DNA of 64,000 nt from positions 2,657-66,656 of the forward strand of contig DATBTL010000246.1 in assembly GCA_036559345.1 (NCBI GenBank), in the 5' to 3' direction. Source of the stretch: Chloroflexota bacterium (GTDB taxonomy: Bacteria > Chloroflexota > UBA5177 > JANWHV01). The translations under genes and the position numbers were made by a program. This document shows, in pieces, positions 1-64,000 of the stretch. The notes under the pieces were generated by a model. The model made no database searches, was not told where the DNA came from, and saw only the letters and a list, made by a program, of their open reading frames with translations. Within the stretch, counting starts at the first letter, position 1, and the number at the start of each line of letters is the position of its first letter.

Positions 1-18
1 GGCGGCAGGCGGAGACGA

Positions 19-462
19 TTACCGCGGGCGAGTGAGATGACCGAGCACTCCCGTGGGCTCGACCGCGAGGATTGGCGAGTGCGCGAAATCCCTGGTGTTC
101 CGTGTGACAATCAGGGCAAGTCCGGCGGCCTGCGCGCTGGCGATCTGGACATTGTCCTCGAAGTCGCCGCCAGGCAAGGAAAGCGCCGCGGACAGGATGG
201 CCCGATTCACGGCGAGAATGCCGAATGCTTGGAGACATGCCTCCATCGCTTGATGCGCCCGGTCGATACCCACGAGTTTTCGGCAGACATAGTAGATATC
301 GGTCAGAGCGGAGGCAGACAGGTACGCTACCAGGTGCCCGGCATCGTGCGCGTCCCACATCGGTTGCGCGTCGTGTAACCAGGGGTGGCGGGCGAGCAGG
401 AGGTCCAGCACCACGTTCGTGTCGACGAGAACGTGCAGGGTATGGGCGGATGGCTGGCCCAT
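19..462 (-). CDS. vapC: PIN-domain toxin (VapC-like)
   Basis: ORF 19..603 trimmed to ATG at 462 (GGGGA upstream). LHVLVDTNVVLDLL near the N-terminus and LIVTRNTRDF near the C-terminus are classic PIN/VapC motifs. It starts 14 nt after the stop of a small upstream ORF. Confidence 0.8.
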   Translation of the reverse strand: MGQPSAHTLHVLVDTNVVLDLLLARHPWLHDAQPMWDAHDAGHLVAYLSASALTDIYYVCRKLVGIDRAHQAMEACLQAFGILAVNRAILSAALSLPGGDFEDNVQIASAQAAGLALIVTRNTRDFAHSPILAVEPTGVLGHLTRPR

Positions 463-475
463 CGTGTCCCCTGGG

Positions 476-724
476 CTAGCCATACTTCTCCACGCGGCGC
501 TCGTCGAGCCACCGCGCGACCTCCTCATCGGAGGGCGGCGGATGCCCGGTTGCCGCCAGACCAGCCAACTGCCGCCATGAAGGAGGCCGGGCCGTCGCGG
601 CACGCATGGATGCGTGCTCGAGGATCAGATGGGCAAGCGCCACCTGATCCTCGACCGGCCACGTCTCGATTTTGCGCAGAATCTCCTGCTGAGCCGTGAT
701 TGGCGTTGTCATGGGTTTGCCCAC
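476..724 (-). CDS. Putative type II antitoxin partner of the PIN toxin
   Basis: 82-aa ORF directly upstream of the PIN gene, with antitoxin-like size and position. Tail is ...SDEEVARWLDERRVEKYG. Family not recognised. Start is GTG 724 or ATG 712. Confidence 0.5.
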   Translation of the reverse strand: MGKPMTTPITAQQEILRKIETWPVEDQVALAHLILEHASMRAATARPPSWRQLAGLAATGHPPPSDEEVARWLDERRVEKYG

Positions 725-949
725 GTTCTCAGTACTGTCTCCAGCTCACCAGAACATCCATCCACATGCACCAGAAGGAGGGACCGTACCATTGGGTCCA
801 ACCAAACGCGGATATTCTCTCGTCACCAGCATACCAGCTTCCCGACCCCTAGCGGGGAGCCCACGGCTGGTGGTGGGATGCATGACGGCCTTGCGACGGG
901 CGAGGGTCTTTTCCACTCCGCGATAAATCGGCGTCCCTCGGCGAGGGTT

Positions 950-977
950 ACCCCCGATAAGAGCAGTTATCAGGGGT
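950..977. other. dif-like tyrosine-recombinase core site (11-bp arm / 6-bp spacer / 11-bp arm)
   Basis: ACCCCCGATAA-GAGCAG-TTATCAGGGGT. The two 11-bp arms are inverted copies (10/11) with an ATAA-N6-TTAT centre, as in Xer dif sites. It ends 11 nt before the recombinase ORF. Confidence 0.4.
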
Positions 978-987
978 TGGGCATGGT

Positions 988-2001
988 ATGCTGGACGCGT
1001 CGCATGCACATGAAAGGCCGCCGATGTCCACCACCGCCCCGTCCCTCGCCGCCCCATTAACCGCGCTCCTGCCCGCCGTGGCCGGCGATGCCCTGGGCCA
1101 GGCGCGTGCCTGGGCCGACCTGGCCTCCGACGAACGGCGCCGCCGAGCCAGCGCCGCCGCCGTGGCTCACGACGGCAGGGCCCTGGCCGCGTTGGCCGAT
1201 GCCTACCTCACCTTGCGCGGCAGCGCCGGGGCCACGGTCAGCGCCCATACCCGTCGGGCCTACCGGACCGGCATCCTGGCCCTGGTGGCGGCCTGGCGCG
1301 AGGAAAACCTGCTCCACCCTGGGCAGGAGGCGGCCGCCATCTGGCTGCGCGCCCTGGAGACCGGCGGGGCCAGTCCCAGCACGGCGCGGGTGCGCCTGGC
1401 CGGGGGGCGGCTGCTCTACCGGGCTCTCCGCTGGACACGGGCCACCGCCGCCGACCCCTTTACCGACACGCGGGCGGCGCCCGACCGCACCGCGCCCTGG
1501 GATAAACGCAGTCCCTATACTCCCGAGGAGATAGCCCAACTGCTCGGCGCCGCCTCCGTGCGCGACCAGGTGCTCGTCTTGCTGGGCGCCCATGCCGGCC
1601 TGCGGGTGGCGGAGGCATGCGCCGTGCGGTGGGAAGCCGTCGACCTCGCGACTGGGCGGCTGGTGGTAGAGGCCGGCAAGGGCGGCAAACGCCGGGTAGT
1701 GCCGCTTTCGGGGTCACTTCGGGCGGCCCTCCTCGCCCTCGGGCCTGGCAAGGGAGAGGAGCGAGTGGCGCCGATCACCGCGGACGTGGTCCGGGAACGG
1801 ATCGAACGGTTGGCGAGGAAAGCTGGGCTGCGCTACCGCGGCTATCATGCCCTGCGCCACGCGGCGGGCACGCGGGCCGCCCGCGAGGGCCTGGGTTTGG
1901 AAGGGATTGCCACCTTCCTCGGGCACAGCAACGTACAGACCAGCCGCATTTATCAGCACTGGGCGGATGAGTCGGTACGGCAGACCGTAAGCGCCTGGTG
2001 A
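988..2001 (+). CDS. Tyrosine site-specific recombinase (XerC/XerD / phage-integrase family)
   Basis: AGLRVAEACAVRW, HALRHAAGTRAA and GHSNVQTSRIYQHW supply the R...HxxR...Y catalytic signature. An alternative ATG at 1024 has a GAAAGG RBS. Confidence 0.85.
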   Translation: MLDASHAHERPPMSTTAPSLAAPLTALLPAVAGDALGQARAWADLASDERRRRASAAAVAHDGRALAALADAYLTLRGSAGATVSAHTRRAYRTGILALVAAWREENLLHPGQEAAAIWLRALETGGASPSTARVRLAGGRLLYRALRWTRATAADPFTDTRAAPDRTAPWDKRSPYTPEEIAQLLGAASVRDQVLVLLGAHAGLRVAEACAVRWEAVDLATGRLVVEAGKGGKRRVVPLSGSLRAALLALGPGKGEERVAPITADVVRERIERLARKAGLRYRGYHALRHAAGTRAAREGLGLEGIATFLGHSNVQTSRIYQHWADESVRQTVSAW

Positions 2002-2115
2002 CGCATCGACCGGCAATCGAGATACGCGCTCGGCACGCTCCCCGCGATACTGTTATCAGTCTTGGCGCCTGGTGACCGGGCGATCCGCCGGCGTCTTGGC
2101 GGATCGCGGCCGGGA

Positions 2116-3204
2116 TTAGAGAACCCGCAGCCGCGCGATGGCCTCGCGATCCCACGCGATGCCCAGGCCGGGCTCGGAGGGCGCGATGGCATGGCCATCG
2201 ACGATCGCCACCTCCCGTGTAGTCACCGCCCGCAATTGCGGAATGTATTCGACGTAGAGAGCGTTCGGGACCGCGGCGGCCAGGCTGACGTGTAGCTCCA
2301 TCAGAAAGTGCGGCGCGACCTGCACGTTGAACGCTTCAGCCAGATGGGCGGTTTTCAACCAGGGCGTGATGCCACCGATGCGCGCCGCGTCCACTTGCAC
2401 GATCGTTGCCGCCCCGGCGGCAAGATATTCCCGGAAGTGGCTGAGCGAATAGATGCTCTCACCAACCGCGATCGGCACGCTGGTGGAGGCGGCGAGTTGG
2501 ACGTGCCCCGTGAGGTCCTCGGCTGGGAGCGGCTCCTCGAACCAATAGACATCGGCCTGCTCCAACATGCGCGCCCAGCGTCTGGCCCTCGCCACGGTCA
2601 TCGACTGATTCGCGTCGACCATAATGTGCATTCGAGGGCCGACCGCCGCGCGCACCGCCGTCAAACGCTCCGCGTCCTCGGCCAGATGTGGTTTGCCGAC
2701 CTTGAGCTTGACTCCTGGCCAGCCTTGCGCCTGGGACCGCAGCGCTCCCGCCACCAATTGTTCGGTCGAAAGATGCAGCCAGCCGCCTTCCGTGTCATAG
2801 AGCGGTACGCTCGGACGGGCGCCCCCAGCCACCATCCAGAGCGGTTGACCGGCCGAGAGACAGCGGAGATCCCACAAGGCGGTATCTACCGCGGCCAGGG
2901 CCAGACTGGTGATCGCCCCGACCGCCGTGGCATGGGTCGCCCAGAAGAGTTTCCCCCAGAGCGCCTCGACCTGACGGGCGTCCTCACCGAGCAGAAGATC
3001 CAGGAGATCGGTGCGCAGTAAGGCAAGGACGGCCCGCCCGCCGGTCCCGATCGTATAGGAATAGCCCGTCCCCGTGAGGCCAGCCTCGGTTTCAATCTCA
3101 ACAAAGATCGTTTCCTGTTTCAGGAATGATTGGATGGCATCGGTACGTTGGGTTTCAACCGGGATGTCGCACAGATAGGCTTCGGCTCGCACGATCCTTG
3201 ACAT
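2116..3204 (-). CDS. Enolase-superfamily (mandelate racemase subgroup) acid-sugar dehydratase
   Basis: ORF 2116..3351 trimmed to ATG 3204 (GGAGGAA 9 nt upstream). Motifs: VKLKVGK (KxK), VDANQ, WFEEP, VGES metal ligands, VDAARIGG, APHF. Confidence 0.85.
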   Translation of the reverse strand: MSRIVRAEAYLCDIPVETQRTDAIQSFLKQETIFVEIETEAGLTGTGYSYTIGTGGRAVLALLRTDLLDLLLGEDARQVEALWGKLFWATHATAVGAITSLALAAVDTALWDLRCLSAGQPLWMVAGGARPSVPLYDTEGGWLHLSTEQLVAGALRSQAQGWPGVKLKVGKPHLAEDAERLTAVRAAVGPRMHIMVDANQSMTVARARRWARMLEQADVYWFEEPLPAEDLTGHVQLAASTSVPIAVGESIYSLSHFREYLAAGAATIVQVDAARIGGITPWLKTAHLAEAFNVQVAPHFLMELHVSLAAAVPNALYVEYIPQLRAVTTREVAIVDGHAIAPSEPGLGIAWDREAIARLRVL

Positions 3205-3311
3205 GGTGTCTTGTTCCTCCGTCACGGTCATCCCGCAGGTGGTCCGGTGAATGGCGATTCGTGATTCCGCGTCACGACATGCCCCAACGGCGGGCACTTG
3301 ATGGCGAGCGA

Positions 3312-3635
3312 TCAATCGGTATGAAAGACCTCGGGGACGGACGTCCACCACTCGTCCGGCTTAGCGCCGGCGAGCGGCTGCTGCATCGGCTTGCAAAGCG
3401 CCCACCATTCCTGGGTCTTGGGATCGGCGGCCATTTTCGCCATGTCCGCCGGGTAATCCTGGCCGTGATACTCAAAATAGGCAATCAGCATCGTGTCGTG
3501 CCGGTAGATCGAGTAGTTCCGCATGTTGCAGTCCCGAATGGTGGCCAGCACCTCCGGCCACACCGCCGCGTGAAGCCGCTCGTACTCGGGGATTTGGTCC
3601 CCCTTGATCCCGATCAGTTGACAATAGCGTTGCAT
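3312..3635 (-). CDS. rhaM: L-rhamnose mutarotase family protein
   Basis: 107 aa. Pattern Y..LH..VWPEV...NYSIY...EWW...EVFH matches RhaM/YiiL-type mutarotases. GGAGGGG RBS. Confidence 0.75.
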   Translation of the reverse strand: MQRYCQLIGIKGDQIPEYERLHAAVWPEVLATIRDCNMRNYSIYRHDTMLIAYFEYHGQDYPADMAKMAADPKTQEWWALCKPMQQPLAGAKPDEWWTSVPEVFHTD

Positions 3636-3647
3636 GCGCCCCTCCGC

Positions 3648-4490
3648 TTAGATGTGGTAGATACGCTCGGCGGTCCCGCCCAGCACCGCGGCGATCTCTT
3701 GATCGGTCCGCCCGGCCAGGGCGCGATTCGTCTCGGCCCATACCCGCCCGTAGTCGCCAGCTAGCACGCACACCGGCCAGTCGCTCCCGAACATCAGGCG
3801 ATCAGCGCCAAAGCAATCAAAGGCATGATCGATAGAGGGCTTGAGGGTCGCCGCCGACCAGTTTTCGGGGTCGGCGGCGGTATTGAGACCGGAAATCTTG
3901 GCATGGACGTTCGGGTACCGGGCGGCCTCGGCCAATTGGCTCGCCCACGGCTCCATCACTCCGGCTTTGATCGGCGGCTTGGCCAGATGATCGATAACCA
4001 AGGTGAGCTCGGGGAAGAGCGACGCCAGGGTGGGCACGTGCTTCAGATGGTGCGGGAAGACGGCAACTACCTCGAAAATGAGCTTGCGGTCCGCCACGGT
4101 TTGCAGCCCGCGGAGCACCTGGCCCTGCACCACCCAATCGGGATCCGGCTCGTCATGGATCAAGTGGCGGATGCCGCGAAACTTCGGGTGTTCCCGGTAA
4201 CGGTCGAGCGCTTCCGCCGCCTCAGCTGGTTTCAGGAGCGGTGCCCAGCCGATTACCGCCCCGATCCAGGGGTACTGGTCGGCCTGCCGCAGCATCGCGT
4301 CGGTATCCTCGTAGGAGTTCGCCGCTTGCACGAGGACGGTGGCGTCTATGCCCGCGGCGTGGAGTTGAGGCTCCAACTCAGGTGGCGCATAGGTGCGGAA
4401 TAGTGGTCCAAATTCCGAGGTTAACCATGGGTAGGTACCGGTTTCCAGATTCCAAAAGTGTTGGTGGGTATCGATCTTCCTGGTGGCCAT
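3648..4490 (-). CDS. Amidohydrolase-2 family protein (sugar-acid lactonase-like)
   Basis: N-terminal KIDTHQHFW metal motif and length typical of fucono/rhamnono-lactonase-type amidohydrolases. ATG 4490 (GTG 4493 possible). Same strand as the mutarotase and dehydratase. Confidence 0.8.
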   Translation of the reverse strand: MATRKIDTHQHFWNLETGTYPWLTSEFGPLFRTYAPPELEPQLHAAGIDATVLVQAANSYEDTDAMLRQADQYPWIGAVIGWAPLLKPAEAAEALDRYREHPKFRGIRHLIHDEPDPDWVVQGQVLRGLQTVADRKLIFEVVAVFPHHLKHVPTLASLFPELTLVIDHLAKPPIKAGVMEPWASQLAEAARYPNVHAKISGLNTAADPENWSAATLKPSIDHAFDCFGADRLMFGSDWPVCVLAGDYGRVWAETNRALAGRTDQEIAAVLGGTAERIYHI

Positions 4491-4525
4491 CACGCTACTC
4501 CACCGGCGCTATGCCGCTGCTTGCG

Positions 4526-4540
4526 GGAACGATTGCGAAA
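4526..4540. promoter_or_regulatory. LacI-type operator-like motif, copy 1 (GGAACGATTGCGAAA)
   Basis: The reverse complement TTTCGCAATCGTTCC matches copy 2 (TTTGCAATCGTTACC) and the copy at 9495. Lies in the divergent intergenic region between the lactonase operon and the LacI gene. Confidence 0.4.
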
Positions 4541-4652
4541 TATAGGGTTGGCGAGCGCACCCAAGACTTGCACACGCTATGAACGAGGAGTCTGACATGC
4601 GTCTCCTTGGGCCCGTCTTCTATCGTTGAGCGCGGAGCCATGGTAACATAGT

Positions 4653-4667
4653 TTTGCAATCGTTACC
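4653..4667. promoter_or_regulatory. LacI-type operator-like motif, copy 2 (TTTGCAATCGTTACC)
   Basis: Central CG with imperfect dyad. Flanked by TGGTAAC (4641-4647) and GTTACCA (4662-4668). About 75 nt upstream of the LacI ATG. Confidence 0.4.
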
Positions 4668-4742
4668 AATAGAATGGTCCGGCGGATCGCGGGCCGGCTA
4701 CCTGTCGCGACCGCCAGGCGCGCGGATGATACGGGAGGGTGC

Positions 4743-5786
4743 ATGGGCGTCACGCTGAAGGAGCTTTCGGACAGCCTGGGGCTCTCCACATCCACGGTGT
4801 CGCGAGCCCTGAGCGGTCGGGAGTTCAAGCGGGCGTCCACCCGTGCCCAGGTGACGAGGATTCTGACGCGGGCGGGGGAGCTTGGCTACGAGCCCAATGG
4901 CCTGGCCCGGAGCCTCAAGACGAAGCGCCGCCGGGTAATCGGACTCATCTTACCGGACATCATGAACGACTACTACGCGGCGGCGGCCACCCAGGTTCAG
5001 GCGACCCTGGCAGCGGCCGGCTATCAGGTCATTCTCTGTGTCACGGGCGACGACCCGGCGATCGAAGCGGCGCAGCGGCGCCTCCTGCGAGAGGAGCGCG
5101 TGGCGGGGATGGTGGTGGTGCCGAGCCCCCAACTGGGACCCGCCCATGGCATGCCAGGCCTCCGGTCCGCCATGCCGGTGATCGAGTTGGTTCGCCACGG
5201 CGTTAATTCGCGGGACGACGCGGTATTGATTGACGATGTGGATGCCGGAAGGCAAGGTACGGAGCACCTGCTCGGTCTCGGGCATCGCCGGATCGCGGTC
5301 CTGACCGGACCAAGTACGTTCAGTACGTCGCGCCTCCGTCTCGATGGCTATCGCCAGGCGCTCGGGCAAGCGGGAGTCTCGATCGATCCGGCGATCATTC
5401 AATCCGGCCCCTATCGGCGGGATGCGGCGCGCGTGGCGACCAGCGCCCTGCTCGGAGGGCGCGACCGGCCGACCGCCCTCATCGCCACCAGCAACGAATT
5501 GGTGATCGGCGCCTTGCAGGCGCTCGCCGCCCAGAACCTCCGCGTACCGGAGGACATCTCGCTGGTCGGTTTCGGCAACGCCGACTGGTTCGCGTTGCTT
5601 CGGCCCGCGCTCACCACGCTCGCGTTGCCCATCCAGGAAATGGCCATGGCGGCGGCGCACCTGTTGTTGAAACGGATCCGTCTGCTCGACGGCCCCAATT
5701 CCGCCTACGACACGGCGCCTATCGTCGCGCGCTACCAGGCGCAACTGATCACGCGCGAGTCAACCCGCCCCCTGGCCGTTTCCTGA
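4743..5786 (+). CDS. LacI family transcriptional regulator
   Basis: ORF 4674..5786 trimmed to ATG 4743 (GGGAGGG RBS). N-terminal HTH VTLKELSDSLGLSTSTVSRAL plus a periplasmic-binding-fold C-terminus. Confidence 0.9.
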   Translation: MGVTLKELSDSLGLSTSTVSRALSGREFKRASTRAQVTRILTRAGELGYEPNGLARSLKTKRRRVIGLILPDIMNDYYAAAATQVQATLAAAGYQVILCVTGDDPAIEAAQRRLLREERVAGMVVVPSPQLGPAHGMPGLRSAMPVIELVRHGVNSRDDAVLIDDVDAGRQGTEHLLGLGHRRIAVLTGPSTFSTSRLRLDGYRQALGQAGVSIDPAIIQSGPYRRDAARVATSALLGGRDRPTALIATSNELVIGALQALAAQNLRVPEDISLVGFGNADWFALLRPALTTLALPIQEMAMAAAHLLLKRIRLLDGPNSAYDTAPIVARYQAQLITRESTRPLAVS

Positions 5787-5818
5787 AGTGGGTTGGCGAA
5801 GGACCGGCCGCGGCCTGC

Positions 5819-6745
5819 CTATTGGCCTTGCAAGCTGCCGCCCAGCAGCCCGGCCGCCCAGTATTTTCTGACCGCGACAAACAGGATGGCCACTGGCAGG
5901 GCGATGAGGAAGGCTCCGGTGATCACGTCCATGATGCTGATCGCCGAGCCGGCCGCTGAACTTGCCTGACTGCCCAGGGCGGTCTGGGCTGCCATGTTGC
6001 CCAATCCTACCGGCAGCGGCATCAGGTCGTCTCGCGCCTCCATCAAGAAAGGGAGGAAGAAGTTGTTCCAGTTGCTGACGAAGGTGAGCATCGCCACCGT
6101 GGCCAGCACGCCACGGGAGGTTGGGAGCGCGATGAAGCCAAAGATCTGGTATTCATTGGCGCCGTCAATGCGCGCCGCCTGCATAATCTCGCCGCTGAAC
6201 TGGAAACTGAAGAAGCTATAGCAGAGCCAGACACCGAAGGCGCTGGCGCTGGTCGGCAGGATCACCCCCCAGGGCGTGTTCACGATGCCGAGCTTCGAGC
6301 CTTCCAGATAGATCGGCACCGCCAGGGTGGTAGACGGAATCAACAGGGCGATAATGGTGATGAACAGCAGCGTCGTACGGCCGCGGAAGCGATACTTCGC
6401 CAGACCGAAACCGGCGGCCGCGCTGGTCACGATGACGATCGCGACGCTCGGGATCGTGTAGAGCAGCGAGTTTTTCGTCCAGGTCAGGAAGATCGAGCTG
6501 TTGTAGTTCAGCACATGGGTCACGTTGTCCCAGAGGCGAAACGACGAACCAAACCACAACGGTGACGAGGCGAATACGTCTTCCTTCGTCTTCATGCTCG
6601 CGACGATCAGCCACAGCACTGGGGCGAGAAAGTAGTAGCACAGGACGGCGAGTACCGCGGTTACCCCGAGATTGGTCAGGCGGCGGCGAAGGCGATAGTT
6701 GGTGGCCGTGGCCTGCTTTGGCGGCATTACGTTTCGCATCTCCAT
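5819..6745 (-). CDS. Carbohydrate ABC transporter permease
   Basis: The long ORF 5819..7276 overlaps the upstream permease, so it is trimmed to ATG 6745 (ATG 6739 has better GGGGGA spacing). Multi-TM with the EAA-like loop AARIDGANEYQIF. Confidence 0.85.
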   Translation of the reverse strand: MEMRNVMPPKQATATNYRLRRRLTNLGVTAVLAVLCYYFLAPVLWLIVASMKTKEDVFASSPLWFGSSFRLWDNVTHVLNYNSSIFLTWTKNSLLYTIPSVAIVIVTSAAAGFGLAKYRFRGRTTLLFITIIALLIPSTTLAVPIYLEGSKLGIVNTPWGVILPTSASAFGVWLCYSFFSFQFSGEIMQAARIDGANEYQIFGFIALPTSRGVLATVAMLTFVSNWNNFFLPFLMEARDDLMPLPVGLGNMAAQTALGSQASSAAGSAISIMDVITGAFLIALPVAILFVAVRKYWAAGLLGGSLQGQ

Positions 6746-6756
6746 CGTCCCCCGTG

Positions 6757-7701
6757 CTAGTCGCGCTCTTGCAACTGATAGATGCCGGAACGCCAGACAA
6801 AAAGGATGGCGAAAATGGAGGCGATGAAGAGCAGCAGCATCGCCGCCGCCGCCGCCAGGTTGAAAAAGCCGGATTGGAAGCTGATATTGTAGGCCCACAT
6901 ATTGGGCGTGAAGGTCGCGGATATCGATAAGGTATTCTGTAGTAGGTATGGTTCCGTAATCAAGGTCAAGACATAGCTGGTCACGCTGACCACCATCAGC
7001 ACCAGGACCGGCAAGAGAAGCGGAAGCTTGATGTGCCGGACCACGCCCAGTGCCCCTGCTCCCTCGATCCGCGCCATCTCCACCAACTCTTGCGGTATGC
7101 CGGCAAGCGATGCGGTCAGCACGATCACCCACGCCCCCACGTTCTGCCACACCACGATGTTCATGATCGCGTAGGGCAAGGTGGTTGGGGTGGAGAAAAA
7201 GAGAAGATCCTGGGCGCCGATGCGGTGCAGGAGCGGACCGAACACGCTGGAATCGGGCGAGAAGTTGAATGCCCACAAAATGGTCGAGGCGGTGGCGGGA
7301 ATGGCAAACGGAAGAAAGATGAGCAGCTTGATCAGGCCCTTGCCCCAGCCGGCCTTGCTATCGAGGATCAGGGCCACGACCGTGGCGATGATGCAAAAGA
7401 GCGGCGCCAAGGTGTAGACACACCGCCAAATTACCCCTGCCGCCGCCTGGAAGTCTGAGTCGTTGATCACCGCGCCGTAGTTGTTGAGGCCGACAAACTG
7501 ACCGGTCTGATCGGATTGCAGGCTGTTGTACAACGAGTACAAAGCCGGGCCGAGGCTGAACGCGAAGAGCAGGATGAAGAAGGGCGCGACAAACACCCAG
7601 GGTGCTACACGGACGCCGGCCAGGGCCGAGCGCCGGTGCCTGGAGCCGGGGCGAGGGATGAGCGTTCCCTGCGTCTGAGCCGATGTGTCCGTGGTCGCCA
7701 T
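6757..7701 (-). CDS. Carbohydrate ABC transporter permease
   Basis: Six hydrophobic segments and the EAA loop MARIEGAGALGVVRHIKLP typical of CUT1 permeases. Confidence 0.9.
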   Translation of the reverse strand: MATTDTSAQTQGTLIPRPGSRHRRSALAGVRVAPWVFVAPFFILLFAFSLGPALYSLYNSLQSDQTGQFVGLNNYGAVINDSDFQAAAGVIWRCVYTLAPLFCIIATVVALILDSKAGWGKGLIKLLIFLPFAIPATASTILWAFNFSPDSSVFGPLLHRIGAQDLLFFSTPTTLPYAIMNIVVWQNVGAWVIVLTASLAGIPQELVEMARIEGAGALGVVRHIKLPLLLPVLVLMVVSVTSYVLTLITEPYLLQNTLSISATFTPNMWAYNISFQSGFFNLAAAAAMLLLFIASIFAILFVWRSGIYQLQERD

Positions 7702-7825
7702 GCGGTTGTCCCCCGTTCGACCAGGTATACCAGAACGAAGCAGCGTGCGCTAGCCGGTGTATGTGATCCCAGGGCAAGCGGTCGGCGCCGCGGAATGGCG
7801 GCGCCGACCGGACGAGCAGGCCGAT

Positions 7826-9088
7826 TTACTTGACCTTTACGCCTTGCAACTTCAGGTTTGAAATCACCTGGCTCTGCAACTGCTGCAAGGTCGAATGCAC
7901 GTTCGCGCCGTTGATCATCTTGCTGGTAGCGGCAGTGACCTGTAGGTCAACATACGCCTGGTTTGGACTGTAAATCCAACCCGTTCCCGTGCGTTGCGCC
8001 GAGAGCGCCAACTGCTTGGCGACTTCGGTTGGATTAGCGAAATACGGGTCGGGCTGGAAAGCGCCCGCGACATTGTACACCCCGGTAAAGGATGGTACGG
8101 TAGCCGCCTGGTGCTGGAAGGTTGGCGAGGTGCTGCAATAGACGGCAAGCTGCTGCGCCAGGGCGAGGTGCTTGCTTTGCGGCGGGACGTAGAAGGCGCC
8201 GCCGCCCCACCACCCGACCGAAGGCAGCGAGGCGGTAAACGCCCACTGACCCTTTTGCTTGGGATAGCTAGGCTTGATCACATAGGCCCCCAGCCAGTTC
8301 GGGCCGACCGCGTATGGTACCGTGCCCTGGGAGAAAGCCTTACCGGAGACGGGCTTGGTAGGATCGTCGGGAAGGACGCCGCCGCTCCGCACCGCGGTCA
8401 CGTATTGGGTCGCCAGCTTCTCGGTCAGGGGCGTGGCGATGTTGACCGTCCAGCTCCCGTCGCTGTTCAGGGCGAACCACTTGGCGTGGTTGGCCCACGC
8501 GAGCCCTTCAAGGGCCCAGTTGTCGGCGCCAAGCCAGGCGATCGCGTATTTCTTGGTCTTCGCCAGGGTCGCGGCGTCGGCATAGACCTGATCGTACGAC
8601 GTAGGGATCTTGAGGCCGGCCGCCTTGATGGTGTTGACGTTCGACCAGATGCCCCAGGCGGCCATGTCGTGCGGCACCCCGATCAACTTGCCGCCCAGGG
8701 TGAGCGGCGCCAGGGTACCGGGCGCGTACTTCGCGCGTACGGCCGCCGGCACCAGAGCGGAGAGATCGGTGGTGAGGCCGAGTTGGTAGTAGTTCGCCGC
8801 GTATTCGACGTTGTCGAACACAACATCCGGGAACCCGCTGCCGCCGCCGGCGCGCTTGAGCACGTTGAGCTTGGGAATAGGGGCGAGCTGGGTTGTATAA
8901 ACGACTTTAACCCCGGGGTGAGAGTTTTGAAAGTCCTGCGCGCAGAGGTTCCGATCCGCCCAGGCCCACATGTTGAGCGTGACCGTCCCCTGTGGGTGCG
9001 CCGCGTGCGTGGCCGCCGGAACCCCGGCGATGGTCAGAGCCAGCATCGCGCCTACGGCGGCGCCGCGCATTTTCGTGCGTTTTTCCAT
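7826..9088 (-). CDS. ABC transporter extracellular sugar-binding protein
   Basis: Signal peptide MRGAAVGAMLALTIAGVPAATHA. About 420 aa, aromatic-rich SBP family 1 composition. First gene of an SBP-permease-permease unit. Confidence 0.9.
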   Translation of the reverse strand: MEKRTKMRGAAVGAMLALTIAGVPAATHAAHPQGTVTLNMWAWADRNLCAQDFQNSHPGVKVVYTTQLAPIPKLNVLKRAGGGSGFPDVVFDNVEYAANYYQLGLTTDLSALVPAAVRAKYAPGTLAPLTLGGKLIGVPHDMAAWGIWSNVNTIKAAGLKIPTSYDQVYADAATLAKTKKYAIAWLGADNWALEGLAWANHAKWFALNSDGSWTVNIATPLTEKLATQYVTAVRSGGVLPDDPTKPVSGKAFSQGTVPYAVGPNWLGAYVIKPSYPKQKGQWAFTASLPSVGWWGGGAFYVPPQSKHLALAQQLAVYCSTSPTFQHQAATVPSFTGVYNVAGAFQPDPYFANPTEVAKQLALSAQRTGTGWIYSPNQAYVDLQVTAATSKMINGANVHSTLQQLQSQVISNLKLQGVKVK

Positions 9089-9460
9089 GACTGTCCCCGT
9101 TCAGAAAAAAATTGCCGCCAACTAGAGAAGGTCAAACCCCGCTGGGAACGCCTAGCCGTCCTGTCCTCCTTCCGCTGTCCCTCACCGTCCGACACCACCT
9201 GTCGCGAACCGGCTCGCATATCGACATCGTTTGCACTTTTGAGTGGTTTCACTGTATGCGGTTGGCCCGACACTCGTCAAGTCTTGGACCGCGCCGATCC
9301 CTACTCATTCGAGCCGCGCCGTCATAAACAAACCGTGTTTCCGCCTTGATAAGAGAGAGGGGACAGTTCCGACCTCCTCCGCGACAGGCCAGTCCGAGTG
9401 CCATGAGTGTATCGCCTCTCGCATGAGTACAGGGTGAAGCGGGCGCCAGCCACGGTATGA

Positions 9461-9489
9461 TTGACAGCGCCAGCATCACGGCCTACACT
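9461..9489 (+). promoter_or_regulatory. Sigma-70-like promoter TTGACA-N17-TACACT
   Basis: Perfect -35 and a 4/6 -10 at 17-bp spacing, 40 nt upstream of the lyase ATG (9530). Confidence 0.45.
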
Positions 9490-9494
9490 CAATC

Positions 9495-9507
9495 TGCAAA
9501 CGTTACC
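9495..9507. promoter_or_regulatory. LacI-type operator-like motif, copy 3 (TGCAAACGTTACC)
   Basis: Matches copy 2 (TGCAATCGTTACC) at 12 of 13 positions. Lies 6 nt downstream of the -10, over the predicted transcription start. Confidence 0.45.
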
Positions 9508-9529
9508 GATTGTGCCTGGATGGAATCGC

Positions 9530-10912
9530 ATGGGTGTACACCTTATTGACTCGGCCCTGTTCGGCGACCAGTTTGGCACCGAGCCAATGCGCCGGATCTT
9601 CGCGGATACCGCGGTGGTTCGCTCCTGGGTCGCCGCGGAAGCGGCTCTGGCCCGCGCGGAGGCAACAGCTGGGCTCATCCCCAGGGAAGCGGCGGCGGCG
9701 ATTAGCACGCATGGGGCCGAGTTCACCTGGGATGCCGCCGAACTGGCGACCGGCATAGCCGAAACCTTTCACCCCCTTGTTCCCGCGATCCGCCTGCTAG
9801 CCGCGCAATGCGGCGCCGCCGGGGCGTACGTCCACTGGGGCGCTACGACCCAGGACATCATGGATACGGGAATCGTGCTGCAACTTCGTGATGCTTGCGC
9901 GCTCTTGCGCGGCGACATGCTGGCGCTACGCGACGCTTGGGCCGGCCTCGCGGCCCACTACCGCGATACGCCGATGCCTGGCCGCACCCACGGCCAGCAC
10001 GCGCCCCCCGTCACCTTTGGCTATAAAGTGGCCGTGTGGGTGGCCGAGCTTGGCCGCCATCTCGACCGGCTGGATGCGTGTTTACCGCGTTTGTTGGTCG
10101 GTCAACTGGCCGGCGCATCCGGAACCCTGGCTTCCTTTGGCCCGCACGGGTTGGAGATCCAGCGGTTGATGCTGGAGGATCTCGGGCTGGGCGTGCCGCC
10201 GATTGCCTGGCACACGGCGCGGGATGGGTTCGCCGAATTCATCGGGATTCTTGGCATGGTCTGCGCGACTCTTGGCAAGGTCGCCCTGGAAGTGATTCAC
10301 TTGCAGGCCACCGAGGTGGGCGAGTTGGAGGAACCGTTCGCCATGGGGAAGGTGGGGAGTTCCACCATGCCCCATAAGCGCAACCCCATGATCTGCGAAC
10401 TGATCGTGGCGCTCGCCAAGATTGTGCGGCAGGACGCATCGCTGGCCCTGGATACGATGGTGCAGGAGCATGAGCGCGACATGGGCGCCTGGCAAGCGGA
10501 ATGGGAATTTATTCCACGCGCCTGTTTGTTCACGGCGAGCGCGCTCGCCTATTCGGTACGGGTTGCCCAGGGTCTCAAGGTCAACACCGCGAAAATGCGC
10601 GAAAATATTGACATCACCGGAGGATTGGCCCTGTCCGAGGTGATCATGCTGGAGCTGGGCCGATTCATCGGCCGCCAGGAGGCGCACGAGGTGGTGTATA
10701 CCGTGTGCATGGGAGTGGTCGAGCGCGGCGGCTCGTTCCGCGAGGCCCTGCTGGCGGAGCCGGCGGTCAGCGCGCACCTCAGCCCCGATCAGATCGACGA
10801 ACTCTTGCGCCCTGAACGCTATCTCGGGGCGGCGCCGGTTGGGGTCGACCGGGTACTGGCCGCCATCGATCGCGGCGCCGCCGTGGTTCCCGAGCCATTG
10901 GCGCGCCTATGA
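9530..10912 (+). CDS. Class I lyase family protein (3-carboxy-cis,cis-muconate cycloisomerase / adenylosuccinate lyase-like)
   Basis: ORF 9461..10912 trimmed to ATG 9530. HWGATTQDIMDT and the signature GSSTMPHKRNP. Confidence 0.85.
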   Translation: MGVHLIDSALFGDQFGTEPMRRIFADTAVVRSWVAAEAALARAEATAGLIPREAAAAISTHGAEFTWDAAELATGIAETFHPLVPAIRLLAAQCGAAGAYVHWGATTQDIMDTGIVLQLRDACALLRGDMLALRDAWAGLAAHYRDTPMPGRTHGQHAPPVTFGYKVAVWVAELGRHLDRLDACLPRLLVGQLAGASGTLASFGPHGLEIQRLMLEDLGLGVPPIAWHTARDGFAEFIGILGMVCATLGKVALEVIHLQATEVGELEEPFAMGKVGSSTMPHKRNPMICELIVALAKIVRQDASLALDTMVQEHERDMGAWQAEWEFIPRACLFTASALAYSVRVAQGLKVNTAKMRENIDITGGLALSEVIMLELGRFIGRQEAHEVVYTVCMGVVERGGSFREALLAEPAVSAHLSPDQIDELLRPERYLGAAPVGVDRVLAAIDRGAAVVPEPLARL

Positions 10913-11880
10913 GCGCGCGATGGTCAGGTGAGCGTCTCCTGGGACTCTATCGCGGGATGTATCTGATCCGGCGCTTCGAGGAGCGATGCCTGGAGCTCAG
11001 CCGGAAGGGGCTGATTCCTGGTTCGGTTCACCTCTGCGTCGGCCAGGAGGCCGTGGCCGTGGGGGCGGCGGACGCCCTGCGGCCCGACGACCTGACGGTG
11101 ACCACCTACCGCGGCCATGGCCACGAATTGGCCCGCGGCATCGATCTCAGGGCCGCGATGGCCGAATTGCTGGGCCGGCGGACGGGCCTCTGCAAGGGGA
11201 GGGGAGGCTCGATGCACCTGACCGATATCAGCCATGGCGTCCTGCCGCCCAACTCGATCGTCGGCGGCGGCTTGCCAATTGCCACCGGCGCCGCGCTGGC
11301 CCAGATGCATCAGGGCCGCGATCGCGTCGTCCTCTGTACCTTTGGCGAGGGTACGCTCAATCAGGGCGGCGCGCACGAGGCGCTCAATTTGGCCGCCATC
11401 TGGAATCTACCGGTCATCTTTCTGTGCGAGAACAACCAGTATTCGGAGATGACGCCGGCCTATCAGATGATTAAGGGCGACAGCTTTGCCCCGCGGGTCG
11501 CGGCGTACGGGATGCCTACGCACACGGTGGACGGCATGGATGCACAGGCCGTCGCGGAAGCCGTGGCCCCGGCAGTAGCGCGGGCGCGCGCGGGCGCCGG
11601 ACCGTCGTACGTGGAGGCGGACACCTACCGCTTCCTCGGTCACTATCAGGGCGATCCCGGCACGGGGTATCGTCCGGCCGAGGAAATCGCGCGCTGGCGG
11701 GAACGCGATCCGTTACCCAGGCTGGCCGAGTCGCTAGCCGCCCAGCCTGGATTCGCGCGGCGACTGGAGGCCGAGGAACAGGCGGTCGAGGAGGCGCTGG
11801 GCGCGGCGCAACAAGCGGCGCTTGAGGATCCGTGGCCATCCCGGGACGAGATCGAGGAGGGGCTGTATGCCGCCGGCTAG
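10909..11880 (+). CDS. Thiamine-diphosphate-dependent 2-oxoacid/acetoin dehydrogenase E1 alpha subunit
   Basis: YRGHGHELARG, GRGGSMHL and GGGLPIATGAAL motifs. ATGA overlap with the preceding gene. Confidence 0.9.
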   Translation: MSARWSGERLLGLYRGMYLIRRFEERCLELSRKGLIPGSVHLCVGQEAVAVGAADALRPDDLTVTTYRGHGHELARGIDLRAAMAELLGRRTGLCKGRGGSMHLTDISHGVLPPNSIVGGGLPIATGAALAQMHQGRDRVVLCTFGEGTLNQGGAHEALNLAAIWNLPVIFLCENNQYSEMTPAYQMIKGDSFAPRVAAYGMPTHTVDGMDAQAVAEAVAPAVARARAGAGPSYVEADTYRFLGHYQGDPGTGYRPAEEIARWRERDPLPRLAESLAAQPGFARRLEAEEQAVEEALGAAQQAALEDPWPSRDEIEEGLYAAG

Positions 11881-12880
11881 CGTCTCGAACCCGGTTGATG
11901 CCGCGACCCGTGTGCTAACCTATGCCCAGGCGCTCAATCTGGCGCTGGCGGAGGAATTGGAGCGTGACCCGTCGGTCATCCTGCTGGGCGAGGATATTGG
12001 CGCCTACGGGGGAGTGTTCGGGGTGACGCGCGACCTACAATCGCGTTTCGGCGCCGGACGGGTGCGGGATACGCCAATCTCGGAGACCGGCTTTCTCGGA
12101 TGCGCGGTGGGCGCCGCGATATGCGGACTCCGGCCGGTCGCGGAAATCATGTTCGTCGATTTTACCCTGGTCGCCCTGGATCAAATCGTCAACCAGGCGG
12201 CGAAATTGCCGTTCCTCACCGGAGGGCAAGTGCAAATGCCGCTGGTGTTCCGCACCCAACAGGGCGCGCGCCCCGGCACCGCCGCGCAGCACTCACAGTG
12301 CCTGGAGGCGATATTCGCCCATGTGCCGGGTCTGAGGGTGGTGGCGCCGGCCACGCCGGCGGACGCGCGCGGATTGTTAAAGTCAGCCATTCGCTCCGAT
12401 GATCCGGTCCTCTTTTTGGAGCACAAGGGCCTCTATGCCACCAGTGGTCCGATCCCGATCGAGGAGCAGCTCGTACCGCTTGGCAAGGCTAACGTCGTCC
12501 GCGCGGGCAGCCAGGTCACCGCCCTGACCTATTCCGCGATGCTGCCGGTCGTGCTGGCCGCCGCCGACGCCCTGGCGGCGGAGGGAGTCTCGGTGGAGGT
12601 GATCGACCTGCGAACCCTGGCGCCCCTGGACCAGGAGACCATCGTGGCCTCGGTCAAACAGACCAATCGGGTCGTGGTGATCCACGAGGGTTGGCGGCGC
12701 GGTGGGTATGGGGCCGAGGTCGCCGGCACGATTCAGGATCTTGCCTTCGACTGGCTCGACGCACCCATAGGGCGAGTCGGGGCGCGTGATATTCCCAAAC
12801 CGTTCTCGGCGGCCTTTGATTCGACCTATCTCCCTACGGCGGAAACGGTCGCCGCCGCCTTGCGCGCCACCCTCGACTGA
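11867..12880 (+). CDS. 2-oxoacid/acetoin dehydrogenase E1 beta subunit
   Basis: ORF trimmed to ATG 11867, overlapping the alpha stop. LGEDIGAYGGVFGVT..RVRDTPISE and a transketolase-like C-terminus. Confidence 0.9.
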   Translation: MPPASVSNPVDAATRVLTYAQALNLALAEELERDPSVILLGEDIGAYGGVFGVTRDLQSRFGAGRVRDTPISETGFLGCAVGAAICGLRPVAEIMFVDFTLVALDQIVNQAAKLPFLTGGQVQMPLVFRTQQGARPGTAAQHSQCLEAIFAHVPGLRVVAPATPADARGLLKSAIRSDDPVLFLEHKGLYATSGPIPIEEQLVPLGKANVVRAGSQVTALTYSAMLPVVLAAADALAAEGVSVEVIDLRTLAPLDQETIVASVKQTNRVVVIHEGWRRGGYGAEVAGTIQDLAFDWLDAPIGRVGARDIPKPFSAAFDSTYLPTAETVAAALRATLD

Positions 12881-12893
12881 AAGGCGAGAACAG

Positions 12894-13997
12894 ATGATCG
12901 AAGAGTGGCGGCTGGACGTAACCTTGCCGATGCCCGAACGCCGGGATTATCCGATCGCGATCGTTGGGGCCGGTGGCATCGTCCAGGACGCGCATCTGCC
13001 GGCCTACCGGAATGCCGGTTTCACGGTCGTGGGGATCTACGATATTGACCAGGAGCGGGCCGCGCGCGTGGCGGCACGATTCGACATTCCCACGGTGTAC
13101 GAGTCACTTGACGCCGTACTCGATGGCCCAGCCGCGATCATCGACGTGGCGGTTCCCGCGCGCGAGAATCCGGCCATTGCCGCCCGTGTGGCGCGGGCCG
13201 GGAAAGCGCTGCTCTTGCAGAAGCCGATAGCCGAGGATCTGGCGGCGGCCGAGGAAATCGTGAGGGTGACCGAACAGGCCGGGATTATCGCCGCCGTGAA
13301 CCAACAAGCGCGGTGGATGCCGGCGGCGCTGGCGATGCGCGATCTGATCGGCCGGGGCCTCCTTGGCGAGATCTACCAGGTTTCTTTCTTGATCAACGTG
13401 GAGACGCCGTGGAGCCTCTGGCCGTGGATCATCGCGGGCGAGCGAGTCGAGGTTCTCTACCATTCCATCCACTACCTTGATACGATCCGGGCTCTCCTTG
13501 GCCGCGAGCCCCGGCTGGTATTCGCCGATGGCACGACAATACCCGGCTACCCGACCAGGGCGGAAACGCGCACCAACATCCAGCTCATCTTCGAGGGAAC
13601 CACTCGCGCCACCGTCCTCGACACCCATCATAACTCCGGTGGCCTTGATGACCAGTTCGCGCTGCTCCGGGTGGAAGGCACGGAGGGCGCGGCGGTGGCC
13701 GAGCTTGGCCTGCTCAAGAATTATCCTACCGGGGTGCCCGATTCGTTCCGGTACCATAGCCGGAAGCTCCAGCCAGGCACCTGGATCGCGCCAAAGCTGA
13801 CCGGCACCTGGTTCCCGGATGCCTTCATCGGGACGATGGCCAGCGTGATGCGTGGACTGGAGGGAGCGCCGGGCGCCCCCGAGACCTCCGTGCGCGACAA
13901 CCTTGGCACCCTGCGGGTGGTGCTGGCCGCCTATCAGTCGATGGCGACCGCGCGGGCGGTCGATCCCGCCGCGTTGGCGCGGGAAACATTCTCATGA
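12894..13997 (+). CDS. Gfo/Idh/MocA family oxidoreductase
   Basis: Trimmed to ATG 12894. Rossmann start IAIVGAGGIVQDAHLPAY. Confidence 0.85.
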   Translation: MIEEWRLDVTLPMPERRDYPIAIVGAGGIVQDAHLPAYRNAGFTVVGIYDIDQERAARVAARFDIPTVYESLDAVLDGPAAIIDVAVPARENPAIAARVARAGKALLLQKPIAEDLAAAEEIVRVTEQAGIIAAVNQQARWMPAALAMRDLIGRGLLGEIYQVSFLINVETPWSLWPWIIAGERVEVLYHSIHYLDTIRALLGREPRLVFADGTTIPGYPTRAETRTNIQLIFEGTTRATVLDTHHNSGGLDDQFALLRVEGTEGAAVAELGLLKNYPTGVPDSFRYHSRKLQPGTWIAPKLTGTWFPDAFIGTMASVMRGLEGAPGAPETSVRDNLGTLRVVLAAYQSMATARAVDPAALARETFS

Positions 13998-14050
13998 TCC
14001 GGCACGATCAACGACGGGCCGGGGGAGCGCACGGACACGGGAGATCCTAG

Positions 14051-14791
14051 ATGCCGGAACAAGGCGTGGTTCTCGTGACGGGGGCGGCCCAGGGGATGGG
14101 CCTAGCCATCGCCCGTGGATTGGCGGCGGCCGGCTATCGCGTAGCCATGGTCGATCGACAAGAGACAATCCTGCGGGAAGCAGCGGCGGGGCTGGACCGC
14201 GCCGTGCCGTTCGTCCTTGATCTGCGGGATGCCGCCGCGCTGGCCCCGCTGGTCGAGCGCGTGGAGCAGGAATGCGGGCCGCTGGTCGGTCTGGTCAACA
14301 ACGCGGGCATCGTCAAGACGCAACTCCTGGAGGAAGTGACGCTGGAAGATTGGGAGACTATGTTTGCCGTCGATGCTCGCGCACCCTTCTTCTTGATGCA
14401 GGCGGCGGGGGCGCGGATGGCCGGGCGCGGGGCGGGCGCGATGGTCAATATCGCCAGCGTGGCGGGACGTTCGGCCCGACCGCGGCAAACCATGTATGGG
14501 GCCGGCAAGGCTGCCCTCCTGCATCTGACCAAATCCGCCGCGGCATATTTTGGGCCGCGCGGGGTGCGCGTCAACGCGGTGTGCCCGGGAGTGATCCGCA
14601 CCGAGATGACCGAGCAAGTCTGGCGGGATCGCGCACCGGAGGAGGTCGAACACATTTTGCGGAGTATTCCTTTGCAGCGGGTTGGCGAACCCGACGAGGT
14701 GGCCGCCGCGGTTATCTGGCTGTTGGGGCCGGGTGCGAGCTATGTGAATGGGCAGGCGATCAACGTCTGCGGCGGACTGGAAATGGATTAG
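14051..14791 (+). CDS. SDR family oxidoreductase
   Basis: VLVTGAAQGMG, NNAG and YGAGKAA (YxxxK) motifs. Confidence 0.9.
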   Translation: MPEQGVVLVTGAAQGMGLAIARGLAAAGYRVAMVDRQETILREAAAGLDRAVPFVLDLRDAAALAPLVERVEQECGPLVGLVNNAGIVKTQLLEEVTLEDWETMFAVDARAPFFLMQAAGARMAGRGAGAMVNIASVAGRSARPRQTMYGAGKAALLHLTKSAAAYFGPRGVRVNAVCPGVIRTEMTEQVWRDRAPEEVEHILRSIPLQRVGEPDEVAAAVIWLLGPGASYVNGQAINVCGGLEMD

Positions 14792-14839
14792 CCCTATTCA
14801 GCATCCAAGCGGGATCGGATCCGGAAAGGGGAGGCTGGG

Positions 14840-15316
14840 ATGCTGCATGGCATCTGGCACTTTAGCTTCACTGTCGCGAACATCGAGCGCTCGATCGTTT
14901 TTTATCGGGATCTCCTGGGCCTAACTCTCGTGCATACCCAGGAGCAACGGAATGCTTACACCAGCAGGCTCGTCGGTTATCCCGATGCGCACCTCAAGGT
15001 GGCGCAATTCGCGGTCCCCGGTCAGTCGCGGGCGCTCTCAACCCACGACCTTGAACTGGTGGAGTACGTTAACCCCCGCGGAGCGCGGGGGGACAGCAAC
15101 ATCTGCAATCCGGGCGCGGCGCATCTGGCGCTGTGCGTTGATGATATTCAGGCCCGGTACGAACGGCTGAGCGCCGCCGGGGTCGGCTTCCATTCATCGC
15201 CCAATGCCATTACCTCGGGGGTCAATGCCGGCGGCTTCACCTGCTACTTCCGCGATCCGGACCAAATTGTGCTGGAACTGGTCCAACCACCAAGAGGCCG
15301 GCCAGCACCCGGCTAG
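14840..15316 (+). CDS. VOC (glyoxalase/bleomycin-resistance/dioxygenase) family protein
   Basis: HFSFTVANIERSIVFYRDLLGL start and about 158 aa with two beta-alpha-beta-beta-beta modules. Confidence 0.85.
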   Translation: MLHGIWHFSFTVANIERSIVFYRDLLGLTLVHTQEQRNAYTSRLVGYPDAHLKVAQFAVPGQSRALSTHDLELVEYVNPRGARGDSNICNPGAAHLALCVDDIQARYERLSAAGVGFHSSPNAITSGVNAGGFTCYFRDPDQIVLELVQPPRGRPAPG

Positions 15317-15377
15317 CCGGTGGAGTACGCCCGGAACAAAAGTGAACGAGTGCGGGAAACGAAAAGGGGATCGATCC

Positions 15378-16346
15378 ATGCAGGCTCTGAGCGCGGCGCA
15401 ACTGGAACAATTCACGGAGGATGGCTATCTGGTGGTCAGCGATGTCCTTGATCCGATCGCGGATTTGGGGCCGCTTCAGGACGAATACGCGCGTGTGCTC
15501 GACTCAATCGCCCGGTTATTCGTCGAGCAAGGTGCGTTGACCGCCTTGTACGATGACCTTCCCTTCCGGGAACGCCTGATTCGGGTGTGCCGGGAAAGTG
15601 GGAAGAGCGTCTCGCAATTCTTCGACTTTAGCCTGCCCCAGACAGGGGTACGCGCCGACACCCCCATGCATGTTGGCCCCGCCGTGTTCGGCTTGCTGAC
15701 CAACCCGAAGCTGCTCGATGTCGTGGCCTCCGTGATCGGCCCGGAGATTTACTCGAACCCGGTGCAGCACGTCCGCATGAAACTGCCTCCCGGCGTCCTG
15801 CCGGCCGCCGGCGCGGATGGCCTGAACGCGACCATTCCCTGGCATCAGGATAACGGCGTGGTCTTGCCCGAGGCCGACGAGGCGACCATCCTCACGGTCT
15901 GGTTGCCCTTAAACGAGGCGACGATCGCGAACGGCTGCTTACAGGTGATTCCCCGCAGCCATCGGGGCGAACTGGAGCCGCACTGCCCTACCGCCAAGGG
16001 CGCGGCCATTCCCGATGTCGTGGTGGCGGACCGGCGGGCGATTCCGGTCCCCATGCGGCCGGGGAGCGTCCTGCTTATGCATCAACGCACCATTCACAGC
16101 TCCCTGGATAATACGACGCCGGATCAGGTGCGGATCAGTCTGGATCTCCGCTATCAGCCGATTGGCCAACCTACAGGGCGGCCAGCGTTTCCCGGCTTTG
16201 TCGCGCGGAGCGCCGCGGGACCGGAGACCGTGCTGCGCGATCCCGAGGGGTGGGCGAATCTCTGGCGGGAGGCGCGGGCCCATCTGGCCGCCGAGGCCAA
16301 CCCCGCCTTCAACCGCTGGAAAGCGGGAGTCGGGGTGTGCGCCTGA
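15378..16346 (+). CDS. Phytanoyl-CoA dioxygenase (PhyH) family Fe(II)/2-oxoglutarate oxygenase
   Basis: Trimmed to ATG 15378 (GAAAAGGGGA RBS). FTEDGYLVV start, WHQD (HxD) and distal HQRTIHSS. Confidence 0.85.
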   Translation: MQALSAAQLEQFTEDGYLVVSDVLDPIADLGPLQDEYARVLDSIARLFVEQGALTALYDDLPFRERLIRVCRESGKSVSQFFDFSLPQTGVRADTPMHVGPAVFGLLTNPKLLDVVASVIGPEIYSNPVQHVRMKLPPGVLPAAGADGLNATIPWHQDNGVVLPEADEATILTVWLPLNEATIANGCLQVIPRSHRGELEPHCPTAKGAAIPDVVVADRRAIPVPMRPGSVLLMHQRTIHSSLDNTTPDQVRISLDLRYQPIGQPTGRPAFPGFVARSAAGPETVLRDPEGWANLWREARAHLAAEANPAFNRWKAGVGVCA

Positions 16347-16430
16347 GCGCCGCTTCCCAAGCGAATCTTGTCCTGGGTTCGCCCGCGCGGCAAGCCGCGA
16401 GATAGATCAGTGCTTTGGTAAGGGGAAATC

Positions 16431-17513
16431 ATGCGAATTGTCGATGTGCAAGTCAACCTCTTCGAGATCCCGGCCGGTCCATCGTTCCGCTGGCGGGACG
16501 GTTTACCCGGCGCGGAGCCAGATGTTACCGGCGCGGTATTGCGCGTGATCACCGACGACGGCCGGGAGGGCCTGGCCTTCACTAACCGTGGGATCATCCT
16601 GCGGGACCTGGTGGCGCGGCGCTTGCGCGCCGAGCTAATCGGGCAGGATCCGCTCCAGAAGGAGTGGCTCTGGCATCGGGTGTGGGAGCTTGACCGGATT
16701 GAAGAGTTCCCGCTCTACGTACTCGGCCTGGTGGATGTGGCGCTCTGGGATCTGACCGGCAAGGTCGCCGGCTTGCCGGTCTATCAGCTTTTAGGCGGAT
16801 TTCGCGCCAGTATTCCGGCCTATGCCAGCACGGTGACCTTCGCCACGACCGAGGAATTTCTCGACGTGGCGGACCAATGCCTGGCCCTGGGCTATCCCGC
16901 GATCAAGTTGCATGCCTGGGGGGACGCGCGGCGTGATGCCAAGCTGTGCCTGGCGCTCCGCGAACATGTGGGCGACGAAGTGCCGCTCATGTACGATGGC
17001 TCGGCGGGCTTCGATCTGCCCGACTCCATCTACCTGGGCCATGCGCTGTCCGACGCCGGGTACCTGTGGTACGAGGAACCGATGCGCGAGTTTAGCATCA
17101 CCGCCTACAAGTGGCTGGCCGCCGCCGTGCGCGTGCCGCTCCTGGTGGCGGAGACCTCGGACGGGGCGCACATGAATACGGCGGACTTCATCGCCTCCGG
17201 ATGCGCCGCGTTCGTGCGAACCAGCAGCGGGCTCAAGGGCGGTCTTACCGGCGCCATGCGGATCGCCCATCTGGCGGACTCCTTCAGGCTGCGCGCCGAG
17301 GTACATGGCGACGGCCTGGTCAATCGCCATCTCTGCATGGCCATCTCCAACACGACCTATTACGAGTCGCTGGTCCGCACGAACCCAGTGGCGCGCGCGC
17401 CCGAAATAGACGCCCAGGGCTTGGTCCACGCCCCCACGGCGCCCGGGATCGGCTGGGAAGCGACCTGGGATCGCCCGCCCTGGGAAGTCGGCGGAGCGCG
17501 GGGCCTGGAATGA
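16431..17513 (+). CDS. Enolase-superfamily (MR/MLE) enzyme
   Basis: VDVALWDLTGK, YDGSAG, WYEEP and VAETS metal-ligand pattern. Confidence 0.85.
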   Translation: MRIVDVQVNLFEIPAGPSFRWRDGLPGAEPDVTGAVLRVITDDGREGLAFTNRGIILRDLVARRLRAELIGQDPLQKEWLWHRVWELDRIEEFPLYVLGLVDVALWDLTGKVAGLPVYQLLGGFRASIPAYASTVTFATTEEFLDVADQCLALGYPAIKLHAWGDARRDAKLCLALREHVGDEVPLMYDGSAGFDLPDSIYLGHALSDAGYLWYEEPMREFSITAYKWLAAAVRVPLLVAETSDGAHMNTADFIASGCAAFVRTSSGLKGGLTGAMRIAHLADSFRLRAEVHGDGLVNRHLCMAISNTTYYESLVRTNPVARAPEIDAQGLVHAPTAPGIGWEATWDRPPWEVGGARGLE

Positions 17514-18292
17514 GCGTACCCGCGCCCATTACCCCCGATAACATCGCGGCTGACCCGCTGGTGGCCATGGTCACCGGGGCGGCGCGCGGCATGGGCGCGG
17601 CCATCGCCCGCCGGCTGGCGGCGGACGGTCTGGCAGTCGTTCTTGCCGATCGCCGCCGCGAGGCCATCGACGCGCTGGCCGTCGATATCGCGCGGGCAGG
17701 TGGCCGCGCCGCCGCGCTTGAGGTCGATCTGGCCGATGCCGGCCAGATTGAACGGCTCGAAGCCGCGGCGCGCGCCACGTTCGGGCGATTGGATGTGCTG
17801 GTGAACAATGCCGGGGTGATCCTGCCAAAGGGCTTCATGGAGGCATCGGTTGAGGAATGGGATCGCATGATGGCGGTCAATCTTCGGGCCGTGTACCTGC
17901 TCTGCCGGGCCGCGTTACCGGAGCTACGACGGCGGCGGGGCACGATCGTCAACATAGCCTCCACGGCGGGCCTACGCGCGCAGATGGAAAACGGACCCTA
18001 CTGCGTCGCCAAAAGCGGGGTGATTATGTTGACCCAGGCCCTGGCCCAGGAGGTGCGCGCCGCTGGGGTGCGGGTCAATTGTGTATGTCCGGGCGCCGTG
18101 GACACGCCGCTGCTAACGGAGTACGCGCGGGCGCGCGGCACACCGGAGAGCATTGACGCGCTGGCGGCCTCCGGAATGCTGGTCCCGCCCGAGGATGCCG
18201 CGGCGACGGTGTCGTTCCTGGTCAGCCAAGGGGCACGATCGATAACCGGGCAGGTACTGGTCGTGGACCGAGGTGGGTTGGTCGCGGGATAG
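17510..18292 (+). CDS. SDR family oxidoreductase
   Basis: ORF 17111..18292 trimmed to ATG 17510 (ATGA overlap). VTGAARGMG, NNAG, YCVAKSG. Confidence 0.9.
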   Translation: MSVPAPITPDNIAADPLVAMVTGAARGMGAAIARRLAADGLAVVLADRRREAIDALAVDIARAGGRAAALEVDLADAGQIERLEAAARATFGRLDVLVNNAGVILPKGFMEASVEEWDRMMAVNLRAVYLLCRAALPELRRRRGTIVNIASTAGLRAQMENGPYCVAKSGVIMLTQALAQEVRAAGVRVNCVCPGAVDTPLLTEYARARGTPESIDALAASGMLVPPEDAAATVSFLVSQGARSITGQVLVVDRGGLVAG

Positions 18293-18428
18293 CTCGGCGT
18301 ACTCGGCGGGACTCATGCGCGGGCGTCCCCGCTCGGCTAGCCGTACCGCCGCGCTACGGGTTCGACACGATCATGTACGTGGCAGCAGAGAATGTTGAAA
18401 AACCGAGCGGATATCTGGATGAGCCGCA

Positions 18429-19262
18429 ATGTCGAGGGAGTCATTGGTGAAAACAGAGTCAACGAAACGGCTGGACGGTCAGGTCGCGGTGATCACCGGC
18501 GGGGGTCAGGGTATTGGGCGAGCGATGGCGCACGCCTTTGCCGAGTCAGGCGCCATCGTCGCCATCGCCGATGTGCAAGCCGAGTATGCCTCCGCCGCGG
18601 CGGAGGAAATCCGAACCGAGGGAGGTCAGGCGCTGGCCTTCCCCACCGACGTGACCTCACCCGAGAGTGTGAGCGACCTATTCGCCGCGCTACGGCAACA
18701 ATTCGCGCGGCTCGATATCCTGGTGAACAACGCCGGGATTTGTCCAGTGACCCCCTTCCCAAATTTCGCGCTTACTTCATGGCGCCAGGTCTTCGCCGTG
18801 AATGTGGAAGGGCCGGTTCTCACCATCCAGGCGGCGGCGGCGCTGATGCCGGCGCAGGCGGTGCATCCCGTGTCGGGGCGACGGGGCACGATCATCAACG
18901 TCAGTTCACCGGCGGCCGAGATTGGCCGGCCAATGTTTGCCGCGTACGGAGCGAGCAAGGCGGCCCTGAACAGCCTTTCCCGCACCAGCGCGGACGTGTT
19001 GGGCCCACGCGGCATCGCCACCACCGTCCTCTACCCCGGCAGCGTCCTCGGGCCGCTGTGGGACGACCTGTTGCCGGACCTGAGCGCGGCCGAGGGGCGC
19101 GACGCGGAGGAGATCCTTGCCGAGCGTGCCGCCGGCATGCCGAACGGTCGATTCCAGATGCCGGAGGAGACCGCTCGGATGGCGCTCTATATCGCAACCG
19201 CCTCCGGCATGGGCCTCAATGGGCGCTTGCTCTGGTCGGAAGCGCATGTGACCTCGCTATGA
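18429..19262 (+). CDS. SDR family oxidoreductase
   Basis: VITGGGQGIG, NNAG, YGASKAA. GTG 18447 is an alternative start with a GAGGGAG RBS. Confidence 0.9.
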   Translation: MSRESLVKTESTKRLDGQVAVITGGGQGIGRAMAHAFAESGAIVAIADVQAEYASAAAEEIRTEGGQALAFPTDVTSPESVSDLFAALRQQFARLDILVNNAGICPVTPFPNFALTSWRQVFAVNVEGPVLTIQAAAALMPAQAVHPVSGRRGTIINVSSPAAEIGRPMFAAYGASKAALNSLSRTSADVLGPRGIATTVLYPGSVLGPLWDDLLPDLSAAEGRDAEEILAERAAGMPNGRFQMPEETARMALYIATASGMGLNGRLLWSEAHVTSL

Positions 19263-20125
19263 ACATGCGGTTAGGGTTAGCCGGGGCGCTGATCCCGCGC
19301 GACGATGCCGCGATCACCCCCGCCCTGGCCCTCCAGTGCGCGTCACTGGGACTCCGGGGACTGGTGACCCATTTCACGACCCCTCCAGAGGTGCTGGCGG
19401 GCCACCGGGGTGAACGCGTTCGTGCCGTACTGGAGGACGCCGGACTACGCATCGTTCAGGCCACGGGCTACAATCCCCTCCTGATCCATCCGGACGACGC
19501 CGTACGAGACGTGGAACTGGCGCGCCTGCGATCCGCCTTCGCCGCGGCCCAGTCGCTTGGGGCCGAAATGATCATCACCGGCTGCGGATCCCATCATCCC
19601 AGCTTCTTTTACGGACCGGCGGCGGCAAATCACACCGAACGGGCGCGCGCTCGGCTCGTGCAGAGCTTACGGCTGGCGGCGCCCTGGGCCGAGGCGTCGG
19701 GCATCCTCCTCGCGCTGGAGTGCCATGTCCTCACGACCCTCGACTCGCCCGCGCATATCCGCGCCATACTTGAGGCGGTCGGCTCGCCGTGGGTGCGGGC
19801 CAACTTCGATCCGGTCAACCTGATCGGCGATCTGCCGACACTCTACGGCAACGCCGCCGCGATGCTGAACATGCGGGAGGAACTGGGCCCATACTACGCG
19901 CCGAGCGCGCACATCAAGGACATAGCAGCGCTGCCCGAACTTGTCCTCCATCTGGCCGAGGCGCCGCCTGGCGAAGGTCTCCTTGATTACGCCGCGTTCT
20001 TTGAGGTCTGTCGCGTACTGGGCAATGGCGCCGCGCTCATCGTGGAGCATCTGAACATCGAACAGTTGGATCCCGCGCTGGCGTTCGTGAAAGCCGCCGC
20101 ACGGCGTCATGGCATAGTACTTTAA
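19259..20125 (+). CDS. Sugar phosphate isomerase/epimerase (xylose-isomerase-like TIM barrel)
   Basis: ORF 18392..20125 trimmed to ATG 19259 (ATGA overlap). LALECH and ANFDPVN motifs. Confidence 0.85.
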   Translation: MNMRLGLAGALIPRDDAAITPALALQCASLGLRGLVTHFTTPPEVLAGHRGERVRAVLEDAGLRIVQATGYNPLLIHPDDAVRDVELARLRSAFAAAQSLGAEMIITGCGSHHPSFFYGPAAANHTERARARLVQSLRLAAPWAEASGILLALECHVLTTLDSPAHIRAILEAVGSPWVRANFDPVNLIGDLPTLYGNAAAMLNMREELGPYYAPSAHIKDIAALPELVLHLAEAPPGEGLLDYAAFFEVCRVLGNGAALIVEHLNIEQLDPALAFVKAAARRHGIVL

Positions 20126-20167
20126 CGGCATGAAGTCTCACGACACCTGCGGAAATCGCCGCCATCT

Positions 20168-20455
20168 CTATACAGGCCGGTAGCCGAGTCCCACCGAGAT
20201 CCGATCACAGACGTCTTTGACCGCGGCTCCAACCCGAGGTACGAGATCCCCATCCAGCCGAGCGGATGCCGAGGAAATGCTGATGGCTCCTTCGACAGTA
20301 CCGTCCATGGCGCGGATCGCGGCGCCGATACAGCGAGCGCCCAACTCTCGTTCCTCGTCATCGACCGCATAGCCGGCGACACGGATTCGCGCCAGTTCCT
20401 CCCGAAGGAGAGAGCGATTGGTGGCCGGGTGTGCCCTCCGACCGCTGGAGCGCAT
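20168..20455 (-). pseudogene. IclR-family regulator, C-terminal fragment only
   Basis: ELARIRVAGYAVDDEERELGARCIGAAIRAMDGTVEGAISISS matches the IclR effector-domain end. The HTH and first half are absent. Abuts the kinase fragment. Confidence 0.6.
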
Positions 20456-21002
20456 GACCGCGACAGCCCAGGCTATCGCGGCGGGGGGCGACGGCGCGCT
20501 TGACCGGCGGTTGCGCCTCCCCGTGCACCGTGACGAGGTGGGCCGGCTGGCTACAACATTCGACCGAATGCTCGACCGTATTCAGGACACCATCGCCGAG
20601 CGCGTGCGCTCCGAGAGCCGGCTGCGCCATTTCGCCGCCGACGCCCCGCACGAGCTGCGCACCCCGCTCGCGGCGGTGAGCGGCTACACCGAGGTGCTGT
20701 TGCTGGGCGGCAAAGACGACCCGGAGACCGCCGCGCACATGCTGCGCCGGATGGACGACGAACTCGCCAGGATGAATCGTCTGGTCGGCGACCTCTTGAC
20801 GCTCGCTCGCCTGGAAGCAGGGCTGCCTATGCATGTCCAGGCCCTACCGGCGGCGCCGCTGCTGAAGGGGCTGATCGAGGAGACGCGTCTATTGGCTGCG
20901 CGCTTCGGGCGCGATCTTGTTATCGGGACCGGCCCGCCAAACGGAGAGGCCGACACGCTCACCGTACTGGCCGACTCCGATCGCCTGCACCAAATTCTGC
21001 TT
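20418..21002 (+). pseudogene. Sensor histidine kinase fragment (HAMP + HisKA only)
   Basis: HAMP-like LRPLERMTATAQAIAAGG..DEVGRLATTFDRM and H-box FAADAPHELRTPL. Homology stops at DRLHQILL, with no sensor/TM region or HATPase_c domain. Confidence 0.65.
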
Positions 21003-21564
21003 ATTCACGGTTATCCTGCCGGCAGACAGCTAACTCCCCCGCGTGGGCGCAAAAGGCTACCCAGGTACTGTTGGGGCTCGATCCCTAAACGAGTTGTGCG
21101 CTCAGGACAAAGGATAGGTGATCTTGCGTATCCCGTACCATCCAATGACGGCGATCCGCTATAGTCCGAAATCCAGGCGGCACAACCGGGCGTGCGCGGG
21201 GCCTTTGACCGTTCCTGCACATAGTAAATAACTCCTCTACCCATGCTCGCCAGCCCCAACCAACTAACAACAAGGAAGGGTATCTCACTATGTGCAGTTG
21301 CCCTCTCAACTCGGCACATGGGCTACCGCGTCTCGACGGATTGTCCAATCCCCCCAGACGCGAAGCTCGCCAGAGTCGCGAATACCCACCTCTCCGCTCA
21401 GCACGTACTTTTCGTAAGCCACAATCCCCATGAAGGGAAGCGTCCGGGCTCATCCGGATTCATCGCTCCTCCGCGCGTCGCCCGGCAATTTTGAGCAGCA
21501 ACCTTGTCCTTCGTTATGCGCCGCGTCTGGGACTGAGCAACGGAGAACTCCTACTGGACCAGTA

Positions 21565-21711
21565 CATTTGGCAGCGCATCGGCCGCCCTTGACCATGCTT
21601 TCGCCCGTTCCCCGACGCGCCCGCATCGCGCAGTACGACCTTGGCGCGCCGGATTATGACGCGCCGGCAAAGGAGATATTCGGTGGCCTCATCGCCTCGC
21701 TCGCGCCCTGA
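21565..21711 (+). pseudogene. parA C-terminal remnant
   Basis: HLAAHRPPLTMLSPVPRRARIAQYDLGAPDYDAPAKEIF aligns by eye with the intact ParA tail IAAQHYAPLHVLPPIPRANSIARVDLRATGYDAAAKELF. No Walker A region lies upstream. Confidence 0.4.
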
Positions 21712-22159
21712 CCTGCTGGTCCGGCAGATGCTTGAGGAGTCAGGCACCGGGCCGATCACCGCCGCCGATGCCTCGTTTGTCCCCATGTCTCGCGCCCTGC
21801 GGATTCCCATCGAGCGTATTGCCCCTAATCCAGATAACCCTCGGAAGTCCTTCGAGGGTTTGGCGGATCTCGCGGCCTCAACCGGGGATCGGGGCCTCCT
21901 GCAACCGCTTGTGGTGCGGCGCGACCCCGAGCGGCCTGGCTATTATGTAACGATTGCCGGGTCGCGCCGCTTGATGACCGCTCTCCTTGTGTACCAAGGG
22001 GATCTTCCCGCCAGTCAGCAGTGGGTGGCGACGCTTCCGTGCGTCGCGGACGAGGTAGACTCGGATGCCTTTGCCGACACCCTGGCCGAGAACATGGCGC
22101 GGCAAGATCTCAGTCGCGCCGAGGTGATGGAGGCCGTCCTGCGGCTTGCGCCGGGATAA
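21656..22159 (+). pseudogene. Truncated ParB paralogue (N-terminal ParB/Srx domain, no HTH)
   Basis: RIPIERIAPNPDNPRKSFEGLADLAAS..LLQPLVVRRDPERPGYYVTIAGSRRL parallels ParB at 34402. It terminates just before the position of the HTH. Confidence 0.55.
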
Positions 22160-22221
22160 TGCGGCTCCGACCTCACAGGTTCGCCTAAAGTTGCACATAG
22201 TCGAAAAGTCGAGCGGTTGAG

Positions 22222-22251
22222 TTGACAGTGCTGATTGCGCGCTCATAGACT
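22222..22251 (+). promoter_or_regulatory. Possible promoter TTGACA-N18-TAGACT
   Basis: Perfect -35 and 4/6 -10, 45 nt upstream of the IclR ATG. Confidence 0.3.
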
Positions 22252-22295
22252 GGGAAGCATCCGCTTGGGTCGTTCCGTTAACATGAGAGTGGTAC

Positions 22296-23120
22296 ATGCA
22301 GGCTCAAGCAGAGCAGCCAACCGCGCGACGATCCCTGACCACCTTACAACGTGGATTGCGCGTGCTTGAGGTCGTGGCGGCCGAGCATGGGCAAATCACC
22401 GCCAAGCAACTCAGTAAGCGCATGGGCATTCGCCAAGGCACCTGCTATCACCTCCTCCGCACCTTGCAGGAGGAAGGCTACGTGGTCCGCCTGCCTGGCG
22501 GCCAATACGATCTCAACGGGCGGGTGGCCTTTCTCCAGGATAGCTTGCGTTCTCGGCTGACTCCAGACTTGAAGGTGCTCTCGATCTTGCGCGAGTTACA
22601 CGAGACCGTCAATGAAACCACCTGCGTCTGCGGCTGGTACCGGGAGCAAATCGTGGTCCAATGGTATCTGGAACCCAAACGCGCGCTCCATGCGCGCAGC
22701 CTGGAGATCGGCTATGACCAGAATGCCCATGCCCGCGCCTCCACCAAGGCCATTCTGGCCTTTCTCCCGGACAAGCTGGTGCGGGCCTACTTCACCAGTC
22801 GCGGCATGCCCAAGTTGACCGCGCATACGCTCACCGATATCGAGGGGCTGCTGAGCAATCTTGCCACGACGGCCCGACTTGGCTGCGCTATCGATCGCGA
22901 GGAGATGGCCAGAGGGGTATGCTGCATTGGAGCCCCGTATTTTGATGAGCGCGCGTTTCCCATAGGGGCGTACGGGCTCTCGGTACCGACCGACCGCTTC
23001 GAGGAGAACTACGAACTGCTCGTCAGCGCCGTTATGGCGGCGGCCAAGGATACGTCCATCAAGTGTGGCTACGCGGGCAGCTATCCGCCAGCCTCTCCAC
23101 TGCTGCGATTGGCCATGTGA
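22296..23120 (+). CDS. IclR family transcriptional regulator
   Basis: wHTH LQRGLRVLEVVAAEHGQITAKQLSKRMGIRQGTCYHLLRTL plus an IclR effector domain. Confidence 0.9.
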   Translation: MQAQAEQPTARRSLTTLQRGLRVLEVVAAEHGQITAKQLSKRMGIRQGTCYHLLRTLQEEGYVVRLPGGQYDLNGRVAFLQDSLRSRLTPDLKVLSILRELHETVNETTCVCGWYREQIVVQWYLEPKRALHARSLEIGYDQNAHARASTKAILAFLPDKLVRAYFTSRGMPKLTAHTLTDIEGLLSNLATTARLGCAIDREEMARGVCCIGAPYFDERAFPIGAYGLSVPTDRFEENYELLVSAVMAAAKDTSIKCGYAGSYPPASPLLRLAM

Positions 23121-23351
23121 TGGAGGAGCGGCCCACGGCGCCGGCTCCGCCATGCCGCGGGGCGGAATCCTGGGACGAAACGATGGACATAGCCTTGGGG
23201 CGCCGAGATCGGGCGGATGTAAGGAGGGATGGTGGAGCACAGGTAGGGCGACCCTGGATGCGCGGTGGCGGGATGGGGCCAAGGTTAGTTGATGAGACCT
23301 TCTCTCCTCGCCGCTCATGAGATCATCATAGCTATTCTTAGGAGACGTCGG

Positions 23352-24923
23352 ATGTTAGGATTGTCGCGCGGTATGCGGATGGCAGGTGTCATCGCGGTTC
23401 TCGCGAGCGCACTCGCCGGCATGGGTCCGGCCCCCTTGACAAGCACGCGCGTAAGCGCGGCGCCCGTTCGTGGGGGAATGCTGAGGGTCGCGCTCCCGGT
23501 CGACGCGGGCACGCTGGATCCGCGGCTGTATCAAGACACCTCGGCCTTCGCCGTGGACAGCCTGATCTTCAATGGGCTGGTATCCATCGACAACAGTCTT
23601 ACGCCTATCCCGGATCTGGCGACCTCATGGAAGTCGGTCAACCCCACCACCTGGGTATTCCATCTGCGGCAAGGGGTGAAGTTTTCCAATGGGCAGCCGT
23701 TTACCGCCAAGGATGTGGTCTACACCTATACCACGCTGATCGATCCGCGTCTCAACTCCCCGCAGAGACAACTCTATACGCCGATCAAGAACGTGGTCGC
23801 CCTCAACCCATACACTGTGCAATTTAATTTGCACTATCCGTACGCGCCCCTTCTGAGCTATCTCTCGATGGGCATTGTCCCGGCCGGTACGCCGAATAAC
23901 GCCAGCTTCGCCATTCATCCGATCGGCACTGGTCCCTATGTCCTGCATGCGTGGCAGCGCAATGACAAAATTGACTTGACTCGAAACCCCGGCTACTACG
24001 GCACTTCGCCGTACCTTAACGAAATCGTGTTCTATGTCATGCCTGACAATACGGCACAGGTCACGGCGCTCAAGTCCCACTCGCTCGATCTGATCACCTC
24101 ACCCCTGCCGCCGCAGGATGTGGTCAGCCTCAGGCAGGACCATAACGTGACTATCCAGGAAGAAACCGGTGACGGTATCCTCTACTTGCCGCTCAACATG
24201 CGTGACCCCATGCTCAGTGACTTGCATGTGCGCCAGGCGCTCAACCTCCTCGTGGATCGCAGGGCGATTGCCCAGCAGTTTTTCCGGAGCATCGACCAGG
24301 CGGCGGCCACCTCCTTGCTTCCCGGCACCTGGGCCTTTGACACGTCCATTCAGGCTCCGGCCGCTAATCCACAACAAGCGGCGCGCATTCTGGCCCAGGA
24401 TGGCTGGAAGAAGGACGGCAGTGGGATACTGGCCAAGAATGGCCATGAGTTATCCATAACCCTCTCGACCTATAACGATCCCAATCGGGTCGAGATTCTC
24501 ACCTATCTGCAAAACGTGCTCCAGCAAGCGGGCATCAAGGCGAACGTGGTGCAGAGTGATTGGCCCACCTTCCTGGGCAACGTCCAGGCGCACCGTTTCC
24601 AGATCGGGATCATCGGCGCCCTCAATCTGTATGACCCCGATCGCGGGATGTATCAGGGCTTTACCACGACCGGTACCAATAACTGGAGCGGCTACTCCAA
24701 CCCAGCGGTGGACCGGCTTCTGCAACAGGCACGCCAGGAAAGCGATCGCGCCAAGCGCAAGGCCTTGTATGTGCGCGCCTGGACGATTCTGAATCACGAT
24801 CTGCCGTGGATCATGCTCACCACTCAGGGATGGGTCGCCATCACCCAGCAGAATGTCCATGGCTACCAGACCAACCGCACCGGTTCCATGCAGCCGCTGG
24901 AAAAGGTCTGGCTGTCATCGTGA
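23352..24923 (+). CDS. ABC transporter substrate-binding protein, family 5 (peptide/nickel, DppA/OppA-like)
   Basis: Trimmed to ATG 23352 (AGGAG RBS). Signal peptide followed by LRVALPVDAGTLDP and a family-5 layout. Confidence 0.9.
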   Translation: MLGLSRGMRMAGVIAVLASALAGMGPAPLTSTRVSAAPVRGGMLRVALPVDAGTLDPRLYQDTSAFAVDSLIFNGLVSIDNSLTPIPDLATSWKSVNPTTWVFHLRQGVKFSNGQPFTAKDVVYTYTTLIDPRLNSPQRQLYTPIKNVVALNPYTVQFNLHYPYAPLLSYLSMGIVPAGTPNNASFAIHPIGTGPYVLHAWQRNDKIDLTRNPGYYGTSPYLNEIVFYVMPDNTAQVTALKSHSLDLITSPLPPQDVVSLRQDHNVTIQEETGDGILYLPLNMRDPMLSDLHVRQALNLLVDRRAIAQQFFRSIDQAAATSLLPGTWAFDTSIQAPAANPQQAARILAQDGWKKDGSGILAKNGHELSITLSTYNDPNRVEILTYLQNVLQQAGIKANVVQSDWPTFLGNVQAHRFQIGIIGALNLYDPDRGMYQGFTTTGTNNWSGYSNPAVDRLLQQARQESDRAKRKALYVRAWTILNHDLPWIMLTTQGWVAITQQNVHGYQTNRTGSMQPLEKVWLSS

Positions 24924-24985
24924 CGTACGGCAGGGGGCGCGGGATCGCCGCCGCGCCCCCTCGCGACTAACGGGAGCGAGCGGCC

Positions 24986-25966
24986 ATGATCAACTATTGT
25001 CTGAAGCGCCTCCTGCTCCTCATCCCGGTGATCCTGGGCATTACTCTGTTTGTCTTTCTGATCGTCCATCTGATTCCCGGCAATCCCGCTCTGGTCATTC
25101 TGGGCTCCGACGCCAGCGCGGCCCAGGTCGCCCAACTCAACCACCAGCTCGGCCTTGACCAGCCGCTCTGGCAGCAGTTTTTCAGCTATGTGGGCCAGCT
25201 TGCTCACGGGGATCTAGGCACCTCGCTGACCCAGCACCAGAGCGTGAGCAGCTTGATTGGCTTCGCGTTCCCCAATACGGTTGAGTTAGCCATCGCGGGG
25301 ATGATCATCACGCTGCTGATCGGCATTCCGCTCGGCGTGGCATCGGCGGTCTACCGCAACAGTATCCTGGACTATGCCGCCATGGCTTTAGCCCAACTGG
25401 GAACCTCCATGCCGGTCTTTTGGCTGGGCACACTTCTGGTCCAGATCCTGGCCCTGGACCTCGGGCTCTTTCCATCATTTGGGATCGGCCCCGCCCTGGG
25501 CCCAGCGTTCAGTTCGCTGGCGAGTGGGGATTCCGGTCCCCTCTCGGCGCTGTTTTCGCACCTGTTGCTGCCCGCCCTTACCCTGGGCCTCTCCGGGGTT
25601 GGCGTGGTCACGCGGATGGTGCGATCGGCGATGATTGAGGCGCTCGGACAGGATTATATTCGGACCGCGCGCGCCAAGGGACTAAAACGGCGCTTCATTA
25701 TCTGGCGCCATGCCCTGCGCAACGGCCTGCTCACGGTCATTACGATCATCGGCCTGCAGTTTGGCTATTTGCTGGGCGGCGCGGTGATTGTCGAGACGAT
25801 CTTCGCATGGCCCGGCCTCGGGCGGTTGGCGGTGAACGCCATCCTGGCCCGCGACTTCCCGGTGGTCCAGGGGTGCGTGCTGGTCATCGCGCTGATGTTC
25901 GCCATAGTTAACCTGGTGGTGGATCTGGCATATGGGCTGGTCAATCCGAGGATTCGGCTTCAATAA
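24986..25966 (+). CDS. ABC transporter permease (DppB/OppB-like)
   Basis: MINYCLKRLLLLIPVILGITLFVFLIVHLIPGNP start typical of DppB. Confidence 0.9.
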   Translation: MINYCLKRLLLLIPVILGITLFVFLIVHLIPGNPALVILGSDASAAQVAQLNHQLGLDQPLWQQFFSYVGQLAHGDLGTSLTQHQSVSSLIGFAFPNTVELAIAGMIITLLIGIPLGVASAVYRNSILDYAAMALAQLGTSMPVFWLGTLLVQILALDLGLFPSFGIGPALGPAFSSLASGDSGPLSALFSHLLLPALTLGLSGVGVVTRMVRSAMIEALGQDYIRTARAKGLKRRFIIWRHALRNGLLTVITIIGLQFGYLLGGAVIVETIFAWPGLGRLAVNAILARDFPVVQGCVLVIALMFAIVNLVVDLAYGLVNPRIRLQ

Positions 25967-26792
25967 GGTGGCCGGCGCCCTCCGGCGGCATGCCGGGCTC
26001 TGGCTGGGGCTGGCCATGGTTGGTGTGGTGGTCGTGGCCGCCATTTTCGCCTCCTTCATCGCGCCCTACCCCGAGAACAAGATGGACATCTTCAATAATC
26101 TGGCGCCGCCATCCTCGCAACACCTACTCGGTACTGACAACTATGGCCGGGACATCTTGACCCAGGTGATCTATGGCTCGCGCATCTCCCTGGAAGTGGG
26201 CTTCAGTTCGGTCCTGCTGACCGCGCTGATCGGGGCCACGCTGGGCCTGCTGGCGGGCTACTTCGGCGGCCCCTTGGATATGCTGGTGATGCGGGTGAGC
26301 GACATCGTCCTGTCCTTCCCGATCATTCTCCTGGCCCTGGCCCTGGTGGGCGCCCTGGGCCCCTCGGCGGAGAACGTAGTGATCGCCCTCGCCCTGGCCT
26401 ACTGGACCAGCTATGCCCGCCTGGTGCGCGCGACCACCCTGAGCGTGAAAGAGGAACTCTATGTCGAGGCGGCGCGGGCCCTGGGGGCTGGGCATGGGCG
26501 CATCATGCTGCGCCACCTGCTGCCCAATATCGCCGGACCGATCGTGGTGCTGGCAACCCTGGGGGTCGGCGCGGCGATTGTGGCGGAAGCCTCGCTCGAC
26601 TTCCTGGGCCTCGGCGTCCAGCCGTCGACGGCGAGCTGGGGCTTGATGACCGCCGACGGCCTGCGCTTCCTCAGTCAGGATTCCAATCTCTCGACCTTCG
26701 CCGGGATCGCGATCATGTGGACCGTGCTCGGCTTCAACCTGGTGGGCGACGGGCTGACCGACCGCCTCAATCCGAAGCTCGCGCGGCGATAG
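25932..26792 (+). CDS. ABC transporter permease (DppC/OppC-like)
   Basis: APYPEN.., LLGTDNYGRDIL motif. GTG 25968 is an alternative start. Confidence 0.9.
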   Translation: MGWSIRGFGFNKVAGALRRHAGLWLGLAMVGVVVVAAIFASFIAPYPENKMDIFNNLAPPSSQHLLGTDNYGRDILTQVIYGSRISLEVGFSSVLLTALIGATLGLLAGYFGGPLDMLVMRVSDIVLSFPIILLALALVGALGPSAENVVIALALAYWTSYARLVRATTLSVKEELYVEAARALGAGHGRIMLRHLLPNIAGPIVVLATLGVGAAIVAEASLDFLGLGVQPSTASWGLMTADGLRFLSQDSNLSTFAGIAIMWTVLGFNLVGDGLTDRLNPKLARR

Positions 26793-26836
26793 GCCAGGAC
26801 CGCGAGGCGCCCTGGTCATACCGAAGGAGAAGACCA

Positions 26837-27763
26837 TTGCGGCATACCTACCATCCAATCGAAATAACCAACCTCGCTAGCGGGCAACCGCTCATCCTGC
26901 CCTTACATGAATTGCAAGGCACGGGCGGAGGCCCGACGGTCGGTATCTCCGCCGCCATCCATGGTGACGAAGGGATCGGCGTGGAGATTCTACGGCGCCT
27001 GGCCGAGGACCAGGCGTTGGCAGCCCTGAAAGGCCGCCTACTGCTCCTGCCCCTGGCCAACCCCCTTGCCTTCCAGAGCTTTAGTCGTAACACGCCGCTT
27101 GACATGCTCAATCTGAATCGGGTCTTTCCCGGCGACCCGGACGGCTGGCTTACCGAGCAGCTGGCCCACACGATCACGACCGAATTTCTCCGCAAAATCG
27201 ACGTGCATATCGATCTGCATGCCGGGGGACTCTTCCCCGTGGTCGATTACGTCTACCTGCTCAATGCTCCGGCGCTTTCCCGCGCCTTTGGCCGCCCCTA
27301 TCTGTTCCAACCGGCGCATCCCTACACCGGGACGACCAGCGAGGTAACCCTGGAAGCCGGGATCCAAACCGTGGTGGTCGAGTTGGGCGGGGGCCTTGTC
27401 CCCCAGGAGCCCTTCGCCCTCCAGGGCCTGGCCGGGCTGAAAAATGTCCTGGCCGAGCTGGGCATGCTGCCCGAGCGCCAATTCTCGTTGCCGCCACAGA
27501 CCCTACTCCACCGCATCGACATCGTCCGCCCGCGCCAGGGTGGGCTCTTCGTCCCGGTGGTGGATATGGTGGGAGCGAAGGTGACCAAGGGTGAGGTGTT
27601 GGGCCGAGTGGTGAGCCCGCTCAGCTTCGCCCTCCTCGAGGAAATGCGCTGCCCGCTTGAACAAGGAGTCATGATCTTGACCCATCCCACGGCCCATCGC
27701 ATCGAGCCGGGCGACTACGGCTTCATGGTCGGTGACCTGCAAACGGCGGAGGCGCTGTCATGA
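26837..27763 (+). CDS. Succinylglutamate desuccinylase/aspartoacylase (AstE/AspA) family zinc deacylase
   Basis: ORF 26717..27763 trimmed to TTG 26837 (GAAGGAGAAG RBS 7 nt upstream). AAIHGDEGIG, NLNRVFPG and IDLHAGG motifs. Confidence 0.8.
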   Translation: MRHTYHPIEITNLASGQPLILPLHELQGTGGGPTVGISAAIHGDEGIGVEILRRLAEDQALAALKGRLLLLPLANPLAFQSFSRNTPLDMLNLNRVFPGDPDGWLTEQLAHTITTEFLRKIDVHIDLHAGGLFPVVDYVYLLNAPALSRAFGRPYLFQPAHPYTGTTSEVTLEAGIQTVVVELGGGLVPQEPFALQGLAGLKNVLAELGMLPERQFSLPPQTLLHRIDIVRPRQGGLFVPVVDMVGAKVTKGEVLGRVVSPLSFALLEEMRCPLEQGVMILTHPTAHRIEPGDYGFMVGDLQTAEALS

Positions 27764-28917
27764 TCGGATCGGCGGAGCACGACTTCGCGCGGCGCCTGGT
27801 TGGTCTGGTCCTGGGCATCGACGCGCTCTATCGGAGCGTACTGCCGCCCGATCTCGAGGGTCTGGCCCGCGAGGGCTGGGTGGCGATCAATCTCTCACGG
27901 ACGCCGCCCACGCCGATCACCAGCTATGCCCAGGCGCGTGCCATGGTCAAGGAACTGGAGCGTGAGGTGGACTCCCTGGGATTGACGACGGGCCGCGTCC
28001 GGTATTTTCAGGATTACCTGCACGCGATAGAAACCTTTTGCCTTTGGCAAGAAGGGCAGGCTATCCCCTATGAGGAACTGACGGGCTCCTTGCTTGGGAT
28101 TTCGGTGAGTCCCCCCGATCTCGAGCCGCTGTTGCATGATCTCGATCAAAGTCTCAGCGCGGCGGGCCTTAGCGGCGAAACCGCCGCCATGATCGCCGCC
28201 TTTCGCGCCAGCCGCGCCGTCCCGCGCGATCAGGTCATCCCAACCCTCACGCGCTATATGGATGAGGCACGCCAATGGGTTCACCGCGAATTCTTTCCCC
28301 TCCCGGACGATTTTCAGTTTCACGTGGAAGGTGAGGGTGGACTATCCTACAACGCCTACTGCGAATACGTGGGCCGGTTCGTGCGCATCAACCTCGACAT
28401 CCAGTTCACGCACGAGGACTTGAAGCACCTGGCCTGCCATGAGGCGTATCCCGGCCATAGCACCCATATCTTGCGCCGTGAGTTGTTGGTCGAGCAGGGA
28501 AAGATGACCGAGGATGGCCTCCTCGTGGTGACCGACACGCCAACCTCGCCGCTGTTCGAGGGGATCGGCGAAATCGGCCTCACCCTGGTGGGCTGGGACC
28601 AGACGGAGGCCGAGCGGATCAATCGCCTGATCGTCCGCCTGGACGCCGCCGTGGGGGTCTGGGCCGGCCATCTCTTCGCGCAAGGACGGCGCGACGAGGG
28701 GATGGCGTTGCTGCGCCGCTATCGGGATGAAGCCTGGGCCGAGGCGCGCTGGCGATTGATCGAGCTTCCGATCCGCGGCCCGTTCATCTGCGCTTATTAC
28801 TTTGGCGATCAGGTCGTTCATGCCGCGCACGCCCGGATGAAAGACCAAAAGGCGTTTCTCACCCACCTCTATGATGCGATGCATTCGCCTTCGTCGTTGG
28901 CAATCGACGCGCGGTAA
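27760..28917 (+). CDS. Hypothetical protein with HEAYPGH motif (DUF885-like putative metallohydrolase)
   Basis: 385-aa ORF with ATGA overlap to the deacylase gene. LACHEAYPGHSTH resembles the HExxPGHH motif of DUF885. Function not established. Confidence 0.65.
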   Translation: MIGSAEHDFARRLVGLVLGIDALYRSVLPPDLEGLAREGWVAINLSRTPPTPITSYAQARAMVKELEREVDSLGLTTGRVRYFQDYLHAIETFCLWQEGQAIPYEELTGSLLGISVSPPDLEPLLHDLDQSLSAAGLSGETAAMIAAFRASRAVPRDQVIPTLTRYMDEARQWVHREFFPLPDDFQFHVEGEGGLSYNAYCEYVGRFVRINLDIQFTHEDLKHLACHEAYPGHSTHILRRELLVEQGKMTEDGLLVVTDTPTSPLFEGIGEIGLTLVGWDQTEAERINRLIVRLDAAVGVWAGHLFAQGRRDEGMALLRRYRDEAWAEARWRLIELPIRGPFICAYYFGDQVVHAAHARMKDQKAFLTHLYDAMHSPSSLAIDAR

Positions 28918-28939
28918 GCAGCCAGAAAGGACGAGGGCT

Positions 28940-30229
28940 ATGACCTTGGGGACGATGCGCAGCCAGGAGCTTTACGAACAGGTGCGGGATAGAGTACCGG
29001 GCGGGGTCCATTCCAACACCCGCGCCCGCGCGCCGCATCCGCTGTATTTCCGCCAGGCGATGGGGCCGTATCTGATTGATATTGACGACAACCGCTATAC
29101 CGATTTCGTGTGTGGGAACGGGGCCATTATTCTCGGCCATGGCGATCCGGACGTAACGGCGGCGGTGCGAGCCGCCCTGGCGGACGGCGTGACCACGGGG
29201 AGCGAGACGCGCTGGTCCGTCCAGGCCGCCGAGTTGCTCTTGGCCTGTGTCCCGACAGCCGAGATGGTCCGGTTCGCCAATAGTGGGACCGAGGCCGTGA
29301 TACACGCGCTCGAAATCGCGAGGGCCGTGACGGGGCGGAACCGGATTGCCAAGGTGGAAGGGGCATACCATGGTTGGCATAGCGATGTCTATGTTTCCGC
29401 GTGGCCGGATCTCTCACAAGCAGGGCCGGCGGAGCGGCCGCTGCCGGTCGTGACCCACCGGGGGGCCGACGCGGAGCAGAGCCGGCGGACCCTGATTCTC
29501 CCGTTCAATGACCTCGAGGCGACGCGGAAACTGCTTGCCGACCATGGTCATGAGCTGGCCGCTCTCATTATCGAGCCGGTGATGATGGACATCGGCTACA
29601 TCGAAGCTACCCAGGAGTATATAGACACGCTGCGGGAGCTTACCGCCAAACAAGGCATCCTGCTAATCTTCGACGAGTTATTGACCGGTTTCCGGGTCAT
29701 GCCGGGCGGGGCCCAGGAGTATTATGGCGTCACCCCCGATCTGTCGACCTTTGGGAAGGCTATCGCGAACGGCTATCCTCTGGCGTGCGTGACCGGTCGG
29801 CGCGACTTCCTGATGGCCAGCGCGCCGGGCGGCGCCTGTGCCTGGGTCGGCACCTATAACGCGCATACGGTGAGCATGGCGGCGGCGGTGGCCAGCCTGA
29901 CCAAACTTCAGGAGCCAAGGACCTGGGCTCGGCTTCAGGAGCTTACCGAATATCTTGAAGTCACCTTTGTCCGGCGTGCCTCCCAATTAGGCATCCCGGC
30001 CATTCTTCGCGGGCGCGGCGGCAATTTTCATTGGTACTTCGCCGCTGGGCCGGTAACGGACTATCGGACGGCGGCCGCCGCGAACCGCGAGATGCACGCC
30101 GCCTTCGCGGCCCGCGCCCTGGAGCGCGGGGTCTGGCTGTCCGCCGGGGCGCTCTCGCATCATTCGCTTACCCTGGCCCACGACCGGGCCCATCTTGATC
30201 GATTCAGCGACTGCCTGGGCGATCAGTAG
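28940..30229 (+). CDS. Class III (HemL/GSA-aminomutase-like) pyridoxal-phosphate aminotransferase
   Basis: Trimmed to ATG 28940. VPGGVHSNTR, NSGTEAV, EGAYHGW and FDELLTGFR motifs. Confidence 0.9.
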   Translation: MTLGTMRSQELYEQVRDRVPGGVHSNTRARAPHPLYFRQAMGPYLIDIDDNRYTDFVCGNGAIILGHGDPDVTAAVRAALADGVTTGSETRWSVQAAELLLACVPTAEMVRFANSGTEAVIHALEIARAVTGRNRIAKVEGAYHGWHSDVYVSAWPDLSQAGPAERPLPVVTHRGADAEQSRRTLILPFNDLEATRKLLADHGHELAALIIEPVMMDIGYIEATQEYIDTLRELTAKQGILLIFDELLTGFRVMPGGAQEYYGVTPDLSTFGKAIANGYPLACVTGRRDFLMASAPGGACAWVGTYNAHTVSMAAAVASLTKLQEPRTWARLQELTEYLEVTFVRRASQLGIPAILRGRGGNFHWYFAAGPVTDYRTAAAANREMHAAFAARALERGVWLSAGALSHHSLTLAHDRAHLDRFSDCLGDQ

Positions 30230-30314
30230 ACGATACCTACTCGCGGCCTAACGGTCGCGGGCACCACGTCACCATAGCTATCGGACGGCTCGGAGCGCCG
30301 GCCAAGGAGGAAGC

Positions 30315-31508
30315 ATGCAGCCCTCGATCCAGATCAGCCGCGCCGAGTTTGACGCGCGAGCCGCCCTTTTGCTCGATCATCTCCGGGCGGAAAACCTGGA
30401 CGGCACCGTGCTCTTCGATAATTTCCACATCCTGTATTGCACGGGGTTCGCCTTCTTCCCCACCGAACGGCCAATCGCCTTCATTATGAACCGGTCGGGA
30501 GAGAAAGCGCTCTTCGTGCCCAGTCTGGAGGTCGAGCACGCGCGGATCCAGACCGGTTTCGCTCGGGTTGATCACTACGTCGAATATCCCTACGACCCTC
30601 ATCCGATGGAGGTGCTCAAGACCACGCTTACCACGATGGGCGTGACGGACCGGGTCGGCGCCGACCTCGATGGCTACCCCGCGATCCTGGGTTACCGCGG
30701 GCCGTCGCTGACCAGGTTGTTGGGAAATCCAGTGATCCCAGTCGGCGACTTCATCGAGGATTTGATGATGGTGAAAAGCGCCGCCGAACAGGCGCTCATT
30801 CGCGAGAGCGTCAAGTGGGCCAATCTGGCGCACCGACTGTTGCAGCGATACACGCGGGTGGGGGCGACGGAGACAGAGGTAAGCTTGCGCGCCGGCCACG
30901 AGGCGACGCTGGCCATGATCGACACCCTGGGATCCTTGTATCGGGCCCAGAGCATGTTTTGGGAAGGCGCCGGCGCGATCTACCGGGGCCAGGTCGGGCG
31001 GCATTCGGCGATTCCCCACGCGATGGCCAACAACGTGGTCTTTCAACCGGGTGACGTGCTGGTCTCCGGCACGCTGGCCCCACTGTGGGGCTACAACTCC
31101 GAGATCGAGCGGACCATGATTATCGGACCCGCGTCACCCGAGCAGCAACGTTTGTTCGGACACATGAAGACAGCGCAGGAGGTGGCCTTCGACGCGCTCA
31201 GGCCGGGAGCGACCTGCGCCGACGTGGATCGCGCCGTACGCGTCTATTACGAGGAACATGATCTGATGCGCTACTGGAAGCATCATTCCGGGCACGGAAT
31301 AGGGCTGCGCAATCATGAGGGACCGTTCCTGGATATCGGCGATCATACGGTGCTGAAGCCGGGCATGGTGTTCGCGGTCGAGCCAGGTCTCTACGCGCCC
31401 GAGCTGGGCGGCTTCCGCCACTCCGACACGGTACTGATCACGGAAGATGGCAGTGAACTGCTCACCTACTACCCCCGCGACCTGGAGAGCCTGACCATTC
31501 CGCTGTGA
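30315..31508 (+). CDS. M24 family metallohydrolase (Xaa-Pro peptidase / creatinase / ectoine-hydrolase fold)
   Basis: Creatinase-like N-domain plus pita-bread domain: HHSGHGIGLRNHEGP, VEPGLY. AAGGAGGAAG RBS. Confidence 0.9.
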   Translation: MQPSIQISRAEFDARAALLLDHLRAENLDGTVLFDNFHILYCTGFAFFPTERPIAFIMNRSGEKALFVPSLEVEHARIQTGFARVDHYVEYPYDPHPMEVLKTTLTTMGVTDRVGADLDGYPAILGYRGPSLTRLLGNPVIPVGDFIEDLMMVKSAAEQALIRESVKWANLAHRLLQRYTRVGATETEVSLRAGHEATLAMIDTLGSLYRAQSMFWEGAGAIYRGQVGRHSAIPHAMANNVVFQPGDVLVSGTLAPLWGYNSEIERTMIIGPASPEQQRLFGHMKTAQEVAFDALRPGATCADVDRAVRVYYEEHDLMRYWKHHSGHGIGLRNHEGPFLDIGDHTVLKPGMVFAVEPGLYAPELGGFRHSDTVLITEDGSELLTYYPRDLESLTIPL

Positions 31509-32179
31509 TCGGCTGGGCCTGTGTAGGCGCCATCAAGCGAGCGGCGATCCGCTCCCGATGATCAGGAGTTGGGCACCCGGAGATCACCTTTTTGGACCCT
31601 ATTGCGTCGAGTTCTGACTACCGTTTTGGAGACGAGGCGGCATGCAAGCCGTTAGCTGGATGTTTCCCTCCAGCTGGCACGGTCTCGCGGCGCTCGGTAC
31701 GACCCAGGTCTCGCGTGCCCGCAATTCACTCGCGCCGGCCGCCGAATGAAGCTGCCCGGCGCCGCGTTCCACGACCAGGATCGAGAAGCCTCTAAGCTGA
31801 TCCAGCGGCCGCCTCCCATGTGCCAGGACACGAAATACCTGGAAGTATGGCTCGGTCGACGTATCGAATAAGAGGCCCTAACACAACCTATTCGAGATAG
31901 TTGAAGCAGATCAGAGCGGCAGCCAAGCGGAGGAAGGCTTCGTGGATGTCTGCCCGACGCTCATGGCGCGCCGCGAGCCGATCTGGCGCGGATCAAGAAC
32001 CTGGAGGGCGTGCCCAAGCTGCGTGCTCCGGAGGCAAACCGCGTCATCGGAGAGGGATACACATTCCGACCGGAGCTTTGACGGATGGGTGCGGTCCTGG
32101 CTCTTCTGGAAGGGCGCCATTCGGTGATACGGTTAGAGATTAAGCCGACTGGTCTATTGCCTCTTGGTACCCTAGAAGT

Positions 32180-33321
32180 ATGAGCACAGCCCCGCAGGTG
32201 CATTTTGCGACCCTCGATGCAGTCCTGGAACGGATCACCTACGCCAATGAGGAGACCGGCTATACCGTCGCCCGCGTCGCCACCGCACAGGGCGGCAGTG
32301 GCCTGCTTACCGTGGTCGGCTCCCTGCTTGGCGCACAGCCGGGCGAGAGTCTCCGCCTGCGCGGTGTCTGGAAGTCGCATCCACAGTGGTGCTGGGCTTG
32401 GGATCCAAGCGCACGTCGATGACCGGTCGGGCCTGGGAGGAACAGAAGGCGATCAAGGAGGTCATGCTCTTTCTCCAGGGGGTGGGAGTGTCCACCTCGC
32501 TCGTCGTGCGCATCTATAAGACCTACAGGGACGCCAGTATCTCCGTGGCCAAGAACGAGCCCTACAAGCTGGCCGGAGATGTGTGGGCCATCGGCTTCAA
32601 GACCGTCGACACGATTGCGCAGGCGATGGGCATCCCGCACGATAGCCCCCCAACGGGTCAAGGTGGGACTCCAGTTCACGCTTTCGGAGGCCAGCAACGA
32701 AGGTCACTACTATCTCCCGCAAGCCGCCCTGATCGCCACCGCAACGGCGATTCTCACCGTGGAGTCGGTGCTTGTCGAGACCTGCCTGACGGATCTCTCG
32801 GAGGAGGAAGGGGTAATCACGGAGTATCTCCCAGGCCCTGCGGGCGGCGCGACAATCCCGGCCGTCTACCTGGTGCCGTTCTACCGCGCCGAGGTGTCAT
32901 TGGCGCACGGACTCCGCCGTCTGCTGCAGGCATCGACCGAGCGCTTACCGACTTTTCAGCGTGTGGACTGGGAGGCGGCTATGACATGGTTGCAGCGTAC
33001 GACCAGGAGCACGCTGGCGCCCGAACAGGGCGCGGCAGTCCGTCTGGCCCTGACCGAGAAGGTGGCGGTGCTCACTGGCGGCCCGGGCTGTGCGAAGAGC
33101 TTCACCGTGCGCTCCATTGTCACCCTGGCCCGGGCGAAACGGGCCAGGGTCGTCCTCGTCGCGCCGCCAAACGCCTTGCCGAACTCGCGGGCATGGAAGC
33201 CGCGATGCTGCACCGGCTGCTCCAGTTGCGGCCGGGCGGGCCACCGTACTGGTCCACCGCTCCAGTTGCGGCGCCGTGTCACCGGCGAGGCGAGGACGTG
33301 ATCGGGCCCCTGCGGCGGTGA
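32180..33321 (+). pseudogene. RecD2-like SF1 helicase pseudogene (frameshifted, internally deleted, 3'-truncated)
   Basis: The RecD2 N-terminus ERITYANEETGYTVARV..LLTVVGSL..GESLRLRGVWKSHPQW continues in other frames: WEEQKAIKEVMLFLQGVGVS..., then ...LTGGPGCAKSF, then RRAAKRLAELAGMEAAMLHRLLQL. At least three frame changes; helicase motifs beyond motif I/Ia are missing. Confidence 0.75.
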
Positions 33322-33358
33322 CGCGGGCGACCATGCTACAGCGCTGCTTAACCGGAGA

Positions 33359-33374
33359 TGTCGGATTTCCGACA
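33359..33374. promoter_or_regulatory. 16-bp palindrome TGTCGGATTTCCGACA (candidate parS, copy 1)
   Basis: 7-bp perfect arms. It is the exact reverse complement of the copy at 35537. Lies 109 nt upstream of parA. Confidence 0.45.
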
Positions 33375-33431
33375 GCATCTGACCCTTTTTGCACGGGATA
33401 CCGCTCGGGCCAGGGCGAAAATCCATGCATC

Positions 33432-33440
33432 TTGTCCACA
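33432..33440 (+). promoter_or_regulatory. DnaA-box-like 9-mer TTGTCCACA
   Basis: Exact match to the high-GC (actinobacterial-type) DnaA box form. A single copy, so chance occurrence is possible. Confidence 0.25.
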
Positions 33441-33482
33441 AACCCCTGGCAATACTCAACCACCACGCGTATAGTTTCTTCC

Positions 33483-34415
33483 ATGACTGCACAAGAAGGT
33501 AGGGTGTCGCGCGCTGGGACGACCGAACTCCTGAGTACGGCGAATGTCGCCGAGGCCCTGACCATCAGTCGGTCTCGCGTCCTGGCGCTCATACGCGGCC
33601 AACGGCTCCCAGCAATCAAGATAGGCCGTGAATGGCTGATCGAGAAAGCGGACTTGGGTATGGTGACTGAGCGACACGTTGGCAGACCACGGGCCGTGAT
33701 CTCCGAGCCCCCGGCGCCCAGGAAACCGGCGGGGCTGCCTGGGCAGGCGTCCAGTCCGCGCCCTGCCGCCTCTCCAGGGGCTCACCTAAGGCCGCGGACC
33801 ACCTATACGCTCGCGATCGGCGCCCAGAAAGGCGGGGTTGCCAAAACCACTACTACCCTCTATCTTGCCGCGCGCGCGGCGGCGCATTTTGGCAGCACGC
33901 CGGAACACCCAACCGTATGTATCCTGGATCGCGACGAAGCTCAGAATCTCTCGGTCCTTGCGCGCCTCGATCCAGACGTGATCGCGCCCGGTGTACGCTT
34001 ACTGGAGGGAAGCAATGTCCCCGCGCCGGCGCAGGGCTATCGCATGGTCCTCGTCGACACGCCGCCCGGGCTCGCGGCCCTGGATGCGTTGCGGGACGCT
34101 GACCTTCTGGTCGTGCCAGTGCTGGCGGAAAAGCAGGGGGTGGCCAACCTCTCGCAGTATCTGCGCCTGATCGAGGGACTGCGCCGCACGACCAATCCGC
34201 GGTTGCGATTGCTGGCCGTGCTCCCCACTATCGTGGAAAAGCGCAATGCCTTGCACCGCGATATGCTTGAGCTTATCGGACAGATTGCCGCCCAGCACTA
34301 CGCGCCGCTCCATGTGCTTCCCCCTATCCCGCGGGCGAATAGCATCGCGCGTGTCGATTTGCGCGCCACGGGGTATGACGCCGCTGCGAAGGAACTCTTC
34401 GATGCCCTCGGCTAA
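33483..34415 (+). CDS. parA: ParA-family partition ATPase with N-terminal excisionase/MerR-type HTH
   Basis: ORF 33090..34415 trimmed to ATG 33483. HTH LLSTANVAEALTISRSRVLALIRGQRLPAIKIGREWLI, then a Pro-rich linker, then deviant Walker A AQKGGVAKTT and Walker B MVLVDTPP. Confidence 0.9.
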   Translation: MTAQEGRVSRAGTTELLSTANVAEALTISRSRVLALIRGQRLPAIKIGREWLIEKADLGMVTERHVGRPRAVISEPPAPRKPAGLPGQASSPRPAASPGAHLRPRTTYTLAIGAQKGGVAKTTTTLYLAARAAAHFGSTPEHPTVCILDRDEAQNLSVLARLDPDVIAPGVRLLEGSNVPAPAQGYRMVLVDTPPGLAALDALRDADLLVVPVLAEKQGVANLSQYLRLIEGLRRTTNPRLRLLAVLPTIVEKRNALHRDMLELIGQIAAQHYAPLHVLPPIPRANSIARVDLRATGYDAAAKELFDALG

Positions 34416-35535
34416 GAGGCGGCGGGAAATCCAGTTCGCCGCTGATCTCCTGGGCGACGATCAGGGTGGCACACCATACGACAACGACGTCAAGGCAGCG
34501 GAGGGGTCGTTTCAGCGCATGGCCGACGCCTACCTGATTCCCATTCAGCGCCTCTCACCCAACCCCAACAACCCGCGACGCCAGATTACTCATCTTGAGG
34601 AACTGGCGGCGTCCATCGCCGAGACCGGACATGTGCTGCAAAACCTGGTAGTGCGCCGGCATCCCGACAACGCCGGATTCTACATCGTCACCGCCGGCAG
34701 CCGCCGCCTCGGGGCCGTGCAATTGTTGAATGATGGCGGTGTGCCCGGAGTGAGCGTCCATATCGACGCCCTACCCTGCGTGATCGAGGAAAGGTCGGCG
34801 GATCAAACCTATCTCGACGCATTGACCGAGAACGCCGCCCGGGAGGATCTTACCCGGGCCGAGCTCATGGATGCCGTCCTCTATATCAGCCGCGCCTACC
34901 GCTTCTCCGCCCGTGAAATCGCCAGGCGTATCGGGCGCCATCACTCAGACATCTCCGAATTGCTCGGCGTGGCGCGCGACGAGGAAGTGGCGACCCTTGT
35001 ACGAAGTGAGGTCATCAACACCAGCGTCGGCGCCGCCATTGCAAAGCAACCGCCGCCAGCGCGGCAGGAGATCCTGGCCGCCGTTCGGCAGCGGCATATA
35101 CGCACGGCGGCCGACGTAGCTCGCCTGGCAGCCAGGGTGACCCACAACGGCCTGCCGCCACGATCACCCGACTTCCCCGAATGGGATGGCGTCCCGGTCG
35201 CCCATCCCGGCCAGGATGCGGACGAGCCGGCCACGGTCTTTGTAACGCCCGTTGACACGAGCGCCAGGAACGCCGGCGTCCCCAACCAGAATCAACCGCA
35301 CGAAATCGAGCACTCCGCGCAATATCATGTAGGTCGTGGCGCCGCCGAGGCGCGCGCGGCGGCCCGGGACGGACTGCGCCGGGTCGCGCGCTTCCCGGAC
35401 CCTGAATTCCAGGCAGTACTCGACCTCCTTGCCTACGGCAGGGCATATCATCTGCAATGGCAGGTAGCCTTGCAGGAACTGCTGCAAGAGCGCGGCATGG
35501 TTGAACGAGAGCAACGTGCTGATGGGCCAAGCTGA
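34402..35535 (+). CDS. parB: ParB-family partition protein
   Basis: Trimmed to ATG 34402, overlapping the parA stop. IPIQRLSPNPNNPRRQ and VTAGSRRLGA (ParB box II-like GxxR), followed by HTH FSAREIARRIGRHHSDISELL. Confidence 0.9.
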   Translation: MPSAKRRREIQFAADLLGDDQGGTPYDNDVKAAEGSFQRMADAYLIPIQRLSPNPNNPRRQITHLEELAASIAETGHVLQNLVVRRHPDNAGFYIVTAGSRRLGAVQLLNDGGVPGVSVHIDALPCVIEERSADQTYLDALTENAAREDLTRAELMDAVLYISRAYRFSAREIARRIGRHHSDISELLGVARDEEVATLVRSEVINTSVGAAIAKQPPPARQEILAAVRQRHIRTAADVARLAARVTHNGLPPRSPDFPEWDGVPVAHPGQDADEPATVFVTPVDTSARNAGVPNQNQPHEIEHSAQYHVGRGAAEARAAARDGLRRVARFPDPEFQAVLDLLAYGRAYHLQWQVALQELLQERGMVEREQRADGPS

Positions 35536-35536
35536 G

Positions 35537-35552
35537 TGTCGGAAATCCGACA
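35537..35552. promoter_or_regulatory. 16-bp palindrome TGTCGGAAATCCGACA (candidate parS, copy 2)
   Basis: Begins 2 nt after the parB stop codon. Extends to 18 bp as GTGTCGGAAATCCGACAC. Confidence 0.45.
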
Positions 35553-35738
35553 CCACCCTCATGTTTCTACAGGGGGTGCGCCATGGTATCGACACCGACA
35601 ACCGAGGTGAAGGTCGGACGGCGTGGTAGAAAGCATGAATTGCCAGCACGGGGCACCAGGCGCATGCGCCGATCCATCGGAATCAGAACCCCTTTGAGAC
35701 TAGCAAGGTGGATTGGCTGAAGCGGGAAGGCTGCCGGG

Positions 35739-37556
35739 ATGGCTGAGGAAGATAACGGCCCACACACTGCCCATGAGGCGCGGATGGCCCTCGATTATGC
35801 TCGCGATCTCCTGAGAACGGCGGCAGCGGGGACTACCAAGGGCGGGTTGGGCGCCTTTCGCTCTGAGTTGGATCGCGCGCAAGAACAGCTCGCCACGGAT
35901 CCGGATGGCGCCCGTGCTCACGTCGATGCCGTGCTGGAGGCACTGGAGCAATTGGGGCTGCCGGGCAGTCATTCCGTGGACATGCTCGACGTGTTCTTCG
36001 CTCAATGGCGATCGTACGTCACCTTACGGGAGCAGCGGGGCGCACTTGCCGGCGATCCATGGCACAATGCGATGCTGTTCATCTGGACGGAGGACGGCGA
36101 GCCCCCACGCGAGAATTCCTTGCATATTCTCACCTGCCGCCTGCCTGGCGGGGACGAGCCGCCGTTTGTCCTCCCAACCAAGTTGCAAAAGAAGACCAGC
36201 CAGGAGCTCCTGCCCTGGATGACCTGGCGAGCGGATCAGCAGCCCGAGCTACAAGCCCTACAGCGGCCAGTCACGCGGTATGTGGCGCTCTACGTACGGG
36301 GTGAGCAACTCTGCTGGGACGCCTCGCCCGACTACCCCCTGTGCGACGAAGCGCCCGATGTGCGGACCCTGATGCTGCCGCCACGTCGGTGGGGCGAGCT
36401 TGCCGCGCTGCCGCCGGGAGAAGCGCCACGACCGACGCTCCCCGCACCGACACATCCATCCGCGCGTCCCGCCATGCCGGCCCCCTCAATCCTGGATCAA
36501 GATAATGTCGCCATCGGTTCGAGTACGCTCCTACCCCACACCTTCCGCGCCATGCGTATGCCTGGCCGATGGATGCGCCCCGGCAACGGCAATCCGCCGT
36601 ATTACGAGGAACTGCATGAGGGGGTAGCAGAGGCTGATCGGGTCAAAGTGCTGCTCCACCCGTCCGATGGCCGGAGCCCCTTGACTCCCGAGCAGGAAGC
36701 GGCGGCCTATGAGGCCGTGCTCGGTCTGGACGACGATAAGGTGCGCGCCTTCGCCATCGCGCTTGGCTCCTGGTTTGCCGGCACCGGCGGCGGTGACGCG
36801 CACATGCCCAAGGTCACGGTGACAGCCAACGCACTGCTGGAATTCCAGGGGGTCAAGCGCAACAAGGGCGCGTATAGACCAGCACAAAAGGAGAAGGTGG
36901 CCAATGATGTCTGGGCGCTGAATTCCATCTTCATTCGCGGGCCACAGGTCGTGTACGATGCGCGCGGTCGCCGCAAGATCGTAAAGGTGCGCTCCCGCCT
37001 GCTTGAGGTGGCGCAGGAGGACGAAACCAACCTACTGGGGGAGGACACTCCCTATGCCTTCCGCATCGCGCCGGGTGAGTGGATCAAACCACTGATTGAG
37101 GAAGGTACCCGCTACGTGGCTGTGTTGCTCTCTCCCGTCCTGCGCTACAACCCCAGACAGGGCGTGGAGTTGATCGCCATGCGCATTGGTCTTCATCTGG
37201 CCCTGCATTGGCGGTTCCGAGCGGCACAGGGCAATTTCGACCAGCCATGGAATATGACAACCCTGTTGGAGAGCACCGGGATTGAGATTCCGACGCACCG
37301 AGAACAGCGCAGGCGATTGATCGAGAACTTCGAGCGGGCCATGGACCGCCTGCGGGAGGACGGCGTGCTGGCAAGTTGGGAATACGTGCGCCTGGTGATG
37401 GAGGTGAATCCCACGGCCGTGTTCGCCGAGTGGATCACCCGCACGGTGCGCGTGATGCCGCCCCGGGCGGTGACCGATCAGTACGCGGGCATTGCCAGGC
37501 GGCATCGCTTAGAGGTGGCGGCGAGTAAGCGCCGTGCGCCGCGACAGACGGTTTAG
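35739..37556 (+). CDS. Hypothetical 605-aa protein (possible replication-associated protein)
   Basis: Long uninterrupted ORF with a GGGAAGG RBS. No family recognised. A Pro-rich linker (PPGEAPRPTLPAPTHPSARPAMPAP) separates two halves. It ends 10 nt before the first iteron. Confidence 0.75.
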   Translation: MAEEDNGPHTAHEARMALDYARDLLRTAAAGTTKGGLGAFRSELDRAQEQLATDPDGARAHVDAVLEALEQLGLPGSHSVDMLDVFFAQWRSYVTLREQRGALAGDPWHNAMLFIWTEDGEPPRENSLHILTCRLPGGDEPPFVLPTKLQKKTSQELLPWMTWRADQQPELQALQRPVTRYVALYVRGEQLCWDASPDYPLCDEAPDVRTLMLPPRRWGELAALPPGEAPRPTLPAPTHPSARPAMPAPSILDQDNVAIGSSTLLPHTFRAMRMPGRWMRPGNGNPPYYEELHEGVAEADRVKVLLHPSDGRSPLTPEQEAAAYEAVLGLDDDKVRAFAIALGSWFAGTGGGDAHMPKVTVTANALLEFQGVKRNKGAYRPAQKEKVANDVWALNSIFIRGPQVVYDARGRRKIVKVRSRLLEVAQEDETNLLGEDTPYAFRIAPGEWIKPLIEEGTRYVAVLLSPVLRYNPRQGVELIAMRIGLHLALHWRFRAAQGNFDQPWNMTTLLESTGIEIPTHREQRRRLIENFERAMDRLREDGVLASWEYVRLVMEVNPTAVFAEWITRTVRVMPPRAVTDQYAGIARRHRLEVAASKRRAPRQTV

Positions 37557-37566
37557 ACAGTGGTAT

Positions 37567-38024
37567 CCCTCATCGGATGTGACGCCACCGGGTCAGGGTT
37601 GTTGCAACAGACGTTTTGATTGGATGACCGTGCGCACATCCCCTCATCGGGTGTGACGCCGCCTTGTTCGTTGGCGAGAATATCCTCTTTACCCCTCATT
37701 GGGTGTGACGCATTGCTACCGCCCGCCAACAGTGTCGCGCGAACGAACGGTATGCGAGCCCATTCGGCTGGGCATCGAGAGCCGTAAAGGCCCGGTTGCC
37801 CGGGCACGGCGGCATCTGATCGCTCAGAGCACCGTCCGATTGTCCACCTGTCCTTCCGACAAGGGGAAACGCTCGGCGCCCCTCATCAGGTGTGACGCGG
37901 TCGCATGGATCTGACAAAGGAGCGGTGACACCGTGCTTTTCACCCTCATCTGATGTGACGCCCTCACGGGCCGTGGCGGAATCCCTCATGGACTGTGGCG
38001 GAATCCCTCACGAGGTGTGACGCT
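37567..38024 (+). repeat. Iteron-like direct repeat array (8 copies of a ~20-bp motif)
   Basis: Copies: CCCTCATCGGATGTGACGCC (37567), CCCTCATCGGGTGTGACGCC (37641), CCCTCATTGGGTGTGACGCA (37693), CCCTCATCAGGTGTGACGCG (37880), CCCTCATCTGATGTGACGCC (37943), degenerate CCCTCACGGGCCGTGGCGGA (37961), CCCTCATGGACTGTGGCGGA (37983), CCCTCACGAGGTGTGACGCT (38005). All lie on the same strand. Confidence 0.75.
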
Positions 38025-38049
38025 CAGCCAGAGAAAACGGCTTCCCTAT

Positions 38050-38067
38050 TAGATCTACTAGATCTAC
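38050..38067 (+). repeat. Tandem 9-mer TAGATCTAC x2 in a locally AT-rich patch (possible unwinding element)
   Basis: Two exact tandem copies, each containing GATC, 25 nt after the last iteron. Flanking CTATTAGATCTACTAGATCTACC is unusually AT-rich for this sequence. Confidence 0.45.
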
Positions 38068-38139
38068 CACGGGCCTTCATCACGGCGCTACCGGTGGTAC
38101 ATGTCAGAATAGAGGCGGCGAACACCAGGTTCCGCCACG

Positions 38140-39765
38140 GTGCGGGTATGTTCCCGCCGCGTGATAGGTGAAGAAAGGGACGTCAACGTGCAGGCTCAGG
38201 CGAGAATACGCGACCGAAGTCCGCGATGCGAGCGCGAGCGTGCCGCCAGACCAACACCCGACCAATCGCAAGACTACCCCAGCGGGCCAGACGCCAGCCA
38301 GCAATCGCGCGCCTCCGAGGGGTGCGCACAAGGGCAAGTCGCCCTGACCTGGTGCCCACCAGGGATAGGGTCCGCTAGGACCGGCGGTACCACCGCGCCA
38401 GAGGAGGAGGATCGCGACCGCCCTACCATTGTCGTCCAGGACACCGCTCATCGATCCGGGTTTACGCTTGTACCGAACCAGCTGCTCTTCGCCAGGGGCT
38501 TGACGCACGGCGCCAAGCTCACCTACGCCCTCTTACTGGGCTACGCATGGCAGGAGGGCAGTTGCTTCCCCGGGCAAGAGCGCCTAAGTGAGGATCTCGG
38601 TGTAGAGCGCAAGGCGGTCATCCGCTATCTCAAGGAATTGAAGGACAGCGGCATGGTGCGGGTAATCCGGCGTGGCCTCGGGCAAACAAATCTCTATATC
38701 CTGCCGAAGCTGGCAGATGTCGCGTTGTTGGCCAAGGAGCCAGTTTCATCGCCTGATGTCCCCCAAATCGGATATCAGCAAGTCCCGAGTCTGGGCCAAC
38801 CGGTTGTCTTGGGTAGCGGACACTACGTACACCCAGCGGACAAGACACAGAAAAGAAGTCATTCGATTCGACTCGACTCCTGTCAAGCGGAATCAATGCC
38901 TGTGGCGAAGGCGCCAATTACCCTGCTTGCGTCCCAACGGATGCGGTTACGCTCAGCTATCCGCGGTGAAGAGCCATGCCGCGACAAGCCGGATTCACCG
39001 CCCCAGGATAGCCAGTCTCCAGCTGGACTCACTGGGCACATCGCCCCAGGAGACTCCAGTCCCGCCGGCGCATGCGACGCCTTGGTGCGACCGCAAGCGC
39101 CAAATCGGTCATTCCGGAAATCCTCTTCCCGTGCCACGCGGCGGAATGTTGCGCCAGACGTGCCGCCGCATGAAGCCGAGAAAGCGGTGGCGGCGATCCT
39201 GGAACCGCTCCGCCGAACGTTCCGTGATGCCGCATCGAATCGGGCGACCATCACGCGGGCAGTACACCTTCTTGATTGCTCTGGGCTTGAATCAGCAGTG
39301 TTTATCCGGTTCTTGCACGAAGCGGCGGCACGCACGCGCGGCAGTCTACAGGTTGGCGTCATAACGAGTAACCCGATGGCGTATTTCTTCGCCTGCCTGG
39401 TCCAGCTTCTCGACGATACGGTCCATCCGGACGCTCCTCCTGAGCCCGGAAGGCCACGGAGGGCGGGACCGCCAGGAGGAGCGCCCAGCCATGACGCCGT
39501 GGCCTGTAGCCCCGACGATCATCCTCTTTGGGCGCGGGTACGGGAGGAACTGGCCGCCACCATCGCGGAAAGAAGCTACCGGGAGATGGTCGCGCCTACC
39601 CATGTGATCGCCGATGACGGGTTGGTGCTGCGCGTGGCGACGGGCTCCGCCTTTCAGCGTGACTGGCTCACCAATCGGCTTGGCAAGAGAATTACCGACA
39701 TCCTTTCCGACCTCGGCCGTGAGAACCCGCGGGTTGAATTTGAGGTGCCACAAACTGTTACCTAA
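38140..39765 (+). CDS. Putative replication initiator: wHTH (HTH_36-like) domain plus DnaA-N-terminal-like C-terminus
   Basis: FTLVPNQLLFARGLTHGAKLTYALLLGYAWQEGSCFPGQERLSEDLGVERKAVIRYLKELKDSGMVRV fits the plasmid/phage replication-protein HTH pattern. C-terminal LWARVREELAATIAERSYREMVAPTHVIADDGLVLRVATGSAFQRDWLTNRLGKRITDIL resembles DnaA domain I. Start is GTG 38140 or GTG 38188 (AAGAAAGGGA RBS). Confidence 0.7.
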   Translation: MRVCSRRVIGEERDVNVQAQARIRDRSPRCERERAARPTPDQSQDYPSGPDASQQSRASEGCAQGQVALTWCPPGIGSARTGGTTAPEEEDRDRPTIVVQDTAHRSGFTLVPNQLLFARGLTHGAKLTYALLLGYAWQEGSCFPGQERLSEDLGVERKAVIRYLKELKDSGMVRVIRRGLGQTNLYILPKLADVALLAKEPVSSPDVPQIGYQQVPSLGQPVVLGSGHYVHPADKTQKRSHSIRLDSCQAESMPVAKAPITLLASQRMRLRSAIRGEEPCRDKPDSPPQDSQSPAGLTGHIAPGDSSPAGACDALVRPQAPNRSFRKSSSRATRRNVAPDVPPHEAEKAVAAILEPLRRTFRDAASNRATITRAVHLLDCSGLESAVFIRFLHEAAARTRGSLQVGVITSNPMAYFFACLVQLLDDTVHPDAPPEPGRPRRAGPPGGAPSHDAVACSPDDHPLWARVREELAATIAERSYREMVAPTHVIADDGLVLRVATGSAFQRDWLTNRLGKRITDILSDLGRENPRVEFEVPQTVT

Positions 39766-39930
39766 GTCGATTGCCATAGAAAGGTAGATGGTCGTAGCCT
39801 GTGGGTCTGGAGGGGCGCGGGATGGCGATGGAACTGACTAGCGAGGCGCGTACGGTCCTGGAAGGGGCGTTGCGGCAGACGCGGTGGGTCCGCGAATGGC
39901 GACGCTATGAGGCGCTGAGGCGCGGATTGC

Positions 39931-39959
39931 TTGACAGTCACCCCCGGGATTGCTAAAAT
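39931..39959 (+). promoter_or_regulatory. Near-consensus sigma-70 promoter TTGACA-N17-TAAAAT
   Basis: Perfect -35, 17-bp spacer, 5/6 -10. About 68 nt upstream of the LacI ATG at 40027. Confidence 0.6.
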
Positions 39960-39966
39960 ATAGCCC

Positions 39967-39986
39967 TTACATGAACGTTCATGTAA
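39967..39986. promoter_or_regulatory. Perfect 20-bp palindrome TTACATGAACGTTCATGTAA (LacI-type operator)
   Basis: Central CG dyad typical of LacI/GalR operators. Starts 8 nt after the -10 element, so it covers the predicted transcription start. Confidence 0.6.
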
Positions 39987-40026
39987 AGGTGCCGTACGGC
40001 GGGTGCCATACGTGGCGGAGGCCGGA

Positions 40027-41127
40027 ATGTCGACAATCGTGGACATCGCACGAGTCGCGGGAGTGTCGGTGCAGACCGTGTCCGCGGTCATCAACGATAA
40101 GGCCGGCATCTCGGAGGCCACGCGCGCGCGCATACGCCAGATCATCAAAGAGTTTGACTACCAGCCCAACCAGTTGGCGAGTAGCCTGCGCAGCAAGCGC
40201 ACCCGTACGATCGGCATCCTGGTTCCCAGCATCACCAACCCGTACTGGCCCGAGATGGTACGCGGGGCCGAGGATGTGGCGCACCGCGAGGGGTATGTGG
40301 TCTTCCTTTGCAATACGGATGGTGACCAGACCAAGCTCGATACCTACATCCGGGCCCTTCGTCGTCAGCGCGTGGCTGGACTGTTTTTTACCGGCGGGGG
40401 CGAGATCGCGATCGCCGAGATCGCGGCGCTCGTGGCCGGCGGCGTCCATCTGGCGCTCAATGAGAGTCGGTCGCGTCACGAGAAGGTAGTGACGGTGCAT
40501 GTGGATGATCATCGGGCGGGCTACGATGCGACGGAACATCTGCTGGATCTCGGTCATCGACGCATCGGGGTCATTGCTCCACTCGATACCGCGGGCGCCG
40601 GACGTCGCGCTGGCTACCGCACTGCCTTGGGCGAATGGGGAATCAGCGTTGACCCTGAGCTGATGATCCCGGCGGCCTTCGATATGGAGAGCGGGCAGAG
40701 TGGCGCCCGGCGTCTGCTGGCCCTGGCCACATCGCCTACCGCGATCGTCGCGGGCAACGACATGATCGCGATCGGCGTGATTTCCACCCTGAAGCAACAG
40801 GGAAAGCGCGTCCCCGAGGATGTGGCGGTGATCGGGGTCGATAACATCCCGATGGCCGCGCTCTACGACCCACCGCTGACCACCATCGCCCAGCCGCTGT
40901 ATGAAATGGGCGCATCCGCCATGCAGGCGATCCTCGATCGGGTGCGCAATCCAGCGCTTCCTGGGGTCGCCCTTACCTTCGCCACCCCCCTGATTGTGCG
41001 GCGCTCGACCGTGGCGACCGCCATCACCGAGGAGGAACCCCAGCCGGGAGCAGCACCTGACACGCGCACTCCCGGACCTGGGGCTGAACGCCCGCCCGTG
41101 CTATACGAGGAGGTGTCCATGAAGTAG
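40027..41127 (+). CDS. LacI family transcriptional regulator
   Basis: Trimmed to ATG 40027 (GGAGG RBS). HTH STIVDIARVAGVSVQTVSAVIN. Confidence 0.9.
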   Translation: MSTIVDIARVAGVSVQTVSAVINDKAGISEATRARIRQIIKEFDYQPNQLASSLRSKRTRTIGILVPSITNPYWPEMVRGAEDVAHREGYVVFLCNTDGDQTKLDTYIRALRRQRVAGLFFTGGGEIAIAEIAALVAGGVHLALNESRSRHEKVVTVHVDDHRAGYDATEHLLDLGHRRIGVIAPLDTAGAGRRAGYRTALGEWGISVDPELMIPAAFDMESGQSGARRLLALATSPTAIVAGNDMIAIGVISTLKQQGKRVPEDVAVIGVDNIPMAALYDPPLTTIAQPLYEMGASAMQAILDRVRNPALPGVALTFATPLIVRRSTVATAITEEEPQPGAAPDTRTPGPGAERPPVLYEEVSMK

Positions 41128-41204
41128 TCTACACAGTTGGTCCGCCCAGCGTCGTCGGCATCAACCAGAGTTGGTGCTTAAGCCTTAAGGATGAGGTGAA
41201 ACCG

Positions 41205-42527
41205 ATGAAAACGGATCTCTCACGGCGCGACTTTATAAAGACGACCGCGAGTGTAGGCGCGGCCGCCGGCTTGGCTGGCATGTTGCCTCGCGCGGCGCAC
41301 GCGGCGTCAGGTGGCTATCAGGGCACCATGAACGTCTACGGGATCATCGTCCCCACGCCCGCGCAGCCTGGGGCAACGCAGTTGTTCAAACAATTCCAGC
41401 AGGCCCACTCCGGCATTTCGATCCAGAACCATGGCTTCACGTCGGAACGCTTCGTGGCGCTGTTTTCCGCGGCGCAGGCGGCCGGTGAGCAGATCGACCT
41501 GCTCTACCTGAATGGCCAGGATCTCCGCCGTTATGCACTGGCCGGCGACCTCTTACCGCTGAACAACCTGCCGCATCTCAATCGATTCATGCCTCTTGGC
41601 CTTAAGACCTACACGGTCAACAATACCTTGTGGGCGCTTCCTTCCGGGTCCACGGGCGGCTTCCCGATCTTCTACAATAAGGCGCTGCTCGACAAATATC
41701 ATCTGGCGCCGCCGCAGACCTATGCCGATCTGCTCAGCGTTGGTAAGGCGCTGACCAAGCAAGGGGTGAGTGCCTATACGCATGACGGCAAGGACATCTA
41801 CCTCTGGCCCGTGTGGTTTTTCACAACCTACGCGCAGGTCACAGGCAACAAGTCGATTGAAAAAACCCAGGCGACCTTGAAGGGACATGGTAAATTTACC
41901 GACCCCGAAGTCGTCGAGGCGCTCGACTTGATCTTCAACCTGGCCCGCAATAAGATATTCTCTCCGGATGTGCTCAGCCTGGATACTCCTGGGGCTCAGG
42001 CCGAGTTCCTCACCGGTCGAGCCGCCTTCTGGCTGCACTATGATGGGATCATCGCCACGGTTCGCCAGGCCGCGCCGCCCGCGCTGAATCCGCCGGGTAT
42101 GAATCTTGATGTCACGCTCTTCCCCTGGGTGGGCAAGAAGACCGTTCAGCGGCAGTTCCCCGGTGGTACCGGCGCCGCGTTCGGTATCTACAGTAAGATC
42201 GGCGCGGACCGGAAGGCGGCCGCCCTCCAGATTCTCGACTACTGCACCACCGATCAGGCGGACACCTACCTGGTGAAGAACAGCCTTTCCACCCTGGGGA
42301 CCAATATCCATGCCCAGGGCAGCCCGGACCCCGTGGCGCTGAAGGAAAAGGCGATCCTGCCTAATATGTCGATCTACCTGGATTGGTACTGGCCACCGGA
42401 GATCACCCAGGCATTCCAGCAGGGGATCCAGGCCGGCATCAACCTGAGCAAGACGGCGAAGCAGGTTTCGGCCGACATTCAGACGGTATTCGAAGGTTTA
42501 CTGAAGTCTGGATATAAGTTCCACTAA
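41205..42527 (+). CDS. ABC transporter sugar-binding protein (Tat signal)
   Basis: ATG 41205 (GAGG RBS; ORF track starts at GTG 41196). Twin-arginine signal LSRRDFIKTTASVGAAAGLAG. Confidence 0.9.
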   Translation: MKTDLSRRDFIKTTASVGAAAGLAGMLPRAAHAASGGYQGTMNVYGIIVPTPAQPGATQLFKQFQQAHSGISIQNHGFTSERFVALFSAAQAAGEQIDLLYLNGQDLRRYALAGDLLPLNNLPHLNRFMPLGLKTYTVNNTLWALPSGSTGGFPIFYNKALLDKYHLAPPQTYADLLSVGKALTKQGVSAYTHDGKDIYLWPVWFFTTYAQVTGNKSIEKTQATLKGHGKFTDPEVVEALDLIFNLARNKIFSPDVLSLDTPGAQAEFLTGRAAFWLHYDGIIATVRQAAPPALNPPGMNLDVTLFPWVGKKTVQRQFPGGTGAAFGIYSKIGADRKAAALQILDYCTTDQADTYLVKNSLSTLGTNIHAQGSPDPVALKEKAILPNMSIYLDWYWPPEITQAFQQGIQAGINLSKTAKQVSADIQTVFEGLLKSGYKFH

Positions 42528-42630
42528 GGACTGATCGCCGTACGTTCCCCGCGGATTGGAGCGCCTACCTCATGGCCGGTGGGCGCTCCGAGTCCTTGGG
42601 TGCGCGGCGGCGGGTGGGAGAGAAGCCGAT

Positions 42631-43533
42631 ATGGCCACTACTACCATCACCTCTAAACAGACCCCACGATGGCGCCGGACCAATCCATATCTGTGGATCG
42701 CGCCCGCGTTCCTACTCTTTGGGTTGTTTACCCTGTTGCCGCTCGCCATCGGGCTAGCTATCGGCTTTTTCTCATGGAACGGCTTCCAGGCCGCGCGGTG
42801 GGTAGGCTTCGATAACTTCACACGAGTATTTCACGATCAGGGATTCTGGCAGTCGCTCGAGCATAACGTGATTTACGCGGTCACGACAGTGGTCGGCAAG
42901 CTTTTGCTCGCCGTGTGCCTGGCCGTCCTTCTGAACCGATCGCTGCGCGGCCAGACGTTTTTCCGGACCATCCTCTTCATGCCGGTGGTCATGTCCTTTG
43001 TCGTGGTCGGCTTGATCTGGAACTGGATCTACAACTACAACTTCGGTCTGCTCAACACCGTGCTTGGCTGGGTGGGTTTGGGGGGCTGGAAGCAGGACTG
43101 GCTCGGTAATACGTCATTCGCGTTGGGGGCGCTGATTGTGGTGGATATCTGGAAGTGGTTCGGCTTCCACATGGTGATCTATCTGGCCGGCCTGCAGAGT
43201 ATCCCCAATGAACTCTACGAAAGCGCGCGTATAGATGGCGCCACCAGCCGGCAGAGCTTCCGTCATATCACCCTGCCGCTGCTGATGCCGGTGACGATGA
43301 TCAACTTGTTGCTTGCCACGGCCGGCGCCTTCACGGTCTTCGATCTGGTCTATGTGATGACCGATGGCGGCCCGGTCAATGCGACTGACGTGGCCATGGT
43401 CCACATCTATACGCAGGCGTTTCAGTTCAATCAGTTCGGCTACGCGGCGGCGATGTCCTATATCCTGCTGGTTCTGATCAGCGTCGTCTCTCTGGTTCTC
43501 ATGCGCCTGCTGCGCCAGGAACGATACTTCTAG
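42631..43533 (+). CDS. Carbohydrate ABC transporter permease
   Basis: Trimmed to ATG 42631. EAA loop SARIDGATSRQSFRHITLP. Confidence 0.9.
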   Translation: MATTTITSKQTPRWRRTNPYLWIAPAFLLFGLFTLLPLAIGLAIGFFSWNGFQAARWVGFDNFTRVFHDQGFWQSLEHNVIYAVTTVVGKLLLAVCLAVLLNRSLRGQTFFRTILFMPVVMSFVVVGLIWNWIYNYNFGLLNTVLGWVGLGGWKQDWLGNTSFALGALIVVDIWKWFGFHMVIYLAGLQSIPNELYESARIDGATSRQSFRHITLPLLMPVTMINLLLATAGAFTVFDLVYVMTDGGPVNATDVAMVHIYTQAFQFNQFGYAAAMSYILLVLISVVSLVLMRLLRQERYF

Positions 43534-43568
43534 CCTGGTCCGCGCCTAGCTCACAAGGAAGGGGAACC

Positions 43569-44438
43569 ATGTACGCATCCAGGACACTGCCGAGTAAGTC
43601 ACTCGGTGTAAAGGCCGCGCGGCGCCTGGCGGACGGATTCAGCTACCTTGTGCTCACGGTGTGCGCGGTGGTCGTGGGCTACCCTGTGGTGGCGATGGTG
43701 CTGAACTCGTTCAAAACCACGTATGAAATGTACAGCAATCCATGGGGCCTCCCGACACATCTGGGGTGGGCGAACTATCAATATGCCTGGAATGAGGCGC
43801 AGATCCCCTCGTTCATGCTCAACAGCCTCATCGTCTCCGTTGCGTCGGTAGCCATTACGGTGGTACTGGCAGCCTTCGCCGCCTATGCATTTGCCACCTT
43901 CGAGTTTCGCTTCAACAGACCGCTCTTCCTCACGTTCGCGCTGCTGCTGATCGTGCCAGTGCCGGTCACGATCATCCCGCTCTATGTCATCGTGTCCCGC
44001 TTGCACCTGATGGATACGTACTGGGCGTTGATTCTCCCCTACACGGCCGGCGGCTTGCCGCTCTCCATTTTCATCCTGCGAGCGTACTTCCAGTCGATTC
44101 CCCATGAATTAGCGGATGCCGCCAGGATCGACGGCTGCTCGCAAATGCAGTCCTTCTTGCGGGTGATCCTCCCAGTCTCGACGCCGGCGCTGGCGACGGT
44201 CACCATCTTCCAATTCATCAATTCCTGGAACGAGTTTTTCCTGGCGTTGATCTTCATTCACAAAACGTCGATCATGACACTGCCGTTGGGGCTGCAGTCG
44301 TTTTTCTACAACTATTCGGTCCAGTGGGGCTACCTTTTCGCCGCTCTCTCGACCGCGCTGGTCCCGGTGATCGTGGTCTATGTGATCATGCAGCGGCAGT
44401 TCATTAATGGACTGACCTCGGGAGCGTTGAAGGGATAA
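43569..44438 (+). CDS. Carbohydrate ABC transporter permease
   Basis: EAA loop AARIDGCSQMQSFLRVILP. AAGGAAGGGGAA RBS. Confidence 0.9.
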   Translation: MYASRTLPSKSLGVKAARRLADGFSYLVLTVCAVVVGYPVVAMVLNSFKTTYEMYSNPWGLPTHLGWANYQYAWNEAQIPSFMLNSLIVSVASVAITVVLAAFAAYAFATFEFRFNRPLFLTFALLLIVPVPVTIIPLYVIVSRLHLMDTYWALILPYTAGGLPLSIFILRAYFQSIPHELADAARIDGCSQMQSFLRVILPVSTPALATVTIFQFINSWNEFFLALIFIHKTSIMTLPLGLQSFFYNYSVQWGYLFAALSTALVPVIVVYVIMQRQFINGLTSGALKG

Positions 44439-44481
44439 ACCGCCGCTTGAGCGGCCGCGTCAATCCGTGAAAGGAAGGTTG

Positions 44482-45561
44482 ATGGATTCCGAACCGTTAC
44501 GCATGGGGTACGTGGGCTGCGGGTTCCTGGCGCAGCACACGCACCTCCCCAACTTCGCCTCGCTCCAGGGCTGTCGCTTGATCGCCCTGGCCGAGATGCG
44601 CCCGCGACTGGCCCGGTTGGTTGCCGACCGCTACGGCATCCCCACGGTGTACAGTAGCCACCTGGAGCTTGCCGCTGATCCCCAGGTAGAGGCAGTGGGC
44701 CTCTCGGCGGGCTTTGCCCAACAGGGCGAGATCGCCGCCGATCTGCTGCGGGCCGGGAAGCATGTGTTCATGGAGAAGCCGATGGCGGTCTCCATCGCGC
44801 AGGCCGAGCGGATCCTCCAGGCGGCTCGCCACGGTAACGCCCGCCTGATGGTCGCCTATATGAAACGCTACGATCCCGGGAATCAGTTGGCGCGCGAGAC
44901 GATCAGCCGCTGGCGCGCGGAGAGCACGCGCGGCCCGGTGCTCTACGCACGCAATCACGGCTTCTGTGGTAACTGGCTCAACACGCTCGATAGCTCGAGG
45001 ATGATCAGGACCGACGAGGCGGCCCCGCCCGCGCCCTATGAGGAGCAGTTGCCGGAGTGGCTGCCCGCCGCCGATGCCTCACACTATATAGGTTACTTGC
45101 AACAGTACACACACAATATCAACCTGCTCCGCTTCCTCCTCGACGCGGGCGATCGGGCGCGCGTGCGGAACGTCGATCTCGACCCGGACGGGATGACCGG
45201 GCTTGTCACGCTGGAGTTGGACGGCGTGCGCGGTGTGATCGAAAGCGCGGGCAGCACGTTCCACGGGTGGGACGAGCATACCCAGGTCTACTTCCAGAAC
45301 GGCTGGGTCCATGTCTGGTCGCCCACTCTGTTTGCCCGACCCGCCCAGTCGCGCGTGGAAGTCTACGAGGGAGGCGAGCATGCCGGCTACCACTACCCGG
45401 TCGTGACGCCGCAGACAGCATGGCATTTCCGCGAGGAAGCGGCCTCCTTCGTACATGCGATGCGGAGCGGTACGCCGTTCCTCTCCAGTGGCGAGGACAC
45501 CCTGACCGATATCCGCCTGTATGAGGAGATCTACCGCTGCCATCTTGGCCTTGAGTCTTGA
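44482..45561 (+). CDS. Gfo/Idh/MocA family oxidoreductase
   Basis: Trimmed to ATG 44482 (AAGGAAGG RBS). LRMGYVGCGFLAQHTHLPNF Rossmann start, EKPMA motif. Confidence 0.85.
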   Translation: MDSEPLRMGYVGCGFLAQHTHLPNFASLQGCRLIALAEMRPRLARLVADRYGIPTVYSSHLELAADPQVEAVGLSAGFAQQGEIAADLLRAGKHVFMEKPMAVSIAQAERILQAARHGNARLMVAYMKRYDPGNQLARETISRWRAESTRGPVLYARNHGFCGNWLNTLDSSRMIRTDEAAPPAPYEEQLPEWLPAADASHYIGYLQQYTHNINLLRFLLDAGDRARVRNVDLDPDGMTGLVTLELDGVRGVIESAGSTFHGWDEHTQVYFQNGWVHVWSPTLFARPAQSRVEVYEGGEHAGYHYPVVTPQTAWHFREEAASFVHAMRSGTPFLSSGEDTLTDIRLYEEIYRCHLGLES

Positions 45562-45582
45562 GCCGACCGCAATAAGGAGCAT

Positions 45583-46410
45583 ATGAAGACCAATCAACTT
45601 GCCATCAATGCGATTTCCACGCGTCATCGTGACCTGGATGAAGCACTGGACGCCTACGCCGAAGCCGGCTTTCCCGCCGTCGAACTCTTCTTGCCGCAGC
45701 TTAAGGAATGGCTGGCACGCGGCCACACGGTGCCCGAGGCGCGCGAGCAGTTCGCGGCGCGCGACTTGCGCTGCATCGGCGGCTTCGAGACACACGTGGC
45801 GTGCTTCGGCCCGGCGGATGCCCGGCTTGCAAACCACGATCTGCACGTTGCGAACGCTCGGTTGATCGACGAACTGGGTGGCGGCACCCTCGTTGTGGGC
45901 ACCGACGGCCCGGAGGCGCCGTTCTCCGATCCCCTTGCCGCGCTCGAACCGATCGCGGGCGCCCTGCACGAACTGGCGCGGCGGCTGGAGGGCCTGGATG
46001 TGAGGATCGCCCTCGAGTTCAACTGGTCACCCGTGGTAAAGAGCCTGCGGAGTGCCGTACAGGTAGCGGAGCAGGTAGGCAATCTACGGGTAGGCGTGCT
46101 CTTCGATCCTGCCCACTACTATGTGACACCGACCAAATTCACGGACCTCACGACCGAGAGCGTGGCGCACATCTTGCATGTCCATCTGGACGACATGCGC
46201 GATAAGCCCGGCGATCTAAGCCACTGCAATAGCGACCGCGTCCTCCCCGGTCAAGGCATCCTCGATTTGCCCGCCCTGATCGGCCGTCTGGAGGAACTTG
46301 GCTACCAGGGCCGGTTTTCGATCGAGATGTTCAACGCCGATCTCTGGGCGCTTCCCGCGCGTCAAGCGGCGCGGCTCTGCTACCAGAGCTTGCTGCCGCT
46401 TTGTCGATGA
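45583..46410 (+). CDS. Sugar phosphate isomerase/epimerase (xylose-isomerase-like TIM barrel)
   Basis: IALEFNW, FDPAHYY and HVHLDD motifs. Confidence 0.85.
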   Translation: MKTNQLAINAISTRHRDLDEALDAYAEAGFPAVELFLPQLKEWLARGHTVPEAREQFAARDLRCIGGFETHVACFGPADARLANHDLHVANARLIDELGGGTLVVGTDGPEAPFSDPLAALEPIAGALHELARRLEGLDVRIALEFNWSPVVKSLRSAVQVAEQVGNLRVGVLFDPAHYYVTPTKFTDLTTESVAHILHVHLDDMRDKPGDLSHCNSDRVLPGQGILDLPALIGRLEELGYQGRFSIEMFNADLWALPARQAARLCYQSLLPLCR

Positions 46411-46484
46411 ACAACGTATCTTCGTCTCTTCCATCACCCCGCGTTGTTCGTGGGGCACCCGCGGTTGAAAGGTAGGCCACTCAG

Positions 46485-47336
46485 GTGAAAATAGCATTCT
46501 ATACAGCGGTGTTCGGCGATCAGCCCCTCGAATGGATCGCCGATTGGGCGGCAAGCGCCGGCTTCGATGCCCTGGAAGTGGATGTCGCCCGCCACATCGG
46601 CGATCCGGCCCGGGCCGGCGAGGCGATCGCCACGGTCAGGCAACGTGGGCTGGAGGTCTGCGCCCTGACCTATTTCGGGAACCTGCTTGACGCGAACCGC
46701 GAAGCCCGAGCGCGCCACCAGGCCAATGTGGCGGCGACGGTCGAGGCCGCAATCGAGCACGGCGTGTCTCTTGTATGTACTTTCCCGGGACGCGACGAGC
46801 AGGCGACCGAGGAAGACAATTACCGCCAGCTCTCGGGCCTGTATGGACCACTCGCCGCCCGAGCGGCAAGCGGCAACGTCAAGGTGATCGTAGAAAATTG
46901 GCCCGGCCCGCACCAGGACTACGTGGCCACGACCCCCGCTGGTTGGGCCCGGTTCTTCGGGTTAGCGCCCGCCCCAAACCTGGGTCTCAACTTTGACCCC
47001 TCGCACCTGATCTGGCAGGGAATCGATATCGAGCAGGCGTTGCATGCCGTGGCTGGCCGCGTGTTTCTGGCCCACGCCAAGGACACCGAGATCTTCGCGG
47101 ATCGCTTGCAGCAAGTCGGCTATTTCGGCACCGGTTGGTGGACCTACCGACTTCCCGGTCGCGGTCGTATCGACTGGCATCGCTGGCTCGCGCTCCTGCG
47201 CGCCGAGGGCTTTGACGGCGTGGTGAGCATCGAGCACGAGGATGCGGAGTGGGGCGCGCCGAGCGGCCCGGTCGAGCGTCGCAAGGAAGGGTTGATTGAG
47301 GCACAACGGGTGCTGACCGGCGCCATGCCCCGGTAG
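46485..47336 (+). CDS. Sugar phosphate isomerase/epimerase (xylose-isomerase-like TIM barrel)
   Basis: GTG start. VIVENWPG, LNFDPSHL, AHAKD and SIEHED motifs. Confidence 0.85.
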   Translation: MKIAFYTAVFGDQPLEWIADWAASAGFDALEVDVARHIGDPARAGEAIATVRQRGLEVCALTYFGNLLDANREARARHQANVAATVEAAIEHGVSLVCTFPGRDEQATEEDNYRQLSGLYGPLAARAASGNVKVIVENWPGPHQDYVATTPAGWARFFGLAPAPNLGLNFDPSHLIWQGIDIEQALHAVAGRVFLAHAKDTEIFADRLQQVGYFGTGWWTYRLPGRGRIDWHRWLALLRAEGFDGVVSIEHEDAEWGAPSGPVERRKEGLIEAQRVLTGAMPR

Positions 47337-47699
47337 GACAGAAGCGAGGGAGCCCTGCCGCTGGCCCTCGTGTCGTACGAAAAGCTAAAATCGTCTCGAT
47401 CAGGCGTCCGCTCAATCCAGCCGGTCTGGATCAGCCAGTGCATGGAGTCAAGGGCGACGCGGAGTTTATCCGTGGGACATCATACAGGCCGAAGGGATCA
47501 CCGCCGTGGTGACCAGATGGCGCAACAAGCTGGGACGGGCTACAGTCCCTTCGGCACGGACACCAAGATCGCTTGGCTGGGGAGTGCGCGGGTGATCGGC
47601 GACCTCTATACCACGCCCGAACGGACGATGCGACGGACGGACGTTATCCCTCCACCATGACCTCATAAGGAGCATTCTCCCACCACCCATCGGATCCGG

Positions 47700-47728
47700 T
47701 TGACCCGCGAGGCATCCGGATCTATGAT
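47700..47728 (+). promoter_or_regulatory. Promoter TTGACC-N17-TATGAT
   Basis: 5/6 -35 and 5/6 -10 at 17-bp spacing, 49 nt upstream of the GntR ATG. Confidence 0.45.
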
Positions 47729-47731
47729 ATG

Positions 47732-47748
47732 TGGTGATGTGATCACCA
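47732..47748. promoter_or_regulatory. GntR/FadR-type operator TGGTGAT-GTG-ATCACCA
   Basis: Perfect 7-bp inverted arms with the TGGT...ACCA core typical of FadR-subfamily operators. Begins 4 nt after the -10. Confidence 0.45.
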
Positions 47749-47776
47749 ACTCAACGAGTAAGTGGGGAGTGGGCAT

Positions 47777-48517
47777 ATGGCGCTGGTCGTGCGGCAGCGC
47801 TTGAGTGAACAGGTTGCCCAGCATCTCCGTGAGTTGATTGTGGAGGGTGAGATCGCCGCCGGCCAGGCCCTGCCTCCCGAGCGGCAGCTGACCCAGCGCT
47901 TCGGGGTGAGCTCGGTGGTCGTTCGCGAGGCGCTCAATTCGCTCAGCGTGACCGGCCTCGTCGAAATCCGTCACGGCGTGGGATCGTTCGTCACTCCCCC
48001 CGACCAGTGGCGGATTGAGGAACCCTTTGGCGCTCTGATCCGGAGCGGAAGGGTCGACCTGCCGCATATGGTCGAGGCGCGCGCCATGATTGAGGTTGAA
48101 ATGAGCGCCCTCGCGGCGCTCCGGCGTGACGAGGAGGCGATCCACTTACTTGACGCCGCGCTGGCCGATATGGCGGAATCATTGCACGATCCGGTGGCCA
48201 ATGTCGATGCCGATATGGCGTTTCATCGCGCCCTTGCCACGGGGGCCGGCAACCCGGCGCTCTGGATCCTCCTGCAACCGATGCTGGCCCCCATCCTCGC
48301 CGGTATGTTCCGCGGCACGTCTTTCCCCGCCGCCACTTCCCGTGCCCTGGCCGAACACCGGAATATCCGCGACGCCATCGTAGCCGGTGATCCATCGGCG
48401 GCCCGACTCGCCATGCGAGCGCACATGGAGACAAGCAGGTTGGAAGTCACCGGGCGCGCGAATCCGGCCGAGGAGAAGAGCGAGGCATCGCGCAAGACGC
48501 ATGGGGCCGCACGCTAA
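47777..48517 (+). CDS. GntR family (FadR/FCD subfamily) transcriptional regulator
   Basis: Trimmed to ATG 47777. LPPERQLTQRFGVSSVVVREALNSLSVTGLVEIRHGVGSFV plus an FCD domain. Confidence 0.9.
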   Translation: MALVVRQRLSEQVAQHLRELIVEGEIAAGQALPPERQLTQRFGVSSVVVREALNSLSVTGLVEIRHGVGSFVTPPDQWRIEEPFGALIRSGRVDLPHMVEARAMIEVEMSALAALRRDEEAIHLLDAALADMAESLHDPVANVDADMAFHRALATGAGNPALWILLQPMLAPILAGMFRGTSFPAATSRALAEHRNIRDAIVAGDPSAARLAMRAHMETSRLEVTGRANPAEEKSEASRKTHGAAR

Positions 48518-48573
48518 GGCCGCTGGGCAAGCACTGGGCGGTCACGCGCTGAATGGCGCCGGAGGGAGGAAGA

Positions 48574-49701
48574 ATGCGAATCACCGAGGTCGAGCCGATC
48601 GTTTTGCGTGTACCGGACTTGCGTCCCGAGGATTGCGATGGTACGCAAGATACCTTGCTGGTCCGCGTGTATACCGATGAGGGGCTGATCGGGATTGGCG
48701 AGGCCGATACGTCACCCGAGGTGGCTCGGGCCGTCGTACTGGCCCCGATTAGCCACCTGATCGCCCGCGGACTGCGCGAGGTATTGATCGGCCGGGATCC
48801 TTTCGATGTGGTTCGCCTCTGGTACGACATGTATCACGCCTCCATCTATTACGGCAGGCAAGGCGCGGCCCCGCAGGCCCTGAGCGCGGTCGACATCGCC
48901 CTGTGGGACCTGATCGGTCAGGCAAGCGGGCGCCCGGTATGGAGTATGCTCGGCGGTTGCCACCGCGAGCGGGTACGAGTCTATGCAAGCCTGTTGATGC
49001 CAGAGCGGCCGGATCAGATCGCTCCCCTTGTCGCGCCGCTGATTCGGCGTGGGTTTACCGCCGTCAAGTTCGGCTGGGGTCCGCTGGGGCGGGATGAAGG
49101 GCTGGACGTAGAGCTGATCGCCGCCGCGCGCGAGGCGATCGGCCCAAATCGGTTACTCCTGATCGATGCCGGATGGGCCTATACCGTGAAGAGTGCCGTC
49201 CGGGTCTGCCGGCGGTGGGAGCCGTATCATCTATTCTGGCTGGAGGAGCCGCTCCCACCCGACGATCTGGCGGGCTATGCCCGGCTGTCCGACCTCGTGG
49301 AGGTATCCATCGCTACGGGAGAAGAGGAGTCGGGAGTCCGAGCTTTTCGCAGGCTGATCGAGGAGGGGCACGTCGACATCATTCAGCCCGACGTGTCGCG
49401 GGCGGGCGGCTTCACGGAGTGCCGGCGCATCGGCGATCTGATCGGGGAACTCCATGTGCGGCTGGTTCCCCACGCCTTTAAGACCGGCATTCTGCAAGCA
49501 GCGTCTCTGCATCTGGCCGCCACTCTGCCCCATGGCGACCTGTGCGAGTTGACGGTCCATGGCGGTCCGCTGGCGCGCACTCTCACCAGCATTGATTTTC
49601 TGGATGTGCTCGAGCCGGACGGGATGGTGGCGATCCCGTCGGCTCCAGGATTGGGGGTGGTGCTCAACGAAGAGACGGTGGCACGTTACCGCGTGACCTA
49701 A
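48574..49701 (+). CDS. Enolase-superfamily (MR/MLE) dehydratase-like enzyme
   Basis: Trimmed to ATG 48574 (GGAGGGAGGAAG RBS). VDIALWDLIGQ, KFGWG, IDAGWA, LEEP, TGEE, QPDVSRAGG. Confidence 0.85.
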   Translation: MRITEVEPIVLRVPDLRPEDCDGTQDTLLVRVYTDEGLIGIGEADTSPEVARAVVLAPISHLIARGLREVLIGRDPFDVVRLWYDMYHASIYYGRQGAAPQALSAVDIALWDLIGQASGRPVWSMLGGCHRERVRVYASLLMPERPDQIAPLVAPLIRRGFTAVKFGWGPLGRDEGLDVELIAAAREAIGPNRLLLIDAGWAYTVKSAVRVCRRWEPYHLFWLEEPLPPDDLAGYARLSDLVEVSIATGEEESGVRAFRRLIEEGHVDIIQPDVSRAGGFTECRRIGDLIGELHVRLVPHAFKTGILQAASLHLAATLPHGDLCELTVHGGPLARTLTSIDFLDVLEPDGMVAIPSAPGLGVVLNEETVARYRVT

Positions 49702-49766
49702 GAGACGAGAGACTATTGCCGAGGTGGCCTTATCCAAGTCGAAAGTAAGATCGAGGGAGGCCGATC

Positions 49767-51101
49767 ATGTTATTATCGCGCAGACAATCGCTACGGACCG
49801 CCGCGCTCCTTTTGGCAGGCGTGCCCGCTTTGGAAGCGGCGCCCATGCAAGTATCCCGCGCCGCCGACAAAACCACGCTCATCATGTGGTGGTGGGGAGA
49901 GCAGGAAGCGCAGGGCGCCCAGGGGTGGATGAATGAAACCATTCGTCTCTACGAAAAGGCTCATCCGAATATCGTGATCAACGCCGTGCTGCAGACGACC
50001 AACGGCCTGGTGCCCTCCTTCGAGACCGCTGCCAAGGCCCATCGCGGCCCCGATATTCAGTACCTGTGGGGTGGCATCAACTCGCTGGCCGAGGCGTGGC
50101 CCGGCTATCTGGCTCCGATAAGCGATTATATCCCGGCTAGTGAACTCAAGCACTATCTGAATACGGCCGAGGATACCTACAACGGCAAGATATGGAGCGC
50201 CCCTTGGTATACACAGCCGTCCTTCCCCCTGCTCTATAACAAAGACAACTTCAAGAAGGCCGGCCTCGATCCGAATAACCCACCCCGCACCTGGGATCAA
50301 TTCATGGCGGCTTGCGCCAAGCTCAAGAAAACTGGCGTTATCCCGATCGCTGGCGGCTTGCAGGACGGCTTCTACGGGGGCTGGCTCTTTGCCTTGCTCG
50401 GCGGGCAGAATCTGGACAGTGCCAAACAGATGATGGATGCCGCGATCGGCAAGGCCGATATCACCTCGCCCAAGTACAGCGAGTGGTGGTTAAAGCTGGC
50501 CGAGATGCGCGACAAGGGCTATTGGAACAACGACATTAACTCACTACAGTTGTATCAGGCCCAGAACCTGTTCGTGCAGGGCAAGGCGGCCATGACGAAC
50601 GTTGCGGGTTCCGATATTCGTAAGTTCGTCAAACAGGTCGGCATCAATAAGGTAGGCGTCATGCGCATGCCCGTGTATGGCGCCGGCAAGCTGGCCAATA
50701 CCTTCGGCAGCACGTCGCAGACCCTGGCCATCCCGGTCTTCTCGCGGCATAAGCAAGAAGCTGCCCAGTTTATCATGTACATGCATACACCAGAACGGAT
50801 GGTGGCCTTCTACCGCGAAACCGGCTCCATTCCGGCGGACGACCGGTTCCCCCAGAGCATGATTACGCTGCCCCAGCAGAAGCTGATCTTCAATTGGATG
50901 GTCAGGCAGGGCGGCCCCTATCTGGAGAACTTCATTCCGGTCGCACTGGACAGCGATGGCAACTTCGCCGGCACCCAGAAACTCTTCGCGGGCGACAAGG
51001 TGAACAGCATCATCTCCTTGCAAGCAAGCGTACTTAACAAGTGGCATCGCACCGCCCCGGGCGAGGTCGCGGCCTTCCAGAACTGGGCGAACAAGGGGTA
51101 A
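49767..51101 (+). CDS. ABC transporter sugar-binding protein
   Basis: Signal MLLSRRQSLRTAALLLAGVPALEA and an SBP family 1 layout. Confidence 0.9.
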   Translation: MLLSRRQSLRTAALLLAGVPALEAAPMQVSRAADKTTLIMWWWGEQEAQGAQGWMNETIRLYEKAHPNIVINAVLQTTNGLVPSFETAAKAHRGPDIQYLWGGINSLAEAWPGYLAPISDYIPASELKHYLNTAEDTYNGKIWSAPWYTQPSFPLLYNKDNFKKAGLDPNNPPRTWDQFMAACAKLKKTGVIPIAGGLQDGFYGGWLFALLGGQNLDSAKQMMDAAIGKADITSPKYSEWWLKLAEMRDKGYWNNDINSLQLYQAQNLFVQGKAAMTNVAGSDIRKFVKQVGINKVGVMRMPVYGAGKLANTFGSTSQTLAIPVFSRHKQEAAQFIMYMHTPERMVAFYRETGSIPADDRFPQSMITLPQQKLIFNWMVRQGGPYLENFIPVALDSDGNFAGTQKLFAGDKVNSIISLQASVLNKWHRTAPGEVAAFQNWANKG

Positions 51102-51107
51102 GAGACG

Positions 51108-52031
51108 ATGAATGCCCCGATGGCGGTCGAGCGGCGGCCCAAGAGCACGGCGCGGCGAATTGGCGCCTGTCTCCGGCCCGTGCCCTACCTGTTGCCCGCG
51201 GTGGCCGCCATCGTCCTCATCTTCGCGTACCCACTGGTCCGCCTGGTTCGGGAGAGTACCCAGCAAAGCTATGGCGGGATCACCACTGATGTCGGCTGGT
51301 CGAACTATCAATTCGTACTGACCGACAGCGACTTTATCACCGCCGTCACCCATAACCTCCTGCTGTTGATCTGTGTTCCCGTACTCGTCGTGCTGTCGAT
51401 CTTCTTCGCGATATTGCTGCACGAGACGACTCGGGGGCGCCGGCTGTACGCCACCGTGCTCTTCCTCCCATACGTGCTCGCGGTGCCGGTAGTAAGCGTG
51501 CTGTTCAACTATCTCCTGCAACTCAACGGCGGACTGAACACCGTCCTGCGCGCGATTGGTCTCGGCTTTCTGGCTCAGGACTGGCTGGGAAGCGAAACCT
51601 GGGCGCTACCGTCGCTGATGGGCGTGATCGTATGGAAAGAGCTGGGCTTCGGGATCATGCTCTTCTATGCGCGCACCCTGTCGCTGCCCAATGAGTTGTG
51701 GGAGGCCGCCCGCGTGGATGGCGCGGGCTGGTGGCGCATGCACTGGCATATTACCCTGCCCCAATTGCGCAACATGATCGAGTTCTATGCCGTGGTGGAA
51801 AGCATCACCATGCTGAGTTGGGTCTTCGCCTATGTCTACGTGATTTCCAGCGGCACCGGTGGCCCCGGCACTAGCACGCTGGTAACCGAGCTCTACATCT
51901 ATAAGAATGCATTCGGCTACGGGACCAACAATCTTAATCTGGCGGCGGCGGCATCGGCCGTCTTGTTTGTCGGGACCGTGATCCTAATGTTCGTGAACTT
52001 CCGCGTACGACGGGTGGAACTGCACGCATAG
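51108..52031 (+). CDS. Carbohydrate ABC transporter permease
   Basis: EAA loop AARVDGAGWWRMHWHITLP. Confidence 0.9.
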   Translation: MNAPMAVERRPKSTARRIGACLRPVPYLLPAVAAIVLIFAYPLVRLVRESTQQSYGGITTDVGWSNYQFVLTDSDFITAVTHNLLLLICVPVLVVLSIFFAILLHETTRGRRLYATVLFLPYVLAVPVVSVLFNYLLQLNGGLNTVLRAIGLGFLAQDWLGSETWALPSLMGVIVWKELGFGIMLFYARTLSLPNELWEAARVDGAGWWRMHWHITLPQLRNMIEFYAVVESITMLSWVFAYVYVISSGTGGPGTSTLVTELYIYKNAFGYGTNNLNLAAAASAVLFVGTVILMFVNFRVRRVELHA

Positions 52032-52095
52032 GCTGGGTGGGGCGGGCCCTTCACGCCCCCACCTCCGCATGAGACGAATAGAAGGAGAACCGCGA

Positions 52096-52956
52096 GTGAT
52101 CGGGCAGGCGGAGGCCGAGAAGGCCAAGCGGAGAAGCAAACGGCGGATTGGCCTGGTGGTTCGCCAGGTTCTTCTGGTATTGGCTTCCGCCCTGGCGCTG
52201 TTGCCCGTGTACGCCATGGTGACGGCCGCTTTCAAGGGGCAAAATGACTATCTGGCCCACCCGCTGTCCCTGCCTGCCCCTCCGTCGGGAGCAGCCTTTG
52301 CTACCGCCTTAACAAGCGGCTTTCCGCGGTGGCTGGCCAACAGCATCTTGGTCGCCGGGGTCTCGGTGTTCACCACGATGGCGCTCGCCGTCCTGGCGGC
52401 CTATGCGTTCAGCCGTATGCCGTTCCCCGGCCGCGGCGTGAGCTTTACCTTGATGATTAGCCTGATGGTGGTGCCACCGATTGTCATGCTCATTCCCCTC
52501 TTCGAATTGATGTCCGACCTCAATCTGGTGAACACCTACGCGGGGGTGATCGTGATCTACGCCGGGCTGATGTTGCCCTTCTCCATCTATCTCCTCACGA
52601 GTTTCTTCAATACCATCCCGCGCGAGTTGCTCGAAGCCGGTTCGATCGACGGCGCGGGCCATTTTCGGGCTCTCATCTCGATCGTGCTGCCCCTGGCCTT
52701 GCCGGCCTTGGTCACCCTGGGAATCGTGAATTTACTGTGGGCGTGGAATGAACTGCTCATCGCCCTGGTGCTTCTGCAGGACGACAGCAAGAAAACGCTC
52801 ATGGTAGGCATCACCATCTTCCAATCGCACAACAATCTCAATGTGCCGGTGACCATGGCGGGCCTCTTGATCGCTACCATACCGGTGGTCGCGCTGTACC
52901 TGGGCGGGCAGCGGTTCTTCGTGCAGGGGCTTGCGGCGGGCGCGGTGAAGGAGTAG
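52096..52956 (+). CDS. Carbohydrate ABC transporter permease
   Basis: GTG 52096 is preceded by GAAGGAGAA. The ORF track ATG 52069 lacks an RBS. EAA loop AGSIDGAGHFRALISIVLP. Confidence 0.85.
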   Translation: MIGQAEAEKAKRRSKRRIGLVVRQVLLVLASALALLPVYAMVTAAFKGQNDYLAHPLSLPAPPSGAAFATALTSGFPRWLANSILVAGVSVFTTMALAVLAAYAFSRMPFPGRGVSFTLMISLMVVPPIVMLIPLFELMSDLNLVNTYAGVIVIYAGLMLPFSIYLLTSFFNTIPRELLEAGSIDGAGHFRALISIVLPLALPALVTLGIVNLLWAWNELLIALVLLQDDSKKTLMVGITIFQSHNNLNVPVTMAGLLIATIPVVALYLGGQRFFVQGLAAGAVKE

Positions 52957-52985
52957 GGAATCCCAGCAATGCGGGAGGGGATCAG

Positions 52986-53723
52986 ATGACGGGCCGGGTG
53001 CTGATTACGGGGGCGGCAAGCGGGATTGGGCGTGCGACGGCCCGGCTGTTGGCCGGCGCGGGCTGGACGGTCATTGCGCTCGATCGGAACGAGCCGGGAC
53101 TGAGTAACCTCCGCGAGGAGCTTGGCCCACGGCTGATCCCCCATGTGCTGGACCTGGCCACTCTCACCGAGAGTACCTCGCTGGACCTTGGCGGTCCGCT
53201 GGCGGCGTTGGTCCAGTGCGCCGGGGTCTTTCAGGCGGCGGACTTCCTCACCGGCCCTGTCGTGGAGTGGCGCCGCGTCTTCGCCATCAACTTCGAGGCC
53301 GCGTCCCTCATCGATCGACTGGCGGCGCCCGCGCTGATCGCCAACGGCGGCGGCTCTATCGTCCACGTGACCAGCATTCATGCCTGGCTGTCGGAGGACC
53401 GGAGTAGTCACTACGACGCGGCGAAGGGCGCGCTCTCCGCCCTCACCCGAAGCCTGGCCATCGAGATGGCGCCGAGAAACATTCGGGTCAACGCGGTGGC
53501 TCCCGGGTTCGTGCGCACGCAAATGTCGATTGTGAACGGCGTCGACGAGCTGGAAAGCGAGCTCTTTCTTACCCATTACGTGGGGCGCCGTCGCATCCCA
53601 CTTGCGCGCGCCGCCGAACCTGAGGAGGTCGCGGCGCCCATTGCATTCCTAGTCGGCGAGGGCGCCTCCTACATTACTGGGGCGACGCTGGTAGTGGATG
53701 GCGGACTCAGCGTCACGTTTTAG
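52986..53723 (+). CDS. SDR family oxidoreductase
   Basis: LITGAASGIG and YDAAKGA (YxxxK). GGGAGGGG RBS. Confidence 0.9.
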   Translation: MTGRVLITGAASGIGRATARLLAGAGWTVIALDRNEPGLSNLREELGPRLIPHVLDLATLTESTSLDLGGPLAALVQCAGVFQAADFLTGPVVEWRRVFAINFEAASLIDRLAAPALIANGGGSIVHVTSIHAWLSEDRSSHYDAAKGALSALTRSLAIEMAPRNIRVNAVAPGFVRTQMSIVNGVDELESELFLTHYVGRRRIPLARAAEPEEVAAPIAFLVGEGASYITGATLVVDGGLSVTF

Positions 53724-54050
53724 CGCCCCGCGTTGGGTACGTTCGCCATGAGGACAGCGCCACGCTTGCGCGACGCATCGCGCCTCTCGTCGCTCCAGTG
53801 CGTCCCACGCCCTTACACGCGGAGAGGCGGGCGGCCTGGCGCCCTCCAGGCGTTCCTTCAAGCCGGGGAACCGCGGCCAGTATGCCGCCAGGCCGAAGCG
53901 GAAAATGCCGATACGTCCCCGGACATGCCTGCCGGCCGTGGTGGAAGGCTTGCTGGCCGGCCGGGTTCGATTCTCAGTCGTCATGATGTGACACCTCGCA
54001 CGCTAGCCAAAACAACGAACGGGGCCAAGCGCATCACTCCCACGTCGAGT

Positions 54051-55064
54051 TCACATGCGCTGCCAATCGATGACAACGCCCAAGTGCTCGGCTGGGTGCT
54101 CCCGCAGGTCCGCGTAGGCTGCCGGCACCTCGGCGGGCGACACGCGGTCGGTGATCAGTTCCTCAAGGTGGAGGGCCCCGTCGCGCATGAAGGCGAGGAT
54201 CCACGCCGTGCAGCCGGCGATCGAGCCGAGTGGTCGCTCATTGTAGAGCGGGATCTGCCATTCCCAGCCACTGCGCAGCGCCAAGTACTTGCGGAAGACC
54301 GGCCGCACCACGTCGGCGGCCACTACCGCCGTGCCGCGCTTCCAGGCCGCGCCCACCAGGAATACCTCACCGCGCGGCGCGGCAAGCGACAGCGCGGTGA
54401 GAAGGCCGCGATCCTGCCCTGAACACTCCAGCACCACCCGGCAGCTATCCGTGAGATCGCCTGTCTCCTGGGCTCCTTCCGTCAGGACGCCTGGATCGAG
54501 TGTCTGGACGATCCCACGGCGCTCCGCGATCCGCCGGCGCTCGGCCAGCGGCTCCACGCCGAGTACGCGCAGCCCGGCGCAGTACGCCAGCTGGGCCGCC
54601 AGGTTGCCCACCAATCCCAGCCCGGTGATGGCCGCCTGGTCGCCCGGGACGGCGGCCATCAGCCCGAGACTGACCGCGCTGACTTGCGCAATACGGGCCA
54701 GGGTCGCCTGCTCGGGGGGTACACCGTGCGGCACGCGCACGCAGACGTGGTCGCGACTGTCGAAGCGAGCGATCGCTTGGTGGGGCACATGTGCGAGCAC
54801 CAGGTCGCCCAGCCGGACCGGCGCCTCGTCGCCGGCGGCGATCACCTCGCCGACCGCGGCGTAGCCGGGGTAGATGGGGTAGCGATCGGGATTGGGAAAG
54901 AGTGTGTGATCACCGGAATAGTTGGCGATCTCGGTGCCCGTGCTGATCGCGCTGTAGGCGGTGCGCAGCAGCACCTCGTAGGGTGCGAGCGGCGCATCCG
55001 GGATGTCGGTATCCTCCAGGACGGCCTGGCTTGGACCGGTGAACACAATACGCCGCGTCTTCAT
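54051..55064 (-). CDS. MDR-superfamily (alcohol dehydrogenase-like) oxidoreductase
   Basis: GroES-like N-domain (YEVLLRTAYSAISTGTE) and Rossmann ITGLGLVGNLAAQLA. ATGA overlap with the upstream gene. Confidence 0.85.
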   Translation of the reverse strand: MKTRRIVFTGPSQAVLEDTDIPDAPLAPYEVLLRTAYSAISTGTEIANYSGDHTLFPNPDRYPIYPGYAAVGEVIAAGDEAPVRLGDLVLAHVPHQAIARFDSRDHVCVRVPHGVPPEQATLARIAQVSAVSLGLMAAVPGDQAAITGLGLVGNLAAQLAYCAGLRVLGVEPLAERRRIAERRGIVQTLDPGVLTEGAQETGDLTDSCRVVLECSGQDRGLLTALSLAAPRGEVFLVGAAWKRGTAVVAADVVRPVFRKYLALRSGWEWQIPLYNERPLGSIAGCTAWILAFMRDGALHLEELITDRVSPAEVPAAYADLREHPAEHLGVVIDWQRM

Positions 55065-56209
55065 TCCTCAAGCCACTCCATATCCACCTCGATCCCGAGG
55101 CCGGGCAGATCGGTCGGCGCCAGGAAGCCGTCGCGTGGCTGCGGGACGCCGCGCAAGAAGGGCAGCAGCGGGCGCAGCTCGCCATCCTCGGGCGAGGCGA
55201 TCACCACATACTCGGCCCACGGTACCGCGGCCTGGGCTGCCAGCCAGTGGATCCCCCATGGTTGGAGGCCGCCCGCGTGCGGGATCACCGGCACACCATG
55301 CGCGCTCGCCAGCGCGGCAATCCCCCGGGCCTCGCTGATGCCGCCGCACCAGGAGAGGTCAGGTTGGACGATATGGCAGCATTTGCGCGCGAGCAACTCG
55401 CCGAACCCCCAGCGGGTGTATTCATGCTCGCCGGTGGCGACGGCCATGCCTTCTACCCGGCGGGTAAGCTCGGCGTAGCCCTCGTAATCGTCGGGAGGAA
55501 GACACTCCTCTATCCAGCGGACGGCATAGGGGCGCAGCGCCTCCGCCATGCGCAGAGTGAACTCCACGTCCCAAGCCATGTAGCAGTCCAGCATGATCTC
55601 GGCATCCGGCCCGACGGTCTCACGGGTGCGGTCCACCAGCGCGATGTTCTCCCGGATACCTGCTCTGCCATCGGCCGGCCCGTAGGGCATGGCCAGCTTG
55701 AAGCGGCTGAACCCGAATTGCTGGTACCAGGCGACGTCATTCCCCGTGGCATACACGGGCAGCCGATCCTGCAGCTTTCCGCCGAGCAACTGATACACGG
55801 GCACGCCGCGCGCTTTGCCGAGGAGGTCCCAGAGGGCGATGTCCACCGCGCTGATCGCCATGATCGGTAGCCCTTTGCGGCCGTACGGAAGCGTGGAGCG
55901 GAACATCTGGTCCCACAGGCGCTCGATGTCGGTGGGGTCCTCGCCGACCAGCAAGTGGGCAAGGTGGTCTTCGACGATCATCCTGGCTGGGGCCGGGGTG
56001 GTGCCGCCGATCCCTACCAGCCCGTCGTCGGTCTCGACGCGCACCAGCACGTCGTGGCCCCAGCGAGCGTTCCAGGAGGAGCGGCGCTCCTTGTAGCGGG
56101 GGTAGATCGACATCGGGTTAGCGATCAGCGACTCAGAGAGCCACGAGGTGTGCGCGTCATAATCCGCCGGAGGACGTACCGGTGTGGCCCAGACTCTAGC
56201 GATCTTCAT
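55061..56209 (-). CDS. rhmD: L-rhamnonate dehydratase-like enolase-superfamily enzyme
   Basis: From memory of E. coli RhmD (YfaW): MLDCYMAWDV, WIEECLPPDDYEGYAELTRR, TGEHEY, QPDLSWCGG and VIPHAG all parallel it. Confidence 0.8.
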   Translation of the reverse strand: MKIARVWATPVRPPADYDAHTSWLSESLIANPMSIYPRYKERRSSWNARWGHDVLVRVETDDGLVGIGGTTPAPARMIVEDHLAHLLVGEDPTDIERLWDQMFRSTLPYGRKGLPIMAISAVDIALWDLLGKARGVPVYQLLGGKLQDRLPVYATGNDVAWYQQFGFSRFKLAMPYGPADGRAGIRENIALVDRTRETVGPDAEIMLDCYMAWDVEFTLRMAEALRPYAVRWIEECLPPDDYEGYAELTRRVEGMAVATGEHEYTRWGFGELLARKCCHIVQPDLSWCGGISEARGIAALASAHGVPVIPHAGGLQPWGIHWLAAQAAVPWAEYVVIASPEDGELRPLLPFLRGVPQPRDGFLAPTDLPGLGIEVDMEWLEE

Positions 56210-56270
56210 GCATCATTCCCTTGTTGGCGCGCTCTTGCTGCTCGTCCAAGCCCATACTTTGCCGCCTCGC

Positions 56271-57173
56271 TCATCTCGCGTCCTCCAGTAGCTCGGCGAA
56301 CTCCGCGTAGATTTCGTCCGAGACCTGCTCGGCGGGTGCGCGCAGGCGGGCCGATTCGATCACCCCCATGCGGCGCAGCCACTCCTTCTGGGTGCCCACG
56401 AAGGCGCTGAATGACTGGTTGGCGAACAGCAGGAGCGGCAGCGCGCGGTGGAGCGCATGCCGTGCCGTCGCCAGATCATCCGACTGGAATGCATCCCAGA
56501 CCCGCACAAAGATATCGGCATAGGAACAGCCGGGCATGGTCGCTCTCGCCCCGCGCCGTAGCTCGTCCAGCAGATGCAGGCCGCCCGCGCCGCCAATCAG
56601 CGCCCCGTCACCTTTAGGATCGCCGGCTAGCAGGCGCGCCAGTTCGGCGATCTTGGGCACCGAGGGCAGCGCTTCGATCTTCAGGTATCGGATGCTGGAC
56701 ACCTCGCGCACCAGCCCCGCCAGCATCTCGGCTGAGAGGCTGGCGCCACTCATCTGGGGTGCATCTTGCACCACAATGGGTGTGGTAACGGCGCCGGCTA
56801 CCGCGCGGTAGTGTGCCACGAGGCCGGTGCCGCCTGGCGGCAGCACATAGGGGGGCAGAACCATCAGCGCGTCTACGCCGCGGACGCTGATCGCGCGCGC
56901 CAGCTCGATCGTGGCAGCGGTGGAGGGCCGGGCGCAGCTCATCATCACCGGCACGCGGCCGCGAGCGGCCTCCACGAGCGTGCGCGCCACCGCCACGCAT
57001 TCCACGTCACTCAGCGCCAGGTACTCGCTAGCCAGGCCGATCCCAATGCCGTGGACGCCCAGCCCGATGGTATGCTCGGCGACCCGCGCAAGTCCCGACA
57101 GATCCAGCCGGTCGTCGTCGGTGAAGGGTATGACCAGTATGGCCACCACGCCGCTCAGGTGCTTCGTCGTCAT
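56271..57173 (-). CDS. Dihydrodipicolinate synthase/N-acetylneuraminate lyase family aldolase (2-keto-3-deoxy-acid aldolase-like)
   Basis: DapA-family layout: GVVAILVIPFTDDD, putative Schiff-base Lys in RYLKIE. Confidence 0.85.
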   Translation of the reverse strand: MTTKHLSGVVAILVIPFTDDDRLDLSGLARVAEHTIGLGVHGIGIGLASEYLALSDVECVAVARTLVEAARGRVPVMMSCARPSTAATIELARAISVRGVDALMVLPPYVLPPGGTGLVAHYRAVAGAVTTPIVVQDAPQMSGASLSAEMLAGLVREVSSIRYLKIEALPSVPKIAELARLLAGDPKGDGALIGGAGGLHLLDELRRGARATMPGCSYADIFVRVWDAFQSDDLATARHALHRALPLLLFANQSFSAFVGTQKEWLRRMGVIESARLRAPAEQVSDEIYAEFAELLEDAR

Positions 57174-58384
57174 GGCGTCGCCGGCACCCGGTATCTGTCA
57201 ACCACCGCGTGGTTTAACTCCAGACCAAGGCCCGGTACGCCGGAGAGGCGTACGTGGCCGTCCTCGACCAAGGGTTCGCCGTGGAAGATCCACCAGAACG
57301 ACTCGTTGATGTCGGGCAGCACGCCCTGGTCCGGGGGCGGGAAGTATTCGGCGATTGGCGAGTTGAGGTGGGAGATCACCAGGTGGTAGTTATGCGCCTG
57401 GCCGGCGTGCGGGATCACCGGCAGGTCGTGCGCCGCGGCCATCGCCCACACTTTCTGTGCCTCGCTGATGCCGCCCATGCGATTCACGTCGGGCTGCAGC
57501 ACGTCGACCGCGCGCTCCTCAATCAGCCGGCGCATGCCGTAGCGGGTGTATTCGTGTTCGCCGCCGGAGATCAGGATGCCCCTGCTGTTGGCCAGCTCCT
57601 TTACCCGCGCGTAGCCCTCCACGTCGTCCGGACTGACCGGTTCCTCGATCCAACGCAGCCGGTATGGCTCCAGCAGCGGCAGGATGCGAGTGCAATAGCC
57701 GACGTCCCAGCCCATGTAGACGTCGGCCATCAGGTCCACGTCGTCGCCAATCACCTCGCGCACTGTCCGCACCAACTCCACGTTGCGCCGAATGCCGGCC
57801 GCCCCGTCGCGGGGGCTGTAGCCGAAGCGCAACTTCATGGCGCGGAAGCCCTGGCGCAGATAGCCTGCCGCCTCCGCCGCCAGCGCCTCCAGGTCCTCGG
57901 TGGCGTAGAGGCGGCTGGCGTAGACCGGGATTGTCTCGCGCATGCGTCCGCCCAGCAGGTTGTACACCGGCTGGCCCAACGCGTGCCCCTTGAGGTCCCA
58001 GAGCGCAATGTCCACGGCGCTAATCGCGGCAAGTACCATCCCCTTACGGCCATGGTTGAGCGTCGAGCGGTACATGGCCTCCCAGATCAGGTTGGTATCG
58101 AAGATATCGGCGCCCACCACGATTGGCTTGAGGGAGTGCTCCAGGGTATGGATCGTACCTCCGGTGGCCAGTGCCACCGTGCCGTAGCCGACCGAGCCGT
58201 CCTCGGCGGTAAGGGCCACGATCAGTGCGTAGAGCGAAACCCCTGCCGCGGTGGCGCTGGGAGGAGCATTCGTCGGCCAGCGCTCCATGATTGAGAGTGG
58301 CGTTACCAGGGTATTGCCCGTGCCCTTAGGCGGCGGGGCGCCGAACGAGCGCAGGGCGATAATCTCCATGCCGGTGACTTTCAT
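57170..58384 (-). CDS. RhamD-like enolase-superfamily dehydratase, second paralogue
   Basis: ORF 57170..58567 trimmed to ATG 58384 (GAAAGGA RBS). MADVYMGWDV, WIEEPVSPDDVEGY, GGEHEY, QPDVNRMGG, VIPHAG. Confidence 0.85.
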   Translation of the reverse strand: MKVTGMEIIALRSFGAPPPKGTGNTLVTPLSIMERWPTNAPPSATAAGVSLYALIVALTAEDGSVGYGTVALATGGTIHTLEHSLKPIVVGADIFDTNLIWEAMYRSTLNHGRKGMVLAAISAVDIALWDLKGHALGQPVYNLLGGRMRETIPVYASRLYATEDLEALAAEAAGYLRQGFRAMKLRFGYSPRDGAAGIRRNVELVRTVREVIGDDVDLMADVYMGWDVGYCTRILPLLEPYRLRWIEEPVSPDDVEGYARVKELANSRGILISGGEHEYTRYGMRRLIEERAVDVLQPDVNRMGGISEAQKVWAMAAAHDLPVIPHAGQAHNYHLVISHLNSPIAEYFPPPDQGVLPDINESFWWIFHGEPLVEDGHVRLSGVPGLGLELNHAVVDRYRVPATP

Positions 58385-58425
58385 GCGACCAATCCTTTCA
58401 TTTCCTTCCGGTCCCGCGCTAGATC

Positions 58426-59613
58426 TCACGGCACGGGCCGCGACACGTGCTCGACTCGCCGGGCCGCCTCGACTACTACCGCCTCGGCGCCAAACACCCG
58501 CTTGATGGCCTCCAGGTAGCCCATGCCGTGGATGGCGTCGGGCTCCAGGTAGCTGCCTTCGGTCCACTCGTTCCAGGCGTTGATGGTGAGGATCGGCGGA
58601 TTGGTAAGCCCACGATCCAGAAACGCGCGCGCCCGCTCCAGCGCGCGCCCGAACTGCTCGGGCGTGTTGCCGACCAGGATGGAGGTGAACGGGTAACCCA
58701 GATTGTCGTAGCTATCCGACTGCACCGTGCGCGGGCTCGGGTCCCAGCCCACGGTTACGTTCGGGAAGTACGGCAGGCCGTAGGCGCCGGCCAAGCGCTC
58801 CCAGTCCTCGGCCGCGGCCCGGGCGTAGTCAGGGTACGGTACGGTCGGGAAGGTCGTCATCGGCGTGTGGTGAATCCAGACGTAGGAAGTCACGCTCTCG
58901 AAGCCCAGCTTGGCCAACATGAGTTTGGGATCCTCATGGTGCGACTCGCCGGGAAGGATCTGGATCCCCCATACCACGGCATTGAGATGGAGCTCGCCCG
59001 CCCCGGCCGCGCGAGCCTTGGCGCGAAAGCTGTCCAACGCGGCACGGGTTTCCTCGATCCCACCCAGTCCCCTGACCAGCCTCATGAGCTCATAGAACGA
59101 GAAGTAGGCGCCCCCCTCGACACGCCAGTATGACGGGTGCCGCAAGTAGTGCCGCACCACGTAGTCGGTAGCCGCCTCAAAATGCGCGCGCGACTGCCTG
59201 CCCGGCACGAGCACGGGTGGGGACGTGCCGCGCACGGCCGGATGGATGTTCACCCAATCGTGGTTGGCCCACATCAGGGCGAAGCGCGGACGCGCGTTAT
59301 TGCGCGCGTGCAGGTACCCGTGGTCGAGCGCCCCATTCAGGAACGGCGCGTTGCCATACCAGTACCAGTCGTAGATAAAGGCGTCGATGCCATGGTCGGC
59401 CGCCGCGTTGATCTGCTGCTCGGCAACCGCGGGTTGCGACTCATCCTGGTAGCCCCAGGCAGGCACCTTGGGCTGCTGGTGACCTGGAAAGCGCGGTTCG
59501 GCTCGCTTGAGGAGCTCCCACTCCGTCCACCCCTCCCCGTGCCACTCGTTTACACGCGGGTCGGCATGGTATCCGGGGAAGTAGTACACGGCTATCTGGT
59601 GGGAGCGAGTCAT
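58426..59613 (-). CDS. Glycoside hydrolase family 99-like / WbsX-family protein
   Basis: IAVYYFPGYHADPRVNEWHGEGWTEWELLKRAEPRFPGHQQPKVPAWGY..DAFIYDWYWY..FALMWANHDW matches the WbsX/GH99-like N-terminal pattern. Confidence 0.8.
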   Translation of the reverse strand: MTRSHQIAVYYFPGYHADPRVNEWHGEGWTEWELLKRAEPRFPGHQQPKVPAWGYQDESQPAVAEQQINAAADHGIDAFIYDWYWYGNAPFLNGALDHGYLHARNNARPRFALMWANHDWVNIHPAVRGTSPPVLVPGRQSRAHFEAATDYVVRHYLRHPSYWRVEGGAYFSFYELMRLVRGLGGIEETRAALDSFRAKARAAGAGELHLNAVVWGIQILPGESHHEDPKLMLAKLGFESVTSYVWIHHTPMTTFPTVPYPDYARAAAEDWERLAGAYGLPYFPNVTVGWDPSPRTVQSDSYDNLGYPFTSILVGNTPEQFGRALERARAFLDRGLTNPPILTINAWNEWTEGSYLEPDAIHGMGYLEAIKRVFGAEAVVVEAARRVEHVSRPVP

Positions 59614-59654
59614 GATATCTCCTGTGGTGGCTCAGGTGGTTCTCAAACTGGGTC

Positions 59655-60572
59655 TTAGACTTTCAGGCCGGAGGACACCAGCCCTTCGATGAAGTAGCGG
59701 CTGGCGAATAGGAAAAGCACGAGGAGCGGAAAGGCGCCAATGACGTACGCGGCGAACTGCGGGCCATACGCCGCCGACGGGTCCCCCCCCGCCGTGTTCG
59801 TCAGATTGTGGGCCAGCTTCACCAGGCCCACGGTCATCACCTGCAAGTTATCGTCCGTGACGGCGACCGTGGGCCAGATATAGTCGTTCCAAATGTACTG
59901 CACCGACATGATCATGTACGTGCAGATAATGGGCAGTGAGAGCGGCATACAGATTCGCCAGTAGAGGCCCAGGACCTTGCAGCCATCAAGGCGCGCCGAC
60001 TCGAACAACTCTTCCGGAATCGCACGGAAGAAGGCGCGAAAGAGGAAGACGCCGAAAGGCCCGGACTGCACGATGTACGAGACGATCAGCGCCCAGCGAG
60101 TGTTGATCAGCCCCAGGTTGTGATACAGCACGAAGGTCGGAATCAGGTTCAAAATGGCTGGCACGGTCAGCATGAATATGATGGACCAATAGAAGAACTC
60201 GCGGCCGGGGAAGCGCAAGCGGGCGAAGGCGAAGGCGGTCACCGAGCAGAGCGCGGTGGCGCCAATTGTGCTGACCGTCGCAATCACCGTGGTATTGACC
60301 ATATAGTGCGCGATGATGTCCCAGGCGATCTGGTAGTTCTGCCAGCGCAGGGGGAAGGTAAGCGTCCAGCGGCTGTTCTCCCACTGGAGCGAGTTCTTAA
60401 AGCTGAAGAGGATCAGGGCCACGGCGGGGTACAGAGTCAAGGCCACGAAGAGCAGGAGAGCAAGGTGGATGAACCCTTGGCGCAACGCTTTCCCACGGCG
60501 TGCGCGGCGGGCAGCCAGGCTTGACGCGCGCGGGAATATTCCTCGTGCCGAGCGCCCTACGTTCACACCCAT
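59655..60572 (-). CDS. Carbohydrate ABC transporter permease
   Basis: Trimmed to ATG 60572 (GGGAGG 8 nt upstream). EAA loop SARLDGCKVLGLYWRICMP. Confidence 0.9.
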   Translation of the reverse strand: MGVNVGRSARGIFPRASSLAARRARRGKALRQGFIHLALLLFVALTLYPAVALILFSFKNSLQWENSRWTLTFPLRWQNYQIAWDIIAHYMVNTTVIATVSTIGATALCSVTAFAFARLRFPGREFFYWSIIFMLTVPAILNLIPTFVLYHNLGLINTRWALIVSYIVQSGPFGVFLFRAFFRAIPEELFESARLDGCKVLGLYWRICMPLSLPIICTYMIMSVQYIWNDYIWPTVAVTDDNLQVMTVGLVKLAHNLTNTAGGDPSAAYGPQFAAYVIGAFPLLVLFLFASRYFIEGLVSSGLKV

Positions 60573-60670
60573 CTTATGGCCTCCCATTCGTGGTAAACCA
60601 TCGGGCACGGCGTGAGCTGAGCACGGAGAACAGGGTGCCGTTTGCTGGCTGCCTAGCGTGAACACACATC

Positions 60671-61624
60671 CTACACCGGCCCTTCCGTTTGGGACGTCCG
60701 GGTAAGGCGCACCATGAGCACCGCCAGGAGCAGACCCACGATGAACAGCAGCACCCCGTACGCCGCGGCAACACCAAAGCGGTCGTTTTCGAATGCCTGC
60801 AGGTACATCTCCAGTGACGGCACGTCGGTCTGGTATCCGGGGCCGCCAGGCGGATTCGTCATGACGTACTGCATCTGAAACGCCCCAAGGCCGCCGATCA
60901 TCCCTAGCACGAGGAAGTACCGGATCTGGCCCATGAGGAGCGGCAGGTCGATATACCAGATGCGAGGGATGCCGGTCGTGCCGTCAAGGGCGGCTGCTTC
61001 GACGACTTCGTTGGAGATATTCATCAGTCCCGATAACCAGATCAGCACACCGGTACCGCCCACCCACGGGAAGTTAAAGAAGATCAGCGCACCCAGGGCG
61101 GTATTGAAATCGCCGAGCCAGTCTCGGGCCAGTCCCCCCAGTCCGATAGCCCGCAGGAAGGAATCAATCGGGCCGATGTTAGGGTCGTAGAAGAACATCC
61201 ACAACAGCTGGCTGACCACCAAGGGAACGACAATCGGGATCAGGAATAGGAAGCGATAGACGTAGCGGGCGGTCATGTTGCGCAGGGCGAAAATCAGCTC
61301 GGCGACGATGAGGGACGGCACGGTGCCGGAAATCAGGCTGCCGGCGAGCAGAATCAGCATGTTCGCGACTTCCTGGCCGAAGTGCGGATCGTTGAAAATA
61401 GCGCGGAAGTTGTCCAGCCCGACGAACGGCGAGTTCCCAGTCGGGTTCCAGGCAAAAAAGGCGTGGTACAGTCCCGAGATGGGTGGGTAGTAGACAAAGA
61501 CGATCATCACGAGGAACATGGGCAGGATCAGCAGATAGGCCGAACGGGCATTCCAGATCCGCTGCCATCCGGGGCGTCCCTCCATGGGCGTGCCTGCCGA
61601 GTGGGGTTTAGGCATGCTTGACAT
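60671..61624 (-). CDS. Carbohydrate ABC transporter permease
   Basis: EAA loop AAALDGTTGIPRIWYIDLP. AAGGGGA RBS. Confidence 0.9.
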   Translation of the reverse strand: MSSMPKPHSAGTPMEGRPGWQRIWNARSAYLLILPMFLVMIVFVYYPPISGLYHAFFAWNPTGNSPFVGLDNFRAIFNDPHFGQEVANMLILLAGSLISGTVPSLIVAELIFALRNMTARYVYRFLFLIPIVVPLVVSQLLWMFFYDPNIGPIDSFLRAIGLGGLARDWLGDFNTALGALIFFNFPWVGGTGVLIWLSGLMNISNEVVEAAALDGTTGIPRIWYIDLPLLMGQIRYFLVLGMIGGLGAFQMQYVMTNPPGGPGYQTDVPSLEMYLQAFENDRFGVAAAYGVLLFIVGLLLAVLMVRLTRTSQTEGPV

Positions 61625-62096
61625 GCTGGGTCCCCTTGAGCTTGGATGGGTCGATCACGTTGATGGTGATGGTCGTCGTTTTGTCGATCTCCAGGATCGT
61701 TCCCAGCGAGGTGTCGGTGATCTGGATCCGCGCCGGCAGCGTGGGTACGAAGTTATTGCTCATGGCCGCGATGTAGTTGAAAGTCGCTTTCCCCTGCTTG
61801 TCGGTGAACAGGCGATAGACCTCGATGAAGGCCAAACCGGGGCGCAGCAGCGTACCCGTGTTCTGGCTGACATCCAGCAGATCGAGCTGGTCGCCGGCGC
61901 GCGGGGTTCCGTCGCTATTGAGGTATTGCAGGGTGATCGTAGCCTTCGAGACATTGTCCCCTGGCAGAATGGCCGGCGTTACACGCGCCACTACCCGGAT
62001 CGCATTGGCGCGCGCTACATCGCCGTAGGTCACCACGGCGACCGCGATCGCGACCACCCCGACCGCCGCGAGGGCCACGCTCCGTACCTTGCCCAT
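61608..62096 (-). CDS. Membrane-anchored Ig-like (Big_1/invasin-like) domain protein
   Basis: Trimmed to ATG 62096 (GGAAGGAGG RBS). N-terminal TM VALAAVGVVAIAVAVV, then ATITLQYLNSDGTPRAGDQL...TDKQGKATFNY typical of bacterial Ig-like domains. Sits between the SBP and permease genes. Confidence 0.65.
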   Translation of the reverse strand: MGKVRSVALAAVGVVAIAVAVVTYGDVARANAIRVVARVTPAILPGDNVSKATITLQYLNSDGTPRAGDQLDLLDVSQNTGTLLRPGLAFIEVYRLFTDKQGKATFNYIAAMSNNFVPTLPARIQITDTSLGTILEIDKTTTITINVIDPSKLKGTQHVKHA

Positions 62097-62163
62097 GCAC
62101 GCCTCCTTCCCGCCGTGGGTCCGGGCGGAAGAGTCCGGACCCACGACGACGTGCCGAGAAACG

Positions 62164-63729
62164 CTAACTCTTGTTCGCGGCGAGCCATCCTTGACCGTCA
62201 GCCTTCAATTGCTTCTCCATGTTGGCGAAGAACTGCGTGTCGGTTTCATGGCCTGTTACCCAGATGGCCAATTCCTTCTCCAGGTTGGAGGTGGCATCGC
62301 TGGTAAGGCCGCCAAAATACGTATTGCCCAGGTTGCGCCAGTCGGGGATCGGCAGATTGTTGAGCGAGGCGTACAGGGGAGCCATGGTAGCTCCCACGGC
62401 CACCGGAATGTAGTCGGGATGCTCGTTGACGATGTACTGATCCTGTGCTGGTGCTGTAATGTACCGCAGCCACTCGATTGCCGCCGCCGTGTTGTTATCA
62501 CGCTTCACGGCCGAGGAAATGATGCCAAAGCTGCAGCCTTCGCATGTCGCGACCCGAGCGAGACGCGCGGCCGTACCGGTGGGCATCGAGCCGTAGGGGG
62601 CCATGACGCGCGGATCGGTCTTCTTGGTGGGGTAGGGCGGGAAGCCGATGGTCATGTTAAACTTGCGAGCGGGGTTGGAGTACTCACTGAACAGGTCGGC
62701 AATATAGAACTGTCGCTCGGCCAGCTTGCCTTGTGTCCACAGCGACTCCACGTCGGACGTTTGCCAACCGGGAACCCAGTAGCTCATGTACTGCTTGACC
62801 TGCAGGAACGCGGCTTGCATCAGGGGGTCGCTGGTGCTTATGGTCCCATTCGCGTATGCCTGGGCAATCTGCCTGGTGGTGGGATTATCCGACAGCTTGA
62901 TGCTGCCGAAAACCACCTTCGGGTCGATTTCCTTCAGGGCGTGCCCCATGTAGGGTCCCCAGAGTGCCGACCAGAAGGGCCAGGATGAAGCCTGGGCGCC
63001 GGTATGGCTGGTCTCGCCGGACATGGCGCTAATGCCCTTGGCTTTGAGCGTGGCCAGTTGCTTGAGCCAGGCGCTCCAGTCCACGGGAATCGCCAACGCC
63101 GCGCCGGCCTGCTTTAGGAGGTCGGTGTTGGCCATTTCACCGATCAGCAAGCCGGGGTAGGAGCCGGCCAGCATCACATCGTATGGCTGCTGCTTCCCGT
63201 TCAGATCCGCCGCGTCGCAGGTAAGGACCGTTGTGCCCGTCGGCGTGTTCGGCGGCTTGTTGACCGAGGCGGCAAAGTTGAGGCACCAGTTCTTGACCGC
63301 GGTATTATACGGATCGGGCCGCATCAGGTACGAGTTCAGATTCATCCAGTAGGTGGTAGCGCCTTCCATGGTACCGTTGTGGACGACCATGACATCGGGT
63401 GCGGTGTTGGCGGCCACCTGAGTCTCCAGATAGGTGTGTGTCTGATTGAGGCACGCCTGGACGACGGACACACAGACCGGCGCGACAAACTTAATGGTAA
63501 TGCCGGTCTGTGTTTTGAACTTGTCTGCCAGAACCTGCAGAGCATGATAGACAAGCGGATGCGCGGCCGTGGGTGCTCCAGTGCTGGGCGTCCACTCATA
63601 GGCATACATGGAGACGGTCTGCCCGGCTGCCGCGTGCGAGCTGGGAGCATGGAGAAGCGACTGAGGAGCCGCTGCCATTGTCGCCAGGACGAAGGCCATT
63701 GGGATCCGTAAAAGAGAGCTTAGTCGCAT
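62164..63729 (-). CDS. ABC transporter extracellular solute-binding protein (large, ~520 aa)
   Basis: Trimmed to ATG 63729 (GAGGAG RBS). Signal MRLSSLLRIPMAFVLATMAAAP. First gene of the minus-strand operon. Confidence 0.9.
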   Translation of the reverse strand: MRLSSLLRIPMAFVLATMAAAPQSLLHAPSSHAAAGQTVSMYAYEWTPSTGAPTAAHPLVYHALQVLADKFKTQTGITIKFVAPVCVSVVQACLNQTHTYLETQVAANTAPDVMVVHNGTMEGATTYWMNLNSYLMRPDPYNTAVKNWCLNFAASVNKPPNTPTGTTVLTCDAADLNGKQQPYDVMLAGSYPGLLIGEMANTDLLKQAGAALAIPVDWSAWLKQLATLKAKGISAMSGETSHTGAQASSWPFWSALWGPYMGHALKEIDPKVVFGSIKLSDNPTTRQIAQAYANGTISTSDPLMQAAFLQVKQYMSYWVPGWQTSDVESLWTQGKLAERQFYIADLFSEYSNPARKFNMTIGFPPYPTKKTDPRVMAPYGSMPTGTAARLARVATCEGCSFGIISSAVKRDNNTAAAIEWLRYITAPAQDQYIVNEHPDYIPVAVGATMAPLYASLNNLPIPDWRNLGNTYFGGLTSDATSNLEKELAIWVTGHETDTQFFANMEKQLKADGQGWLAANKS

Positions 63730-63756
63730 TGTCTTTTCACTCCTCGTTGGAGAACC

Positions 63757-63779
63757 GGCACTGCCATCCATGCAGTGCC
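63757..63779. promoter_or_regulatory. Inverted repeat GGCACTGC-N7-GCAGTGCC in the 5' leader of the SBP operon
   Basis: Perfect 8-bp arms, 28-50 nt upstream of the SBP ATG. Could be an operator or a leader hairpin. Confidence 0.3.
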
Positions 63780-63860
63780 TAAATGCGTTACCTCGGGCTG
63801 AAAGGTCTTTCGACCTCTCCTTTCTATCACCTCCTTCGACTCGAGCTAAAGCATGAACGG

Positions 63861-64000
63861 CTATCTGCTCGGAAAACCGGGTCGTACGGGCCTCGTGCCG
63901 TGCGCCGGGAGGCGCTCCTCGGTCGGTCGCATGCTCGACTCGCGAACCTTAATCGTGGTAGGCACGACAACCTGCTCTGGCCGCGGCGCGGGGTCGGCGA
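63861..64000 (-). CDS. Partial CDS (3' end only), LacI-family-like C-terminus
   Basis: The open frame running off the window edge ends ...PEQVVVPTTIKVRESSMRPTEERLP...PSR-stop. The VVVPTxLxVRES pattern is typical of LacI-family C-termini. Not in the ORF track because it has no start. Confidence 0.3.
   Translation of the reverse strand, partial: ADPAPRPEQVVVPTTIKVRESSMRPTEERLPAHGTRPVRPGFPSR

What the first reader, a model, noticed from the sequence alone, without database searches (positions are those of the whole stretch)
9530..20125. Ten-gene translationally coupled operon with an unusual enzyme mix (class I lyase, orphan E1 alpha/beta, PhyH oxygenase, VOC, enolase, three SDRs)
Seen: the genes are co-directional with four ATGA or overlapping junctions. 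A TPP-dependent E1 alpha/beta pair has no E2 or E3. A PcaB/adenylosuccinate-lyase-like enzyme, an Fe/2OG PhyH oxygenase and a VOC protein sit among sugar-type dehydrogenases and a TIM-barrel isomerase. A sugar ABC importer lies next door.

Established: each family is common, but I know of no characterised sugar pathway that uses this combination.

Inference: a catabolic route for a modified sugar, sugar acid or cyclitol, involving C-C cleavage (E1) and oxygenation. No specific substrate can be named from sequence alone.
Basis: inference. Interest (0 to 1): 0.6.

Follow-up and report, generated by a model that had tools for sequence, protein, structure and literature searches.

The report
Deoxy-sugar catabolic island, uncharacterised lower module
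This is a regulated sugar-breakdown gene island whose core, an ASL-type lyase, a thiamine-dependent E1 pair, a small metalloenzyme and sugar dehydrogenases, recurs across several bacterial phyla and matched no fucose or sugar-acid route found in a limited literature search, so it probably encodes an undescribed way to degrade fucose-like sugars.

Summary
There are three ATGA overlaps and one 14-nt overlap. One sigma-70-like promoter plus a LacI-type operator lies upstream, and no internal terminator was found.

The eleven genes are not one evolutionary unit. Lyase, E1 alpha, E1 beta, Gfo/Idh/MocA dehydrogenase, SDR1 and VOC, together with the Amidohydro_2 lactonase and rhaM mutarotase of the divergent left arm, form a module. 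It recurs in Chloroflexota and many Actinomycetota, usually as SDR-lyase-E1a-E1b-VOC-lactonase-Gfo-LacI. The full set was found in 33 of 66 full-flank loci. PhyH, the Gci-like enolase, SDR2, SDR3 and the TIM barrel are an add-on seen only in close relatives.

Alpha-L-fucosidase-family genes (GH29, GH95) sit in or beside the module in nine loci from several lineages. The lactonase's only solved relative is L-fucono-1,5-lactonase.

The best reading is oxidative catabolism of an L-fucose-type deoxy sugar with a new lower pathway replacing the known aldolase or FAH hydrolase. The chemistry of that lower part (lyase, E1, VOC) is inferred, not shown.

E2 genes are absent from the contig but five exist elsewhere in the genome, and some related loci carry E2 or E3. 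I found no published description. Interest is moderate to good.

The parts
2116..3231 (-). Enolase-superfamily acid-sugar dehydratase (Enol1). The start is probably 3204 or 3231. Last gene of the left arm.
   Evidence: Pfam MR_MLE_N and MR_MLE_C. Best NCBIfam hit is L-talarate/galactarate dehydratase, 310 bits against a cut-off of 500. Best PDB hits are 2og9 and 2pp0, E 1e-70.
3312..3635 (-). rhaM-family sugar mutarotase
   Evidence: Pfam PF05336, E 2.8e-34. Orthologues of 43-70% identity lie in related loci.
3648..4493 (-). Amidohydro_2 sugar lactonase, L-fucono-1,5-lactonase-like
   Evidence: Pfam PF04909. The only NCBIfam hit is L-fucono-1,5-lactonase, 220 bits, below the cut-off of 400. 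The only PDB relative is 4dlf/4do7, E 3.8e-43. It is 58-67% identical in Thermogemmatispora and Actinomycetota modules.
4525..4667 (.). Two exact copies of the LacI-type operator GCAAWCGTTMCC (4525-4536 on the - strand, 4656-4667 on the + strand), between the left arm and the regulator gene
   Evidence: The motif is also found beside the LacI genes of the related loci L015, L016, L096 and L100.
4674..5786 (+). LacI-family regulator
   Evidence: Pfam LacI and Peripla_BP_1/3. It is 71% identical in the same-genus genome and 61% in Thermogemmatispora.
5819..6700 (-). ABC permease 2 (CUT1 type). The start is approximate.
   Evidence: Pfam BPD_transp_1. It is 87% identical to the orthologue in L015.
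6757..7701 (-). ABC permease 1
   Evidence: Pfam BPD_transp_1. 80% identity in L015.
7826..9088 (-). Solute-binding protein, SBP_bac_1. The ligand is unknown.
   Evidence: Pfam. No informative solved relative.
9461..9507 (+). Promoter-like TTGACA-17-TACACT (9461-9489), followed by the third exact operator copy (9496-9507), 23 nt before the lyase start
9530..10912 (+). Fumarase/ASL-superfamily lyase with the ASL-type catalytic His and Ser loop. Core module.
   Evidence: Pfam Lyase_1 and ADSL_C. PDB 3c8t, E 8e-116. The motif is RTHGQ, against RTWLQ in CMLE and RSNLK in Tad1. Orthologues appear.
10909..11880 (+). TPP-dependent E1 alpha, translationally coupled to the lyase. Core module.
   Evidence: Pfam E1_dh. 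The G(D/E)G-X26-NN motif is intact. Lyase-E1a-E1b order is conserved.
11867..12880 (+). E1 beta. Core module.
   Evidence: Pfam Transket_pyr and Transketolase_C. NCBIfam E1 beta subfamily, 400 bits against a cut-off of 321.
12894..13997 (+). Gfo/Idh/MocA oxidoreductase, a candidate aldose 1-dehydrogenase. Core module.
   Evidence: Pfam. Only weak solved relatives. 43-69% identical orthologues lie next to the lactonase in other modules.
14051..14791 (+). SDR1, the partner of the VOC protein. Core module.
   Evidence: Pfam adh_short. SDR-VOC adjacency is seen in Chloroflexota, Actinomycetota, Gaiellaceae and Binatia.
14840..15316 (+). Small VOC (glyoxalase-fold) metalloenzyme. It is the most conserved protein of the module.
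   Evidence: Pfam Glyoxalase. 64-81% identity across phyla. H7, E72, H95 and E146 are invariant. The model has pLDDT 92 and is most similar to the uncharacterised 1ss4 and GloA.
15378..16346 (+). PhyH-family Fe(II)/2-oxoglutarate oxygenase. Accessory block.
   Evidence: Pfam PhyH. Present only in close relatives L098 and L112, and in L046.
16431..17513 (+). Enolase-superfamily enzyme (Enol2). Its closest solved relative is Agrobacterium 1rvk/4hcd, which I recall to be galactarolactone cycloisomerase (Gci); the search output names it only 'isomerase/lactonizing enzyme'. Accessory block.
   Evidence: Pfam MR_MLE. PDB 1rvk/4hcd, E 1e-55. 86% identity in L112.
17510..18292 (+). SDR2, ATGA-coupled to Enol2. 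Accessory block.
18429..19262 (+). SDR3. Accessory block.
19259..20125 (+). Xylose-isomerase-like TIM barrel (AP_endonuc_2), ATGA-coupled to SDR3. Accessory block.
   Evidence: Pfam. The SDR-SDR-TIM order is also seen in L098, L100 and L112.

Best explanation
The finding is the long arm of a LacI-controlled sugar-catabolic island (about 2116-20125) on a plasmid-like replicon of a Chloroflexota genome.

Shown:
- There are eleven tightly packed genes behind one promoter-like site and an operator.
- A divergent importer and a divergent lactonase/mutarotase/dehydratase arm carry the same operator.
- A conserved module recurs in several phyla: Gfo dehydrogenase, Amidohydro_2 lactonase, SDR, VOC, ASL-type lyase and E1 alpha/beta, with LacI and often rhaM.

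Inferred substrate: an L-fucose-type 6-deoxy (L-galacto-configured) sugar, taken up as a free sugar.

Inferred upper pathway: mutarotase, then aldose 1-dehydrogenase (Gfo, or an SDR), then lactonase, giving the sugar acid.

Inferred lower pathway (speculative):
1. SDR1 and the VOC metalloenzyme oxidise and isomerise or dehydrate the methyl end of the sugar acid to an acyloin or alpha-diketone.
2. The E1 pair, acting like acetoin-dehydrogenase E1, cleaves it with TPP into a C2 unit and a C4 dicarboxylic acid (malate or tartrate type).
3. The C2 unit is released as acetaldehyde, or passed to an E2 where one is available.
4. The ASL-type lyase then eliminates from that 1,4-diacid, giving fumarate or oxaloacetate.

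PhyH, the enolase that resembles Gci, SDR2, SDR3 and the TIM barrel are a lineage-specific extension. They probably open the module to modified (for example O-methylated) sugars, or provide a parallel dehydratase/dehydrogenase/isomerase branch.
For: - Gene anatomy and coupling.
- Promoter and operator: three exact GCAAWCGTTMCC sites lie only in the three intergenic control regions. The motif is conserved beside LacI genes of related loci.
- Synteny in the same genus (G003): lactonase-mutarotase / LacI / permeases-SBP / lyase-E1a-E1b-Gfo, at 70-87% identity.
- Thermogemmatispora: rhaM, lactonase, Gfo and LacI, then a CUT2 monosaccharide ABC system, then lyase-E1a-E1b-SDR-VOC.
- Actinomycetota: SDR-lyase-E1a-E1b-VOC-lactonase-Gfo-LacI. 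The full set is present in 33 of 66 VOC-anchored loci with full flanks.
- Fucosidase families: GH29 lies inside the operon of L099. GHL6/GH29 genes abut the lyase in L024 and L038. GH95 lies beside the module in L195 and four Actinomadura loci.
- The lactonase's only solved relative, and only NCBIfam hit, is L-fucono-1,5-lactonase. The mutarotase is rhaM family.
- The lyase keeps the ASL-type His and Ser-Ser loop. These are conserved in the module lyases examined: His in 117 of 130 by a strict motif pattern, and in the aligned Actinomycetota representatives that missed the pattern. It lacks the Trp of CMLE and the Asn of Tad1.
- Homologues of the lyase in non-sugar contexts sit beside citrate (CitMHS) and TRAP carboxylate transporters. 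This fits a di-acid substrate.
- The E1 TPP motif is intact. E2 accompanies the E1 in ten related loci. Brevibacillus has lyase-E1a-E1b-VOC-E3-E2-SDR-TRAP.
- In a Binatia locus that lacks E1, another TPP enzyme lies near SDR-VOC.
- No aldolase or FAH hydrolase lies in or beside the module.
- A 2026 review lists only the phosphorylative route and the oxidative route, whose hydrolase is FAH-family (PMC13406643). The aldolase variant of the oxidative route is described in PMC11199699.
Against: - No expression or biochemical data exist.
- Fucosidase-family genes accompany only nine of about 165 related loci.
- The window's own genome (90% complete) shows no GH29 and only marginal GH95 matches.
- Both enolase-superfamily proteins of the island are closest to enzymes that act on, or (1rvk/4hcd, by my recollection) are assigned to, aldaric acids and their lactones. 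They are not closest to L-fuconate dehydratase.
- None of the three SDRs has the Arg-x-x-Tyr pattern of type-1 L-KDF 4-dehydrogenase (my reading against PMC11199699).
- The lyase and the E1 are each missing from some loci: 10 loci have E1+SDR+VOC without lyase, and L098 and L100 have the lyase without E1. A strict E1-to-lyase substrate hand-off is therefore not required everywhere.
- If C2 of L-fuconate is kept, the predicted diacid is ordinary L-malate, which would not need a dedicated lyase.
- The lyase tree is poorly resolved. The Actinomycetota module lyases are only 37-39% identical to the window's.
Confidence: 0.5

Rival explanations
1. The island runs the known oxidative L-fucose route 3, with non-homologous replacements. 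Enol1 or Enol2 dehydrate L-fuconate. An SDR oxidises 2-keto-3-deoxy-L-fuconate. The VOC metalloenzyme replaces the FAH-family diketo-acid hydrolase, giving pyruvate and L-lactate. The E1 pair is simply a pathway-linked pyruvate dehydrogenase E1 that docks on one of the genome's five E2 cores. The lyase has a side role.
For: - The SDR-VOC pair is the constant unit. In Binatia it occurs with lactonase and Gfo alone.
- E1 beta passes NCBIfam's PDH E1-beta subfamily cut-off.
- Five E2 genes exist in the genome, and E2/E3 lie beside the E1 in some loci.
- VOC folds can activate water. FosX is an example (my own knowledge; FosX is among the fold matches).
Against: - Most module loci (Thermogemmatispora, Actinomycetota) have no enolase or other known sugar-acid dehydratase.
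- The SDRs lack the type-1 KDF-dehydrogenase arginine pattern.
- No VOC C-C hydrolase is known to me.
- This reading leaves the lyase unexplained, although it is conserved and translationally coupled to the E1.
- E1 alpha scores below the PDH equivalog cut-off, 324 against 394.
Confidence: 0.2
2. The substrate is not a neutral deoxy sugar but an acidic or branched sugar, such as a uronic acid, an aldaric acid or a carboxy-branched deoxy sugar of plant pectin. Oxidation and lactone opening yield a dicarboxylic sugar acid. The ASL-type lyase acts on it directly to make a 2-oxo acid, which the E1 pair then decarboxylates.
For: - Members of the fumarase/ASL superfamily known to me act on 1,4-diacid skeletons (established knowledge).
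- Enol1 is closest to L-talarate/galactarate dehydratase. Enol2 is closest to the Agrobacterium enzyme 1rvk/4hcd, which I recall to be galactarolactone cycloisomerase.
- Lyase homologues lie next to citrate and TRAP transporters, and the Brevibacillus module has a TRAP system.
- The lyase directly precedes, and is coupled to, the E1.
Against: - The importers of the sugar-context modules are CUT1 and CUT2 sugar ABC systems.
- The mutarotase is rhaM type, and the lactonase is closest to L-fucono-1,5-lactonase.
- The glycosidases found nearby are fucosidase families, not pectin or uronate enzymes.
- The two enolases are absent from most module loci.
Confidence: 0.17
3. The eleven genes are a mosaic of two or more unrelated pathways that merely share a strand and a regulator on a mobile replicon. 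No single route uses them all.
For: - The core and the accessory block have different phyletic spread.
- The island lies between a tyrosine recombinase gene and decayed genes on a plasmid-like replicon.
- Intergenic gaps of 84 and 136 nt occur inside the accessory half.
Against: - The same eleven-gene order, or the nine-gene order without E1, is kept at 69-86% identity in other metagenome contigs (L098, L112).
- ATGA coupling links genes inside both halves.
- No internal promoter or terminator was detected.
- PhyH is inserted between the lyase and E1a in L046.
Confidence: 0.1
4. The cluster makes a small molecule (for example a modified sugar or cyclitol natural product) rather than degrading one.
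For: Stand-alone E1-like pairs, Fe/2OG oxygenases and ASL-type lyases do occur in biosynthetic clusters (my own knowledge).
Against: - The island has a LacI repressor, uptake ABC systems, a mutarotase and a lactonase.
- Glycoside hydrolases lie nearby in related loci.
- No glycosyltransferase, NDP-sugar enzyme, ligase or exporter was seen.
Confidence: 0.03

Closest known systems
Non-phosphorylative (oxidative) L-fucose / L-rhamnose pathways. These comprise mutarotase, 1-dehydrogenase, Amidohydro_2 lactonase, dehydratase, then either an aldolase or an SDR 4-dehydrogenase plus an FAH-family hydrolase. Sources: Xanthomonas, Burkholderia, Herbaspirillum; PMC11199699, PMC13406643.
   Same: A sugar importer, a mutarotase, an Amidohydro_2 lactonase related to L-fucono-1,5-lactonase, NAD-type dehydrogenases and an enolase-superfamily dehydratase are present. 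The glycosidases in related loci are fucosidase families.
   Different: There is no aldolase and no FAH hydrolase. The conserved partners are instead an ASL-type lyase, a TPP-dependent E1 pair and a small VOC protein. The 1-dehydrogenase candidate is Gfo/Idh/MocA rather than SDR or AKR. Most module loci lack any known sugar-acid dehydratase.
Acetoin dehydrogenase (AcoABCL) and pyruvate dehydrogenase E1 alpha/beta heterotetramers
   Same: The domain architecture is the same, the TPP motif is intact, and E1 beta passes the PDH-type subfamily model. E2 and E3 lie adjacent in some related loci.
   Different: There is no E2 or E3 in this operon or on this contig. The pair is always linked to a lyase, an SDR and a VOC protein inside sugar clusters. 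E1 alpha scores below the PDH equivalog cut-off. The substrate is unknown.
Adenylosuccinate lyase, 3-carboxy-cis,cis-muconate cycloisomerase (PcaB) and trans-aconitate decarboxylase Tad1, within the fumarase/aspartase superfamily. The structural-genomics protein 3c8t is the nearest solved relative.
   Same: The fold and the GSSxMPxKxNP loop are shared. The catalytic His of the RTHxQ motif is shared with ASL and with 3c8t.
   Different: It is not in a purine context. A second purB-like gene exists in the genome, and other models outscore purB. It lacks the Trp of PcaB and the Asn of Tad1. It sits in a sugar operon, translationally coupled to an E1.
Glyoxalase I and other small VOC metalloenzymes (GloA, FosX/FosA; the uncharacterised B. 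cereus protein 1ss4)
   Same: It has the paired beta-alpha-beta-beta-beta fold, with the His/Glu/His/Glu metal ligands invariant.
   Different: It scores 41 bits against a cut-off of 120 for the glyoxalase I model. It forms its own family, 64-81% identical across phyla, and is almost always next to an SDR in sugar clusters.
Oxidative uronate pathway of Agrobacterium (Udh, galactaro-lactone isomerase, Gci cycloisomerase). The pathway details and the identity of 1rvk/4hcd as Gci are my own recollection.
   Same: Enol2's best solved relative is 1rvk/4hcd (E 1e-55). An Amidohydro_2 protein is present.
   Different: KdgD and the alpha-ketoglutarate semialdehyde dehydrogenase are absent. Enol2 belongs to the accessory block only. 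The Amidohydro_2 protein matches the fuconolactonase, not the lactone isomerase, among solved structures.

Membership tests
Oxidative non-phosphorylative L-fucose pathway (route 1 or route 3) | Sugar mutarotase | tested here: met
   The protein at 3312-3635 matches Pfam rhaM, E 2.8e-34. It falls below the NCBIfam L-rhamnose mutarotase cut-off, 37.5 against 99.6, so its specificity is open.
Oxidative non-phosphorylative L-fucose pathway (route 1 or route 3) | L-fucono-1,5-lactonase of the Amidohydro_2 family | tested here: inconclusive
   The family is met. The only NCBIfam and PDB relative is L-fucono-1,5-lactonase, but the score is 220 bits against an equivalog cut-off of 400.
Oxidative non-phosphorylative L-fucose pathway (route 1 or route 3) | L-fuconate dehydratase (FucD-type enolase or UxaA-type) | tested here: inconclusive
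   Two enolase-superfamily proteins are present, but their closest relatives are TalrD/GalrD and 1rvk/4hcd. No FucD structure appears among the hits at the thresholds used. Most related modules lack such a gene.
Oxidative non-phosphorylative L-fucose pathway (route 1 or route 3) | L-KDF 4-dehydrogenase with the Arg148/Arg192/Arg214 carboxylate clamp (type 1: Arg three residues before the catalytic Tyr) | tested here: not met
   By inspection of the translations, the residue at Tyr-3 is Gln in SDR1, Asn in SDR2 and Phe in SDR3. The pattern is taken from PMC11199699. That paper's other Arg patterns (types 2-4) were not tested.
Oxidative non-phosphorylative L-fucose pathway (route 1 or route 3) | [quoted passage not shown] | tested here: not met
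   No DHDPS/HpcH-type aldolase or FAH domain occurs in any gene from 2116 to 20125. FAH genes exist in the genome, but on other contigs and never beside the module in the three other genomes checked.
2-oxoacid / acetoin dehydrogenase complex | E1 alpha with a TPP-binding motif, and E1 beta with the pyrimidine-binding and C-terminal domains | tested here: met
   Pfam E1_dh, Transket_pyr and Transketolase_C. The GEG-X26-NN motif is present.
2-oxoacid / acetoin dehydrogenase complex | Cognate lipoyl-bearing E2 (and E3) encoded alongside | tested here: not met
   There is none in the operon, and no E2 on contig C246. Five E2 genes lie elsewhere, at least four beside an E1 of their own. E2 is present in ten related loci and E3 in two.
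Adenylosuccinate lyase (PurB) | Equivalog-level score and a purine-pathway role | tested here: inconclusive
   The TIGR00928 score of 329 barely exceeds the cut-off of 326. Three other models score 442-474, all below their own cut-offs. A second purB-like gene, 39% identical, lies on another contig. The context here is a sugar operon.
3-carboxy-cis,cis-muconate cycloisomerase (PcaB) | Trp in place of the catalytic His (RTWLQ), and an aromatic beta-ketoadipate context | tested here: not met
   The window has RTHGQ. The alignments to 1re5 and 1q5n show Trp there. No pca genes are nearby.
Trans-aconitate decarboxylase (Tad1) | Asn at the same position (RSNLK) | tested here: not met
   Alignment to 9h3i.
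Glyoxalase I | Equivalog score and thiol-hemithioacetal chemistry | tested here: not met
   41 bits against a cut-off of 120. The fold and the metal ligands are shared. The chemistry cannot be tested here.
PhyH-type Fe(II)/2-oxoglutarate oxygenase | HxD...H facial triad | tested here: met
   Pfam PhyH, E 2.7e-27. WHQD and a distal TIHSS His are visible in the translation (by inspection).
myo-Inositol-type cyclitol catabolism (IolG, IolE, IolD, IolB, IolC, IolJ) | IolD-type TPP hydrolase, IolC kinase and IolJ aldolase alongside IolG and IolE | tested here: not met
   Only a Gfo/Idh/MocA protein is present (TIGR04380 at 57 bits against a cut-off of 355), together with a generic AP_endonuc_2 barrel. 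No kinase, aldolase or ALS-type TPP enzyme is present.

The most novel reading that the evidence does not exclude
A third, TPP-dependent route of 6-deoxyhexose (L-fucose-type) catabolism. The sugar acid is oxidised and rearranged by a dedicated SDR-VOC pair. An acetoin-dehydrogenase-like E1 heterotetramer, working without its own E2, then splits it into a C2 unit and a C4 dicarboxylate. An ASL-type lyase newly recruited to sugar metabolism finishes the C4 product. This would give new functions to three enzyme families (VOC, E1ab, ASL-like lyase) at once. It would also explain a seven-gene module present in Chloroflexota, many Actinomycetota and other soil phyla.
Probability: 0.2. Interest if true: 0.75.

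Novelty: new variant of a known kind. Interest (0 to 1): 0.55.

Why it matters
L-fucose and related deoxy sugars are abundant in plant, algal and microbial glycans. A 2026 review (PMC13406643) describes only two bacterial L-fucose routes.

This module is conserved across at least three phyla. It occurs in cultured, tractable actinomycetes (Nonomuraea, Streptosporangium, Microbispora, Actinomadura) and in Thermogemmatispora. It contains none of the known terminal enzymes.

Working it out would probably assign first functions to three things:
- a highly conserved VOC family;
- a clade of ASL-like lyases, whose structural-genomics representative 3c8t carries only a generic name in the PDB entry;
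- a class of E2-less E1 pairs.

It would also improve carbon-cycle annotation of soil Chloroflexota and Actinomycetota.

Tried and rejected
- **Aromatic (PcaB) reading of the lyase.** Rejected: it has His rather than Trp in the C2 motif, and there are no pca genes.
- **Sulfosugar lead.** This came from the top NCBIfam hit, XcbD, and from sulfoquinovose papers. Dropped: the three best lyase models score alike and all fall below their cut-offs, and no sulfoquinovosidase or sulfite exporter was seen.
- **D-apionate oxidoisomerase lead for the Gfo protein.** This rested on my memory of PDB 5uhw. I could not verify it. The ApnO paper compares ApnO with ketol-acid reductoisomerase and never mentions Gfo.
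- **Cyclitol reading.** No IolD, IolC or IolJ equivalents are present.
- **Lyase as a monocarboxylic sugar-acid dehydratase.** Considered, because many modules lack any dehydratase. I judged it unlikely, because members of the superfamily known to me use 1,4-diacid skeletons.
- **Lyase phylogeny.** The deep nodes are unresolved and the context labels are scattered, so no clean 'sugar clade' can be claimed.
- **Solved-structure searches for the SBP and the VOC protein, and the VOC fold search.** These gave only generic relatives.
- **Naive ORF calling.** It failed on the very GC-rich actinomycete loci. I replaced it with called genes from the look-up of encoding contigs.
- **The look-up of sequencing runs.** No expression or environmental data were obtained.
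- **Literature searches for the gene combination.** They found nothing relevant.

Full report
**Observation**

The + strand from 9530 to 20125 holds eleven genes, not ten.
- a Lyase_1/ADSL_C lyase;
- E1 alpha (E1_dh) and E1 beta (Transket_pyr, Transketolase_C);
- a Gfo/Idh/MocA oxidoreductase;
- three SDRs;
- a small VOC protein;
- a PhyH oxygenase;
- an enolase-superfamily protein;
- an AP_endonuc_2 TIM barrel.

Three junctions are ATGA overlaps and one is a 14-nt overlap. The remaining gaps are 13-136 nt. The only + strand sigma-70-like promoter match in 9000-20600 is TTGACA-17-TACACT at 9461-9489. No terminator-like site lies inside the operon.

**The surroundings belong to the same unit**

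Divergently transcribed are a CUT1 solute-binding protein and two permeases, with no ATPase gene. Beyond them lie a LacI-family regulator and a second divergent arm. That arm encodes:
- an Amidohydro_2 lactonase, whose only NCBIfam and PDB relative is L-fucono-1,5-lactonase;
- a rhaM-family mutarotase;
- an enolase-superfamily dehydratase closest to L-talarate/galactarate dehydratase.

There are three exact copies of GCAAWCGTTMCC in 64 kb. All three lie in the control regions, and one sits 23 nt before the lyase start, just after the promoter-like site. The motif recurs beside the LacI genes of the same-genus genome, of Thermogemmatispora and of L100.

The genome is a 90%-complete Chloroflexota MAG. 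Its nearest cultured relative for these genes is Thermogemmatispora.

**Core and accessory genes**

I anchored one set of searches on the lyase (85 loci) and another on the VOC protein (80 loci). They show that the eleven genes are not one evolutionary unit.

The recurrent set is SDR, lyase, E1 alpha, E1 beta, VOC, Amidohydro_2 lactonase and Gfo, with a LacI or GntR regulator and often rhaM.
- In Thermogemmatispora it is arranged around a CUT2 monosaccharide ABC system.
- In Nonomuraea, Streptosporangium, Microbispora, Actinomadura and relatives it forms one compact operon: SDR-lyase-E1a-E1b-VOC-lactonase-Gfo-LacI.
- Of 66 VOC-anchored loci with full flanks, 33 carry the whole set. Ten have E1+SDR+VOC without the lyase. 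Thirteen (Binatia) have only SDR-VOC.

Three adjacencies recur: SDR-VOC, lyase-E1a-E1b and Gfo-lactonase.

The VOC protein is the most conserved member, at 64-81% identity across phyla, with invariant His7, Glu72, His95 and Glu146.

PhyH, the second enolase, SDR2, SDR3 and the TIM barrel occur as a block only in close relatives (L098, L112). SDR-SDR-TIM occurs in L100, and PhyH sits between the lyase and E1a in L046.

**Substrate class**

Alpha-L-fucosidase-family genes accompany the module in nine loci from several lineages:
- GH29 inside the operon, and two more at its edges, in L099 (lyase 75% identical);
- GHL6/GH29 genes abutting the lyase in an Armatimonadota MAG and one other MAG;
- GH95 in a Binatia-like contig and in four Actinomadura species.

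Taken with the fuconolactonase-like lactonase, the rhaM mutarotase and the monosaccharide-type importers, this points to an L-fucose-type (L-galacto-configured, 6-deoxy) sugar.

The inference is moderate, not strong, for three reasons. Only nine of about 165 loci show the link. The window's own genome shows no GH29 and only marginal GH95 matches. The island's two enolases resemble enzymes of aldaric acids and their lactones rather than FucD.

**The unusual enzymes**

*The lyase.* It is nearest to the structural-genomics protein 3c8t (E 8e-116), then to PcaB and Tad1. At the diagnostic position it has the His of adenylosuccinate lyase (RTHGQ), not the Trp of PcaB or the Asn of Tad1. It keeps the Ser-Ser loop.

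A strict motif pattern found the His in 117 of 130 module lyases. Aligned Actinomycetota representatives, including one that missed the pattern, also keep the His and the Ser-Ser loop. It therefore looks like an active beta-elimination enzyme with an acid-requiring leaving group.

Its homologues outside sugar clusters sit beside citrate (CitMHS) and TRAP transporters. This fits the 1,4-diacid substrates of the superfamily as I know it.

*The E1 pair.* It has an intact TPP motif, in the GEG variant. E1 beta passes a PDH-type subfamily model, while E1 alpha falls short of the equivalog cut-off. No E2 is on the contig, although five exist elsewhere in the genome, at least four beside an E1 of their own.

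Ten related loci carry an E2 next to the E1. Brevibacillus has lyase-E1a-E1b-VOC-E3-E2-SDR with a TRAP system. The E1 can therefore feed a lipoyl E2 in some lineages, and 'orphan' is a local description.

*The VOC protein.* The model is confident (pLDDT 92) but resembles only generic small glyoxalase-fold proteins.

**Mechanism**

The upper pathway (mutarotase, aldose 1-dehydrogenase, lactonase) follows from family membership and is ordinary. The lower pathway is not. No aldolase or FAH hydrolase lies in or near the module, and most module loci have no known sugar-acid dehydratase.

I searched for a scheme that gives every conserved protein a job and respects the lyase superfamily's need for a 1,4-diacid. 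The best one I found is this:
1. SDR and VOC turn the methyl end of the 6-deoxy sugar acid into an acyloin or alpha-diketone.
2. The E1 pair, acting like acetoin-dehydrogenase E1, cleaves the C4-C5 bond. This gives a C2 unit and a C4 dicarboxylate (malate or tartrate type).
3. The C2 unit leaves as acetaldehyde, or as acetyl on an E2 where one is present.
4. The lyase converts the C4 diacid to fumarate or oxaloacetate.

The scheme is atom-balanced, by my own arithmetic. It explains why a deoxy sugar would recruit an acetoin-type E1. It is consistent with a different TPP enzyme lying near SDR-VOC in a Binatia locus that lacks E1.

It is inference throughout, and it has weaknesses. The lyase and the E1 each occur without the other in some loci. 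With L-fuconate, the predicted diacid is ordinary L-malate.

The main rival keeps the known route 3 and makes the VOC protein a replacement for the FAH hydrolase and the E1 a pathway-linked pyruvate dehydrogenase E1. A second rival makes the substrate an acidic or branched sugar.

**Comparison with known systems, and novelty**

A July 2026 review describes only the phosphorylative and the oxidative L-fucose routes, with an FAH-family hydrolase at the end of the oxidative one (PMC13406643). The aldolase variant and the L-KDF dehydrogenase work come from PMC11199699. None of these sources mentions these families. Four full-text searches for the gene combination found nothing.

I file the island as a new variant of the oxidative deoxy-sugar pathways. 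It is not a member of the described routes, because the defining terminal enzymes were looked for and not found.

Noticed in passing
Related loci L018, L044, L045, L048, L053, L058, L066, L068, L070, L080, L081 and L196: In Anaerolineae, Caldilineae and Thermoflexales, lyase orthologues are repeatedly joined to four further genes. These are a MetE-like (Meth_synt_2) protein, a weakly MtaA/CmuA-like 365-aa protein, an unannotated 325-aa protein and a class-III aminotransferase. Together they may form a methyl-transfer or demethylation and amination add-on to the same sugar module.
   Followed up: partly
Related loci L042, L082, L093 (CitMHS) and L097, L057 (TRAP): Lyase homologues of 47-54% identity in Bacillota and Proteobacteria lie next to citrate-type or TRAP carboxylate transporters. 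In Calderihabitans the neighbours also include succinate dehydrogenase, class I fumarase and PrpD genes. This suggests that the wider lyase family acts on di- or tricarboxylates.
   Followed up: partly
G000 contig C205, about 1444-3043 (outside the window): An FAH-family hydrolase gene lies directly beside another E1 alpha gene of the same genome. This is a second unusual E1 neighbourhood.
   Followed up: no
window 10909-11880 (E1 alpha): The Mg/TPP motif reads GEG-X26-NN instead of the usual GDG. Thermogemmatispora and a few Anaerolineae orthologues share this. Seventy of 76 orthologues, and the genome's other E1 alphas, have GDG.
   Followed up: partly
window 988-2001 and 20130-22160: The island is bracketed by a tyrosine recombinase gene on the left. 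On the right is a HAMP+HisKA-only kinase fragment followed by a ParB_N fragment. This fits a cargo island on the plasmid-like replicon noted by earlier agents.
   Followed up: partly
window 5819-9088: The CUT1 importer has a binding protein and two permeases but no ATPase gene. It presumably borrows a shared MsiK-type ATPase encoded elsewhere.
   Followed up: no
Locus L195 (Binatia-like long contig): Genes around SDR-VOC (Gfo, FGGY kinase, SBP, permeases) are called as many short fragments. This looks like frameshift errors of a long-read assembly rather than decay.
   Followed up: no
Loci L116, L171, L174, L179, L181, L183, L184, L186 and L196: In Actinoplanes-type modules, and in L116 and L196, a roughly 96-aa protein related to the MIase-family (PF02426) protein of L196 is present and no rhaM orthologue was detected. 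It is possibly an alternative mutarotase of the same dimeric alpha+beta barrel kind.
   Followed up: no

Follow-up and report, generated by a model that had tools for sequence, protein, structure and literature searches.

Classical iteron plasmids need host DnaA and DnaA boxes for helicase recruitment, and their initiators (RepE of F, pi of R6K, RepA of pPS10 and RepA of P1) have a two-winged-helix fold. Such a core, with extra domains around it, is also found in RctB, the large (~600-aa) initiator of oriCII on chromosome 2 of Vibrio cholerae; RctB domains 2-3 are described as structural homologues of RepE, pi and RepA (PMC5397143). In the RepA_N-type theta initiators (pSK41, pTZ2162) the C-terminus is a DnaG-binding five-helix domain, and the origin lies inside the rep gene. 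The pPR9 chimera has a modular layout, namely a DNA-binding N-terminal domain of the PF13730 type, a dispensable linker and a helical C-terminal part presumed to make contact with replication proteins of the host; its Rep is a proven initiator that supports replication (PMC5703833). Finally, lambda O/P and IncQ RepC/RepA/RepB combine an iteron binder with separate helicase-delivery functions.

The locus considered here lies in a stretch of 64,000 nucleotides, analysed as a whole and called the window below. It reads, in order: palindrome 1, parA, parB, palindrome 2, a gene for a 605-aa protein, eight iterons, CAGAGAAAACGG with a doubled TAGATCTAC, and a gene for a winged-helix/DnaA domain I protein (Table 1). 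We consider it rather probable that the region serves a low-copy plasmid-type replicon of a Chloroflexota-like bacterium as its maintenance core, with the 605-aa protein as initiator and the winged-helix/DnaA domain I protein as adaptor or co-initiator. The sequence-only reading that preceded this work had proposed a self-contained partition and replication module of the low-copy plasmid type. This proposal is supported: all parts it named are found in the window, the partition proteins are recognised by homology, and the palindromes and the iterons, as indeed every named part except the "DnaA box", are above chance.

Table 1. Features of the module, with positions in the window, and repeats found after the 605-aa gene in its relatives
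Feature	Position	Strand	Remarks
parS-like palindrome, copy 1, TGTCGGATTTCCGACA	33359..33374	none	upstream of the parA promoter region
promoter candidate for parAB, sigma-70-like (CTGGCA-18-TATAGT)	33446..33475	+	consensus scan, 9/12 matches
parA, 310 aa	33483..34415	+	N-terminal excisionase/MerR-type HTH (HTH_17) fused to ParA/MinD-type ATPase; Pfam/NCBIfam
parB (ParB_N + ParB HTH)	34402..35535	+	ORF opens 34246; probable start ATG 34402, overlapping the parA stop
parS-like palindrome, copy 2, TGTCGGAAATCCGACA	35537..35552	none	reverse complement of copy 1; 1 nt past the parB stop codon
605-aa protein, proposed iteron-binding replication initiator	35739..37556	+	alternative start ATG 35784
four dispersed iterons, CCCTCATNNGRTGTGACGC	37567..37898	+	starts 37567, 37641, 37693, 37880; spacing 74, 52, 187
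four tandem iterons	37943..38023	+	starts 37943, 37961, 37983, 38005; spacing 18, 22, 22; middle two degenerate
conserved origin core, proposed unwinding element	38029..38068	+	CAGAGAAAACGG, short spacer, then CTATTAGATCTACTAGATCTACC (two GATC sites)
second replication protein, 525 aa	38188..39765	+	ORF opens 38140; likely start GTG 38188
repeat in L003/L001/L020, CCCTCATNNGGTGTGACGC			spacings as in the window
repeat in L008/L009			same as the window's iteron
repeat in L010, GCCGCCATNNGGTGTGACGC			L017-19 nearly identical
repeat in L011, TATCCGCCCCCAGGTGTGACGC			x3, 22-bp period
repeat in L023, ACCTGCCCCGAGGTGTGACGG			x2
repeat in L024, GAGGTGTGACGG			immediately past the stop codon
repeat in L025, CCCCCATNNGGYGTGACAT			

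As in F and P1, a ParA with an HTH, a ParB and parS-like sites adjoin the replication genes. ParA is a Walker-type ATPase with an N-terminal DNA-binding HTH, as a type Ia-like ParABS system requires; it matches HTH_17 (E 1.6e-8, residues 16-58), CbiA (6e-9) and AAA_31 (3e-11) in Pfam and, under the family cut-off, ParA_partition in NCBIfam (E 7e-13). The HTH is excisionase/MerR-like, unlike the P1/F type, and the same HTH_17-ParA fusion is present in L029. ParB has the ParB_N domain (E 6e-10) and the HTH expected in such systems; it passes TIGR00180 with 66.4 bits (cut-off 58.45), the HTH_ParB match, at E 0.006, stays under the threshold of that family, and its start codon was chosen by inference from the ORF translation. 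Both genes had thus been named correctly, the first as an HTH::parA fusion, and so had the palindrome before parA and again after parB: these are the only two matches to the 16-bp palindrome in 64 kb even with 2 mismatches allowed (0.07 expected; 0/100 shuffles reached 2). In a relative whose ParB differs, the palindrome differs too, and again there are two copies: one lies across the parA start, the other within the 3' end of parB. We presume that the ParA ATPase and ParB, assigned by homology, would act on the two putative parS palindromes bracketing the operon. The parAB promoter is a tentative assignment, the consensus scan giving 2 such sites in the region against 1.4 expected.

The iteron is 19 bp long (CCCTCATNNGGTGTGACGC) and occurs in eight copies, all on the + strand, with none elsewhere in the window; 0.35 copies are expected by chance, and 0/100 shuffles reached 8. 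By position-weight score the eight copies reach at least 19.4, and no other site in the window exceeds 12.2. The eight direct repeats noticed earlier are therefore real. The non-coding region in which they lie measures 583 bp, as stated then, if the last ORF starts at 38140, but 631 bp with the GTG start, which is the likely one since L003 has an ATG at the matching position. The GATC repeat TAGATCTACTAGATCTAC, described earlier as AT-rich, falls within 38046-38068, in the origin core. Nowhere in the gap is the A+T content higher than in this core (60-63% over 30 nt, close to the 99.9th percentile of the window, whose mean is 0.36); it is identical in the window, L003 and L008 although the flanks diverge, and it is present in L010. 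The GATC element itself is the same in three diverged relatives. In the phage-like loci it reads TATATCTATGATATCTAC. Direct repeats of ~17-22 bp with ~22 bp phasing beside an A+T-rich element, as in Rep_3-type origins, are thus present here and kept in eight relative lineages. The region contains no other repeat class or second origin-like repeat set that we could find, nor is there a repeat family or iteron-like site inside 38188-39765. The DnaA-box-like 9-mer TTGTCCACA at 33432, which the sequence-only reading placed at the start of the module, is a chance match (4 one-mismatch sites in the window, 5.3 expected); within the origin no DnaA box was found with up to 1 mismatch.

It is unlikely, in our opinion, that the module is a remnant of a plasmid or plasmid-prophage which became part of the main chromosome by integration, or recombined with it, and does not drive replication of the window DNA. 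A recD2-like gene, split over three frames, is truncated right before the first parS-like copy, which fits an integrated or mosaic element, and an integrase and a PIN gene are also in the window. The switch in cumulative GC skew proposed earlier as a check at about 37.6-38.1 kb is not seen, the curve being flat across 30-46 kb, and the genes from ~8 to 52 kb are all on the + strand, across the origin; plasmids, however, often lack GC skew. Among relatives, the initiator-iteron-Rep block of L003 has no parAB within about 8 kb upstream, and L021 has a truncated copy of the 605-aa gene. In the window itself, by contrast, the four ORFs are all intact, no decay is seen in the iterons, in either parS-like copy or in the unwinding-element-like motif, and the tandem iteron block with its degenerate middle pair is kept in L003 and L008. 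No tRNA or rRNA genes are present in the window, and those of its genes that were sampled belong to accessory catabolism and transport, or are an integrase, a PIN toxin and decayed genes, with no core genes among them. These two points favour the further suggestion of the sequence-only reading, a possible megaplasmid or chromid; the flat skew, the shared direction of the genes on either side of the origin and the truncated recD2-like gene speak against it.

The 605-aa ORF is genuine, with full-length homologues at 56-64% identity. The N-terminal ~260 aa of the protein are variable; the C-terminal ~340 aa are conserved and predicted to form two winged-helix domains. In an AlphaFold2 model, built on 13 sequences and with a mean pLDDT of 64.6, residues 260-600 have a pLDDT mostly of 75-94, and the N-terminal 260 aa are poorly modelled. 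The best Foldseek match of the C-terminal half is RctB domains 2-3 (E 3.2e-5, probability 1.0, target TM 0.50-0.53); RepE54 matches more weakly (E 0.13-0.4, target TM 0.45). The two tandem winged-helix domains typical of the Rep_3/RepE-pi-RepA initiators are accordingly seen in the predicted structure only. The protein has no match in Pfam or NCBIfam at E 0.1, Rep_3 (PF01051) included, or in PHROG and PDB sequences; a profile of 100 family members searched against PDB sequences gave no link to any Rep, and phmmer and hmmsearch against PDB sequences, RctB fragments included, gave no homology to RctB. The likeness to RctB and RepE is one of predicted fold only, at an aligned RMSD of about 9 A. 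At this level the earlier statement that the initiator candidates are unlike the well-known Rep families no longer holds: the 605-aa protein resembles RctB domains 2-3 and RepE, and the winged helix of the last protein resembles RepA_N-type N-terminal domains and DnaD_N.

With oriCII the locus further shares a large initiator, directly repeated sites beside an A+T-rich region, a parAB operon nearby and GATC motifs in the origin. It differs in phylum, in the lack of sequence similarity between the initiators, and in the repeats: the oriCII iterons are Dam-dependent 11/12-mers with GATC, whereas those of the window are 19-mers without it, and the GATC sites of the window, which read TATC in phage-like relatives, sit in the unwinding-element-like repeat. 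Neither methylation-dependent GATC 11/12-mers nor 39-mer-like sites were found in the region, no DnaA box is seen, and there is an extra partner protein with DnaA domain I. The RepE/pi/RepA plasmids have the same arrangement of ~19 bp iterons phased 22 bp beside an A+T-rich element; their initiators, though, are less than half the size of the 605-aa protein, which lies outside Pfam Rep_3, and in the window the iterons are all downstream of the initiator gene and a replicon-encoded DnaA domain I protein is present instead of DnaA boxes.

Directly after the 605-aa gene, repeats with a GGYGTGAC core occur in eight relative lineages (32-94% identity); the core was seen there in every relative examined. 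Among close relatives, to as low as about 32% identity, a common origin code can be recognised: iterons with GGYGTGAC, a CAGAG-A-rich box and a TA(G/T)ATCTA element present twice; where the second replication protein is 58% identical, the dispersed iterons are spaced by 75, 52 and 189, against 74, 52 and 187 in the window. The phage-like L011 and L023 have the same iteron core and the unwinding-element-like motif without a winged-helix/DnaA_N gene, and L008 has iterons identical to those of the window and a very different winged-helix protein, unrecognisable by tblastn. The iterons thus appear to track the 605-aa protein and not the second protein. The sequence-only reading had treated this ORF as a bystander; on the comparative evidence it is the best initiator candidate and the likelier iteron binder of the two.

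The second protein consists of a winged helix (HTH_36; residues ~80-178), a disordered linker, a four-helix bundle (327-412) and DnaA domain I (446-520). The Pfam matches to HTH_36 (PF13730, E 3.4e-12) and DnaA_N (E 4.7e-8) agree with its earlier description as a wHTH/DnaA_N-like gene. In PHROG it matches the 'replication initiation protein' and 'DnaD-like helicase loader' families; Foldseek matches its model to DnaA domain I (4tps), and the alignment with DnaA domain I of B. subtilis is gapless over 76 residues. It is not a DnaA: domain I alone matches TIGR00362 (20.6 bits against a cut-off of 343.9; ORF residues 464-537), without AAA+ domain III and domain IV. For the four-helix middle domain no match to DDBH2 was detected by Pfam or Foldseek.

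In its modular layout this protein resembles the RepA_N-type/pPR9 initiators, and its N-terminal winged helix matches theirs structurally (4pql/5kbj/4pt7, a set including a Rep-DNA complex, at E 3e-3 to 1e-2); it is also like DnaD_N, a domain to which the relatives L010 and P0012 give a match. It could hence be proposed that the winged-helix/DnaA_N protein, with a DNA-binding N-terminus and a host-specific recruiting C-terminus as in RepA_N, is the true iteron-binding initiator, and the 605-aa protein a regulator or copy-control factor. The PHROG matches, the position of the iterons directly upstream of its gene and the capacity of the pPR9 Rep to support replication with a PF13730 N-terminal domain (PMC5703833) speak for this, and so do those of its relatives that follow parA/parB-like genes on their own, in plasmid/ICE-like contigs that lack a 605-aa homologue. 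We nevertheless find it quite improbable, given the three loci (L011, L023 and L008) in which the iterons go with the 605-aa protein; moreover, no iteron arrays were found alongside the stand-alone relatives. Also unlike RepA_N, the protein matches HTH_36 and gives no Pfam match to RepA_N (PF06970), its C-terminus is DnaA domain I, its gene contains no RepA_N-type origin repeats, and it adjoins a separate RctB/RepE-like protein. Since such relatives occur alone after parA, and the pPR9 type of N-terminal domain belongs to a proven initiator, the second protein could still be an initiator in its own right. A cointegrate of two independent replicons (initiator with iterons; parAB with the winged-helix Rep) whose replication proteins do not cooperate is very unlikely. 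Each protein type is indeed found without the other (L011 and L023 as against L026, L028 and L029, the last with HTH_17-ParA, a small gene and the winged-helix protein and nothing inserted between). Yet at least three diverged lineages (window, L003 and L010) preserve the order initiator, iterons, unwinding-element-like motif, three-module protein; the position and orientation of parAB vary, which points to the two replication genes as the linked unit; and there is no second origin-like repeat set in the region.

Returning to the 605-aa protein as the probable initiator, we propose that its two predicted winged-helix domains would each read one half of the 19-bp iteron; one half, GGTGTGACGC, is invariant across the family, and the other differs between lineages. 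Monomers would load on the four tandem iterons, phased about 22 bp, and thereby open the adjoining A+T-rich CAGAGAAAACGG...TAGATCTAC x2 element. The four dispersed iterons nearer the 605-aa gene, a second set comparable to those of the incB/incC type, probably control copy number by titrating or handcuffing the initiator, as happens in P1 and F. The second protein would serve as a replicon-encoded adaptor or co-initiator which supplies a helicase-recruiting domain of the DnaA type at an origin without a DnaA box; we infer that it recruits the host helicase. In favour of such a pairing, the initiator, the iterons and the three-module protein are found together in the window, L003 and L010, although the second protein of L010 has only 23% identity left (hhalign probability 99.1). 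In phage-like relatives its position appears to be filled by their own DnaB-like helicase and primase: L011, L012 and L013 have a DnaB_C/AAA_25 helicase followed by a Toprim primase, and in L023 the same helicase gene lies downstream, before the contig end. This division of labour resembles that of lambda O/P and IncQ by functional analogy only, no homology being detected, and the lambda iterons lie within the O gene.

The suspicion that the replication system is poorly described proved justified, as the 605-aa protein belongs to no Pfam, NCBIfam or PHROG family, and for neither replication protein family did we find a paper in the literature or a named or characterised relative. It is conceivable, though on balance doubtful, that this is a two-protein plasmid initiation system new to the literature, in which an RctB/RepE-fold iteron binder works with a replicon-encoded DnaA domain I partner replacing host DnaA and DnaA boxes. 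If true, an RctB-like initiator would exist outside the Vibrionaceae lineage, in Chloroflexota, which would give a clue to the origin of such large initiators.

The wider 605-aa family may not consist of initiators throughout, because the distant members found on sequenced plasmids (22-27% identity) carry the annotation of HTH regulators, several have a C-terminal XRE HTH, and one adjoins a RepC gene. A profile search places 884 clusters (at 50% identity) in this superfamily, across plasmid-like and phage-like elements.

The 605-aa protein is taken here as the putative initiator, on the basis of a predicted RctB/RepE-like fold together with three comparative facts. At the sequence level it has no match in Pfam, NCBIfam, PHROGs, PDB sequences, phage genomes or IMG/VR viral contigs, and a profile of 100 members of its family found no Rep among PDB sequences, only the C-terminal XRE HTH of distant members. 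The AlphaFold2 model, built from a 13-sequence alignment, is confident over residues 260-600. Its best PDB matches are the crystal structures of RctB domains 2-3, at probability 1.0, with E from 3.2e-5 to 1.4e-4 and target TM 0.50-0.53; RepE54-DNA complexes rank next (E 0.13-0.4). Domains 2-3 of RctB are in turn homologous in structure to RepE, pi and RepA, iteron initiators with two winged helices (PMC5397143).

The comparison with other loci carrying relatives points in the same direction. The iteron core is present wherever a gene of the 605-aa type occurs among the relatives examined, even at loci devoid of the second protein (the product of the last gene). At one of them, L008, the iteron is exactly as in the window, yet the winged-helix protein looks unrelated. 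Within the iteron, the half GGTGTGACGC does not vary and the other (CCCTCAT in the window) differs between lineages; two winged-helix domains conserved to different degrees would give this pattern.

Features of the window and of related loci (locus named where the position refers to another contig)
Feature	Position	Strand	Remarks
PIN-domain toxin-like gene	19-603	-	left end of the window
Tyrosine integrase gene	988-2001	+	left end of the window
ORF with HAMP and HisKA	20418-21164		no ATPase domain; probably truncated sensor kinase
Orphan ParB_N protein	21641-22159		172 aa; far from parAB; no adjacent ParA partner
RecD2-like helicase fragments	32180-33301		ORFs 32180-32422, 32386-33321, 32579-33301; AAA_19/AAA_30 matches
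Palindrome, copy 1 (parS-1)	33359-33374		TGTCGGATTTCCGACA, 16 bp; upstream of a weak promoter-like site
ParA	between palindromes		310 aa; excisionase-type HTH (HTH_17) fused to ParA/MinD ATPase
ParB	after ParA, between palindromes		ParB_N and HTH; TIGR00180 score above its cut-off
Palindrome, copy 2	35537-35552		reverse complement; starts 1 nt past the parB stop codon
605-aa ORF	35739-37556	+	putative initiator
Eight 19-bp iterons	37567, 37641, 37693, 37880, 37943, 37961, 37983, 38005	all on one strand	CCCTCATNNGRTGTGACGC
Spacer, iterons 3-4	37712-37879		187 nt; no sign of coding
Unwinding-element-like stretch	38029-38068		CAGAGAAAACGG then CTATTAGATCTACTAGATCTACC; 3' of iterons; most A+T-rich part of the gap
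Second-protein gene	38188-39765	+	HTH_36 and DnaA_N domains
Palindrome	39964-39989		CCCTTACATGAACGTTCATGTAAAGG, near-perfect, 26 bp; just upstream of the next gene; most A+T-rich 30-mer of the region
LacI-type regulator gene	40003-41127
L011 replication cassette	10001-14294		phage-like element
L015 region with 605-aa homologue	3590-6888		Haematospirillum jordaniae plasmid NZ_CP014527
L026 winged-helix relative	8001-9587		DnaA_N present
L028 winged-helix relative	6847-7920		DnaA_N present
L029 winged-helix relative	8001-8912		DnaA_N absent

The sequence-only reading had placed the palindrome pair, HTH::parA, parB, the 605-aa ORF, eight repeats, the A+T-rich repeat and the wHTH/DnaA_N gene correctly; the start of the last gene is moved from 38140 to GTG 38188 by comparison with relatives. 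The iterons are confined to the gap after the 605-aa ORF, and the rest of the window contains nothing similar (0.35 expected by chance). In the weight-matrix scan all eight score at least 19.4 and the next best site in the window 12.2; neither 5' of the 605-aa gene nor elsewhere in the window did the scan reveal an operator for the initiator or partial iterons. Among the relatives compared, a CAGAG(A/T)AAA box and a doubled TA(G/T)ATCTA element (TAGATCTA) lie 3' of the iterons wherever the downstream sequence suffices, and both are identical to the letter in the window, L003 and L008, whose flanking sequences have diverged. The repeat of the unwinding-element-like stretch is TAGATCTAC. The spacer between iterons 3 and 4 is kept in L003 in its length (187-189 nt) and in several sequence blocks (GCGAGCCCATYCGGC, GTTGCC). 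No DnaA box at one mismatch lies within the origin; the DnaA-box-like 9-mer pointed out at 33432 is a chance match, one-mismatch boxes being no commoner in the window than expected.

Neither replication protein is common: among 5.8 billion clustered proteins, 14 relatives of the last gene and 13 of the 605-aa gene were found, none of them named; the closest relative is labelled "Chloroflexota bacterium". In L003, L001 and L020 the 605-aa homologue (78-94%) is followed by a last-gene homologue of 58% identity, and the eight iterons have the sequence of the window and its spacing pattern, in these relatives 75, 52, 189, 64, 19, 22 and 22. L008 and L009 carry parA-parB, then a 605-aa homologue (63%), iterons as in the window and a winged-helix gene that differs strongly and may be truncated. 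L010, to which L017-19 are nearly identical, has divergent parB-parA upstream of a 57% homologue and repeats GCCGCCATNNGGTGTGACGC; its downstream 429-aa protein shares only 23% identity with the last gene of the window, yet all three modules align (hhalign probability 99.1). In the phage-like L011-13 (terminase in L011) the homologue (41%) is followed by three 22-bp tandem repeats TATCCGCCCCCAGGTGTGACGC; further downstream come a helicase (DnaB_C/AAA_25) and a primase (Toprim), without a winged-helix/DnaA_N gene. The homologues of L023, L024 and L025 (about 32-36%) have GGYGTGAC-core repeats directly past the stop codon; an L011-type helicase gene follows in L023, and the contigs end in L024 and L025. 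The compact cassette of L011, also seen in L012, L013 and L023, unites a small HTH_17 gene, the distant 605-aa homologue, the iterons, an unwinding-element-like motif, the DnaB-like helicase and the primase, and is similar in logic to IncQ plasmids.

The model of the second protein has three folded modules, with long disordered linkers between them: a winged helix (about residues 80-178), a four-helix bundle (327-412) and DnaA domain I (446-520). Through domain I, DnaA makes contact with the replicative helicase or DnaD. According to Foldseek, the C-terminus matches DnaA domain I (4tps, 2e0g) and the N-terminus matches N-terminal domains of staphylococcal RepA_N-type initiators (4pql, 4pt7, 5kbj). 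The C-terminus aligns with domain I of B. subtilis DnaA over 76 residues without a gap, and both the Leu-Trp start and the patch Phe-x-Arg-Asp-Trp-Leu are preserved. PHROGs families matching the N-terminus are "replication initiation protein", "O-like" and "DnaD-like helicase loader", and relatives of the protein have DnaD_N matches. Given the lack of a DnaA box at the origin, and given that the phage-like relatives have a helicase and primase of their own in this position, we propose that the second protein is an adaptor or co-initiator recruiting the host helicase.

It is also tempting to regard the second protein, rather than the 605-aa protein, as the real initiator, and this assignment keeps weight. 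RepA_N initiators use their N-terminal domain for DNA binding and probably their C-terminal part for contacts with host replication proteins; a PF13730-type N-terminal domain functions in pPR9 Rep (PMC5703833). Relatives of the second protein stand alone after parA in plasmid/ICE-like contigs; however, these loci (L026, L028, L029) have no iteron arrays, none convincing being found beside the genes, and the second gene has no internal origin. A RepA_N-style origin inside it was rejected, as the gene contains no repeats. The three stand-alone genes directly follow parA and a small gene, in contigs with Replic_Relax, TraG-like genes and a PhdYeFM/PIN pair and without a 605-aa homologue.

Returning to the 605-aa protein as the candidate initiator, 884 clusters related to its C-terminal core were found when 1.84 billion representative proteins were searched with a profile, so the superfamily is sizeable and unannotated. 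Its relatives on sequenced plasmids (PLSDB) reach only 22-27% identity; they carry the label "HTH regulators", come from Bacillaceae megaplasmids and a few others, and in some cases have an XRE HTH at the C-terminus; the XRE-tailed homologues on Bacillaceae megaplasmids are annotated as transcriptional regulators. No convincing iterons lie beside the distant plasmid homologues L014-L016. The L015 homologue (27% identity, C-terminal XRE HTH) is immediately 3' of a RepC (RP-C) replication gene. The second protein has no match on PLSDB plasmids.

The window shares the functional plan of an iteron plasmid with ParABS with F, P1 and Vibrio chromosome 2; by defining sequence features its proteins are not members of Rep_3, RctB, RepA_N, DnaA or DnaD. 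The opinion that the system is poorly described holds: the 605-aa protein has no family match, and literature searches gave no description of its family or of a plasmid protein with DnaA domain I. To our knowledge, there has been next to no work on how plasmids and chromids replicate in Chloroflexota. The system would escape standard replicon typing entirely. The family is now recognisable by its protein core and conserved cis code (iteron core, A-rich box, doubled element) and could therefore help to locate origins and the boundaries of replicons in metagenome bins; vectors for these bacteria might be built on it as well. DnaA domain I on a plasmid winged-helix protein offers a testable idea for host-helicase recruitment without DnaA boxes.

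Concerning partition, the 64-kb window matches TGTCGGATTTCCGACA at just two places, also when 2 mismatches are allowed (0.07 expected by chance). The ParB of L008 is only 34% identical to that of the window, and L008 has a different palindrome, GTCCAAAGTTTGGAC, also in two copies, one overlapping the parA start and one within the 3' end of parB. Duplicated, lineage-specific palindromes at parAB are the pattern expected of centromeres co-evolving with ParB, and we consider them putative centromeres.

The suggestion that the DNA belongs to a secondary replicon (megaplasmid or chromid) meets mixed evidence. In its favour we count the intact par-rep module, the lack of tRNA and rRNA genes in the window (Rfam and tRNA scans were empty) and the sampled genes, which serve sugar-acid and amino-compound catabolism, ABC transport and local regulation and include an integrase, a PIN toxin, the orphan ParB_N protein and truncated genes. 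Against it, or neutral, are the co-orientation of genes across the origin from about 8 to 52 kb, the parAB of relatives, which adjoins the replication block in some and is apart from it in others, and the recD2-like gene broken over three frames just before parS-1. The GC-skew switch anticipated at the origin did not appear: between 30 and 46 kb the cumulative skew stays flat, with no inflection.

The RecD2-like gene breaks off just past the Walker A motif and looks like a pseudogene at the left edge of the par-rep module. The HAMP/HisKA ORF adds to our impression of a decaying accessory region, and the PIN gene and tyrosine integrase are compatible with a mobile or plasmid-borne context. The palindrome CCCTTACATGAACGTTCATGTAAAGG is probably the operator of the LacI-type regulator.

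Follow-up and report, generated by a model that had tools for sequence, protein, structure and literature searches.

Inverted 16-bp near-palindromes bracketing a divergent parAB operon as the likely centromere of a plasmid-type secondary replicon

The window, i.e., the whole 64,000-nt stretch of DNA that was analyzed, contains a 2.2-kb parAB operon on the forward strand. The first gene, parA (33483-34415; Pfam AAA_31, CbiA, and HTH_17), encodes a ParA/MinD-type ATPase with an excisionase-type helix-turn-helix (HTH_17, residues 16-58) fused to its N-terminus and a deviant Walker A motif, QKGGVAKTT (alignment A6); its match to the NCBIfam model ParA_partition was below the cut-off. It overlaps by 14 nt with parB (34402-35535, forward strand), whose 377-aa product matched Pfam ParB_N and, weakly, HTH_ParB. 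A promoter-like sequence, CTGGCA-N18-TATAGT, was found at 33446-33475 on the same strand, and its TATAGT ends 7 nt 5' of the parA ATG, a distance that suggests a leaderless parA transcript. The arrangement GTATAGTT-N7-ATG is retained in loci L002, L004, L132, and L137. Between parB and a set of iteron-like repeats lies a conserved gene, orf605 (35739-37556, forward strand; 67-75% identical in L002-L004), for which searches of Pfam and NCBIfam profiles returned no match. The repeats, seven in direct orientation (37562-38023, no strand assigned; core CCCTCATCGGRTGTGACGC, repeat families D1 and D2), probably constitute the replication origin, ~2 kb downstream of parAB, and are followed by a Rep-like ORF (38140-39765, forward strand) with an HTH_36 domain and, at its C-terminus, a DnaA_N domain.

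The operon is bracketed by two 16-bp sequences, neither assigned a strand. Site 1 (TGTCGGATTTCCGACA, 33359-33374) lies 108 nt 5' of the parA ATG and site 2 (TGTCGGAAATCCGACA, 35537-35552) is its reverse complement, beginning after a single base that follows the end of the parB stop codon at 35535. A preliminary description of the locus gave the same coordinates for both sites; its distance of 109 nt to parA is corrected by one, as the gene starts at 33483 rather than 33484, and it had site 2 starting 2 nt after the parB stop, where one base intervenes. It also spoke of palindromes, and this needs qualification: the 16-mer consists of 7-bp arms, TGTCGGA and TCCGACA, around a TT or AA center that is not self-complementary, and consequently the two copies are inverted relative to each other. 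Site counts refer to the 64-kb window alone. Within it these two are the sole copies; the earlier statement that there is no third holds even with up to three mismatches allowed. A helicase remnant lies 5' of site 1. A block 10 nt after site 1 (CTTTTTGCACGGG, 33385-33397, no strand assigned) is invariant in alignment A1, and 71 nt separate the end of site 1 from the promoter-like -35 hexamer, so that the two do not overlap.

The 7-mer half-sites occurred in the window at chance frequency (9 seen versus 8.8 expected), and no clustering of them around the par region was found there. Nine 7+2+7 palindromes were present versus 7.25 expected; hence, palindromy per se is not unusual. A duplicated 7+2+7 palindrome, on the other hand, arose in none of 100 first-order Markov simulations of the window, and two motif matches per contig arose in none of 200 shuffles of each of the 3.5-4-kb related contigs, which together rule out a chance origin of the pair. 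The arms can be extended to 21 nt at 90% complementarity, and the sites were therefore also considered as the ends of a mobile cassette; this reading was dropped since the bracketed segment encodes neither a transposase nor a recombinase and relatives do not retain the extension.

ParB matched Pfam ParB_N (PF02195) with E = 4e-10 and scored above the cut-off for TIGR00180 (66.9 bits versus 58.45) and below that for Pfam HTH_ParB (17.5 bits versus 22.6). It also aligned to the ParB-parS structure 6T1F (E = 2.9e-12) and to 4UMK. Its N-terminal domain carries the motifs GSRRLGA and ENAAREDL, and alignment A3 shows no variation in the CTP-site motifs GxRRxxA and ENxxR (G99, R101, R102, A105, E143, N144, and R147). 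The recognition helix reads HHSDISELLGV. Mapped on Caulobacter ParB-parS (6T1F), a glutamate replaces the DNA-contact residue N178, and the contacts R173, S172, and R204 become H, H, and A, respectively (contact residues from PMC7383237). Judged from these alignments, the window ParB keeps its CTP-binding motifs while most of the residues that read canonical parS are gone, and it is predicted to be a divergent ParB of the CTP-binding type that would load at the two sites, on a secondary replicon equipped with iterons and a Rep gene as well.

Both sites recurred in unchanged positions in each close relative recovered, i.e., L001, whose ParB is identical, and L002, L003, L004, and L125, whose ParBs are 80-82% identical. 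Site 2 shows 0-2 changes in these loci, at the outermost base plus, in L003, one center base. Site 1 is a conserved island within an intergenic region of 69% identity, and among relatives a 58-nt indel lies between it and the promoter. Homology to the window begins only ~25 nt 5' of site 1; genes farther upstream vary between contigs, and L125 has other ORFs there, on the opposite strand. A sister lineage (L132-L134; ParA 69% and ParB 44% identical to those of the window) retains the bracket layout with a different palindrome, TGGAGGATATCCTACA 112 nt 5' of the parA ATG and TGGAGGATATCCTCCA 83 nt after parB. TC is changed to GA at mirror positions 3,4 and 13,14, and this version is a perfect 8+8 palindrome. 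The ParB helix reads TDMAELLRLAS in L132-L134 versus SDISELLGVAR in the window, and the joint change of palindrome and recognition helix is best read, from the alignments, as a natural specificity switch. Since the ParA HTH likewise differs between the two lineages, the switch alone cannot separate ParA from ParB. No comparable palindrome pair was found in the more distant relatives L130/131 and L135/136, and the L137 contig does not reach far enough upstream to include a site. The locus thus has the features of a type I ParABS system: a gene for a ParA/MinD-type ATPase with deviant Walker A motif adjoining parB, a ParB with ParB_N nucleotide-site motifs plus an HTH domain, short inverted-repeat sites near the operon kept in L001-L004 and L125, and a site sequence that co-varies with the DNA-reading surface of ParB.

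A search for ParB homologues returned only three close clusters; a metagenome scan added one further locus and a scan of viral contigs none. In PLSDB, no hit was obtained by megablast with the 7-kb par/rep region; a tblastn search with ParB recovered relatives of <35% identity only, which makes it a distant relation of the plasmid ParBs in that database, and a search with Rep found generic HTH proteins only. By these searches, the replicon is without a close cultured relative.

A motif scan across 185,579 species genomes gave at least 120 stretches, and among the matches listed most were single and scattered. In L022, L027, L067, and L078, which belong to Leptospira, Turneriella, and a Spirochaetota MAG, TGTCGGA-NN-TCCGACA occurs twice just 5' of parA-parB-(HTH_36 rep). 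Another four Leptospiraceae loci, picked via their ParB (L126-L129; 31-45% GC), have (T)GTCGGA-NN-TCCGAC(A) once or twice each within that intergenic region upstream of parA, bringing to eight the Leptospiraceae/spirochaete loci with these half-sites directly 5' of parA-parB. ParBs beside the motif share a helix of the form [STN]-E-[LIVM]-[LI]-[GSA], found in the window family, in L065, and in almost all of the 117 Leptospiraceae ParBs listed, whereas canonical-type ParBs have [SAT]-N-x-[LM]-R-L-L. In L065 the motif is located within the parB coding sequence, much as the first B. subtilis parS is located inside spo0J. The identical 16-mer also occurs in unrelated conserved contexts, e.g., in Mesorhizobium, Micromonosporaceae, and a Leptospira repeat, so the sequence alone is not diagnostic.

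The Leptospiraceae loci encode ParA-ParB-Rep(HTH_36) on contigs of 270-490 kb, the size of chromosome II. They resemble the window in having identical half-sites by parA (there one or two copies), the glutamate helix, and an HTH_36 Rep downstream. They differ in that their ParBs are only 21-31% identical to that of the window, their sites are all 5' of parA with none after parB, and their ParA is without an HTH (the Leptospira ParA scanned has ATPase domains only). Moreover, orf605 gave no tblastn match in any motif-bearing spirochaete locus, and the intergenic region that contains the sites also serves a divergent gene for an HTH_8 regulator, which could be the site binder in Leptospiraceae. 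A Rep family common to the window and Leptospira was also considered and rejected, as the proteins share the HTH_36 domain alone and do not align. On the sequences compared, ParB appears to be the sole DNA-binding partner common to the motif-bearing loci of both phyla.

Several known partition systems invite comparison. Secondary replicons with a palindromic 16-bp parS of their own include those of the Bsr (Burkholderiales secondary replicon) partition families, i.e., c2, c3, and pBC of Burkholderia cenocepacia together with related plasmids (PMC5450999), and that of Vibrio cholerae ParAB2/parS2 (PMC6090056). They likewise combine a type I ParA and an HTH ParB with a site near the operon that is off the chromosomal consensus; unlike theirs, the window ParA has an additional HTH_17 domain. 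As in Bsr, related ParBs pair with related but distinct palindromes and, as in most Bsr sites, position 1/16 tolerates change (T/A or C/G in relatives; PMC5450999). However, Bsr sites are 16-bp palindromes that are T-rich at the 5' end and have CG at the center (PMC5450999), whereas in the window sites the arm, GTCGGA, is GC-rich and the center is free A/T (TT/AA), so that they fall outside the Bsr parS definition. Chromosomal ParB-parS and its paralogue Noc-NBS (PMC7383237) share with the window a ParB_N domain with GxxRxxA and ENxxR followed by an HTH. Canonical parS (TGTTNCACGTGAAACA) has the same 16-bp length, two-fold symmetry, and outer TGT...ACA triplets, but only 8 of its 16 positions agree with the window sites, in keeping with the mismatch to the chromosomal consensus noted in the preliminary description, and the GH[AG]RALL helix motif of canonical ParB is absent from the window ParB. 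No canonical parS was found in the 64-kb window, where the best match to TGTTNCACGTGAAACA had 3 mismatches, a chance frequency. Type Ia systems (P1 parABS and F sopABC) also have an N-terminal DNA-binding extension on ParA and a centromere downstream of parB. P1 and F use separate sequences as operator and centromere, and their centromere is complex, made up of 43-bp repeats or of ParB boxes plus an IHF site; the window instead has a single simple palindrome in the two places, an excisionase-type HTH as the ParA extension, and a ParB that belongs to the chromosomal CTP-binding type.

The main rival to a centromere is an operator for the HTH_17 fused to ParA, with type Ia-like autoregulation and ParB binding elsewhere. 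Operon repression through an N-terminal DNA-binding domain is a property of P1 ParA and F SopA, and the window ParA bears its own HTH at residues 16-58, site 1 is positioned 5' of the parA promoter, and the ParA HTH differs between the two lineages with different palindromes. Nevertheless, we consider this reading improbable. A type Ia ParA operator is an inverted repeat that overlaps the par promoter and is recognized by the N-terminal domain of ParA, whereas site 1 is clear of the promoter-like element at a spacing that varies by 58 nt among relatives; site 2, after parB, has no obvious operator use; the half-sites recur at the eight Leptospiraceae/spirochaete loci, where the Leptospira ParA scanned has no DNA-binding extension; and no other repeated element that could act as parS was found in or near the operon. 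Binding by orf605, Rep, or a host regulator, e.g., in replication control or handcuffing rather than partition, seems very unlikely to us. It would fit with orf605 beginning 186 nt after site 2 and being conserved with the module, with origin-like iterons 2 kb away, and with the presence of the motif in unrelated conserved contexts of other taxa, where presumably other proteins bind it. Yet motif-bearing spirochaete loci have no match to orf605 and their Rep proteins are alike in HTH_36 only, the window Rep has its own repeats, the iterons, of unrelated sequence, and, among the genes examined, the ParB helix signature alone tracks the motif across lineages.

Each site can also fold into a 6-7-bp GC-rich hairpin, the parB stop is next to site 2, and the mirror-image changes in L132 would keep the stem, as might be expected if the palindromes acted in RNA as terminators or 3'-end stabilizers for the upstream gene and parAB. 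The probability of this is extremely small in our view. An intrinsic terminator, i.e., a GC-rich hairpin plus a T-run, was not recognized at either position: neither site was called by a terminator scan and no T-run follows, the nearest T5 run being 11 nt after site 1, with none after site 2. In addition, site 1 precedes the promoter, with content farther upstream that differs between relatives; the Leptospiraceae sites are in a divergent promoter region and not at a gene 3' end; the L132 version is an 8+8 palindrome without a loop; and the L065 site is inside a coding sequence.

We therefore think it likely, from the sequence comparisons above, that both 16-bp near-palindromes are parS sites and form the centromere of a plasmid-type secondary replicon. 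The preliminary description had proposed a centromere, and the conserved positions, the co-variation with the ParB helix, and the association with parAB in Leptospiraceae lend support to that proposal. It had further called the centromere replicon-specific and suggested that it would insulate the replicon from a chromosomal ParABS system; replicon specificity would apply within one cell only, since a whole ParB subgroup appears to use the motif. What was observed comprises the site pair, its conservation, its joint variation with ParB, and the motifs of the two proteins; from this we infer binding, clamp loading, segregation, and autoregulation by the following route. A dimer of the replicon's own ParB would read both 7-bp arms via its helix-turn-helix; site-bound ParB would bind CTP, upon which the clamp would close and slide to adjacent DNA. 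With a loading site at each flank, the parAB operon and the DNA towards the iterons would become a ParB-coated partition complex to be segregated by the ParA ATPase. ParB loaded at site 1 would probably also damp the parAB promoter.

It is well established as a principle that a secondary replicon has a parS of its own, and in this sense the site pair is nothing out of the ordinary. Seven site variants were looked for in the open literature, none of which appears there, and no published parS was found for a Leptospiraceae chromosome II-type parAB locus; the Leptospira replicon literature checked defines none. We tentatively suggest that tGTCGG-N4-CCGACa, together with the Glu-for-Asn ParB helix, may represent a third natural ParB/Noc specificity class beside parS and NBS, old enough to be shared by Leptospiraceae chromosome II-type and uncultured high-GC replicons, with the TGGAGGATATCCTCCA/AELLR lineage as a switch within the class; this is a serious possibility that falls just short of probable. 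The two sister palindromes and two ParB helices amount to a small natural experiment on the re-programming of specificity, complementing the ParB/Noc study of PMC7383237. New ParB/parS pairs without cross-reaction to canonical parS can serve in orthogonal DNA labeling, for which tools of this kind are described in PMC11109969 and PMC11798528, and a third class, if true, would be a source of new orthogonal pairs. For the biology of these replicons, the sites provide a candidate centromere for a family known only from metagenomes and, by extension, for the parAB of chromosome II-sized replicons across Leptospiraceae. If the third class is true, the centromere of Leptospira chromosome II, as yet undescribed, would be this motif.

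Two copies of a 16-bp element bracket the parA-parB operon, site 1 (TGTCGGATTTCCGACA) at 33359-33374 and site 2 (TGTCGGAAATCCGACA) at 35537-35552, and the positions assigned to them in the preliminary description were confirmed. In both sites, complementary 7-bp arms flank a 2-nt centre lacking self-complementarity, and the two sites are therefore mutual reverse complements in inverted orientation; the term 16-bp palindrome, as used previously, holds for the arms and not for the full 16 bp. Site 2 follows the parB stop codon after one base, and the parA ATG lies 108 nt (not 109 nt) downstream of the end of site 1. The 64-kb window contains no third copy even when three mismatches are allowed; none had been noticed in the preliminary description. 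Half-sites of 7 nt occur in the window at chance frequency (9 observed, 8.8 expected) and 7+2+7 palindromes are not rare (9 observed, 7.25 expected); a duplicated 7+2+7 palindrome was found in 0 of 100 simulated sequences. No canonical parS was detected in the 64-kb window, and the site falls outside the canonical sequence definition, in keeping with the mismatch to the chromosomal consensus reported earlier. A second predicted hairpin, CACCCTC...GGGGGTG, lies directly 3' of site 2 (35553-35578).

The parA gene (33483-34415), preceded by a promoter-like CTGGCA-N18-TATAGT that ends 7 nt before its ATG, encodes an N-terminal excisionase-type HTH (HTH_17, residues 16-58; 33528-33656) followed by a ParA/MinD ATPase. 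It overlaps by 14 nt with parB (34402-35535; 377 aa), whose product combines a ParB N-terminal domain with a weak match to HTH_ParB and aligns with the Caulobacter ParB-parS structure 6T1F (E = 2.9e-12). In a distant relative, L136, HTH_17 is a separate 70-aa ORF (2346-2558) just upstream of a short ParA; thus, the domain occurs both fused and split. Directly after parB lies orf605 (35739-37556; 605 aa), which has no Pfam or NCBIfam match and is kept in all close relatives at 67-75% identity; the gene at the equivalent position in L130, also a distant relative, matches ROS_MUCR. Seven irregularly spaced, iteron-like direct repeats of 19-24 nt (CCCTCATCGGRTGTGACGC; 37562-38023), which probably form the replicon's origin of replication, separate orf605 from a Rep-like ORF (38140-39765) with HTH_36 and then a DnaA_N-type domain at its C-terminus. 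Immediately upstream, a RecD2/YrrC-type helicase gene (32180-33321; OB_YrrC and AAA_19) is split among three or more reading frames and breaks off just ahead of site 1, and is probably a pseudogene. The remaining genes of the window encode ABC transporters, a LacI-family regulator, lyase- and enolase-family enzymes and the like, and the par region appears to be a maintenance module belonging to a large plasmid or chromid.

Relatives of the window ParB are very few, forming three clusters at 100, 82, and 80% identity, and a metagenome scan added one further locus. All of these close relatives (L001-L004 and L125) keep both sites in the same places; the only differences are at the outermost base and, for L003, at one base of the centre. 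An upstream alignment with a mean identity of 69% showed the palindrome to be invariant together with an adjacent CTTTTTGCACGGG block (33385-33397, 10 nt after site 1). Between these elements and a conserved promoter block there is a 58-nt indel, so an exact spacing of site and promoter is not required. Since homology to the window starts only ~25 nt before site 1 and the contigs differ in the genes further upstream, the conserved module has its left boundary at site 1. Additional par genes adjoin the operon in two relatives: L002 has another parB-like gene (1-468, minus strand; 45% identity over 110 aa), upstream of the operon and divergent from it, and L130 has a complete second parA-parB pair (11579-13445).

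The motif also occurs beside par genes in another phylum. A scan for TGTCGGAWWTCCGACA, with one genome per species, returned at least 120 stretches, and most among the matches listed were single and scattered across unrelated taxa, as predicted by chance. Among the 120 listed, six loci (L022, L027, L065, L067, L078, and L102) lie <300 bp from a par gene, where a rough estimate of the random expectation is <1 of 120 positions. Four of these are spirochaete loci (L027, Leptospira noguchii, 358-kb contig; L067, Turneriella; L022; and L078) in which two copies of TGTCGGA-NN-TCCGACA immediately precede parA-parB and an HTH_36 Rep gene comes next. A profile search found 117 Leptospiraceae ParBs, many on contigs of 270-490 kb, a size close to that of Leptospira chromosome II. 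Four diverse members were selected (L126, L. kobayashii, AP025029.1, 274 kb; L127; L128; and L129, L. broomii), and each carries one or two copies of (T)GTCGGA-NN-TCCGAC(A) in the AT-rich stretch preceding parA and none elsewhere in 12.8 kb. L065, an unclassified MAG (2.56-Mb contig), has two parB paralogues ~5 kb apart, each of which contains the palindrome, as TGTCGGAATTCCGACA or TGTCGGTATACCGACA (338-353 and 5463-5478), in coding sequence just after the HTH, where it encodes C-R-[NY]-[ST]-D.

Several other occurrences were noted. Psychromonas sp. SP041 (L102, 1-2100; 288-kb contig) carries ~21 copies of GTCGG-N4-CCGAC, ~76 bp apart and mostly GTCGGAAC[GA]CCGAC, immediately upstream of parA and a 361-aa parB-like gene; judged by its sequence, this array is a tandem-repeat centromere with the same 5-bp arms. 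In an Aggregatilineales MAG (Chloroflexota; L033, 1-250), three TGTCGGAATTCCGACACC copies 141 nt apart, one cut by the edge of the stretch read, adjoin an unannotated 225-aa ORF; a par operon might lie further upstream on the contig. TGTCGGAATTCCGACA is also found within a repeated element of Leptospira borgpetersenii, L. alstonii, and L. ainlahdjerensis (L018, L019, L024, L099, and L111), and its flanks there are conserved (ataaatc...atcctc.gtgaaa, plus cagggtggggc close by); the element, which is unrelated to any par gene, lies on three different contigs in one L. alstonii genome. The exact 16-mer recurs in conserved, homologous non-par contexts in Mesorhizobium (L050, L077, L098, L100, and L101), where a half-site-like gtcggatttgcgatcc adjoins it, and in Micromonosporaceae (L062 and L113); there it is presumably the site of another regulator.

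More distant par operons were retrieved by a search with ParA. A sister lineage (L132-L134; ParA 69% and ParB 44% identical to those of the window) shares the bracket layout but carries a different 16-mer, TGGAGGATATCCTACA 112 nt upstream of the parA ATG and the perfect palindrome TGGAGGATATCCTCCA 83 nt downstream of the parB stop. Relative to the window site, only mirror positions 3,4 and 13,14 are changed (TC to GA), and the recognition helix of ParB reads HHTDMAELLRLAS in place of HHSDISELLGVAR. In this lineage, parB is followed by a small ORF on the minus strand whose only domain is DnaA_N (L132, 2893-3360). No comparable palindrome pair was found in the distant relatives L130/131 and L135/136. 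The GC-rich parB of L135 contains an AT-rich inverted repeat of 17 nt without mismatches (GGTGTTTAAACTTAAAC / GTTTAAGTTTAAACACC; 4328-4344 and 4421-4437), which may serve this lineage as a centromere of its own.

In the Caulobacter ParB-parS co-crystal, Q162, G170, K171, S172, N178, and R204, conserved in ParB and Noc, contact DNA, and specificity is set by R173 and G201 (PMC7383237). In the 6T1F alignment, window ParB has E for N178, H for both R173 and S172, and A for R204; its DNA-reading surface has therefore been re-made, and the GxRRxxA and ENxxR nucleotide-site motifs are intact. Every ParB found beside the motif has the recognition helix [STN]-E-[LIVM]-[LI]-[GSA] and lacks the GH[AG]RALL that canonical-type ParBs carry along with [SAT]-N-x-[LM]-R-L-L.

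Since ParA's HTH also differs somewhat between the window and sister lineages, that pair alone cannot separate ParA from ParB as the reader. An operator for the ParA HTH is nevertheless improbable, given the Leptospiraceae loci (the one ParA scanned there has ATPase domains only and no HTH), the placement of the second site after parB, and the variable distance between site and promoter. Recognition by orf605 or Rep is also disfavored, as the spirochaete loci share neither protein with the window. We prefer ParB mainly because no other DNA-binding protein is common to the window family, the Leptospiraceae loci, and L065. The Leptospiraceae loci also have a divergent HTH_8 regulator gene, without counterpart in the window, whose product could be an alternative binder there. 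That the palindromes act as an RNA hairpin or terminator is highly improbable: neither has a T-run or is called by a terminator scan, site 1 lies upstream of the promoter, and the L132 version is an 8+8 palindrome without a loop.

By homology with characterized ParB CTPases, ParB dimers would nucleate on each palindrome, then bind CTP, close, and slide. The resulting partition complex would cover the parAB operon, extend towards the iteron origin 2 kb away, and be segregated by ParA. More speculatively, the upstream site probably has an autoregulatory role as well, and another conserved block, close to the promoter, may be the target of the ParA HTH.

As predicted ParB-binding sites, the window-type sites would work like the palindromic 16-bp parS known from individual replicons, namely those of the Bsr families in Burkholderia (PMC5450999) and of chromosome 2 in Vibrio (PMC6090056), with which they share tolerance at the outermost position; the window site fits neither the Bsr nor the canonical definition. 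Seven motif variants gave no occurrence in the open-access literature searched, and the Leptospira replicon papers checked contain no parS definition. The parts worth following up are the motif shared across phyla and the natural specificity switch.
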